Source: Candidatus Brocadiia bacterium | GTDB taxonomy: Bacteria; Planctomycetota; Brocadiia; SM23-32 | Reading direction: 5' to 3' | Length of the DNA: 36,979 bases | Assembly: GCA_046538485.1 (NCBI GenBank) | Contig: JBKHIT010000052.1 | Location: 1-36,979, forward strand | Shown here: positions 1-36,979 of the stretch, piece by piece | Layout of the letters: every line of letters begins with the position of its first letter | Position numbering within the stretch: the first letter of the stretch is position 1 | The notes under the pieces: generated by a model | Seen by the model: only the letters and a program-made list of their open reading frames with translations | Told to the model about the DNA's origin: nothing | Databases searched by the model: none | Position numbers and translations under genes: made by a program

Positions 1-77
1 AAACCCACCGGGGCTCCACGTATCCGGGATGCCACGCAGATGCAAGGGGTTATCGACGAGCGCGCCCTGCCGTTCAT

Positions 78-512
78 TGCCCTGAAAGGGCAGTATATGA
101 TAGCCCGGGGTGCAGACGGCTGAAGGTCCTCGGAGCCCTGGGGTTCAGGTGTGCATTGATGAAAAAAGTGGGCTGAAGGCCCACCACGAGACTGTGTCGT
201 TCCGCCTTTTTTCCTGGGCTTTGCGTGTGTTCCGACGCAACGGACCGCTGAAGCGGTCCACTACGAGCACCTCTCAGTGAATTGCACGTTCCAGAGTGAT
301 TGCAAGCCGTGAAATCATCGTCAGGTTCGTAGTGAGTCTCTTCAGGGCTGTGGCGCACTCCAAAGCCAGCGCGGCGCGCTGGCAGGGTACCACCCTAAAT
401 AGGTTGATTTTTGTTGCGTCCTGCGGCACGAGACATTTCCCGCAACCCCGGGATGTCGGCGGCACCGGCCCGGGCGATGTCCCGCGCGCCAGCGGCGCGC
501 TGTGTCGTTCCG
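78..512. repeat. Cluster of REP-like palindromic hairpins of several types
   Basis: TGCCCT-GAA-AGGGCA (78-92); GTGGGC-TGAAG-GCCCAC-CACGA (168-189); GGACCGC-TGAA-GCGGTCC-ACTACGA (242-266); an oppositely oriented degenerate copy TCGTAGT-GAGTCTC-TTCA-GGGCT (327-349); GCCAGCGC-GGC-GCGCTGGC (365-383); GCGCGCC-AGC-GGCGCGC (484-500); 13-bp direct repeat CTGTGTCGTTCCG (192-204, 500-512). No credible protein in any frame. Confidence 0.65.
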
Positions 513-688
513 GAAAACCTCGGATACCGCACATTTTCATTTTGGGAGTTCCGGGGTAAATATCGGCGTGCTGCGGTCCCACACAGTCCCCAGAGCCGCT
601 GAGAGCACGTTTTTGGGGTAAATTTTTTTGCCCTATTCGCAAACTGCTGCACAGCTAATAGTTCCAATCAGCGCAAATGGCTCATGTT

Positions 689-710
689 GGGCTCAGCTGA
701 ACTCGAGTCT
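689..710. repeat. 22-bp element, exact inverted copy of 16448-16469
   Basis: GGGCTCAGCTGAACTCGAGTCT; its reverse complement AGACTCGAGTTCAGCTGAGCCC occurs at 16448-16469. Confidence 0.9.
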
Positions 711-812
711 TCGTTCGTCTGAACATACTTATTTCATCCCGCTTAAAGCAAACAAGCATTACAGGGGATCAGAGGTGCCCCGTCCTGTACGATATAGAAT
801 TCCTCGTTTCGC

Positions 813-841
813 TTGACCGTTAAGGGACGCGCGTTTAGTGT
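813..841 (+). promoter_or_regulatory. Putative sigma70 promoter for the PHP-kdgK pair
   Basis: TTGACC-N17-TAGTGT, about 65 nt upstream of ATG 908. Confidence 0.4.
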
Positions 842-907
842 TTATATTACCGAAACCGTAAACCGTTTGCCGGATTCGGCTTTCCCCCTTATTCGGATCT
901 ATAAAGC

Positions 908-2284
908 ATGGCCAAAGACGCCGAAGTGTTGGTGGAACAGCTCGATAGCTTTGATGCCGGCGAGAGACGTTCGGCCCTGGAGGAGTTGGCCCGACGGGCT
1001 CGGGCCGGCGCTATTGAGCGTCAGGAACCAGAGGGATGGATCAATCTCCACTCTCACACTTTTTTTTCCTATAATGGCTACGGGTACTCTCCCTCTCGGT
1101 TTGCCTGGGAAGCATGGCATCGAGGACTGGAGGTTGCCGGGATTGTCGACTTCGACGTTCTCGACGGTACGACCGAGTTCCTTGAGGCCGGGCGGTTGTT
1201 GGGGCTAAAAACAACGGCAGGTTTCGAGACCCGCGTGTTCATCCCGGAGTACAGCGATCGGGTCATTAATTCCCCGAAAGAACCCGGCGTCTATTATCTT
1301 GTTGGGACCGGATTTGCAACTCCGCCCGAACCGGGCACGGAAGCAGCCGGGACGCTCCAGGATATGAAACGGCGTGCGCAGGAGCGTAACCGCGAGATGA
1401 TGCGGAAGATCAACGAGTACCTGGGCGGTGTGCAGCTCGATTATGAAGAAGATATCGTTCCCCTGACCGCGGCCGGAAACGTGACCGAACGTCACATGGT
1501 GACGGCTTATGAGTCCAAAGCGCGGGACGTTTTTGAGGAAGAGGATCAGCTGGTTCCATTCTGGGCCGACAAGTTGGGCGAGCCCGAGAGTGGTGTCCGA
1601 GCCCTTCTCGACGATATCCCAGGTTTGAAAAGTTTGATTCGGTCCAAACTGATGAAACATGGTGGGGTCGGTTATGCTCAGCCGGATGCCGGCTCTTTCC
1701 CCACGTTGGAGAAGGTCAATGATCTGACTTTATCCTGCGATGCTGTTCCGAGCGGATGCTGGCTGGACGGCACGAGCGCGGGCGAGAAGGACCCCCTGGA
1801 ACATTTTGGCTTTCTGCGTGATAAAGGTTGTGCGACGATCACCATCATCCCGGATCGTAACTGGAATGTGCCCGAGGATGAACGAGAGATGAAGGTCCTG
1901 AAACTGAACGAGGCGATTGAGGCCGCGAAAGAGCTGCGAATGCCGATTCTGGTCGGGACGGAGATGAACAAATACGGGAACCGGTTTGTCGATGATTTCA
2001 GTTCGGACGCTCTGGCACCACATCTCGGCACCTTCCGTCGTGGGGCGCACATCTTGTGGGGCCACACGCTTCTCCGTATGACCGCTGGAGTGGGGTATAC
2101 GGGGGAATGGGCGGATGCGCATTTCAGGAACCAAACAGGCGAAAAGAACGAGTTCTTCCGCCGCATTGGCGCGTTTGATTACCCCGGAGAAGAGACAATG
2201 GCCGCCCTCGAAAAGATGAATGAGGATGCGAGCCCGTCCGATTTCGAACATCTCATCTGGAAGGATCAGGAAACGAATCAATAG
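908..2284 (+). CDS. PHP-domain (polymerase/histidinol phosphatase-like) protein, atypical
   Basis: 458 aa; NLHSHTFFS (HxH motif), then SP..AW.A..RGLEVAGIVDFD and GFE motifs of the PHP fold; short HEAT-like N-terminal helix pair. Confidence 0.7.
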   Translation: MAKDAEVLVEQLDSFDAGERRSALEELARRARAGAIERQEPEGWINLHSHTFFSYNGYGYSPSRFAWEAWHRGLEVAGIVDFDVLDGTTEFLEAGRLLGLKTTAGFETRVFIPEYSDRVINSPKEPGVYYLVGTGFATPPEPGTEAAGTLQDMKRRAQERNREMMRKINEYLGGVQLDYEEDIVPLTAAGNVTERHMVTAYESKARDVFEEEDQLVPFWADKLGEPESGVRALLDDIPGLKSLIRSKLMKHGGVGYAQPDAGSFPTLEKVNDLTLSCDAVPSGCWLDGTSAGEKDPLEHFGFLRDKGCATITIIPDRNWNVPEDEREMKVLKLNEAIEAAKELRMPILVGTEMNKYGNRFVDDFSSDALAPHLGTFRRGAHILWGHTLLRMTAGVGYTGEWADAHFRNQTGEKNEFFRRIGAFDYPGEETMAALEKMNEDASPSDFEHLIWKDQETNQ

Positions 2285-2324
2285 TCTCTCAACAGCTTGA
2301 ACTTGACGTGCTGGAGGAAGGATC

Positions 2325-3356
2325 ATGGCTGAAGTTGTGACGTTTGGTGAAATTATGTTGAGGTTGAGCACTCCGGGATTCGAACGATACACCCAGACCA
2401 CCTCTTTTGATGCCGTCTACGGCGGGGCGGAAGCCAATGTGGCGCAGAGCCTGGCCAATTACGGTGCTGATGCCGGGTTTGTGACCCTTTTGCCGGAAAA
2501 CCATCTCGGCGATGCCTGTATCCGACAATTGAGGTCTTTCGGTGTGGACACGAGCGGTATCGTCCTCAAAGATGGTCGAATCGGCATTTATTTCGTTGAG
2601 AAAGGTGCTATGCAGCGTCCCAGCAACGTCATCTACGATCGCTCGCATTCCTGCATTGCCGAAGCTTCCGGGGATGATATTGACTGGCACGAGGCTTTAC
2701 ACGGCGCACAATGGTTCCACTGGACGGGAATTACCCCGGCATTGAGTGCGGGAGCCTCCGAGTTATGCATAGAGGCGACCCGCGTGGCACAGGAACTTGG
2801 AATGACAGTGTCCTGCGACCTCAACTACCGCAGTAAGCTCTGGAAATGGGGGAAGGAACCCGACGAAGTGATGACGGAGCTGGTCAGCAATACCGACATT
2901 TCGATTGGCAATGAAGAGGATGCCGACAAAGTCTTCGGTATCCGGGCGCCCCATTCCGATGTGGAAGCGGGAGAGGTGGACGCGGAAGATTATCGGTATG
3001 TCGCGGAAAAACTGATGGGCAGGTTCCCGAACCTCAAAAAAGTTGCCATCACGCTACGCGGGAGCATCAGCGCCTCCCATAATACCTGGACAGCGGTTTT
3101 GTTCGACGGGGAAGAGTTGTATAAAACAGACACCTACGACCTGACCCATATTGTCGATCGGGTGGGCGGAGGCGATAGTTTTGCTGGAGGACTGATTTAT
3201 TCTTTCTTGAACGATGCTGACGACCAGGACGCACTCGATTTTGCGGTGGCGGCCGGTTGCCTGAAACACAGCATCCCGGGGGATGCGAACCTGGCGACCC
3301 GGGAAGAAGTTAAAAGCCTTGTCCAGCAGGGCGGATCCGGTCGCGTTCAACGCTGA
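2325..3356 (+). CDS. kdgK: 2-dehydro-3-deoxygluconokinase (PfkB family sugar kinase)
   Basis: VVTFGEIMLRLS, GGAEANVA, YDRSHS, WFHWTGITPALS, DLNYRSKLW, DRVGGGDSFAGG, KHSIPGD, GRVQR C-terminus; SD GGAGG/AAGGA upstream. Confidence 0.9.
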   Translation: MAEVVTFGEIMLRLSTPGFERYTQTTSFDAVYGGAEANVAQSLANYGADAGFVTLLPENHLGDACIRQLRSFGVDTSGIVLKDGRIGIYFVEKGAMQRPSNVIYDRSHSCIAEASGDDIDWHEALHGAQWFHWTGITPALSAGASELCIEATRVAQELGMTVSCDLNYRSKLWKWGKEPDEVMTELVSNTDISIGNEEDADKVFGIRAPHSDVEAGEVDAEDYRYVAEKLMGRFPNLKKVAITLRGSISASHNTWTAVLFDGEELYKTDTYDLTHIVDRVGGGDSFAGGLIYSFLNDADDQDALDFAVAAGCLKHSIPGDANLATREEVKSLVQQGGSGRVQR

Positions 3357-3541
3357 AAGAACCGAAAGTGGCCCGATTTCAGAAAGATTGAACAATTGCC
3401 GGTTTTGTTTCACTCAGTGAGTGACGCGGTTGCTGGACGAGTTATTATAATAAGTAGTTGGATACTTCCTGATCCGGCTGTACGGCCATAGGTGGCTGTC
3501 GACCGGCGATTTCGCACTTTCATTGTTTATGGGGTCGGATT

Positions 3542-4837
3542 TTGCTGTCGAGTCTTCGGGCTATAACTCGCAATTCATTTGTTGAGATAATACGCCAGCC
3601 GATCTACGCGATTCTGGTGGTTGTGGGGATTGTGCTGATAGGGGCGAGCCCACTGATCACTATGTTCACGATGATGGAAGACGTGAAACTGGCGATCGAT
3701 ATGGGGCTGGGCACCATCTTCATGGTCGGTATAGTTCTGTCGATCCTCAGCGCCACTCAGGTTATCAGTCGTGAGATTGAGGCCAAAACTGCCGGGGCCG
3801 TCATCAGCAAACCGGTCGGACGGTTTGTCTTTGTGGCCGGTAAATTCTTTGGCGTCACGCTGGCGATGGCGCTGGCCTCTTTGCTTTTTACATTGATGCT
3901 TCTGATGACGGTCAGAATGGGAGTGCCCTCGACGGCGAGTTTCCAGATCGACTGGCCGGTTTTCCTGGCGCAGGTGTTGCCTCTTACTCTGGCCATCGGG
4001 GCCGGGATTTACTCCAATTATTTTTACCGCAGCAATTTCACCGCTACCGCAGTTATCTCTGGCCTGGTTCTTTATGTGTTTGCCTTTGTTTGTCTTCTTT
4101 TTGTCAGTAAAGAATGGTCATTGGAGTGGATTGCGCTGAGTTTCATCGCCAAAGACGCGTGGCCGGTCTTTCTGGCATGTGTGCTGGTATTTTTGGGCGT
4201 CTGGATGATTGCGTCGGTGGCGGTGGCGGCCTCCACCCGGCTGAACGTCGTGGCAAATGTGCTGATCTGCCTGCTTGTGTTCTTTGTTGGTATGCTTTCC
4301 CAATATCTTTTTGGCTGGACTGTTAATGATGCCTGGGTGCGGTGGGCGCCGCAACAGGATAAGAAGACCGTGCTCGTTTCCGGGAGGGTTGTTTCCAGAG
4401 ACGGGTCGCCGCTGGAGGGGGTTCAGATGATGGGTGTTCCCATGAATCCCGCTACCGATCCGTCCGGACGCTACGGTGTTAAGGTGTTGATGGGTGGTTC
4501 TGGCACAATCCAACCGCGGAAGCTTGGTTACGAGTTCAGCCCGCCGGCGCGCGACCTCGACGAGATACAGAAGCCGCGTCGCGATGTGGATTTCAAAGCC
4601 ATTCCCCGTGAAAAGACCGTGCTTGTTTTCGTGCGGGCCGGCTGGTTCGGCATCTGCTGGACCGCCTACCACGTTGTGCCGTCACTGCAGCTGTTCTGGG
4701 TGGCGGATCAACTGATGCGTCCCGACCCCATCATTCCGGTAGGATACGTTCTGAAAGCAGCAGGCTATGCTTGCGCGTGGTGCGTTGCGATGGTAGCATT
4801 TGGCGCATTCCTGTTCGGGCGGCGAGAGATCATATGA
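3542..4837 (+). CDS. ABC-2 type permease (PilI-like) with an inserted carboxypeptidase-regulatory-like beta-sandwich domain
   Basis: AITRNSFVEIIRQP, DMGL, SREIEAKTAGAVISKPVGRFVFVAGKFFG, C-terminal FGRREI; many TM segments; soluble insert VSGRVVSRDGSPLEGV...TDPSGRY...GYEFSP at 4367-4600. TTG start is uncertain. Confidence 0.8.
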   Translation: MLSSLRAITRNSFVEIIRQPIYAILVVVGIVLIGASPLITMFTMMEDVKLAIDMGLGTIFMVGIVLSILSATQVISREIEAKTAGAVISKPVGRFVFVAGKFFGVTLAMALASLLFTLMLLMTVRMGVPSTASFQIDWPVFLAQVLPLTLAIGAGIYSNYFYRSNFTATAVISGLVLYVFAFVCLLFVSKEWSLEWIALSFIAKDAWPVFLACVLVFLGVWMIASVAVAASTRLNVVANVLICLLVFFVGMLSQYLFGWTVNDAWVRWAPQQDKKTVLVSGRVVSRDGSPLEGVQMMGVPMNPATDPSGRYGVKVLMGGSGTIQPRKLGYEFSPPARDLDEIQKPRRDVDFKAIPREKTVLVFVRAGWFGICWTAYHVVPSLQLFWVADQLMRPDPIIPVGYVLKAAGYACAWCVAMVAFGAFLFGRREII

Positions 4838-4871
4838 GTTGGTGTTGAGAACGAGGAGGAGCTGACGAAAA

Positions 4872-6866
4872 ATGCCTCATAAGAAAAAAGTTGAGAACAC
4901 GGCCTGGCTGGGGCTGTTTTTGCAAATCATTTTTGCCGGCATCGCTTTCGCCCTGTATTACAAGACGGGTGAGGTCAGCAAAGCGCTCCTGGCGGAGACC
5001 TGGTTTTTGCTTTCCGGTGTGCCGGTGTGGGGGATGGTTGCCCTGCATGGACGGCAGAGACGGCGGGCCCGCGAAGAGCGGGAAGAGATGGAAGAACTGA
5101 AGCAGAAACGGACCAGCGAGGAGATTTTTGAGGATCAGGAACTCGACCGCATGCGAGCCCACACGGGGCTTCGGATTTTCGAAAAATTCGTGGAAACTGG
5201 ATTCTCGGTCCTGCTGGCTGTGTTGCTCGGGTTTCTGTGTTATTGGAACATCCAGGGCGTTATCGCCGTCGAAGAGATGAAAACGATTGAAAGTCCGCTG
5301 GCTGCCGTGGTCGGCATGGCGGTCATCTCCTTCTTCGGTTTCGTGTTGGCTAAATATGTAGTGGGGCTGGCCCACGATTCACGGCTGCGTCTGCTGCGCG
5401 CGGCCGGTTCGTACCTCATGGGCAACGTTGTGGGCAGTCTGCTGATTCTGGCTTCGATGAGTCTCTACCACTTTGGTATTGAGCTGGCGGAGCTCGCGGC
5501 TGCGTTCATTGTGCCGGGCGTGATGGGGCTTATCGCCGTTGAAATGCTCCTGAACTTTATCCTCGATATTTATCGACCGCGTGTGCCCGGTCAGGAACGT
5601 CGGGCCGTTTACGACAGCCGGCTTCTGAATCTGGTTTCGGAACCGGGTGATATTCTGCAGACGGTGGCGGCAACGCTCGACTATCAGTTTGGTTTTAAGA
5701 TTTCGGAAACATGGTTTTACCGGTTTATGCAAGGGGCGATCATCCCGTTGATACTGATCTGGCTGTCCCTTCTGTGGCTCCTTTCGGGGTTGGTTGTCGT
5801 CGATCGCGGAGAGATTGCGTTTATCGAGCGATTTGGAAAGCCGAGATTGCGGCCGGAGGATAAAAAACGGGAGTTGAAAGCGAGTGTTTACGGGCCGGGC
5901 TATCATTTGAAATGGCCGTGGCCAATTGAGAAAGCCTCCCGAATACCGGCGAAAAGGATTTACCGGAAAGAAATCGGGCGGCTGTATTACGAACAGGACG
6001 ACGTCGCCAGAGAGCAGATGGAACCGCCGGGCTCCGAGGGCGAAATCCAGACAATGACCGATCCTGATATCATTCTCTGGAAAGAATTGCACGTTGATCC
6101 GAAAGAAGGCAAAGAAGCCAGTTTCCTTGTGCCAAGCGTAATGCAATTGGAAGAAAAACTTCAGGCCCCGGCCCTGAACATTGCGCGGCTGGTCGCTCGT
6201 TTCCATTATCGCATCAAACGGCAAGAGGATGGGTCGGTCGACCCGAAAGCTGCCTATAATTTCCACTATCGTCATGCGAACCCCGAGGCGTTGATCGAGG
6301 ATCTGGCATACCGTGTGACCTGTGAGCTGGCGGCCAGCCAGAATTTTCTTGAATGGATTAATGTCAGGCGCGGCGAGGTGTCGAGGCGGTTTGCGAAAAA
6401 GTTTTCCGAACAACTGAACGCCCATAAGACAGGGGTTGAGGTGGTGTATGCGGGAATGCCCGCGGTCCATCCTCCCGCGCAGACAGCGGAGGCCTATGAG
6501 GATGTGATAAGTGCCTACCAGGAAAAAAAGACTATGGTTCAAAAAGCCCGGGCCACGGCCTATGAGAATATTATGGCTGCCAGAGGGAAAGCGGCCCAGG
6601 CCCTGAATGATGCGAAAGGCTACCGATACAAACTAACGGAGGTCTCGCAAGCTCAGGAGGAACGATTTCGAGAGCAGGTGAAAGCATACAAAAAAGCACC
6701 GCAGGTCTACCGATATCGCAGTTACTTCAGCGCTATCGAGCAGGTGCTGGCCGGGCACCGGTTGTTTATTGTGCCTGTGTCTGAAGTGGAAGTCCCGATC
6801 ATTGACATGCAGGAGCGGCTGAGCACAGACATTCTCAGCATGCCCCTGGAGGAGGAGATGGAGTGA
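4872..6866 (+). CDS. SPFH/band 7 protein, HflK-like, with a long multi-TM N-terminal region
   Basis: About 300 aa N-terminal region with several TM helices, then VVVDRGEIAFIERFGKP, GPGYHLKWPWPIE, GVEVV, VHPP.QTAEAYEDVISA and an Ala-rich coiled coil; SD GAGGAG. Confidence 0.85.
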   Translation: MPHKKKVENTAWLGLFLQIIFAGIAFALYYKTGEVSKALLAETWFLLSGVPVWGMVALHGRQRRRAREEREEMEELKQKRTSEEIFEDQELDRMRAHTGLRIFEKFVETGFSVLLAVLLGFLCYWNIQGVIAVEEMKTIESPLAAVVGMAVISFFGFVLAKYVVGLAHDSRLRLLRAAGSYLMGNVVGSLLILASMSLYHFGIELAELAAAFIVPGVMGLIAVEMLLNFILDIYRPRVPGQERRAVYDSRLLNLVSEPGDILQTVAATLDYQFGFKISETWFYRFMQGAIIPLILIWLSLLWLLSGLVVVDRGEIAFIERFGKPRLRPEDKKRELKASVYGPGYHLKWPWPIEKASRIPAKRIYRKEIGRLYYEQDDVAREQMEPPGSEGEIQTMTDPDIILWKELHVDPKEGKEASFLVPSVMQLEEKLQAPALNIARLVARFHYRIKRQEDGSVDPKAAYNFHYRHANPEALIEDLAYRVTCELAASQNFLEWINVRRGEVSRRFAKKFSEQLNAHKTGVEVVYAGMPAVHPPAQTAEAYEDVISAYQEKKTMVQKARATAYENIMAARGKAAQALNDAKGYRYKLTEVSQAQEERFREQVKAYKKAPQVYRYRSYFSAIEQVLAGHRLFIVPVSEVEVPIIDMQERLSTDILSMPLEEEME

Positions 6867-7915
6867 AAGAGAACAAGGTCACAATTGCTGTCGTCCTGAT
6901 CGTGCTGGTGCTGTTGCTTGCCTACGGATTTGTCTACCAGGTGCCAGAAACCAAGATGGTCGTCCACTATCGTCCCCCGAAGACCCTTTACAAGGTCCGC
7001 AATGCCGGTCAGGGCGAAAAAGGGCCCTACGAAGGGGGCCCCGGCCTCTACTTTCGTTTTCCCTACCCCATCGATGAGGTCCAGGAATACGATAAAAGAG
7101 TCCGGGTTATCGACGGGCCCCTGAACCAGACTGTCCTGGAAGACGAATGGCACGTGATTATCTCGATCTATGCAGCCTGGCGGATCAAGGACCCGCTGGC
7201 TTTCGAAGAGTCGCTGGAAGGGGATGTCCGTAGAGCCGAAGACCGGCTGAAAGATGTGATTTATAACGAGACCTCCGAAGCAATCGGCCAGCTCAGATTC
7301 AACCAACTGGTGTCGACAAACGAGGAAAAGGTTCAACTTCAGGCGCTGGAGGCGGGGGTTCAGGCCGGGGCACGGCAGGCGATTGGGCAGAAAAACTACG
7401 GGATTGAGTTACTGCACTTCGGCATCCGCCGGATCGCAATCCCGGAATCCACAACACAGAAGGTATTCGAGCGTATGAAAGCTGAGCGCCAGAAAGTGGC
7501 CGACAGGTTTCGGAACCAGGGAGAAACAGAGGAAAAAGAGATCGTTTCAGAAGCAAAGAAGAAGGCGGAAAAAATTCTGGCCGATGCTCGCAGCAGGGCG
7601 GAAGAGATTCGGAGCGAGGGAGAGGCGAAAGAAGCGGAATACTACGACAAATTCGCGCAACATCCTGAGCTGGCGATCTTCCTTCGACGGCTCGATGCGC
7701 TCCGCACTATTGCGCGCAAAGCCAGGGAATCGGGCACGCCCATTAGTTACGTCCTCGACACGAAAACCGAGCCCCTCGGCGCTCTCCACCGTGGTCCGCA
7801 GGAACGAGAAACCCTGGAGGGTCCCCTCGGGGATGAAGGCGTGGTGCCGGATGAAGAAACCGGTGTTGAAAATGAATCCGAAAAGCCCGAAACAACCCCA
7901 CCGACAGAAAAATAA
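6863..7915 (+). CDS. SPFH/band 7 protein, HflC-like
   Basis: Single N-terminal TM; PGLYFRFPYPIDEVQEYDKR, WRIKDP, YGIEL..FGIRRIAIP, VFERMKAERQKVADRFRNQGE, FLRRLDAL. GTG start overlaps the upstream stop (GTGA); SD GGAGGAG. Confidence 0.88.
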   Translation: MKENKVTIAVVLIVLVLLLAYGFVYQVPETKMVVHYRPPKTLYKVRNAGQGEKGPYEGGPGLYFRFPYPIDEVQEYDKRVRVIDGPLNQTVLEDEWHVIISIYAAWRIKDPLAFEESLEGDVRRAEDRLKDVIYNETSEAIGQLRFNQLVSTNEEKVQLQALEAGVQAGARQAIGQKNYGIELLHFGIRRIAIPESTTQKVFERMKAERQKVADRFRNQGETEEKEIVSEAKKKAEKILADARSRAEEIRSEGEAKEAEYYDKFAQHPELAIFLRRLDALRTIARKARESGTPISYVLDTKTEPLGALHRGPQERETLEGPLGDEGVVPDEETGVENESEKPETTPPTEK

Positions 7916-7953
7916 TCGGATAAAAGTCGCGATAGATTGAAAGAGGATCAAAA

Positions 7954-9183
7954 ATGGCAGACAACCAGAACGATCAGTTTACCGGGCAGAACGAGGACGA
8001 GTCCGGACCCGATCAACAACAGAATACCGGAACCGGATCCCGGGATATCGGAAGCGAAGCTCTCTCGCATGCTCTCAGTATCAGCTTCCGGTTCCTGATT
8101 ATTGGCATGGTGATTCTGGTGGTGATCTATCTGCTGCAAGGATTGTTTGTGGTTGGAAGGGACAAACTTGCGGTTAAATTGTGTTTCGGGCGACCCGTCA
8201 AATTGAACCTGGGCGCCGACCGCGGTCGCGGCTATGTGCTGGATTCGGAAAGCGGCTGGCGATACTGCTGGCCCTGGGAGGAGGTCGTCTATATTTCCCT
8301 CCAGGAACAGACACTTAAACTGCAGAAAGATCTGTGGCCGAGCAGTAACCAACCGGCGTCACAAAGTGGACCTGGACAGGGGTTGAATGTCAAACAGGAC
8401 AATTATCTTATCACCGGGGATGCCAATATTATCGGCATTCAACTTCAAGCAAAATATCGGGTGAAGCGCGAAGATGCCATGGATTACGCATTCCGCTGGT
8501 GCAGAAGCACTGACGAGGAAGATTCCGAACCGGTTCGCGATATGCTCAGACGGATGCTGATCGAGACGGCTATCGAAACTGTTGGCACCTGGGATGTGCT
8601 TTCAGTGCGGAGTAAATCGAAGACGATACCCGGACCGGAAGGGGGACGGAAGGTCAAACTCAACCTCTTCCGGGTAATGGAAGATAAACTTGAAGAAAAA
8701 CTGCGAAAATTCGAAGAACTCAATGGTTTCTCGCTTGGAGTCCAGGTAACCTCCATTGAACCGGTCGAAGATCCCGAAGTCCCACCCGCGGCCCGACAGG
8801 CTTTTGTGATGGCCGTTGATGCCGAAAGCGAGAAAGACCGACTTCTGGAGGAAGCTCACCGGGAAGCGAATCGGATCGTCCAGCAGGCCGAAGGACTGGC
8901 GACCGAGATCGAAGCCGAAGCGTCTACCTTTTCCAGCCGACTGGTAGCAAGCGCGCGAGGCGATTCTAAAGCCCTCATGAATCTGCTGAAAGTATATAAA
9001 GAGTCACCCCAAAAGGCTGCCATACTCCGGGATTGGCACTACCAGAGGATGATCGAAGAACTTCTGGGGCAGGCCGAAGGTTCTTTTGTGCTGCACCGGC
9101 CGGCTGAAGGCAGTAAACGAGAGCTGAGATTGTTGCTTGGAAAACCAATGAGTAAAGCCGACGAGGAAGAAAAAAATAGATAA
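7954..9183 (+). CDS. SPFH/band 7 protein, HflK-like
   Basis: N-terminal ALS.ALSISFRFL plus TM; AVKLCFG, GWRYCWPW, YLITGDANII, LGVQVTSIE, PPAARQAF..AVDAESEKDRL, coiled coil; SD GAGGA. Confidence 0.85.
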   Translation: MADNQNDQFTGQNEDESGPDQQQNTGTGSRDIGSEALSHALSISFRFLIIGMVILVVIYLLQGLFVVGRDKLAVKLCFGRPVKLNLGADRGRGYVLDSESGWRYCWPWEEVVYISLQEQTLKLQKDLWPSSNQPASQSGPGQGLNVKQDNYLITGDANIIGIQLQAKYRVKREDAMDYAFRWCRSTDEEDSEPVRDMLRRMLIETAIETVGTWDVLSVRSKSKTIPGPEGGRKVKLNLFRVMEDKLEEKLRKFEELNGFSLGVQVTSIEPVEDPEVPPAARQAFVMAVDAESEKDRLLEEAHREANRIVQQAEGLATEIEAEASTFSSRLVASARGDSKALMNLLKVYKESPQKAAILRDWHYQRMIEELLGQAEGSFVLHRPAEGSKRELRLLLGKPMSKADEEEKNR

Positions 9184-9266
9184 AACCAGCTGAATCGTAG
9201 CGCGGCCCGAAGCCTGCTCTTTTGCATCTGGACCGAACGCTGCGGAGTCAATGGAGGAAATAACAC

Positions 9267-11231
9267 GTGGCTCACGAACACGAACATGAACACGAAGAAG
9301 GGCCGGAAGGTTTCCACGATCATCAGCATTTCGGGAGCCTGCAGACCCGCCTGGTTGTTACGCTTATCGGGTTTATCCTGATCGTTAATGCCTTCCTGGC
9401 TGACAAGGTATTTTTCCCAGATCAGCCTGCCATCGGCGCAATCAGTTCGCTCCTGGGAGCGCTTATCCTGGGGATCCCAATCGTTGTCGGAGGATTCAGA
9501 GAACTCAGACGAGGGCAGGTCCATCTCTCAGCGCTTGTGGCTATTGCTGTGGTCTCGGCGTTCGTTCTCTCGAACTATCAGGTGGCCGGACTCGTGGCAT
9601 TTTTCATGCTGCTGGCCAGTTTGATCGAGCAACAAACCGCCGCCGGCGCCCGGGAATCGGTCGAAAAACTCATGCAGTTCCAGCCCAATAAAGCTGAACT
9701 TGTCGACGGCACCGTGGTGGAAGCTTCGGAACTCAAACCGGGCGACACGATCCGGCTGAGACCGGGGGATCGCGTTCCGGCCGACGGTGAGCTGGTGAAC
9801 GGGCAGACGGCGATCAATGAGGCGACGATTACTGGTGAATCTCTGCCCGCTGATAAAGGCCCTGGTGACGAGATATACGCCGGGACCCACAACCTGACAG
9901 GTTCGGTGGAGGCGAAGGTAACCCGGGCCGGGGAGAATACCACTCTGGGTAAGGTCAAACGCCTGATCCTCCAGGCCGAGGCGACGAAGACCCGGCTCAT
10001 GCAGTTGATCGATCGATACGCCCAGTGGTACACCCCGGTCGTTCTTATCGTCGCCGCGGTCGTATGGGTTTTCACGAAAGATGCCGAGCGGTTCATAACC
10101 GTGCTGGTGATTTCGTGCCCCTGCGCGTTCGTTCTCGCAACGCCTACCGCGATGGTTGCCGGCCTGACCGCTGCGGCTCGATTGGGTATTCTCGTGAAGA
10201 ACGTCGCTCATCTGGAAGGAGCGGGAGACCTGACCGCTGTCGTGTTTGATAAGACCGGGACTTTGACGACCGGAGAATTGACGGTTACGCGGCTTTCGCC
10301 GGCCGAAGGCGTGGAACCATCTGAACTGATCCGTGCCGCCGGGAGCATCGAGCAACATTCGCGCCACCCGATAGCCCTTGCGGTCACAGAGGTGGCGGAA
10401 AAGGCGAATATCGACCTGAAAGAGGTCACCAATGCCGAGGAAAGCCCGGGTATGGGTATCCGCGGCCAGGTGGGGGAGAGTGAAGTGATAGTCGGACGTT
10501 CGAGCTGGCTCCAGGATCACGGCGTCGATATGAGTCTCGCCGAGACCGACGAACATCAGGCCGAAGTGGAAGGCATGAGCCTGCTGTATGTGGCCAGGGA
10601 TGGAGAATGCCTGGGATGGGTTGGGCTCGAGGATAAGGCCCGGGACGAGGCCCAAAGGGCCACGAGTGAATTGAAAGATCTCGGTATCAATCGGCTCACC
10701 ATGCTGACCGGCGACCGGTGGAGTGTGGCGAAGAAAGTTGCCGGAGAACTGGGTTGCACCGAAGTGCAGGCCGAATGCCTCCCCGAGCAGAAATTAAACC
10801 TTGTCGAAACAATGCGTCAGGAAGGTAACCAGGTCGGTGTGGTTGGGGATGGTGTGAATGATGCTCCGGCTCTGGCGGCCGGGGACCTCGGCATTGCAAT
10901 GGGAGCCGCCGGCAGCGATGTGGCCATCGGGAGCGCCTCGATCGCACTGATGAGCAACGACCTGCGGCGTCTGCCGGTCCTCGTGCGTCTCTCACGTCGG
11001 CTTCGGCGGATCATTATACAGAACCTCGCTGTGGGCGCTATATTTGTGGTCGGGGGAGCGACCCTCGCGAGCTTCGGTATTTTGACCCCGATTGTGGCCG
11101 CTATCCTGCACAATGTTAGTTCGTTCCTCGTTATTTTCAACAGCGCGCGTCTGGTCCGGTTCGAGGAGAACCTGGCGATTTCTCCTGAAAAAGAAGAAAG
11201 TGCGCCCGGACCTCAACCGGCTGCAGTTTGA
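9267..11231 (+). CDS. Heavy-metal translocating P1B-type ATPase with His-rich N-terminus
   Basis: N-terminal HEHEHEHE...HDHQH; TGES, ISCPCAFVLATP, phosphorylation motif DKTGTLT, SRHP, MLTGD, GDGVNDAPALA, last TM HNVSS; SD GGAGG before GTG. Confidence 0.95.
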   Translation: MAHEHEHEHEEGPEGFHDHQHFGSLQTRLVVTLIGFILIVNAFLADKVFFPDQPAIGAISSLLGALILGIPIVVGGFRELRRGQVHLSALVAIAVVSAFVLSNYQVAGLVAFFMLLASLIEQQTAAGARESVEKLMQFQPNKAELVDGTVVEASELKPGDTIRLRPGDRVPADGELVNGQTAINEATITGESLPADKGPGDEIYAGTHNLTGSVEAKVTRAGENTTLGKVKRLILQAEATKTRLMQLIDRYAQWYTPVVLIVAAVVWVFTKDAERFITVLVISCPCAFVLATPTAMVAGLTAAARLGILVKNVAHLEGAGDLTAVVFDKTGTLTTGELTVTRLSPAEGVEPSELIRAAGSIEQHSRHPIALAVTEVAEKANIDLKEVTNAEESPGMGIRGQVGESEVIVGRSSWLQDHGVDMSLAETDEHQAEVEGMSLLYVARDGECLGWVGLEDKARDEAQRATSELKDLGINRLTMLTGDRWSVAKKVAGELGCTEVQAECLPEQKLNLVETMRQEGNQVGVVGDGVNDAPALAAGDLGIAMGAAGSDVAIGSASIALMSNDLRRLPVLVRLSRRLRRIIIQNLAVGAIFVVGGATLASFGILTPIVAAILHNVSSFLVIFNSARLVRFEENLAISPEKEESAPGPQPAAV

Positions 11232-11245
11232 AGAGGATCTAATAT

Positions 11246-12481
11246 ATGACAGCAAGAAAAACACCAATCATTCAAACGATCGAACTAACAAAAATCTATC
11301 GTGATTTCTGGGGACGCGGCCGGGTAAAGGCCCTGGATGGGCTGAACCTCGAAGTCAACCGGGGCGAAGTGTTCGGTCTGCTCGGCCCGAACGGATCGGG
11401 AAAGACTACCACCGTGCGCCTCATCCTGGGACTGCTGTTTCCTACGAAAGGCGTGGTGCGCCTGTTCGGTCAGGATCCACGGGATGTGGACGTGAAAAAA
11501 CGCGTCGGATATATGCCCGAAGAATCACACCTCTACGAGTATCTCAACGCGGAAGAGACCCTTGATTTCTTCGGAAGAATTTTCGGTCTTTCTGGCGCCG
11601 AACGCCGGCGCCGCACCGATTCCCTGATCGAGATGGTCGGCCTCGAGCGGGCGCGGCATCGCCCGATCGGAGAATTTTCAAAGGGTATGGCCCGCCGTAT
11701 CGGTCTCGCCCAGGCCCTTATCAACGACCCGGATCTTCTGATCCTCGACGAACCGACCACCGGTCTTGATCCACTCGGTAGCCGCGAAATCAAAGACCTT
11801 ATTGGCACACTTCGGGAACGCGGGAAGACGGTATTCCTGTGCAGTCACCTCCTTGCTGACGTGGAGCAAGTCTGCGACCGGGTCTGTATTCTCTACGGCG
11901 GTAAAATCCGGGAGATGGGTCCAGTGGAGGACCTTCTCACGGAGGTCGAACGGAGCGAACTGCGGTTCCCGGCTGTTCCGGAAGAGGTCCTCGAGGAAGT
12001 GCGACACCTCGTGGCCCAGCACGTCGGCTCGGATGAGGATGTCGAAGTCGGCCGACCGGCCCGGCGGCTTGATGAGGTCTTCCTCAGTGTCGTGGAACGG
12101 GCCCGACAGGAAAAACTGGCGACAGCCGGAGCGGAAGCGGGTGGACCCGCCGCAGAATTTCTGACCCAGGAGAAAGACGAAGGAGAAGCGCTGATCGAGG
12201 AACTCGTCAAAGCCGGTAAGAAAGAAAAGGAAGAGGAGACGGCTGCGGAAGAAGAGACCGAACCGGTCCCCGTGGAAGAGGACGCCGAGGAAGACCGGGA
12301 AATGCTTGAAGACCTGACCCGGGAACAGCCCAAACCGACCGCGGAAGAGACGGAAACCGAGCCGGTATCGCCCCCGGAAACCGGTCCCCGCCATGAGGTC
12401 CTCGAGGATTTGGTCCAGAAAGACGAGTCCGGCCGCGAACAGCAGACCCCCAAAGAAGAGCGTGAGCAAGATGAGGACTGA
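11246..12481 (+). CDS. ABC transporter ATP-binding protein (PilH-like) with a long acidic C-terminal tail
   Basis: LTKIYRDFWGR..VKALDGL, Walker A GPNGSGKTT, signature FSKGM, Walker B LLILDEPT, CSH; Glu-rich last ~110 aa. Confidence 0.93.
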   Translation: MTARKTPIIQTIELTKIYRDFWGRGRVKALDGLNLEVNRGEVFGLLGPNGSGKTTTVRLILGLLFPTKGVVRLFGQDPRDVDVKKRVGYMPEESHLYEYLNAEETLDFFGRIFGLSGAERRRRTDSLIEMVGLERARHRPIGEFSKGMARRIGLAQALINDPDLLILDEPTTGLDPLGSREIKDLIGTLRERGKTVFLCSHLLADVEQVCDRVCILYGGKIREMGPVEDLLTEVERSELRFPAVPEEVLEEVRHLVAQHVGSDEDVEVGRPARRLDEVFLSVVERARQEKLATAGAEAGGPAAEFLTQEKDEGEALIEELVKAGKKEKEEETAAEEETEPVPVEEDAEEDREMLEDLTREQPKPTAEETETEPVSPPETGPRHEVLEDLVQKDESGREQQTPKEEREQDED

Positions 12482-14555
12482 TCGCCAGGACATGCCAGCA
12501 TGGGCTCCCCCCGTGCTTTTCGTTGTTTTTCTGCTCATACAAATCCCCGCTCTTGTATGGGTGGGATCAGTGCTGCGGCCGGGGGCCGATCTCGCCGCAG
12601 AGCGTGCGGATCTGATCGTTCCGGGGCTATGGGTAACGTGGGGGATTGCTTTTCTGGTTACGGTGGGGGTTCTTCAGAGTTCCCGTTGGGGAGAACCATG
12701 GAGTCCGGCGGCGCTTCTGGTTGCCTTTTTCGGGTCTTTATTGCCGCTTTCGTATATTTTGATTGGGGCTGTTGGTGGCATAACGCGCTTGCCAGGTCTG
12801 GATCAGTTCTGGGGATTGGTTGGAGATAACCTGTTTGCGATTATTTTGTGGGGCGTTTGCCTCGCCCTTTATGTGGTCAATGTCTGGATGATCTGGCGTT
12901 CACGCTGGCTGGTTGAATGGGCCCCCGAAGGACTGTTACTTCTTTTTGCTGTTTCTTTGGTTCCTGCCGTTTATTTTCTGGGCGGGAAGGTAGTGGAGCT
13001 GACCGGGCAATTTTTCGGGGAGTCTTTTTTGTTAGGCTCACAACTGAAATCCGCCCCCTGGGCCGCAACCGCCTGGTTTGTAAATGTTATGGCTCTGGCT
13101 GCTGTGGCAACACTGCTTTTCACACGCTGGCAGAATCTCTGGGCGGTAGGCCGGAAAATGATAATGGAAGCGCTCAATCGAAAGGTTGTTCTGGTCTTGT
13201 TGGTGTTTTTTGTGATTTTCATGCCTTCGCTTGTTTTTATACTTAAAACTGAGGGGAATCCAAAAAGTCAGGTCCAGATTGTCCTGAAATATTCAATGGC
13301 GCTTGCTGAATTGCTGCTGTCCGTTCTCGCAGTGTTGATCTGTACGGCGTCGATTTGTAGCGAAATCGAGAAAAAACGGGTGCATATAACTGATACCAAG
13401 CCGCTTCTCCGCTGGGAATTTCTCCTGGGCAAATTGCTGGGTGTTATTGTTTTGTGCGGAGCCCTGCTTTTTGTTATGTCGGGTATGGTGTACGGGCTGA
13501 CAGCGTGGATGGTCCGGAGCCGGGATTTTTCACATCTGCCCCCGCACGAGGCGCAACAGCAAAGAACAGCTCTTGCCAGGGTTCGTCGGGAAGTGCTGGT
13601 GGCGCGACGCGCGGCTAAACCCAAAAAACCTAATGTCGAAAGTTTTTTGGAGAAAGAGATCGAACGACGCAGTAAAGAAGGCGAATTTGAGAATCCTCAG
13701 AAAAAGCAGGCGACACGTCGTAAGCTAAAGTCTCAGCTGGAAAAACGTATTACCACAGCCCCCCCCATGGGACACCTTCCTTTTCAATTGTCGGGTTTTG
13801 CACGGAGTAAAGATAACTCAATTTACGTCCGATTCGAACCCCACCGTACGAATAAAGAAGCTGATGGTACATTGCGTGGGGCTTGGGAATTTTTCCTTCC
13901 GGTAAAAGGGAAAGATGGCAAAGGCAGGTTGGCTCTCGCCCATGTTAAGCAGGGGAAATGGGTTGCGGATGCATTCCAGGAAATTGAGGTGAGCGGACAG
14001 CTTGTAAACCCCGATGGGGTGGTGCGTATGGCTTACAGAAATCTGGAAGGGAATACAGGAGTTCAATTTGATCCTGACGAAGGGATCGAGGTGCTGCAAA
14101 GGGTAGGCAGTTTTATGCCTAATTTTTATCGCTCGCTCCTGATCGTGCTTTGCCACATCCTGTTGCTTTCCGCCTTCGCGCTGATGCTGGGGGCGGCCCT
14201 TTCATTTCCTGTGGCGAGTTTTGCCGTGGCAGCCCTTCTTTTGGTAGGACTTCTTGGACCATGGGTGGCCGAATCTGCGCTGGGTGGATACACTCCACGG
14301 CCGGACCACAACACTATGCAAATGGTCTTTGGATACGCGAAAGAAGGCGTGCAGGCGGTTTTAAAAGCCATTTTTGCCATTGCGCCTCAGTTCGGTCGAT
14401 TCAATGCGACGGGAGACCTGGTGAACGGGCGGATTATCAAATGGGGTTCGGTAGGCAAAGCGGCGGCTATTATGGTGTTTATTAAAGGCGGGATTGTGAT
14501 GCTCCTTGGCATCTACATCTACTGGAAAAGGGAACTCGCGAAAGTAATCGCATGA
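12471..14555 (+). CDS. Large ABC-2 type permease with an extra N-terminal TM bundle and a large soluble domain
   Basis: LWAVGRKMIMEALNRK, SICSEIEKKRVHITDTKPLLRWEFLLGKLLG, NFYRS, SFPVA, C-terminal KRELAKV. Start moved from 12393 to ATG 12471, which overlaps the ATPase stop. Confidence 0.8.
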   Translation: MRTDRQDMPAWAPPVLFVVFLLIQIPALVWVGSVLRPGADLAAERADLIVPGLWVTWGIAFLVTVGVLQSSRWGEPWSPAALLVAFFGSLLPLSYILIGAVGGITRLPGLDQFWGLVGDNLFAIILWGVCLALYVVNVWMIWRSRWLVEWAPEGLLLLFAVSLVPAVYFLGGKVVELTGQFFGESFLLGSQLKSAPWAATAWFVNVMALAAVATLLFTRWQNLWAVGRKMIMEALNRKVVLVLLVFFVIFMPSLVFILKTEGNPKSQVQIVLKYSMALAELLLSVLAVLICTASICSEIEKKRVHITDTKPLLRWEFLLGKLLGVIVLCGALLFVMSGMVYGLTAWMVRSRDFSHLPPHEAQQQRTALARVRREVLVARRAAKPKKPNVESFLEKEIERRSKEGEFENPQKKQATRRKLKSQLEKRITTAPPMGHLPFQLSGFARSKDNSIYVRFEPHRTNKEADGTLRGAWEFFLPVKGKDGKGRLALAHVKQGKWVADAFQEIEVSGQLVNPDGVVRMAYRNLEGNTGVQFDPDEGIEVLQRVGSFMPNFYRSLLIVLCHILLLSAFALMLGAALSFPVASFAVAALLLVGLLGPWVAESALGGYTPRPDHNTMQMVFGYAKEGVQAVLKAIFAIAPQFGRFNATGDLVNGRIIKWGSVGKAAAIMVFIKGGIVMLLGIYIYWKRELAKVIA

Positions 14556-14571
14556 TAACGAGCCAGAGGTT

Positions 14572-16359
14572 ATGACAAGAACGCGTCGGCTCATTTTATT
14601 GAGTATAGCTTTTGTTGCCATTGTAGCGGCGAGCTTATTTGTGGAACCCCTGCATCGGAACCAGGTGGAATACGACCTGACCAGCGAACCGGTTGAAGGG
14701 GTGGGAGCCGAGTATGCTTTTGTGAATTCGCTCGGCGCTTTTCGAGGGATCGTCGTTGATGTCGTGTGGATCCGCATGGAAAACCTCAAGAACGATGGGA
14801 AATTCTTTGAGATAGTCCAGCTGGCCGACCTCGCCTGCATGCTCGCACCCCGTTTTCCGAAGGCCTGGGATTTTAACGCCTGGAACATGGCCTACAATGT
14901 CTCGGTTCAGGTCCCCGAATACTCCGAACGCTGGCCCTGGGTGAAAGCCGGTATAGAACTATTGCGGGATCAGGGGATCCCGAATAATCCCTCCGAACCA
15001 GAACTGTATTTCAGCCTGGCCTGGATTTTTTTGCATAAGGTCGGGGATCAACTCGACGATGCTCATGCCTGGTATAAACAACAGCTCGGCGTGGAAATGC
15101 ACGAAGTCCTCGGTGGGGGCGGGTCACCGGAAAAACTGAAACGTCTGAAAAACGCCCCGGCTACCCGGGCGGATCTCTTTCAGGATGACCGGGTCAAAGA
15201 ATTCTACGAAAAGCTGGTAGCAGCCGGATGGGATCCTCTGAAAGTGGTGTCCGACGAGGGACTCCGGCAGTACTTCCTCTGGCTTCGTCGGCCGGATTCT
15301 GTGCCGGAGCCGGCAAGGGGACTCCTGAAAAGTGAAGGGTATGCGCGCGAACATGAAAAGCTCGCCGATTACGTCCGCGCCCGCCGGCTTGAAGATATGA
15401 ACATGGAACCGGAGAAAATGCTCGAATTGATGGACAGATTTGGTCCCCTGGACTGGCGAAGTCCGTATTCGAATGGGATCTATTGGGCGAGCGAGGGCAA
15501 AGAAGTGGCGCAAAGATACCGGGAACGGGTCAGCGAGCGGCGGAAGGTCTTCGGAAAAGAAGAGATAGCCGATGAAGATTGGGGCAGTGAGTTCCCCAAA
15601 TACCGATACGCCGATATCAACTATGACCGCGTAATTTACGGCGCTCTGCAAAGCCTCGTCTCCAAAGGACGCCTGCTTTTCGATAGCCAGGGACGACTTT
15701 TCCCGATGCCCGGTTCTGATTACCGTTTCACTGACGCAATGATCGAACACTTTGAACGCATGGTCGGCAAATACGGCAAGGAAGGGCGCTATTCCACCGG
15801 GATAAATTCGGCCTACGAGAATTTTCTGAAGCGGGTTACGACCGAATTTTATTACATGGGCGACGAGAAGGATTCCCGGAGGTATTACAAACGTCTCCGT
15901 CAGGAATACCCGAAAGACAAATATCCTCCGTCCTATGAGAAATTCATCAATGCCCAGATGCGGGAATATATCGGGATGCTCGGCCCTCAGCAGGCCCGGA
16001 ATGTGGTCAGAGGTCTTTTGGTCCAGCATTATTTGTTCCTGGGGGCCGGTATCGATGACCGGGCCCGCGGATTCATCGAACGCGCTAAAGCCATCGCGGA
16101 GAGGTGGAATGTGAAAAGGGGGGTGAAAGAAGACCCGAGGGCATCGCAGAAAGTCACTTTCAGCGATATTCGGCGGAGTGTATTGATCGATATATTCGCC
16201 GGACGCTACACCATGCCGAAGCGGATTATGAATGGGCTGAAGGAGCAGCTTCCGGAGAAACTGGTGGAAAAAATGGAAAAAGCAGCGGACGAACGCGAAG
16301 AACCATCCCGTTTGAAACCTTTCGAACTCCCCGAGAAATACCGGCGGGAACCGGATTGA
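14572..16359 (+). CDS. Membrane-anchored helical (TPR-like) conserved protein, resembling PilG-type ABC partners
   Basis: N-terminal TM/signal; LGAFRGIVVDVVWIR, LAPRFPKAWDFNAWNMAYNVS, WVKAGIELLRDQGIPNNP..PELYFSLAWIFLHK; SD GAGG. Family call is by recalled motif similarity only. Confidence 0.6.
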   Translation: MTRTRRLILLSIAFVAIVAASLFVEPLHRNQVEYDLTSEPVEGVGAEYAFVNSLGAFRGIVVDVVWIRMENLKNDGKFFEIVQLADLACMLAPRFPKAWDFNAWNMAYNVSVQVPEYSERWPWVKAGIELLRDQGIPNNPSEPELYFSLAWIFLHKVGDQLDDAHAWYKQQLGVEMHEVLGGGGSPEKLKRLKNAPATRADLFQDDRVKEFYEKLVAAGWDPLKVVSDEGLRQYFLWLRRPDSVPEPARGLLKSEGYAREHEKLADYVRARRLEDMNMEPEKMLELMDRFGPLDWRSPYSNGIYWASEGKEVAQRYRERVSERRKVFGKEEIADEDWGSEFPKYRYADINYDRVIYGALQSLVSKGRLLFDSQGRLFPMPGSDYRFTDAMIEHFERMVGKYGKEGRYSTGINSAYENFLKRVTTEFYYMGDEKDSRRYYKRLRQEYPKDKYPPSYEKFINAQMREYIGMLGPQQARNVVRGLLVQHYLFLGAGIDDRARGFIERAKAIAERWNVKRGVKEDPRASQKVTFSDIRRSVLIDIFAGRYTMPKRIMNGLKEQLPEKLVEKMEKAADEREEPSRLKPFELPEKYRREPD

Positions 16360-16444
16360 GGGCCGTTTGGAGGGACGCAAGAATAGGGGCTGAGGGGGGC
16401 AAGAACGGTCATTGTTTCAATTTCCTGTTCCACCTCTGGAAATC

Positions 16445-16751
16445 TGGAGACTCGAGTTCAGCTGAGCCCGCCAGCGGGCGAAACTGGACTTGAAGCGGGC
16501 AAATGCCGCGAAATGCAAATACGCCAGGAAGTTCCAGCAAACTCGACCGCGTTCTGAACTCCAGCCCCGCAGAGCGGTGCTGAAGTCCAGTCCGCTGATA
16601 TGTCAGGCAGCCGGGGAATCTCCACGCCGGGATAGTAGCACAGGCACTTCCCTGTGACCGTGTCGTTGTATCGAATCGAGACGCGTTCTGGACTTCCTGC
16701 CTGATGTTTGGTTCTGCAAGTCTGTAGCCCATCCCGGGACACTGCTGTGTC
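16445..16751. repeat. REP-like hairpin cluster between convergent genes
   Basis: Stem TCGAGTTCAG/CTGGACTTGA (16452-16493) enclosing TGA-GCCCGC-CA-GCGGGC-GAA; related minus-strand hairpin CTGGACTTCAGC/GCTGGAGTTCAG (16554-16590); degenerate direct repeat CGCGTTCTG(A/G)ACT at 16548 and 16682; GACAC-TGCT-GTGTC (16738-16751). Confidence 0.6.
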
Positions 16752-16754
16752 GTG

Positions 16755-18950
16755 TTAAACCAGCCCACGCCATTTTCGCAGAGCCCATTCGCTTCCGATC
16801 AGTATCAGGAAAGCCAGAAAGAAGAACGGACTGTCCCAGATTTCGTTCCAGCGGTTGGTTTTGAGTCGCACGGGGTCGCCGGTTTCCTGAAGATCCTCGA
16901 GCATCTGGCGCAGACGGGTATGCGGATAATATTTTCCCCCGGCTTCGCTTGTGGCAGCAGATAGCCTTCGAAGAAGGCTGAGGTTTGCAACAGGATTTGA
17001 CAGCTCACGATCTGCCCGGGAAGCCTGGAAAGATGCAGTATCTTCTCCCACAATCTTGCCGCTGCGAGTGGCTTTGGCACTTATCAGGTAAGGACCGGAT
17101 TTCTCAGGGGCATAATTGGCCTGGAAATAGCCGAGTTCGCGCGAGAAAAGACTTTCGAGTTTCTGTGGCTCGCTCTCGGGAGGAGTCACCGTAATGTTTA
17201 CCGTTGCGTCTCGGATGGGGGAACCATCGGGCGCAGTCAGGTGCGCCTGCAGCGTTATGGGCTCACCCAGTCCCACCTGGCCCTTACTCACAACCAGTTG
17301 AAAAGCTTCTTTTTCCTCTTTTTTGATACCTCCCGTCCAAAGAGCCACCTGGCGCCAGAACTTTGTGAATTGTTCCTGGGTATCTTTAGCGGTGAAATAC
17401 CATTTGAACGTAGTATCTGTCAGCACGATCAGCGTTCCGCCAGCTCCAACGCGCTGCGCGCACAAAAGCGGATTTTTCTGTCTGTCCGTTGCGAGTACAG
17501 ACGCTTGACGTCTCGCTTCTACCCCGGTGAGAATGCCCGATAGAGGCGGCATCTTTTTCCATAAGGCACCGGTTTCTTGTTTGGTTTCACCGAGGGCAAC
17601 AACGGGGTGGCCAAGCGCATCGGGAGCGGGCACAAATTTGTGTTTGTTGCCTTCGTAGGACCATTTCGGCGGGAGTGAAACCGGCAATATCGTCTCAAGG
17701 ATACTCCCGCTGAAGCCGCTTCTCCCCGCATTTTCGGGTCCTATGAGCAGGGCCAGACCTGTACCTTTATTCATCACTTGAGATTTCAGCGTCTCAAGTG
17801 CTTTGCTGCCGAAAGCCTGGGGCGGCACATTTCCGAGAAAAACGGCGTCGTAGCGGGTCCAGTCAAGCTTTTCTGCCGGGATTTGATCCCCGGGTGCGAC
17901 AAGTATCCGAAGCAAATTGATTTGAGGAGCATTTCTTAGAGCGGCATAGACAAATTTGCCTTCGGGACGCAGGGATTCAAAATAACCGAGACGTATTCCA
18001 CTGCTGACGACTTTTACAAACTTACTGCGGACGTTGTTCTCGGGGATTATTTCATCTGCCACCTCTGCGGCTCGGATGATTATTTTCAGTTCCCCTTCTT
18101 CTTCCGGCGTGACATCAAACTGGACCGGGACAATTTCTTCGTCGTGGGCCACCGTAACTTTCTGAAATTTCTGGGTTTGGTCGGGAAGTTCCAGTTTGAC
18201 GTCGACGGTTTCTCCCTGACAACCGCGGAACAGGATTTTGGCGCGCACGGAGAATTTGCTGAATACATAGGCCCGACGGGGGGCGTCGATGCTGACTACT
18301 TTGACGTCCCGTATGCGCCCGCCAATTTCTTCCTGCCCCACCCCGACCGTATAGAGGGGCATATTAAGATCGGCCAATGTGGCGGCGGCTTCAAGCGGTT
18401 CCGGCGGACCGAGGTTGTGAGAACCGTCTCCAAACACAACCATACATCCCCCGCCTTGACCGAGATTGGTTTGATCCAGCGCTCCTTTTATCGCTCGGCC
18501 GTAAGCACTGTAGTCGGATGCATATTTCTGCTTGTTCTGATCAATTCCCAGATCACGGGCGAAGTGAAACGTCCGAACCTCGTACTTTTGTGCCAGTTTA
18601 TCCACTAAGGATTGGTTGCTTTTAAAGAGGCTTTCAATGGCCTTAAGGCGTGATTTCCCATCTGGTGTGTCCCGCACTTCTTGCATTGAGCGGCTGGTAT
18701 CAACCAGGAAAACGAGCGGTTTTCTTACGATGCGGTAGGTTGTTGTTTGGATAGCCGGCATCAACAGACACAACAGTAAGATAGCCACTGCGCCTATTCT
18801 TAGCGATATTAGAAAGGTTTTGAGCCATCCGCTAACAGGGCGAGTCGTCCGACGATAGCCTGCGATCAATACAAAGATCAGAATTATTCCAAGAAGGAGA
18901 GCCCCCCACCATGGAATAATGCCACGGAGGATAATGTCGGTTTCTTCCAT
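16755..18950 (-). CDS. Membrane protein with VWA, Ig-like and glutamine amidotransferase-like (DUF1355-type) domains
   Basis: Two N-terminal TMs, MIDAS LVDTSRSM...GDG, IPENN, YDAVFLGNV...LETILPV, FWRQVALW, C-terminal WDSP...EWALRKWRGLV. Start 18950 preferred over 19022. Confidence 0.8.
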   Translation of the reverse strand: MEETDIILRGIIPWWGALLLGIILIFVLIAGYRRTTRPVSGWLKTFLISLRIGAVAILLLCLLMPAIQTTTYRIVRKPLVFLVDTSRSMQEVRDTPDGKSRLKAIESLFKSNQSLVDKLAQKYEVRTFHFARDLGIDQNKQKYASDYSAYGRAIKGALDQTNLGQGGGCMVVFGDGSHNLGPPEPLEAAATLADLNMPLYTVGVGQEEIGGRIRDVKVVSIDAPRRAYVFSKFSVRAKILFRGCQGETVDVKLELPDQTQKFQKVTVAHDEEIVPVQFDVTPEEEGELKIIIRAAEVADEIIPENNVRSKFVKVVSSGIRLGYFESLRPEGKFVYAALRNAPQINLLRILVAPGDQIPAEKLDWTRYDAVFLGNVPPQAFGSKALETLKSQVMNKGTGLALLIGPENAGRSGFSGSILETILPVSLPPKWSYEGNKHKFVPAPDALGHPVVALGETKQETGALWKKMPPLSGILTGVEARRQASVLATDRQKNPLLCAQRVGAGGTLIVLTDTTFKWYFTAKDTQEQFTKFWRQVALWTGGIKKEEKEAFQLVVSKGQVGLGEPITLQAHLTAPDGSPIRDATVNITVTPPESEPQKLESLFSRELGYFQANYAPEKSGPYLISAKATRSGKIVGEDTASFQASRADRELSNPVANLSLLRRLSAATSEAGGKYYPHTRLRQMLEDLQETGDPVRLKTNRWNEIWDSPFFFLAFLILIGSEWALRKWRGLV

Positions 18951-19156
18951 AGACTTTCCGCGAGTTGGGATCAGCTCTTGATCTGGTATTCTACTGAGCA
19001 CGGGCCTGCCGTGCAATCTCAATGGGATTTACAGGGCTGTTGACCATTTGACAAGGCACATCATCCAGTATCTACTGATACCCCCGTTGCTCAATTCGAG
19101 AGGATTATGTGCAAGTTGATGTTGAACCAAATGCAGGCAGATAAGATGAGAGTGCC

Positions 19157-20671
19157 ATGAGGGACAGTATAAAGGATTCTCGGTTGGTCCGGGTAAGTAT
19201 CATAACAGTCAGCATTGTGCTCATTATCTGGATAGCAACTCTTCTTTTCGGACATATTGCGTTCCCTGCGAGTGACATATTGCCTGCTATAAAAGAGGGG
19301 CGGGCAACTCGCGTCAAAGGTATTGTTTTATTTCACCCCGGAACCGTGAGAACGCGAAATCCTGCTAACATGACCCCACTGCATGCTGCCGCAGAAAAAG
19401 GCTCCGAAAACATTGCCCAATTCCTGTTGCAAAAAGGTGCCGATCCCAATGTGAAAAATGATGATGGGGATACGCCGCTTCATCTGGCTATCACCCGAGA
19501 TCATAAGAATACCGCAGTGTTGTTATTGGAAAACGGAGCCGATCCGGATGTAAAAACTGGATCGGGTTATGCGCCAGTGGCATTGCTATGCCGGGAGCAA
19601 CGTGGCGATTGGCTTGACCTTTTGCTCCAACACGGGGCGTCATTGAAAAGACGGAATAGAAGCGGCAAGCTGCCCCTCCATGTCGCGATAGAAGCGAAGT
19701 TTAAAGAAGGAGTTCGGCTCATGATCGGGGCGGGGGCTGATGTTTCAGGCCGGGCGAAAGACGGGCGGACACCGTTACATTTTGCGGCCAAACTGGGTCA
19801 TACTGCAATTGCTCGGACGCTTCTGTTGAAAGGGACTCAGGTCGATGCAAAGGAATCCTCCGGTAAGACGCCGTTGCATCTTGCGGCGGAAGCAGGTAAT
19901 CAAGAGATGATCGAATTGCTCCTCAATAGCGGTGCGTCCATTGACGCCGGAGATCAATCCGGATGGACGGCACTTCATACGGCGGCGATGGAAGGACATG
20001 CAGAGACGGTTGAGTTGCTTTTGAAGAAAGGAGCGGCAGTAGGTGCTACTACCTCGAACAATGAGACACCTTTGCATCGAGCTGCCGATGGAGGACGGAC
20101 GGAAGTCGCGCGAGTATTGCTTGAACACGGTGCCGATGTTAACGCAAAAGGCGCAGGAGGAATGAGACCGCTGCACCATGCAAGCTCTCAAGGTCATCCA
20201 GAAGTCGCGAAAGTGCTTCTGATGGCCGGAGCTGACCCGGATGCGAGATCAAAGTCCGGCATGCGACCTCTTCATTGGGCCGCGGCCAATAACCGTGTCG
20301 AACTTGTTCGAATACTGGTCAAATGGGGAGCAGAAACGGATGTTAAGGGTTCCTACAGGGCCAGGACACCCCTGCATAAAGCAGCGGAGGAAGGGAATGT
20401 CCAGGTGGCGCGCACCCTGATTAAAGCCGGGGCGTCCGTAAATCGCACGGATATGGAAGGGAATAGTCCGTTGCATCGGGCAGCAAAATACGGGGAAGCG
20501 GGCTTGGTGCAGCTTTTGCTTGAGTATGGAGCGGTTACCACGAAGCCGAATTCAAACGGATTTCTTCCCCACGAACTGGCGGCCGAAAGGGGACATAAAA
20601 GGGCCGCGGCACTTATCCGGCAAAAATACGTTCCGGAAAAAGAAAAAGAGGAAGAGGAAAACGGGAATTAA
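19157..20671 (+). CDS. Ankyrin repeat protein with an N-terminal TM/signal anchor
   Basis: Twelve full ~33-aa repeats (TPLHxAA..G..E...LL..GADVN) plus two capping repeats after a hydrophobic N-terminal segment. Confidence 0.95.
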   Translation: MRDSIKDSRLVRVSIITVSIVLIIWIATLLFGHIAFPASDILPAIKEGRATRVKGIVLFHPGTVRTRNPANMTPLHAAAEKGSENIAQFLLQKGADPNVKNDDGDTPLHLAITRDHKNTAVLLLENGADPDVKTGSGYAPVALLCREQRGDWLDLLLQHGASLKRRNRSGKLPLHVAIEAKFKEGVRLMIGAGADVSGRAKDGRTPLHFAAKLGHTAIARTLLLKGTQVDAKESSGKTPLHLAAEAGNQEMIELLLNSGASIDAGDQSGWTALHTAAMEGHAETVELLLKKGAAVGATTSNNETPLHRAADGGRTEVARVLLEHGADVNAKGAGGMRPLHHASSQGHPEVAKVLLMAGADPDARSKSGMRPLHWAAANNRVELVRILVKWGAETDVKGSYRARTPLHKAAEEGNVQVARTLIKAGASVNRTDMEGNSPLHRAAKYGEAGLVQLLLEYGAVTTKPNSNGFLPHELAAERGHKRAAALIRQKYVPEKEKEEEENGN

Positions 20672-20701
20672 AGCTGGTCCGTTTTCCTCTTCCACGCTTT
20701 T
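20650..20701 (+). terminator. Putative terminator hairpin enclosing the ankyrin gene stop codon
   Basis: Perfect 15-bp inverted repeat GGAAGAGGAAAACGG (20650-20664) / CCGTTTTCCTCTTCC (20679-20693), followed by ACGCTTTT. Confidence 0.5.
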
Positions 20702-20750
20702 GTCAGTTTGACGTCATCTGGTTGCTGTCCAGAATCTGACGGTAAATTTG

Positions 20751-20776
20751 CCCGCCAATCTTCTCCGATTAGCGGG
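20751..20776 (-). terminator. Putative hairpin downstream of ilvD
   Basis: Minus strand CCCGCTAATC-GGAGAA-GATTGGCGGG, 10 bp with one G-U pair, about 23 nt after the ilvD stop; weak U-tract. Confidence 0.4.
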
Positions 20777-20799
20777 GTCTGCTATTAAAGAATTAGATC

Positions 20800-22485
20800 T
20801 TACGGTTTGCGATACACAGCTCCCGTCGCGGCACTGGTCACAAATTCTGCATAACGTGCCAGGTAGCCGGTTGTGATCTTCGGTTCAATGGGAGCCCATT
20901 CTTTACGACGTCGTTCAAGTTCCTCCTCATCTACCTTGAGATTAAGTTTCCGCTCGGGGATGTCAATCTCGATTGTGTCGCCGTCTTCAACCAGACCTAT
21001 TGCTCCTCCGCTGGCGGCTTCCGGACTTACGTGACCGATGCACGGACCACGGGTGCCCCCGCTGAAACGTCCATCAGTGATAAGAGCACAGGCGTCTCCC
21101 ATCCCCATACCAACGAGAGCGGAGGTTGGATTCAGCATTTCCCGCATTCCCGGCCCACCTTTGGGGCCTTCGTAACGGATAATAATAACTTCACCCTCAT
21201 TGATTTCCCCATCCATGATGGCCTTGATAGCATCATCTTCGCTGTTAAAAGTTCTGGCCGGACCGGTAAACTGAAGGGATTCTTCATTTACGGCGCTCTG
21301 TTTAACAACTGCCCCTTCGGGCGCCAGAGTGCCTTTGAGAACAGCCATTCCCCCTTGCGGATGGTAGGGGTTGTTGAGTGGCCGAATGACGTCGTCATCC
21401 ATCAGCTGCGCGTCGGCGGCAATTTCTTTTGAGGTTCGCCCGCTTGTGGTCAGACAATCGTTTAGATTCTCTTCGAGTCGCTGCAGCACGGCAGGTATAC
21501 CACCGGCATAATAGAGATCTTCCATGAAGTAGTCTCCGCCGGGACGGAGATTCGCAATGTGGGGGACTTCCCGGCTGATATCGTCAAACGTGTCGAGCGG
21601 GAAGTCGATGCCGGCTTCATGGGCGATGGCGGGGATATGAAGACAGCTGTTGGTCGAACCACCAAGCGCCATATCAACAACAATAGAGTTCCGAATACTC
21701 TCCTGCGTAATGATCTGACGGGATGTGATTTCTTCCTCAACGAGTTCCACGATTCGTTCGCCGCTTCGTTCAGCAAGACGCAGTTTGGCCGCTTCAACAA
21801 TTGGCGTGGCGGCGCATCCCGGCAGGCTCATCCCCATCGCCTCTGTGGCGCAGGCCATGGTGTTGGCGGTGTAAAGACCCTGGCACGATCCGGGACCCGG
21901 GCAGGCATGGAGTTCGAGATTGGTGAGTTCTTCTTCGTTGATGTCGCCAGCTTTATAGCGGCCAATAGCCTCGAAAGTGTCGCGCACCAGAGAAAGACGT
22001 TCGGGCTTTTCTTTGCCTGCTTTTCTCCAGTGACCGGCCAGCATTGGCCCGGCCGTGACAGCGATGCCGGGAATATCAAGCCGTGCAATTCCCATCAACA
22101 TTCCGGGGGTAATTTTGTCACAGTTCGTTAGAAGGACAAGACCATCGAGTCGTTGCGCCTCAGCAACAGTTTCAACGACGTCGGCGATGAGTTCGCGGGA
22201 GGGGAGGGAATAATGCATTCCGTGGTGTCCCATCGCAACTCCGTCGCAGAGGCCAGGGACGCCAAACAGAAAGCTGATGCCTCCGCCAGCCGCCACACCC
22301 TTTTGGATAGCGCGTTCCAGCGGCCGCATCATGCTATGCCCGGGGATGAGATCCGTGTAACTGGTGGCAATCCCAATCATCGGTTTCCCGACGTGGCGGG
22401 GGGCATAACATCCTGTCGCGTAAAGCAGTGCCCTGCTCGGAGCTCTTTCAACACCTTCAACAGCTATGGCGCTTCGTAGTGTCAT
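20800..22485 (-). CDS. ilvD: Dihydroxy-acid dehydratase
   Basis: [81 protein letters not shown] supports ATG 22485. Confidence 0.97.
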
Positions 22486-22530
22486 CGTATTACCTCGTAA
22501 AAGAGTCATTTCGTCGAACGCGAATAGCGG

Positions 22531-22559
22531 AGTCTAAACCCGGTGTCGTATAGTGTCAA
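22531..22559 (-). promoter_or_regulatory. sigma70 promoter of ilvD
   Basis: Minus strand TTGACA-N17-TAGACT. Confidence 0.7.
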
Positions 22560-22629
22560 GTTGGCTTCTGTTGCCACAATCTGCGTTACGGACCGGCTTG
22601 CAGAAGGCAGCCGGTATGAGAGAAAATTA

Positions 22630-22658
22630 TTGATGCCAGAATCGCCTGAAGTTAGACT
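22630..22658 (+). promoter_or_regulatory. Putative sigma70 promoter facing mreD
   Basis: TTGATG-N17-TAGACT, divergent from the ilvD promoter. Confidence 0.45.
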
Positions 22659-22768
22659 GGGCCTTTTCGGGCACGGTGCGCGTCAGAATCGATAGAAATG
22701 CAACGACTGGGTAAGAAAGGAGAAGCGGCACGAGCATCGGGTTTGTCAGAAAAACACGAATCATCCCT

Positions 22769-23242
22769 GTGGTTCTGATTCTGTTTCTTTTGCAGGTGAG
22801 TGTTTTGCACAGGGTCAGTGCTGGTGCTATGCGTTTGGATTTGTTCTACCTTCTCGCCGTGTACGTTGCGCTGGAAGCTCACTATCGCCAGGCCCTTATG
22901 TCCGCTTTTTTGATTGGATTGCTCCGTGACCTGGGATCCGCAACCAGGATGGGAACAAGCGCTTTTCTTATGACATTAGGAGCTGCGGGCTTGATAACCC
23001 TGAGACACCGCCTTTACAGGGAAGGCTTTATTACCGATATGGTCCTGGTCTTTTTATTCTCACTCTTCTGTGGTGTATCCCAGGCGTTTGGAACGGCGTT
23101 GTTGGGCCACTACGTTAATTCCCAGCTGTTGTTGGAACTGGCCGTAGGGCAGGCTGCCGTAACAGCCGTTTTTACCCCGCTTTTCTTTCCGATTTTCAGC
23201 GGTTGCGGAATTGTGCAGAAAGACGATAGAGTACTTGCTTGA
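22769..23242 (+). CDS. mreD: Rod shape-determining protein MreD-like membrane protein (orphan)
   Basis: 157 aa, very hydrophobic; LLQ.S, RLDL..LLAVYVAL, AFLIGLLRDL.S...G, terminal TAVFTPLFF pattern typical of MreD. Start is uncertain. Confidence 0.7.
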   Translation: MVLILFLLQVSVLHRVSAGAMRLDLFYLLAVYVALEAHYRQALMSAFLIGLLRDLGSATRMGTSAFLMTLGAAGLITLRHRLYREGFITDMVLVFLFSLFCGVSQAFGTALLGHYVNSQLLLELAVGQAAVTAVFTPLFFPIFSGCGIVQKDDRVLA

Positions 23243-23256
23243 ATTTCCCGAACCGG

Positions 23257-23727
23257 TTAAAGGTTTTGAGAGATGTTTTCTAATTGTTCAAGGAATGCTG
23301 CCGGAATCAACCCTTTTCGTTGAATCGGAACATCCCAGGTTATGACGCCATTTTTATTTGTGATGTGTTGGGTATACTCTTTAATCAATTCGTCGGGGAA
23401 GCGGGGATCGCGCCGACACCAGGACTGGCCGAGGTAGCTCAGCATGTGGTATCGCGCCCTGTGCCCGTTTCGTTCGACCCACGGGCCGGGGCATTCGGGC
23501 AGAGCCGTTGATATCTCTCCAGCTGTGTAATCTTCGTGTTGTGTATGGCAGGTTACCGGTATGCGCACCCCTGGATTAAATGCGACCAGAGCTTCGGGGT
23601 TGCCAGCCTTGAGAGCCTCAGCGAAACTGCGGAAGTTGGGTTCGTCGCTGTGACGATACATTTCGTCAGCGAAGTAACAGCCATCGATCCACCATCCGCG
23701 GACTTTTTCTCCCCATCGATTTGACGA
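23257..23727 (-). pseudogene. 5'-truncated alpha-L-fucosidase (GH29)-like gene remnant
   Basis: The frame extends upstream of Met 23661 as SSNRWGEKVRGWWIDGCYFADEMY up to an in-frame TGA (23728-30); WWxDG, ALKAGNP..LVAFNPG, EDYTAGE, GVITWDVP match the C-terminal half of a GH29-like barrel. Confidence 0.65.
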
Positions 23728-23740
23728 TCACACAGCAATT

Positions 23741-24421
23741 TCATACACCTTTTTTTTGACCGGGCCAGATAATTTTATGAAACTGGAGCTGAAGACGAAC
23801 ATCGTACCCGGACTCCAGTATCCAATGTGCGAGATTTTGCGCCGACAAAATTCCGTATACTGGGGAAAAAAGTACGGGACATTTTTCCATGAGACCCTGT
23901 GCGATAACGAAATCGATGGCCCAATCGAAATCCTTTCGGTCGGAGATGACAAATTTTACTTCGTCATTCGGTTTGAGCATCGCAAAGTTTTTCTCATACC
24001 CGGTGCCAGCCTCTCCACTACCCGGGCATTTGACATCGAGAATACACGAACAATCGTTGGGAAGGGGAGTTATGTTTTGAGAGCCATTCGTTTCAACCTG
24101 GACCCATTTCCCTTCATCAAGGAAACGTTGCACCAGCACGAGAGTGTTTTTCTGCAGCAGTGGTTCGCCTCCGGTGATACAAATCAGATCAGTCCCCAGA
24201 GCCAGCACCTCCCGGCATATTTGGTCACCGGATTTTGCAATCCCCTCTGATTCAGCCGCGTAACGGGTATCGCAGTAGGAGCAATTTAGGTTACACCCGG
24301 CCAGCCGTACGAATGTGCAAGGCGTTCCGGCGAGGGTGCTTTCGCCCTGAATACTTCGGAAGATTTCCGAAACTCGCAATTTGCGTTCTCCAGCCATGGA
24401 TTTATATCTTATCGGGTCCAT
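23741..24421 (-). CDS. queE: 7-carboxy-7-deazaguanine synthase (radical SAM)
   Basis: EIFRSIQGE, FVRLAGCNLNCSYCDT (CxxxCxxC), ITGGEPLLQ, ETNG, DVKCP.SGE, EVKFVI, QLQFHKIIW. Start may be 24397. Confidence 0.92.
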   Translation of the reverse strand: MDPIRYKSMAGERKLRVSEIFRSIQGESTLAGTPCTFVRLAGCNLNCSYCDTRYAAESEGIAKSGDQICREVLALGTDLICITGGEPLLQKNTLVLVQRFLDEGKWVQVETNGSQNITPLPNDCSCILDVKCPGSGEAGTGYEKNFAMLKPNDEVKFVISDRKDFDWAIDFVIAQGLMEKCPVLFSPVYGILSAQNLAHWILESGYDVRLQLQFHKIIWPGQKKGV

Positions 24422-24615
24422 CTTTTGAAGAAGAATTTTCCTTCCAGTCCAGACCTCTCCATGGTATCCGTTCGACCGGCAGTTTCAAAGTCTGGGACCT
24501 TGTCGTAAGGTCCGGATGCGCGTCTGAGGGCAGGATCCTGGATGTCGCTCCGGGCGCGTAAGTGTCAGGCCGGTTATTTGGTTGAGTTAAAAAAGTCTTT
24601 CAGGGCCGTGGCAAC

Positions 24616-24643
24616 TTGAACCGCCCGAGATCCCCGCTACAAT
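24616..24643 (+). promoter_or_regulatory. Putative sigma70 promoter of the isomerase gene
   Basis: TTGAAC-N16-TACAAT, about 48 nt upstream of ATG 24692. Confidence 0.5.
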
Positions 24644-24691
24644 GTCGGCTTGCCTTAATCTGTTTTCTTGTTTTTTGAAAAGGAGCCAAAC

Positions 24692-25456
24692 ATGAGTAAT
24701 CCGGTTTTGGGATTGCAGCTTTATACCGTGCGGGATGTCCTCGCCCAGGATTTTGAGGGAACAGTCCGAGAGGTTAGTGAAATGGGATATGACGCCGTTG
24801 AATTGACGGGCACCGGACCTTTTGACGGTGCCGGCCTGAAAACTTTTCTTGACGAATTGGGCCTCGATGCCGCGGGAATGCATGTCGGACTGGATATTCT
24901 TGAGAGTGATCTGGCTGGATCCATAGAACTGGCAAAAGCACTTGACCTCGCCACCCTGGTGTGTCCCTATCTGCCGGACGAACGTCGGGGAGGTCGTGAT
25001 GATTGGCTCAACACCGCGCAGATACTTGACCAAATGGGCGAAGAATGTCGTCGACAGGGTGTTAAACTTTCCTATCACAACCATAGCTTCGAATTCGTGG
25101 AGTTCGAGGGACAGTATGCGCTGGATTTGCTCTACGAAAATACGTCTTCAGAAAATGTGAGTTCCGAGCTGGACACATACTGGATTCAGCACGGCGGCGG
25201 CGACCCTGTGGAGTATGTCGAGAAATACGGGGAGCGCACCGTAATCCTTCATCTCAAGGACATGGCGGACGACGAAGAACGGTCATTTACAGAGGTCGGA
25301 AATGGAATTTTGGACTGGGAAGGGATTTATGGAGCAGCGACGGCTGCCGGAATCCAATATTACTGCGTCGAGCAGGACACCTGCCCGGGAGACTCCCTCG
25401 AAAGCGCCCGCAAAAGCGCGGAGTATCTAAAATCAGAATTCGGTCTCGGGTCGTAA
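24692..25456 (+). CDS. Sugar phosphate isomerase/epimerase (xylose isomerase-like TIM barrel)
   Basis: GLQLYTVRD, GYDAVE, YHNHSFEF, ELDTYW, HLKD, EVGNG.LDW, VEQD; SD AGGAG before ATG 24692. Confidence 0.9.
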   Translation: MSNPVLGLQLYTVRDVLAQDFEGTVREVSEMGYDAVELTGTGPFDGAGLKTFLDELGLDAAGMHVGLDILESDLAGSIELAKALDLATLVCPYLPDERRGGRDDWLNTAQILDQMGEECRRQGVKLSYHNHSFEFVEFEGQYALDLLYENTSSENVSSELDTYWIQHGGGDPVEYVEKYGERTVILHLKDMADDEERSFTEVGNGILDWEGIYGAATAAGIQYYCVEQDTCPGDSLESARKSAEYLKSEFGLGS

Positions 25457-25734
25457 GCTCAATACCGATCTTGCTCCGTTCCAAAGGAACTACGCAGAAC
25501 TGCCGGATTGCTGGAGCCCGTTGTGCTTGTTTGCCCTGAAAATGCAGCTGCATGGGATATTTCGAGTCCATCGCAAGATGGGCAAAGCAATCCGTCCTTC
25601 TCTTGGCCCAACACCGAGATTGCCGCGGCGATTATGCCGCCTCGCAAAGAAACGTGAACCTCAATAGCTAAGGGGATAATGCACGCTGAAGCACATGTGC
25701 CCGTGGGCCTGTGCATTTGCTTTGCATAGCCCGC

Positions 25735-26226
25735 TCAGTCGTCCCGTTTCACCCGAAAGGGCTGGTACGCATGGCGGCAGGGGAGGCCGGGGGCGACTGA
25801 AAGTAGATTCTCAGCCGGTCGGCAGATCGATGAGCAGATCGTGTCCCACGGCGCACCGTCAGGGTCGTCATGGTTGCCAGTGCAAACCGGGATCTCGTGG
25901 TTACTGAGAATGCCTTTCACATCTTCCAGCTGGATGGCAGGGACTTTCTCCACCAGGTATTTGGAAGTGCCATTGAGTCGCTTTTGCGCTTTCGCAAGTG
26001 CGGTGCCACGGTAATTCGATGGTTTCGGATGGACGGGTTTTTCCAGAGTGGTTTCCGTCTCGGTTGCGGGTAACCTGCTGGTGAGTTTCCCGCCATGGCC
26101 GATGTTCGTCGCGATGGTCTGAACGGGTATGCGGAGGGTATCGCGAAGACGCTGGCCCATCTGATGCCCGCGTTCGAATGCGTTCTTGGTGAGAGATATT
26201 TCGCGGATCTGGCGTTCTGGCGTCAT
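25735..26226 (-). pseudogene. Internally deleted C45 family peptidase / acyltransferase remnant (frame intact)
   Basis: N-terminal FERGHQMGQRL and C-terminal ILSNHEIPVC...TICSSIC.P....L.VAPGLPC...Y match the two ends of C45 Ntn-hydrolases, but the ORF is only 163 aa with no catalytic-Cys region. Confidence 0.55.
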
Positions 26227-26232
26227 AAACGT

Positions 26233-26832
26233 TCAATCTTCGGAGGAAGACGCATCACCATTTTGATGTCTGCAATCTTTGGGCAGGATATGGAGCCACG
26301 CTTCGAGATTTTTGGACTCTTTCTGGCGCGGAAGCTGGACGATATGGCGGACCCGTATGCCCATCTCTGCCAGTTCAGCCAGGGAGCGGCGGAGCACGAG
26401 ATCGAAATCGTCGGGCGGCACAACACCGCCGTGGATCAAGGCATCTTCCGCCTCATATTGCGGTTTGAAGAGGCTGAGGATAAAACCGTCATTGCTGATA
26501 CGGCGTAAAGCATTGGGGAGGATATGACGTTGTCGTGTCCAGCCGACATCGGCCGTTATAATATCCATCGGTTCAGGAAGTGAGACGTGCATGGCGTTCG
26601 TGCGCTCCATGACGATTACCCGGTCATCGTTGCGCAATTTCCATTCAAACATTCCGTAACCGGTATCGACGGCGTATACACGTTGGGCGCCGCGCTGCAG
26701 AAGGCAATCGGTGAATCCTCCAATATTACAGCCGAAATCGGCGGCAGTTGCTCCGGACACGTCAAGGTCAAGTTTATTCAGGGCGAATTCGAGTTTATCA
26801 CCGCCACGCCCGACATAATCGGTTTCGGTCAT
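26233..26832 (-). CDS. tlyA: TlyA-family RNA methyltransferase lacking the S4 domain
   Basis: YVGRGGDKL..AL, DFGCNIGGFTDCLLQRGA..VYAVDTGYG, RVIVMERTN, KPQYE, NLE. Confidence 0.85.
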   Translation of the reverse strand: MTETDYVGRGGDKLEFALNKLDLDVSGATAADFGCNIGGFTDCLLQRGAQRVYAVDTGYGMFEWKLRNDDRVIVMERTNAMHVSLPEPMDIITADVGWTRQRHILPNALRRISNDGFILSLFKPQYEAEDALIHGGVVPPDDFDLVLRRSLAELAEMGIRVRHIVQLPRQKESKNLEAWLHILPKDCRHQNGDASSSED

Positions 26833-26846
26833 TGTTTTTGAGGCTT

Positions 26847-29069
26847 CTATTTGATTTCAGCAACAATTGTTAACACGCCGTGATCTGAAAAATCGATGCG
26901 GATCTTCTGATATTTGCCGGCCTTTGAAATCCCTAATACTTCTCCTTCCCCATAGGAAGCATGTTCTACATGGCTGCCTTCCTCGATGAACTCACCAGAA
27001 CCGTCAAGGACTTTAAGGACAGGCCCTTTGCCCCCGCTTTGCAATCGGGCCTTTTTTGACCTTTTTTTTCTTTTTTTAACTGCACGAGCGTTTTTTCCAA
27101 ACAGGCTTGCGGAAGCAAATGACGGGTCGCCCCCGATAGTTTCGTGTTGCACTCCTTCGTGTGGCAATTCATCGAGAAATCGGGAAGGCCGTGTGGGTTG
27201 ATCGCGTCCGCGAATCATTCGTTCGCGCGCATGGGTCAGGTAAAGACGATAACGTGCCCGGGTCATCCCGACATGGAGGAGTCGGCGTTCTTCTTCGAGT
27301 GCTCCACCCGTTTCCCCATGCCGATTGTCTTCAAGGGCCCTCTGATGGGGAAGCAGATCTTTTTCCAGACCGACGATGAATACCGCATCAAATTCGAGGC
27401 CTTTGGCGGAGTGGAGCGTCATAAGAGATACGGCATCGGCGCTTGATTCCCATCCATCGGCATCGGAAATAAGAGCCGTGCGTTCCATAAACGAGACAAG
27501 GTCACCCCCGGGATGGCGTTTATCATATTGTTTGGCGAAACCCAGCAGATAATCGATAATCTCGTGGACGTCGTCGCGCTCTTCGTCGGGCGCTCCCTGT
27601 ATATATTCCGTTTCGTCGACGATTGTCTTTATAAGTTCATAGATGGAATTAGCATCGAGCTTTGTCAGTTTTTTATAAAGTTTGGCAAACCCATCGACGG
27701 CGTTGCGAGCTCGGGTGGGTAGTTCTTTGAGGGCATCTTTTTTCTGAATGGCCAGAGCCGCGGCTTTGCCAGCGTTTGCTGCAATATTTTCGACCCTTTC
27801 GAGGGTTTTGGGCCCAATTCCGCGTGTCGGTACATTCACAATACGCCGAAATGCCACGTCATCGTGCGGATTCATAATAAGCCGCAGATACGCGCAAATA
27901 TCCTTAATTTCTTTTCGCTCGAAGAATCCAATCGTATCGACCACCTGGTGGGGGACCGACTTATCCATCAATGTTTCTTCAAGCTGAAGCGATTGATATT
28001 TTGTCCGGTAAAGAAGGGCGATTTCTCCGGCCGGTGTGCCGCCTTCAATGAGAGTTTGTATCTCTTCCGCTATCCAATTGGCTTCTTCGTAAGAATCAGG
28101 AAAGTGGATGACGTTCACAGGTTCACCCGATTCGGATTCGGTGCGGAGGACTTTTTCGTGGCGTAACTTGTTGAAACTAACACACGTTGATGCGGCACGC
28201 AGGATGTTGGCGGTTGAGCGGTAGTTTTGTTCAAGTTTGATGATATGCGCGCCCGGGAAATCTTCTTCAAACTCCATGATGTTATCCAGGCGGGCGCCTC
28301 GCCAGGTATAGATGGTTTGATCGGGATCCCCCACGGCCGTGATGTTGCGATGATAACCCTGCAGCGCCCGAGCGATGAGGTGTTGGGGAAGATTTGTGTC
28401 CTGATATTCATCCACCAAAACATGCTGATATGCTTTTTGGTAGCGCGACAAAACTTCGGGGCTTTTACTGAAGAGCTCGACCGTTTTGACAAGGAGATCA
28501 TCAAAATCCAGCGCGTTATTCTCAAGCAGCCGTTCATTGTAACAACGGTAGATTTCAGCCGCTTCACGATCATAAACGCCGACAGCCTCTTGGTCGGCCT
28601 CATCGGGATTTTCCAGTTTGTCTTTATGCGCGCTGATGCAATCGCGAATGTCAGAGGGTTTATAAGTCTCTCTGTCGAGATTCTTTTGCTTGATAATTTG
28701 CCGGACAATACGCGAAGAGTCACGCCGATCGTAGATGCTGAAAGAGGGGGAGAGGCCGACCCGATCGGCGTCTCTGCGAAGAATCCAGGCACAGAGTGAG
28801 TGGAAAGTCCGTATCATAACGTTTTCACCCACCAGATTTTCCACCCGGCGCTTCATCTCATCGGCGGCTTTGTTCGTGAAAGTTATCGCTACAATGCGGT
28901 CGGCTGCCACACCGTTTTGCACGAGCCACGCAATCCGGCGTGTGATGACGCGTGTTTTTCCGCTGCCGGCGCCTGCGACGACGAGAAGTGGACCGTCTCC
29001 ATAGGTTACGGCTTCTTTTTGGGCGGAGCTGAGATTCTCGGAGATGGGATCAGTGGCATTCTGCGACAT
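26847..29069 (-). CDS. pcrA: ATP-dependent DNA helicase UvrD/PcrA
   Basis: AGAGSGKT, ITFTNKAA, TFHS, DFDDLL, VDEYQDTN, VGDPDQTIY.WRGA, LEQNYRS, MTLHSAKGLEF, EERRL.HVGMTRA, Tudor-like C-terminus. Start 29069 preferred over 29126. Confidence 0.95.
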   Translation of the reverse strand: MSQNATDPISENLSSAQKEAVTYGDGPLLVVAGAGSGKTRVITRRIAWLVQNGVAADRIVAITFTNKAADEMKRRVENLVGENVMIRTFHSLCAWILRRDADRVGLSPSFSIYDRRDSSRIVRQIIKQKNLDRETYKPSDIRDCISAHKDKLENPDEADQEAVGVYDREAAEIYRCYNERLLENNALDFDDLLVKTVELFSKSPEVLSRYQKAYQHVLVDEYQDTNLPQHLIARALQGYHRNITAVGDPDQTIYTWRGARLDNIMEFEEDFPGAHIIKLEQNYRSTANILRAASTCVSFNKLRHEKVLRTESESGEPVNVIHFPDSYEEANWIAEEIQTLIEGGTPAGEIALLYRTKYQSLQLEETLMDKSVPHQVVDTIGFFERKEIKDICAYLRLIMNPHDDVAFRRIVNVPTRGIGPKTLERVENIAANAGKAAALAIQKKDALKELPTRARNAVDGFAKLYKKLTKLDANSIYELIKTIVDETEYIQGAPDEERDDVHEIIDYLLGFAKQYDKRHPGGDLVSFMERTALISDADGWESSADAVSLMTLHSAKGLEFDAVFIVGLEKDLLPHQRALEDNRHGETGGALEEERRLLHVGMTRARYRLYLTHARERMIRGRDQPTRPSRFLDELPHEGVQHETIGGDPSFASASLFGKNARAVKKRKKRSKKARLQSGGKGPVLKVLDGSGEFIEEGSHVEHASYGEGEVLGISKAGKYQKIRIDFSDHGVLTIVAEIK

Positions 29070-29140
29070 AATAAAACGGTCTTCTGTTTTTGAGAAAAGG
29101 GAAGACGGTGCAGAGACGTTTCTCACACCGCCACAGAGGT

Positions 29141-29169
29141 ATAGTAAGATCGGGAGGGGAAACTGTCAA
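29141..29169 (-). promoter_or_regulatory. sigma70 promoter of the pcrA-tlyA operon
   Basis: Minus strand TTGACA-N17-TACTAT. Confidence 0.7.
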
Positions 29170-29264
29170 GGAGTGGCAGGCCAAACAATGTACACTGTTT
29201 GCTGAACCGGAATTCGGGACGCAGGGACGTCCTTTTGCACAAACCTTTTGAGAAAAAAGTGGAG

Positions 29265-30539
29265 TTATTCGTGCCGGAGCGCATCAATGGGATCGAGATT
29301 TGCTGCGCGGTAGGCCGGATAAATCCCAAAGATAAGCCCGACGGAAGCGCTGATACCAAAAGCGAGCAGGAGGGACCATCCTGTGACGATAGTTGACATA
29401 CCAGCGAAGCGGGTTACAAAGTAGGGCAGTGAAATCCCCAGCGCTATTCCCAGCAAACCCCCGAAGATTGAAAGCAGTACCGTTTCGGTGAGAAATTGCT
29501 CGACAATGTGGCGTTTTTTAGCCCCCATAGCCCGGCGAATTCCGATCTCCCGGGTGCGTTCCATTATGGTGGCGAGGGTAATATTCATGATGCCGATGCC
29601 CCCGACCAACAGACTGATGGCTGCAATGGAGCCGAGCACGATGCTAAATATCCTTTTTGTTCGCCTGGCCTGTTCCAGAAGTTGCAGCGGTACGATTGCT
29701 TTATAATCCTTTTGTTTGTGATCCTGTGCCAGGATTTGTTCGATAATCCGGTGCACGGTTGTCACTCTGTCCAGTTGGTCAACCTGTATGATCAGTTCAT
29801 GAAGTTCCACTTGTTCCGCGTTAAAGCTACCAGCACTTCGGCTCACAACTGTTTTGCCAAAATGGACCTGCAGAGTGCTGAGAGGAACATAGATATCGCT
29901 ATCCGGATCGCTCCGCTGCTCCAGCTGAGTTACCTCGCCCCGATTCAGTGAGGAGAGAATACCGATCACTCGGTACCGCCTCTTCCCGGCCCGAATGAGT
30001 CGGCCGTAGGCCCCGCCCAGAGGGAAGAGAGCTCTTGCGGCCGCCTGGCCCAGAACGCATACTGATTTTCGACCGTCCATGTCAAGATGGTTGAAAAAGC
30101 GTCCTTCCAGCGGGCTGCAATTCGTTACGTCGGGATACCATGGGACGGTACCGACAAGATTTGTATCGTACTGGCGACGTCCATGAAGCACCGTTTCTCG
30201 AACTTTTCGTGCCTGGGTGATTACTTCCACTCCCGGCACAGTTTCTCGGATTCGGCGGGCGTCTTTAAAAGTCAAGCCGTAATCGAGAACACGGCTGCTG
30301 GAACTGGAAATGTCCTGACTCTGGGGTGGCTTCACGCTTTGAAGGATGATGTTGTTACTCCCGAGAGCTTTAATTTGCTGCTGGGCTTCATCGCTGGCGC
30401 CCTGGCCGATCGCGAGCATCGCAATGACCGAACAGACGCCGAAAGTGATGCCGAGCACAGTGAGCCCGCTGCGAAGTTTATTGCGCCAGAGACTTTTCAA
30501 CCCCGTGCGCAGTGTTCTTTTGATCCGGAAGATCCGCAT
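29265..30539 (-). CDS. MacB/FtsX-family ABC permease
   Basis: NKLRSGLTVLGI, GRFF, IAAISLLVGGIGIMNI, ERTREIGIRRAMGAK, QFLTE, YPAYRAANLDPIDALRHE; SD AAGGTGG supports ATG 30539. Confidence 0.93.
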   Translation of the reverse strand: MRIFRIKRTLRTGLKSLWRNKLRSGLTVLGITFGVCSVIAMLAIGQGASDEAQQQIKALGSNNIILQSVKPPQSQDISSSSSRVLDYGLTFKDARRIRETVPGVEVITQARKVRETVLHGRRQYDTNLVGTVPWYPDVTNCSPLEGRFFNHLDMDGRKSVCVLGQAAARALFPLGGAYGRLIRAGKRRYRVIGILSSLNRGEVTQLEQRSDPDSDIYVPLSTLQVHFGKTVVSRSAGSFNAEQVELHELIIQVDQLDRVTTVHRIIEQILAQDHKQKDYKAIVPLQLLEQARRTKRIFSIVLGSIAAISLLVGGIGIMNITLATIMERTREIGIRRAMGAKKRHIVEQFLTETVLLSIFGGLLGIALGISLPYFVTRFAGMSTIVTGWSLLLAFGISASVGLIFGIYPAYRAANLDPIDALRHE

Positions 30540-30565
30540 TAGTCCACCTTTATTTTTCAACGTTC

Positions 30566-31288
30566 TTACAAATCCGCTTTTGCAGGTAGTTTATGCATAT
30601 CGTGATTTTCGAGGCGTCCATCTACAAGATGATAAGTTTGTTCACACATTTCCGCGACATTCGGATCGTGTGTAACCATCACCAGAGTGGTCCCACGATC
30701 ATTTAGATCTTTGAGCAGTTTCAGGATTTCCGCTCCCGTTTTTGTGTCGAGGTTACCCGTGGGTTCGTCTGCCAGCAGAAGCAGTGGGTTACTGACCAGC
30801 GCTCGTGCTATACTTACACGTTGTTGTTGCCCGCCGCTGAGCTCCGCTGGAAGATGTTTGAGCCGATGTCCGAGGCCGACTTGCCGGGCAAGTTCGACCG
30901 CGCGCTGGTAACTCTCATGTTCGGACAGGCCCAGATAGTAGAGGGGAATTTCAATATTGTCTGTCACGTTAAGTTGAGGAATGAGATTGTAAGATTGGAA
31001 AATAAACCCGAGTCGGCTTGCTCGTACTTCGCTGAGTTCGTTGTCAGAAAGGTCGGAAACATCCCGGTTGCCCAGTCGATAGTGACCGGTGGTGGGGCGA
31101 TCGAGACAGCCCAATAGATTGAGCATCGTTGATTTGCCGCTTCCGGATGGCCCCATAATGGCGACCATCTGTCCGGAATATATTGCCAGACTCACCCCGC
31201 GAAGTGCGTGGACGTCGACTTCGCCCATTTCGTAGGTCTTCCACACATCCCGCAGCTCAACGATGGGACTGTCAGAATTCGCTGTCAT
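30566..31288 (-). CDS. ABC ATP-binding protein (MacB/LolD-type)
   Basis: [41 protein letters not shown]. Confidence 0.95.
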
Positions 31289-33246
31289 CGTGATTCCCCG
31301 TCTGCCGATTCCGCCATTTCCCGGAGTTTCTGTTCCACCTGACGCCTTTGTTCCTCCGGCATCGAAGATAGATTTTCGCGGATGCGTTTAATTGCTTTCT
31401 CCCGCCGTTTGGGATCCATCTTGCGCAGGAAAGCGATCATTTGTTCGGGAGAAAAATTGCGGTTCTCTCCTGGCTTTTCAGCATCTTGCTCGTCCGGTTC
31501 TTGTTTTCGCGTGCGACGGGAGGAGTCAGAGGAACGAGCAGTCCTTTTCCGGGAGGGCGTATCGTCACCTGGCCCGTTTGAAGAACTTTTCTGGGCTTTT
31601 TTTTCTTCTTTCAGAAGAGGCAGAGTGGCCATTTTAATATCCGAAGGAACGGGAGCGGGCGGAGCGAGGAGAACCTGATCACCTTGTCCCAGACCACGCA
31701 CAATTTCCACTTTTGTTTCGGTGAAATGCCCTGTTTCAACTTCCTGAAGTCGGAGGCCAGTCGGCTCAGCTATCCAGCAGACGCGTTTACCCTTGCGGGT
31801 TTGGACAGCCTGGACAGGAATGGCAATAACGTCCTTAAGATCGGCGACAACAATCTCAGTGGTGGCTGACATGCCGGGCTTAATCTGTCCCGGTGGTTCG
31901 GAGAGAGCGACTTCGGTGTCATAAACCATTACGTTGGGATTGAGCCACCTGTGTTCGGCCTTGGCCATGGGGCTGACCCTCGCTACTTTTCCTTCCCATG
32001 TTCTGTCGCTGATTGCCTCGACCGTAATGGTAGCGGGCTGGCCGACCTGGACGCTTTTCACCTCAGTTTCGTTAATCTCCACCCGTGCACCGAGGGTAGA
32101 AAGGTTTGGAATACCGATAATAGTTTGCCCCTCGCGCACGCTATTGCCTTCCTGAATGGGGTTGTTACGGTAGCGGCGTGGGTTGATGGTGCTGGCGTAG
32201 GCCACAAGCCCCGGTCGTTGCGCTCGGATGACAGAGTTGTCAATCATGTCCTTTATTTTCTTAAGACGGGTTTGCCTGACTTCATAAGCGGATTGCTGTG
32301 ATCTTAACATTGAGTTAGCCTGTGCCAGTTGGCTGCGACAGCGTGCTTTCACACGTTCGAGTTCGCGTCCTGTTTCGCGCAGGTCTTCGTAGCGTTGTTC
32401 TGCTTCTTTCGGCAATGTGTAGCGCAGAAAAAGATCAAGCTCCGCCTGAGCTTTCTGAAGTTCGGTCTGTTTCCTCTTGACCTGAAGTTCGTCCGCAACT
32501 TCTTCATTGCGGTTAACGTATCCCTTTTCTACCAATTTTCTGGTCCATTTGAGCGTGTCCTGGGCGCGGGACAATTCTTCACTGGCGAGCATGACTGCCG
32601 CTTCCATTTTCCGCTTTCGCTGCTTTGATTCTCCGCCCAGCTCTTTTGTCGTGCCGATTTCAGAGAAATCCATGCCTTCATCGGCGACCTGAGCCGCTAA
32701 TTTTTTGCCAAGGTACCGCTGCAGCTCCAATCGGGTGAACTTTACGTCGAGGCGGGCCTGAGAAATATTGCTTTCGTTCTCCTGCTCTTGTATGGAATAG
32801 CTTTCTTTTGCCTGAGTAAGATTTGCCTCAGCGTCCTGGACGGTAATGCTTTGTTGAGATTCTTTGTCTTCCAGCGATGAAGAATCGAGTTTTACAAGGA
32901 CCGTTCCGCTTTTCACATCTTCTTCAGTTAAGACTGTTCCCTCGGGGATGACATATAGAATTTGACTGTTGCCTTCAACTTTGCTGGTAACGTCGTAAGA
33001 TTCCATGGCCTGAATGGTTCCACCGGCGCTGACTGTAACTGTGAGATCACTCCGGCTTACTCTGTAGGTCGGAATCTTGAGGGTTGTTTTATCGGGACCG
33101 CTGTCACCCCATAATAACCATGTGCCGACCCCGGCACCGATCAGCAGGATTATAAGAACAACCCACAGACGCATTCTGGATTTGGATTCTTCCGGCGGTG
33201 AAGCCGCGCTGGTGATACTGTTCTCGTTATTCTGGGGCAAACTCAT
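31285..33246 (-). CDS. Efflux periplasmic adaptor subunit (MacA/HlyD-like) with a very long coiled coil
   Basis: N-terminal TM, lipoyl halves (VIPEGT...LVKLD; IRAQRPGLV), VQVGQPATITVEA, IKPGMSA, IPVQAV, GLGQGDQV; ATGA overlap with the downstream ATPase. Confidence 0.9.
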   Translation of the reverse strand: MSLPQNNENSITSAASPPEESKSRMRLWVVLIILLIGAGVGTWLLWGDSGPDKTTLKIPTYRVSRSDLTVTVSAGGTIQAMESYDVTSKVEGNSQILYVIPEGTVLTEEDVKSGTVLVKLDSSSLEDKESQQSITVQDAEANLTQAKESYSIQEQENESNISQARLDVKFTRLELQRYLGKKLAAQVADEGMDFSEIGTTKELGGESKQRKRKMEAAVMLASEELSRAQDTLKWTRKLVEKGYVNRNEEVADELQVKRKQTELQKAQAELDLFLRYTLPKEAEQRYEDLRETGRELERVKARCRSQLAQANSMLRSQQSAYEVRQTRLKKIKDMIDNSVIRAQRPGLVAYASTINPRRYRNNPIQEGNSVREGQTIIGIPNLSTLGARVEINETEVKSVQVGQPATITVEAISDRTWEGKVARVSPMAKAEHRWLNPNVMVYDTEVALSEPPGQIKPGMSATTEIVVADLKDVIAIPVQAVQTRKGKRVCWIAEPTGLRLQEVETGHFTETKVEIVRGLGQGDQVLLAPPAPVPSDIKMATLPLLKEEKKAQKSSSNGPGDDTPSRKRTARSSDSSRRTRKQEPDEQDAEKPGENRNFSPEQMIAFLRKMDPKRREKAIKRIRENLSSMPEEQRRQVEQKLREMAESADGESR

Positions 33247-34879
33247 TGAAATTTGTCTCCATTTGTCCTGTTTTATGCACTGTCAGAATATCCATGTCCC
33301 GCGCCAGTTCCAGCCGGGCGACTTTGTAGTCTACAACCGCCTGGACGAGCGAGTTCTGTGCGCTCAGCAGGGCTTCGCGGGCCTCGAGCATATCACGGGT
33401 ATTAGCTCGCCCTGCCTGAAGTAGCATGTTTGTGCTGTCAACGCGATTCTGTGCCAGTTCCACGCTGTGGCGTTGGATTTGATAAGTTCGATGTGCACGA
33501 AGATAATCGCGCCACCGATTACGCACCTCGTGAACGACCTCGTTACGCAGTTTTTCGAAATCACGCCGGGTGGCTTTGGCCTCGATAAGACGTCGTCGGA
33601 AAGTATTCCGCTCTGCCTTGCGGTCCAGAGCGAGATCCAGTTCGAGGGCCACACTGTAAGCGTTGTTATTGCCACTGAACTTCAGGGGTTTGTTGTTCTC
33701 GGTGTCAGTATCTGCTTCTACAACGACATCCAATCCCGGCCGGAGATCATCGATGGCTACTTTAATTTTTCTGTGGGCATCCTCCACTTTTTCCTCAGTG
33801 GTTTGCAAATCGAGCCTTTGGTCCAGGGCGACGTTGCACGCATGGGAACGCGAATACTGAAGAGAGGCAGGGCGCGCTTCCTGTAACTCTTCGAGTTCCC
33901 GCAGGTCTAAACTGATATTTGTTTCTGTTGGGAGAGCAAGCGTGATCTTGAAGCTGTCCAATGCCTCGTGATAACGCTGCTGGGCTCGCTCAAACCGGTC
34001 CCGGGCGCTGAGTTCGTTCTGAAGAGTCTGGTCGACCTGGAATTCGGGCAGACGTCCTGCTTCTGCCATTGCTTCGGCGCGCTTCCGGGCTTTAACCAGA
34101 TTCTCGTAGTTGAGTAATTCGTTACGTAAGATCTGTCTTGCCTGAAGGACACGGTAATATTCGGAATAAACACTGACGAAGAAAGTTCGCTGGTAGCGCA
34201 CAAAATCACGTATCTCGTAATAAACATTTTGCTCCGCCTGAGTCAGGGGTTCAGTAGCAGAAATTGTGCGCCCTCGTAATAACGGCTGGGCGAGTGTCAG
34301 GCTGAATAAAGACCCTGCCGCTTTGCGAGGGTTTCCCGTAAGAAACTCACTGAGGTCGGTGGCCAGTTCGGCTGAAAGGGTGGCACCGGTTGCCAGTAGC
34401 CAATCGAAACCGAAAGCGGAGCCGCCGCTGACCGTTTCCTCATCATCCGCGTTGTGGTCAAACCGGCCAGTCACGGCGCCGAAAAAAAGGGGGCGGAAAG
34501 CGTTTCGCTGGAGCGTGAGATCTAATGCGCTGAGATACACATCTTCCCGTCGACTCTGATAGTCACGACTATTGATTGAAGCAATCCACAGGGCCTTTTC
34601 CATGTTGATCAAAAGGGGATCGGCCGTGGTTTCTTTTTCCTTTTCTTCGGGAATAATACTGGCTTCGGGCGCTGGTTTGGCATCTTTCAAGGGATCGATA
34701 GAAGGACGATCGATGCTGAAATCTTTGTCCATGCCAGGCACTCTTCGAGACTTCGATTTTATTATGCCATAGACTTCGTGATCAGCCTTTTTCCGGTAGT
34801 GTTCCGGCGAGCACCCGAACAACAGCCCGACAGCCAGCAGGAAAAAAAGCGGCAGCGGATTGTGTGTGAAGCTTCTCAA
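33227..34879 (-). CDS. TolC-family outer membrane efflux lipoprotein
   Basis: Lipobox LLFG-C, NSRDYQS..E.VYLSAL, LAQPLL, RLDL, two helical OEP repeats, DMLEAREALL.AQNS...DYKVARL.L. Confidence 0.88.
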   Translation of the reverse strand: MRSFTHNPLPLFFLLAVGLLFGCSPEHYRKKADHEVYGIIKSKSRRVPGMDKDFSIDRPSIDPLKDAKPAPEASIIPEEKEKETTADPLLINMEKALWIASINSRDYQSRREDVYLSALDLTLQRNAFRPLFFGAVTGRFDHNADDEETVSGGSAFGFDWLLATGATLSAELATDLSEFLTGNPRKAAGSLFSLTLAQPLLRGRTISATEPLTQAEQNVYYEIRDFVRYQRTFFVSVYSEYYRVLQARQILRNELLNYENLVKARKRAEAMAEAGRLPEFQVDQTLQNELSARDRFERAQQRYHEALDSFKITLALPTETNISLDLRELEELQEARPASLQYSRSHACNVALDQRLDLQTTEEKVEDAHRKIKVAIDDLRPGLDVVVEADTDTENNKPLKFSGNNNAYSVALELDLALDRKAERNTFRRRLIEAKATRRDFEKLRNEVVHEVRNRWRDYLRAHRTYQIQRHSVELAQNRVDSTNMLLQAGRANTRDMLEAREALLSAQNSLVQAVVDYKVARLELARDMDILTVHKTGQMETNFNEFAPE

Positions 34880-34940
34880 CTTTTTATCCCTTCGGTCTTT
34901 ACAGCTCAGAGGGGCTTTAAAAGCTTCTCTGAATTAGCTA

Positions 34941-35519
34941 TTAGTCCTCATCCTTATTTTTAATCCCATTTTCCAGGACGGCTACGGCATGCCTGGCGAG
35001 GTCAGCGGTTTTCTCCTTCCAGACGTGTCCGCCGGACCGGAGCATTCCCATAAGGAACGATGCCAGCAGTTCAGGATCGGTGTCGGATCTGTAATATCCT
35101 TTTTCGACGCCGCGTTCTATAGCCTTTGCGTAGAGGTTCTGAATGGCCTTGATTCGCTTGCGCATCTCTGACCACAGTTTCCGCTTTCGTTTCGCTTCAC
35201 GTAGTTCCTCGGAGTGGAGCAGGGCGAGAAGCGCACGGCGTTTCCTCACGGATTCCAGATGTTTTTCGGCAATACGGAACAGACTGGATTCTTTCGGGTC
35301 TCCCACAGGTATTTGCTTCAGAGAATTTATCAGATCATCAAATCCCGAGAGAAGTGTCTGAAAGTATAGATTCTCCTTATCTTCAAAATAACGGTAAATA
35401 GTGCCTTTGCCGACGCGAGCTTTCTTGCAGATATCATCGAGGGTAACTTCCCCGTACCGTTGTTTTGTGAACAGAGATTCGGCAGCGGCGAGTATCTTCG
35501 CGGGTTTATCTGATGACAT
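34941..35519 (-). CDS. TetR/AcrR family transcriptional regulator
   Basis: ILAAAESLF...Y..VTLDDICKKARVGKGTIYRYFEDKENL HTH; SD GGAGG supports ATG 35519. Confidence 0.93.
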   Translation of the reverse strand: MSSDKPAKILAAAESLFTKQRYGEVTLDDICKKARVGKGTIYRYFEDKENLYFQTLLSGFDDLINSLKQIPVGDPKESSLFRIAEKHLESVRKRRALLALLHSEELREAKRKRKLWSEMRKRIKAIQNLYAKAIERGVEKGYYRSDTDPELLASFLMGMLRSGGHVWKEKTADLARHAVAVLENGIKNKDED

Positions 35520-35534
35520 TGAAGCCTCCATAGA

Positions 35535-35548
35535 ACTGACTGGTCAGT
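35535..35548. promoter_or_regulatory. Probable TetR operator palindrome
   Basis: ACTGAC-TG-GTCAGT, lying between the -10 box and the SD of the tetR gene. Confidence 0.75.
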
Positions 35549-35553
35549 ATCGT

Positions 35554-35582
35554 AATATATACCGATCGAGCAGGTAAGTCAA
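35554..35582 (-). promoter_or_regulatory. sigma70 promoter of the tetR-tolC-adaptor-ABC operon
   Basis: Minus strand TTGACT-N17-TATATT. Confidence 0.7.
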
Positions 35583-35758
35583 CAGGGGAATTGGAAGGGC
35601 CGCCGGGTTTGTTGCGATACCGTGAGGCTACCAGCACCTCAGCGTTGCCGAACAATCCTGATCAGGTATGATTTTACGTATTGGGCCGGGGTTGCTGGTA
35701 TCAACTGGCTCCGCGGGTCAAGCTGCGAATCGTCAGGGAGAGTCGGGTCGGGAAAATA

Positions 35759-36880
35759 TCAGGTTTCAAGATCCTGGCTTGCCTGTTGGGCACGGGCGTA
35801 GGAATGGATTTCCAGAACGCTGAGGATGTAGGCGAGGGTGGACTCCGCACCCTGATTGGGGGCGGCGGCCCCTTCGGCGACAAGTCCATCGTGACAGCCG
35901 CCGGTATCCGGGTTGTACAGAGGGGTGTTGACGTCGTTTTCGCCCCGAAACCATTCGAAGCACATTTTGGCTCGACGCGTCCATTCTTCTTCGGCAGTGA
36001 GGCGGGCCGCACAGAGGCAGGCCTGCACCAGGGCTTTGGCTTCGATCGGTTGCTGATCGAACTGGGCGCGTTCTTTCCCCCGCACATACCAGCCTCGGTT
36101 TCCGATAATCGAGAGTTGTCCGTGATCGTTGGTCTGAACCTGGCAAACCCATCGGAGAACGGAGAGAGCGTCCCGCACCATATCTTCGCGCCCGAGTGCA
36201 TGACCTGAGACAAGCAGGGCGTGCGGGGGTTTGGCGTTACCCCAGGTGAGGCGGTCTTCCCACCACGGCCATTGTTCCGTGGCTTCGCTTTTCCAGGCTT
36301 CATAGAGCCTTTCGGCGAGTTCGCCCTGGAGCTGTTCCGCTTCCGGGCAACCATTTTCGCTTCGGCGGTATTGGTCGATTCCGAGTAGTGCGTAGGCCCA
36401 GGGGCGGATGTGTGTGAACTGGGCGGCCGGAGGTAACGCGTTGCGAAATAGCTCTTCGGCCATTCCCCGGATATCTTTCATGTGACCCCGTCGTGTTGCA
36501 ATCCCCAGGGCCCAGAGCGCACGGGCGTGGCTGTCCTCTGAGCCGACATTTTCTTTCCAGGTCCGATCGTAGTCCATGAAGTTTTTGAAACGTCGGGTTT
36601 CGGGATCGAAGGCGTAAGACAGGAACGCCAGATAGCGTTGCATGGCGACGAGGAGACTGTCGCGGGAAGCGCCTTCATCGCCAGTCTGGCGTTCAGGCCA
36701 GAGGTGGCAGAACATTACACCGGCAATGAGTGCGCGGGCATTATCGTCGGTGCAGTATCCATGGTGAAGGTTGGGGGTGGCAGTGGTGGCATGCTGCAGG
36801 ATACCGGTGTCATCGGTAAGCAATAGCATATGACGTAAATCAACTTCGGGCAGGGGGCTGATCCCGATCGTGGGGAGCAT
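35759..36880 (-). CDS. Helical domain of the type found C-terminal to GT4 glycosyltransferases; the gene may begin beyond the window
   Basis: LTDDTGILQHA, GYCTDDNARAL, F.NFMDYDRTW, SEDSHARALWALG, WWED.LTW.NA, FDQQPIEA, WF.GEN, GGCHDGL, NQGAESTL. The frame stays open from 36880 to the window edge. Confidence 0.8.
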   Translation of the reverse strand: MLPTIGISPLPEVDLRHMLLLTDDTGILQHATTATPNLHHGYCTDDNARALIAGVMFCHLWPERQTGDEGASRDSLLVAMQRYLAFLSYAFDPETRRFKNFMDYDRTWKENVGSEDSHARALWALGIATRRGHMKDIRGMAEELFRNALPPAAQFTHIRPWAYALLGIDQYRRSENGCPEAEQLQGELAERLYEAWKSEATEQWPWWEDRLTWGNAKPPHALLVSGHALGREDMVRDALSVLRWVCQVQTNDHGQLSIIGNRGWYVRGKERAQFDQQPIEAKALVQACLCAARLTAEEEWTRRAKMCFEWFRGENDVNTPLYNPDTGGCHDGLVAEGAAAPNQGAESTLAYILSVLEIHSYARAQQASQDLET

Positions 36881-36979
36881 CCGTATGTTTCTCCGAAAGT
36901 CAGTCTTGAATAACCTGCCAACTCTTCCGTAAACATTCGGTAAAGTGCGTTGCAGCAGGGGGAGATCAGTCGCTGCAGA

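Follow-up and report, generated by a model that had tools for sequence, protein, structure and literature searches.

In E. coli, the SPFH proteins HflK and HflC assemble with FtsH (PDB 7vhp, 7wi3, 9cz1/9cz2), and one preprint describes 24 subunits in which HflK alternates with HflC (bioRxiv 10.1101/2024.08.09.604662). According to the abstract of another paper, the roles of bacterial SPFH scaffolds beyond holding FtsH are largely open (PMC12005517). In P. aeruginosa, the PA2439-PA2434 locus encodes PaFlo5, PaFlo6 and PaFlo7 together with the P1B ATPase HmtA (hmtA is PA2435). It is induced 5.6-14.4-fold on zinc depletion (PMC4542158), is raised at the protein level (PMC11761036) and has a promoter that is bound by Zur (PMC8531726). 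The hmtA mRNA is unresponsive to added zinc (PMC8531726), and HmtA has been reported as a Cu and Zn importer (review PMC8456098). In the accessible passages on the paFlo5-7 deletion its phenotypes are mild only, and metals are not among them. In mycobacteria, PacL scaffolds form "effluxosomes" with CtpC, CtpG and CtpV, and a review assigns CtpC both CPC and the motif H-N-x-S/T (PMC13460109).

The locus considered here occupies positions 3542..16359 of the window, the whole 36,979-nt stretch of DNA that was analysed. The original prediction named eight co-oriented genes, and their order and identities are borne out by the coordinates of eight + strand ORFs and by profile matches. Gene A (3542..4837, +) encodes a 431-aa ABC-2-type permease with a TTG start, about eight hydrophobic segments and a soluble insert; its close relatives are also 431 aa long and align from residue 1. 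A trio of SPFH genes follows, in each of which Band_7 is matched above cut-off: gene B (4872..6866, +; 664 aa), called HflK* here, gene C (6863..7915, +), an HflC-like protein of 350 aa with one N-terminal helix, and gene D (7954..9183, +), a second HflK-like protein (HflK2) of 409 aa with one helix at 47-65. Then come gene E (9267..11231, +; 654 aa), a P1B ATPase of the HmtA clade, gene F (11246..12481, +; 411 aa), an ABC ATPase, and gene G (12393..14555, +), a second ABC-2-type permease with a large soluble insert and a longest ORF of 720 aa. The last is gene H (14572..16359, +), a membrane-anchored all-helical protein of 595 aa that belongs to no Pfam/NCBIfam family. From A to H the gaps are 34, -4, 38, 83, 14, -89 and 16 nt, where -89 refers to the longest ORF of G; its start is more likely ATG 12471 or 12492, making the F-G gap -11 or +10. 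The gene arrangement predicts that the block is a genuine conserved operon. A promoter scan found 10 sites where 10.5 would be expected, sites resembling terminators are not informative, and a crude test for a regulator palindrome, relevant to Zur or zinc control, found none conserved in the 180 nt upstream of gene A among 25 relatives. As first noted, the window lacks both FtsH and pilin: the two FtsH genes of the genome are on other contigs (C67 and C90), there is no prepilin motif, and none of the genome's 136 N_methyl matches lies on contig C122.

How does the trio compare with canonical HflK and HflC? Its subunits share with the E. coli proteins an SPFH domain, a single anchor helix, a coiled coil and the division into K and C types. 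Gene C scores above the cut-off of TIGR01932 (HflC; 136.1 bits versus 134.4) and matches HflC of PDB 7vhp/7wi3 at E 5e-24, and B and D fall below the cut-off of TIGR01933 (HflK). Unlike the E. coli complex, the set numbers three subunits, of which one bears a fused CDF-fold domain; they fall into separate clades, and their genes lie beside those of transporters. The expectation that these SPFH proteins are distinct from canonical HflK/HflC is upheld by FastTree trees, in which each subunit groups with stand-alone trios and apart from the canonical proteins (moderate supports of 85, 87 and 96). PaFlo5, PaFlo6 and PaFlo7 are placed inside the stand-alone trio groups, and the genome's own canonical-type HflK/HflC pair, on contig C23, groups with the E. 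coli and anammox pairs. A duplication of canonical HflKC is ruled out by the tree. A search with HflK* from Klebsiella returned no Pseudomonas protein among its best 120 matches.

The N-terminus of HflK* holds a CDF (YiiP/ZnT)-fold domain that the original prediction overlooked. Residues ~1-244 (4872..5603, +) form a degenerate six-helix membrane domain, followed by a linker, an anchor helix at ~290-308, and the HflK-like SPFH domain and coiled coil. The predicted structure aligns with SLC30A10 over 182 residues (VIA-align Z 16.2, rmsd 3.0), and hhalign matches the domain to FieF at E 2.6e-8. Foldseek gave no row at E<=0.001, with the first 21 listed rows all CDFs, and Cation_efflux is matched by 9 of 44 HflK* members, below cut-off. 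Site A of CDFs consists of H/D-xxx-D in TM2 and H-xxx-D in TM5. The corresponding positions in gene B are F45, G49, Y181 and N185; neither aspartate is kept in any of 58 HflK* rows, and the first position is His in 14. Gene B has no ZT_dimer match, though the genome's own CDF has one, and its model shows helices only. As modelled, then, the HflK* N-terminus is the six-helix membrane fold of the CDFs (YiiP/FieF, ZnT/SLC30), but SPFH-fused and without the zinc-site aspartates or the cytosolic dimerisation domain. The lost site A rules out an active CDF transporter in this lineage.

A transporter domain fills the HflK* slot in every trio type seen. In some it is an intact CDF with HSxxD and HxxxD (L056, L150, L229, L230, L231), and in others it is a whole P1B ATPase (L055, L057, L058, L239-L242). 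The SPFH-ATPase fusions that had been suggested as something to look for in relatives therefore do exist, in a sister lineage outside the window's clade, and they retain the TM5 Asn. Such fusions name candidate clients of SPFH scaffolds, and a CDF domain in a scaffold subunit points to a membrane cage around transporters instead of a protease. A complex prediction for ATPase residues 18-637 with HflK* 1-312 (56-row alignments) scored 0.01, with a mark of 0.32, and is evidence neither way.

The ATPase itself scores 549 bits with TIGR01525 (cut-off 346). It has a His-rich N-terminus, CPC in M4, DKTGT, LHNVSS in M6 and neither K nor YN in M5. Assignment to CopA (P1B-1) or ZntA (P1B-2) is ruled out by the absence of M5 YN with M6 MxxS and of M5 K with M6 D. 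In a FastTree tree, gene E falls into a P1B clade of 40 rows (support 100) with P. aeruginosa HmtA, which was recognised from where it sits in loci bearing published PA14 primer sites. Among 56 rows of gene E orthologues, CPC is present in 53 and the M6 His in 54; the M5 Asn/Lys is absent from all, with V/I at the TM5 Asn position in 52. Of the P1B-6/CtpC-like motif N-X18-H-N-x-S/T, as given in PMC13460109, gene E has H615-N-V-S and lacks the TM5 Asn. The PacL-CtpC/G/V system, in which a P1B ATPase needs a scaffold and gathers in membrane clusters, is like the present one by analogy only; PacL is not an SPFH protein, and neither SPFH nor flotillin is mentioned in that review. Metal ligands are missing from some members of the clade (VPA without the M6 His in G153 and G180; GPS, YPD or PME in paralogues), which is a poor fit with metal transport everywhere. 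G153 and G180 are complete genomes that have a ligand-free ATPase and still retain the trio. Plasmid copies are flanked by zinc and copper genes.

Judged by gene order and similarity, the HflK*-HflC-HflK2-P1B half of the block is the counterpart of the zinc-regulated paFlo5-7/hmtA locus of P. aeruginosa. Both have a long HflK*, an HflC-like protein, an HflK-like protein and a P1B ATPase in that order. The ATPases are 38% identical over 644 aa, belong to the same clade and share CPC and LHNxS, and the HflK* proteins are 27% identical over 449 aa. However, the 9 kb on either side of the six Pseudomonas loci contain neither an ABC-2 module nor H, a gap of ~600 nt (PA2436 in papers) precedes the Pseudomonas ATPase, and the proteins fall into a separate subclade; Zur control has been shown for Pseudomonas. 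The original prediction knew of no characterised system of this composition. That stands for the eight genes as a whole, but not for the trio plus ATPase, for which regulation data and a deletion mutant are published. What is new is the joining of trio and ATPase to an ABC-2 module and the worn-down CDF in HflK*; the Pseudomonas trio and pump were already known, though unexplained. Neither the eight-gene block nor a CDF-SPFH fusion is described in the literature searched, which took in no subscription journals and no supplements of bioRxiv papers, and neither "ATPase" nor "cation" occurs in PMC2636767.

The other half is the ABC-2 module. Gene F has Walker A GPNGSGKT, signature FSKGM, Walker B LLILDEP and a tail of 126 aa that is 35% Asp/Glu. 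ABC2_membrane_2 matches to A and G are weak and below cut-off (E of 1e-4 and 3e-4), and residues 30-165 of G are an extra hydrophobic segment filled in none of 86 homologues. Gene H has TPR-like repeats with a large insertion and a conserved W-x-x-x-A-W-N-M-A-Y-N (predicted model, pLDDT 91). A fold search with H gave generic TPR-like matches only (Z up to 10.9), with no Foldseek match at E<=0.001, and the automatic atlas label "IRE family" was not adopted. The ABC-2/H module occurs in about three quarters of the sampled Planctomycetota, yet has no family model. An ABC ATPase, one or more ABC-2 permeases and an anchored helical protein also make up Myxococcus PilG/PilH/PilI and Geobacter Xap. 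The likeness is one of composition, and PilGHI is termed ABC-like in PMC6060248. Candidatus Manganitrophus (L263) has its counterparts of F, G, H and A in a neighbourhood of prepilin, secretin, PilM and T2SS-M genes; an anammox locus (L165) has the same pilus-type neighbours. These are the only 2 such clusters among 140 H-containing loci, which rules out a conserved pilin neighbourhood, and there are no pil genes at this operon. A link to pilus-type genes is found for homologues at two loci and not for the operon itself.

It is clear that the arrangement is conserved, as the original prediction anticipated. All eight genes are in order at 18 of 27 Brocadiia loci, the other nine being interrupted by contig ends. 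The order is kept across three PVC-type lineages at 23-70% identity, which makes it more than chance. Of 40 assessable PVC loci, 30 retain the six genes that lie upstream of the final one, and eight lack the trio. Linkage of SPFH, ATPase and ABC genes, also expected, spans Brocadiia, Phycisphaerae, Lentisphaeria and Verrucomicrobiae despite rearrangements of A and E, and the trio adjoins F-G-H even where E has relocated. In 251 Planctomycetota genomes, the operon-type HflK* domain (E<1e-40) occurs in 43, all of which have an ATPase orthologue and a long-form H; conversely, HflK* is present in 42 of 44 genomes with the ATPase at E<1e-142. Co-occurrence extends to genomes with an unlinked ATPase (G041, G153, G180). 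These counts come from related genomes, which are non-independent samples, and the trees are FastTree only. The tail of F exceeds 200 aa after LDEP at 59 of 62 trio-linked loci versus 2 of 27 unlinked ones, and is shorter also in those unlinked rows that branch within groups of linked ones. On the other hand, F-G-H occurs without the trio in anammox and Planctomycetia loci, and trio plus ATPase without the ABC module in Proteobacteria and several Planctomycetota. From these distributions the block is read as two modules, HflK*-HflC-HflK2-P1B and ABC-2 with the anchored TPR-like H, each also found alone. The position of the SPFH and ATPase genes between the ABC genes had been taken to argue for one unit. 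This argument is weaker than it looks because the modules occur alone; in many Phycisphaerae, moreover, either permease A has diverged or the ATPase has moved.

What might such a block do? We put at about even the overall reading, a dedicated SPFH cage that organises metal transport and is coupled to an ABC exporter. Genes, folds, orthology, co-occurrence and fusions are its direct basis, and we infer the rest. HflK*, the HflC-like protein and HflK2 would assemble with one another into a separate SPFH hetero-oligomer, shaped as a cage or an open ring and set on the inner membrane's outer face, resembling E. coli HflK/C but serving transporters instead of FtsH; that they form a cage is very probable. 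Each HflK* would contribute a CDF-fold domain to the membrane patch, here most likely as an anchor or adaptor given its missing zinc site. The HmtA-clade ATPase would be an obligate partner of the scaffold, a functional tie that is equally probable. By its Cys-Cys-His ligands and its kinship with HmtA it may move a soft metal, Zn or Cu, in either direction, and metal as the cargo is on balance favoured. The ABC-2 module (A and G, F, H) would be a PVC machine of older and separate origin that was drawn into the patch, which would put metal flux in one place with the step that exports or matures an envelope substrate; this tie to the ABC module is somewhat favoured as well. A bolder version is offered tentatively. 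It proposes a class of SPFH cages with a built-in client, HflK* being fused to an intact CDF, a dead CDF or a P1B ATPase, which in PVC bacteria encloses an HmtA-type pump and an ABC exporter, the two together serving as a single station where envelope proteins are loaded with metal and exported.

Perhaps the two modules simply share a promoter, as an HmtA-type SPFH/metal machine and a housekeeping ABC-2 machine that are uncoupled. Each is indeed found alone, the H domain occurs in 191 of 251 Planctomycetota genomes versus 43 for operon-type HflK*, and second, stand-alone copies of trio plus ATPase exist in G047 and G279. However, linkage that persists across these PVC groups through rearrangements of A and E, a trio that stays beside F-G-H once E has moved and an F tail whose length tracks the trio make such independence unlikely. 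The clear HflK/HflC homology raises a different question: could the trio recruit a genomic FtsH to control turnover of the ATPase or permeases, with the dead CDF as adaptor? The genome has two FtsH genes, and E. coli hflKC is likewise unlinked to ftsH, so a missing ftsH nearby proves little. Nevertheless, a canonical-type pair is already present on C23, the fused transporter domain would occupy the cage, and a candidate FtsH-contact residue of HflK, R193, is Arg in 7 of 7 canonical rows versus 0 of 42 trio-clade rows. The numbering of this column is uncertain (the paper's Arg191 is Ala in the translation used here), as is that of a second candidate contact, R185, which is mixed. A specialised FtsH cage is accordingly judged improbable.

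An alternative centred on the ABC module is that it assists type IV filament proteins in the manner of PilGHI/Xap, and that these proteins mature with metal, or on a membrane platform, supplied by the SPFH proteins and ATPase. The pilus-type clusters in Manganitrophus and anammox, the anchored TPR-like nature of H and the many prepilin-type (N_methyl) matches in the genome are consistent with this, but the rarity of such neighbours, prepilin motifs at 3 of 140 H loci versus 2 of 118 others, and the lack of any match to Manganitrophus PilM or PilZ in the window's genome make it very doubtful. Finally, what if the machine has left metal transport, and either spends ATP on handling lipids, glycans or proteins together with the ABC exporter or acts as a sensor? 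The site-A aspartates lost throughout HflK*, the M5 Asn/Lys lost throughout E and the ligand-free ATPases in genomes that keep the trio would fit. The near-universal CPC and M6 His, the His-rich N-termini, the reported Cu and Zn import by HmtA (review PMC8456098) and the zinc and copper genes around plasmid copies do not, and this idea is highly improbable.

Returning to the proposed scaffolded pump, HmtA as an atypical P-type importer could be explained if its direction or its stability is set by a scaffold or by a dead CDF partner. The trio and ATPase exist in genetically tractable P. aeruginosa with a published deletion mutant, so this half is testable at once. For the PVC side, V. spinosum TraDIS tables list the hflC-assigned VSP_RS34280 and six nearby tags, not mapped to this operon, as non-essential.

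The operon at 3542..16359 (+) was originally predicted to join three SPFH genes (B, HflK*; C, HflC-like; D, HflK2; together the trio) and a P1B ATPase (E) to a PilGHI-like ABC module made up of permease 1 (A), an ABC ATPase (F), permease 2 (G) and an anchored helical protein (H), without FtsH or pilin. The eight open reading frames, their order and their spacing were confirmed in an ORF check, and family scans concur with the gene labels. GC content shows no break across the window, which is the entire contig C122 of a 5.19 Mb host genome (G000) that is 88% complete. The closest homologues come from records named Candidatus Brocadiia and Planctomycetota, and on that basis the host is taken to be a Brocadiia genome outside the anammox group. 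Prepilin-type N_methyl matches number 136 in this genome, on many contigs, and none is on C122.

The block is conserved. B is matched in 23 of 24 same-family genomes. All eight genes keep their order at 18 of the 27 Brocadiia loci cut around B (two with split genes), and at the other nine the contig ends before the block does, its order unbroken to that point. Within the family the operon is accompanied by an upstream PHP-domain gene (908-2284, +; alongside at 15/27 loci, 56-64% identity) and a convergent downstream vWA-like gene (16755-19022, -; 10/27). Two palindromes, TCACTCAGTGAGTGA and TTATTATAATAA, lie at 3410-3424 and 3442-3453 in the 185-nt gap preceding A; no shared palindrome was found there among relatives. 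Scanning named genomes with an H alignment confirmed at least 589 of 599 candidates among the matches listed, and gave at least 80 loci in Brocadiia, Phycisphaerae, Lentisphaeria, Kiritimatiellia, Verrucomicrobiae and a few others. Forty loci among the matches listed were assessable (at least 9 kb upstream of H). B to G are present at 30 of these (two duplicating loci counted earlier), only E is missing at two, and the SPFH genes are missing at eight. A is divergent in many Phycisphaerae, where E can also precede A or sit elsewhere. The operon-type B domain, that of window-like blocks, occurs in 45 of 121 genomes from the phylum to which a Verrucomicrobiae record belongs. At L129:3818-5968, in a record carrying the label Caldisericota, three genes are inserted between G and H, one resembling, by eye, a family-2 glycosyltransferase.

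Part of this operon has a counterpart in Pseudomonas aeruginosa. The accessible parts of the published sources describe PA2439-PA2434 as encoding HflK-, HflC- and HflC-family proteins plus the ATPase HmtA (PMC4542158). They also report that a znuA mutant shows 5.6-14.4-fold induction of the locus (PMC4542158), that its products are raised in zinc-depleted proteomes (PMC11761036), and that Zur binds its promoter and zinc addition did not lower hmtA mRNA (PMC8531726). Import of Cu and Zn by HmtA is stated in a review (PMC8456098, seen in part). A 2026 study names the trio PaFlo5-7 and reports that deleting it mildly affects biofilms and virulence (PMC13086221); the words "hmtA" and "ATPase" are absent from the accessible part of that paper. 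Its primer sites located six copies of the locus, five with all four sites. The order is a long HflK*, C, K2, a gap and a 663-aa P1B ATPase with CPC and LHNLST, taken to be HmtA from its position. It shares 38% identity with E over 644 aa (ZntA 34%, CopA 33%). In a 73-row P1B tree (FastTree, local supports), a branch with support 100 splits off 40 rows including E and HmtA; they take in all trio-linked ATPases of the type, together with three paralogues that are unlinked but come from genomes with a trio; these three were added to the group after the first tree had been inspected. The four-gene core HflK*-C-K2-P1B is a known locus whose mechanism is unexplained. Literature searches that omit most subscription journals found neither its joining to the ABC module nor the fusions described below. 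Of 4,954 P1B-matching plasmid records, those ranked first to third all hold trio-linked ATPases. In Paraburkholderia (L146:1-6718) the trio and ATPase follow genes for a zinc/metal ABC transporter, a GTP-binding protein and PCu(A)C.

One clue to what the trio does is the approximately 290 residues of B that lie N-terminal to its anchor helix. A Cation_efflux match appears in 9/44 B family members, below cut-off, and the B-domain profile detects the host genome's own CDF. The domain is modelled confidently (pLDDT 90.7) and resembles ZnT/YiiP structures. VIA-align places CDFs in its first six rows, the top one at Z 16.2 with an rmsd of 3.0 across 182 residues, and the next unrelated row reaches only Z 9.6. 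B also aligns globally with E. coli FieF (E 2.6e-8). The FieF site A positions are F45, G49, Y181 and N185 in B, and neither site-A aspartate is kept (0/58 rows). Elsewhere an intact CDF domain with both motifs, lacking the CDF cytosolic domain, is fused to HflK and followed by HflC and HflK (L056, L150, L229, L230, L231); a ZntA-type pump adjoins two of these five loci. At L150 the trio is followed by PPIase, ZntA-type pump, PCu(A)C and SCO genes. SPFH-ATPase fusions, named in the original prediction as something to look for, do exist in sister trios. At seven loci (L055, L057, L058, L239-L242) B's slot holds a protein of ~980-1020 aa with an HflK-like SPFH domain joined to the C-terminus of a His-type P1B ATPase, followed by C and K2. 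Therefore, the first subunit of every trio type seen carries a transporter-fold domain (dead CDF, intact CDF or P1B), and its constant presence is the strongest reason for thinking that the scaffold serves transporters.

The HflK/C assembly has 24 subunits; by analogy, the trio most likely builds a ring whose HflK positions are shared between B and D. The dead CDF domains of B would lie within the membrane so enclosed, where they could dock E. E would move Zn or Cu, and A-F-G-H would handle export or maturation of an envelope substrate at that same site. Taken whole, this proposal has perhaps an even chance of being right; the steps shown are genomic, fold and phylogenetic only.

Perhaps the two modules are instead uncoupled. 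They do occur apart: at anammox and Planctomycetia loci F-G-H usually stands without SPFH genes, and Paraburkholderia, Rhizobium, Klebsiella and Burkholderia plasmids, as well as several Planctomycetota, carry B-C-D-E with no ABC genes. In one sample of 251 Planctomycetota genomes, 191 have the H domain and 46 the operon-type B domain, 43 of them at E<1e-40, a count of the operon type only because the B-domain profile misses most stand-alone trios. Long-form H (E<1e-80) is present in all 43, and so is an E orthologue, which scores E<1e-142 in 42 of them and is a partial match of 59% identity in the remaining one. Two genomes have E without B; both assemblies are in fragments, and one of them includes a 5.5-kb contig filled by D-E-F-G-H. 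In three complete genomes E is absent from the block and located elsewhere. This E query yielded no orthologue in two genomes whose H locus lacks the trio. Uncoupling is unlikely, if worth serious thought. A cage linked to FtsH is distinctly improbable. The host genome has two FtsH genes, both on contigs other than C122. Its Band_7 matches number five, a short pair on C23 in addition to B, C and D. An SPFH tree of 99 rows (FastTree, local supports) groups the C23 pair with other two-gene pairs, those of anammox bacteria included, and groups B, C and D with their respective counterparts in the stand-alone trios (supports 85, 87 and 96); PaFlo5/6/7 fall among stand-alone trio rows.

A role in pilin handling is more doubtful still. 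A short form of H led to a Ca. Manganitrophus cluster (L263:5220-18386) that holds F, G, H and A homologues (HMM scores 406, 106, 117 and 136) together with prepilin, PilZ, secretin, PilM and T2SS-M genes, and an anammox locus (L165) has the same neighbours. Such neighbours occur at 2/140 H loci, and prepilin motifs are not commoner near H (3/140 H loci vs 2/118 other loci). The PilGHI likeness therefore survives as a lead to the ancestry of the ABC module, not as a property of this operon. Least probable is a non-metal role. CPC is present in 53/56 operon E rows and the M6 His in 54/56, whereas the M5 column (Asn in CopA, Lys in ZntA) is V/I/L/M, so E fits neither P1B-1 nor P1B-2. It matches only half of the P1B-6/CtpC motif as given in the accessible part of PMC13460109. 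Some E-clade members lack the metal ligands and retain DKTGT, a real difficulty for a purely metal reading. Two unlinked E orthologues (L203, L204) have VPA in place of CPC, no M6 His and an intact DKTGT; their genomes (G153, G180) are complete and retain the trio and ABC module.

Returning to the proposed ring, pump and exporter, the ABC ATPase F has intact ABC motifs and an acidic tail. More than 200 aa follow LDEP at 59/62 trio-linked loci vs 2/27 without a trio (at 23 further loci the upstream sequence was too short for a call). Several rows with short tails nest among trio-linked ones, as if the tail had shrunk upon trio loss. Kin are not independent, so this link is only suggestive. Relatives of H number 2,212 when clustered at 50%, and its confident, all-helical model matches only generic TPR-like folds. 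Permease G carries an extra N-terminal segment (12480-12890) with about four hydrophobic helices (residues 30-165), seen in 0/86 homologues. Elsewhere in the window, family scans identify a TetR regulator with TolC, membrane-fusion, ABC ATPase and MacB-type permease genes (29265-35531, -), an ordinary efflux operon, and 19157-20671 (+) encodes a 504-aa ankyrin-repeat protein with ~10 repeats.
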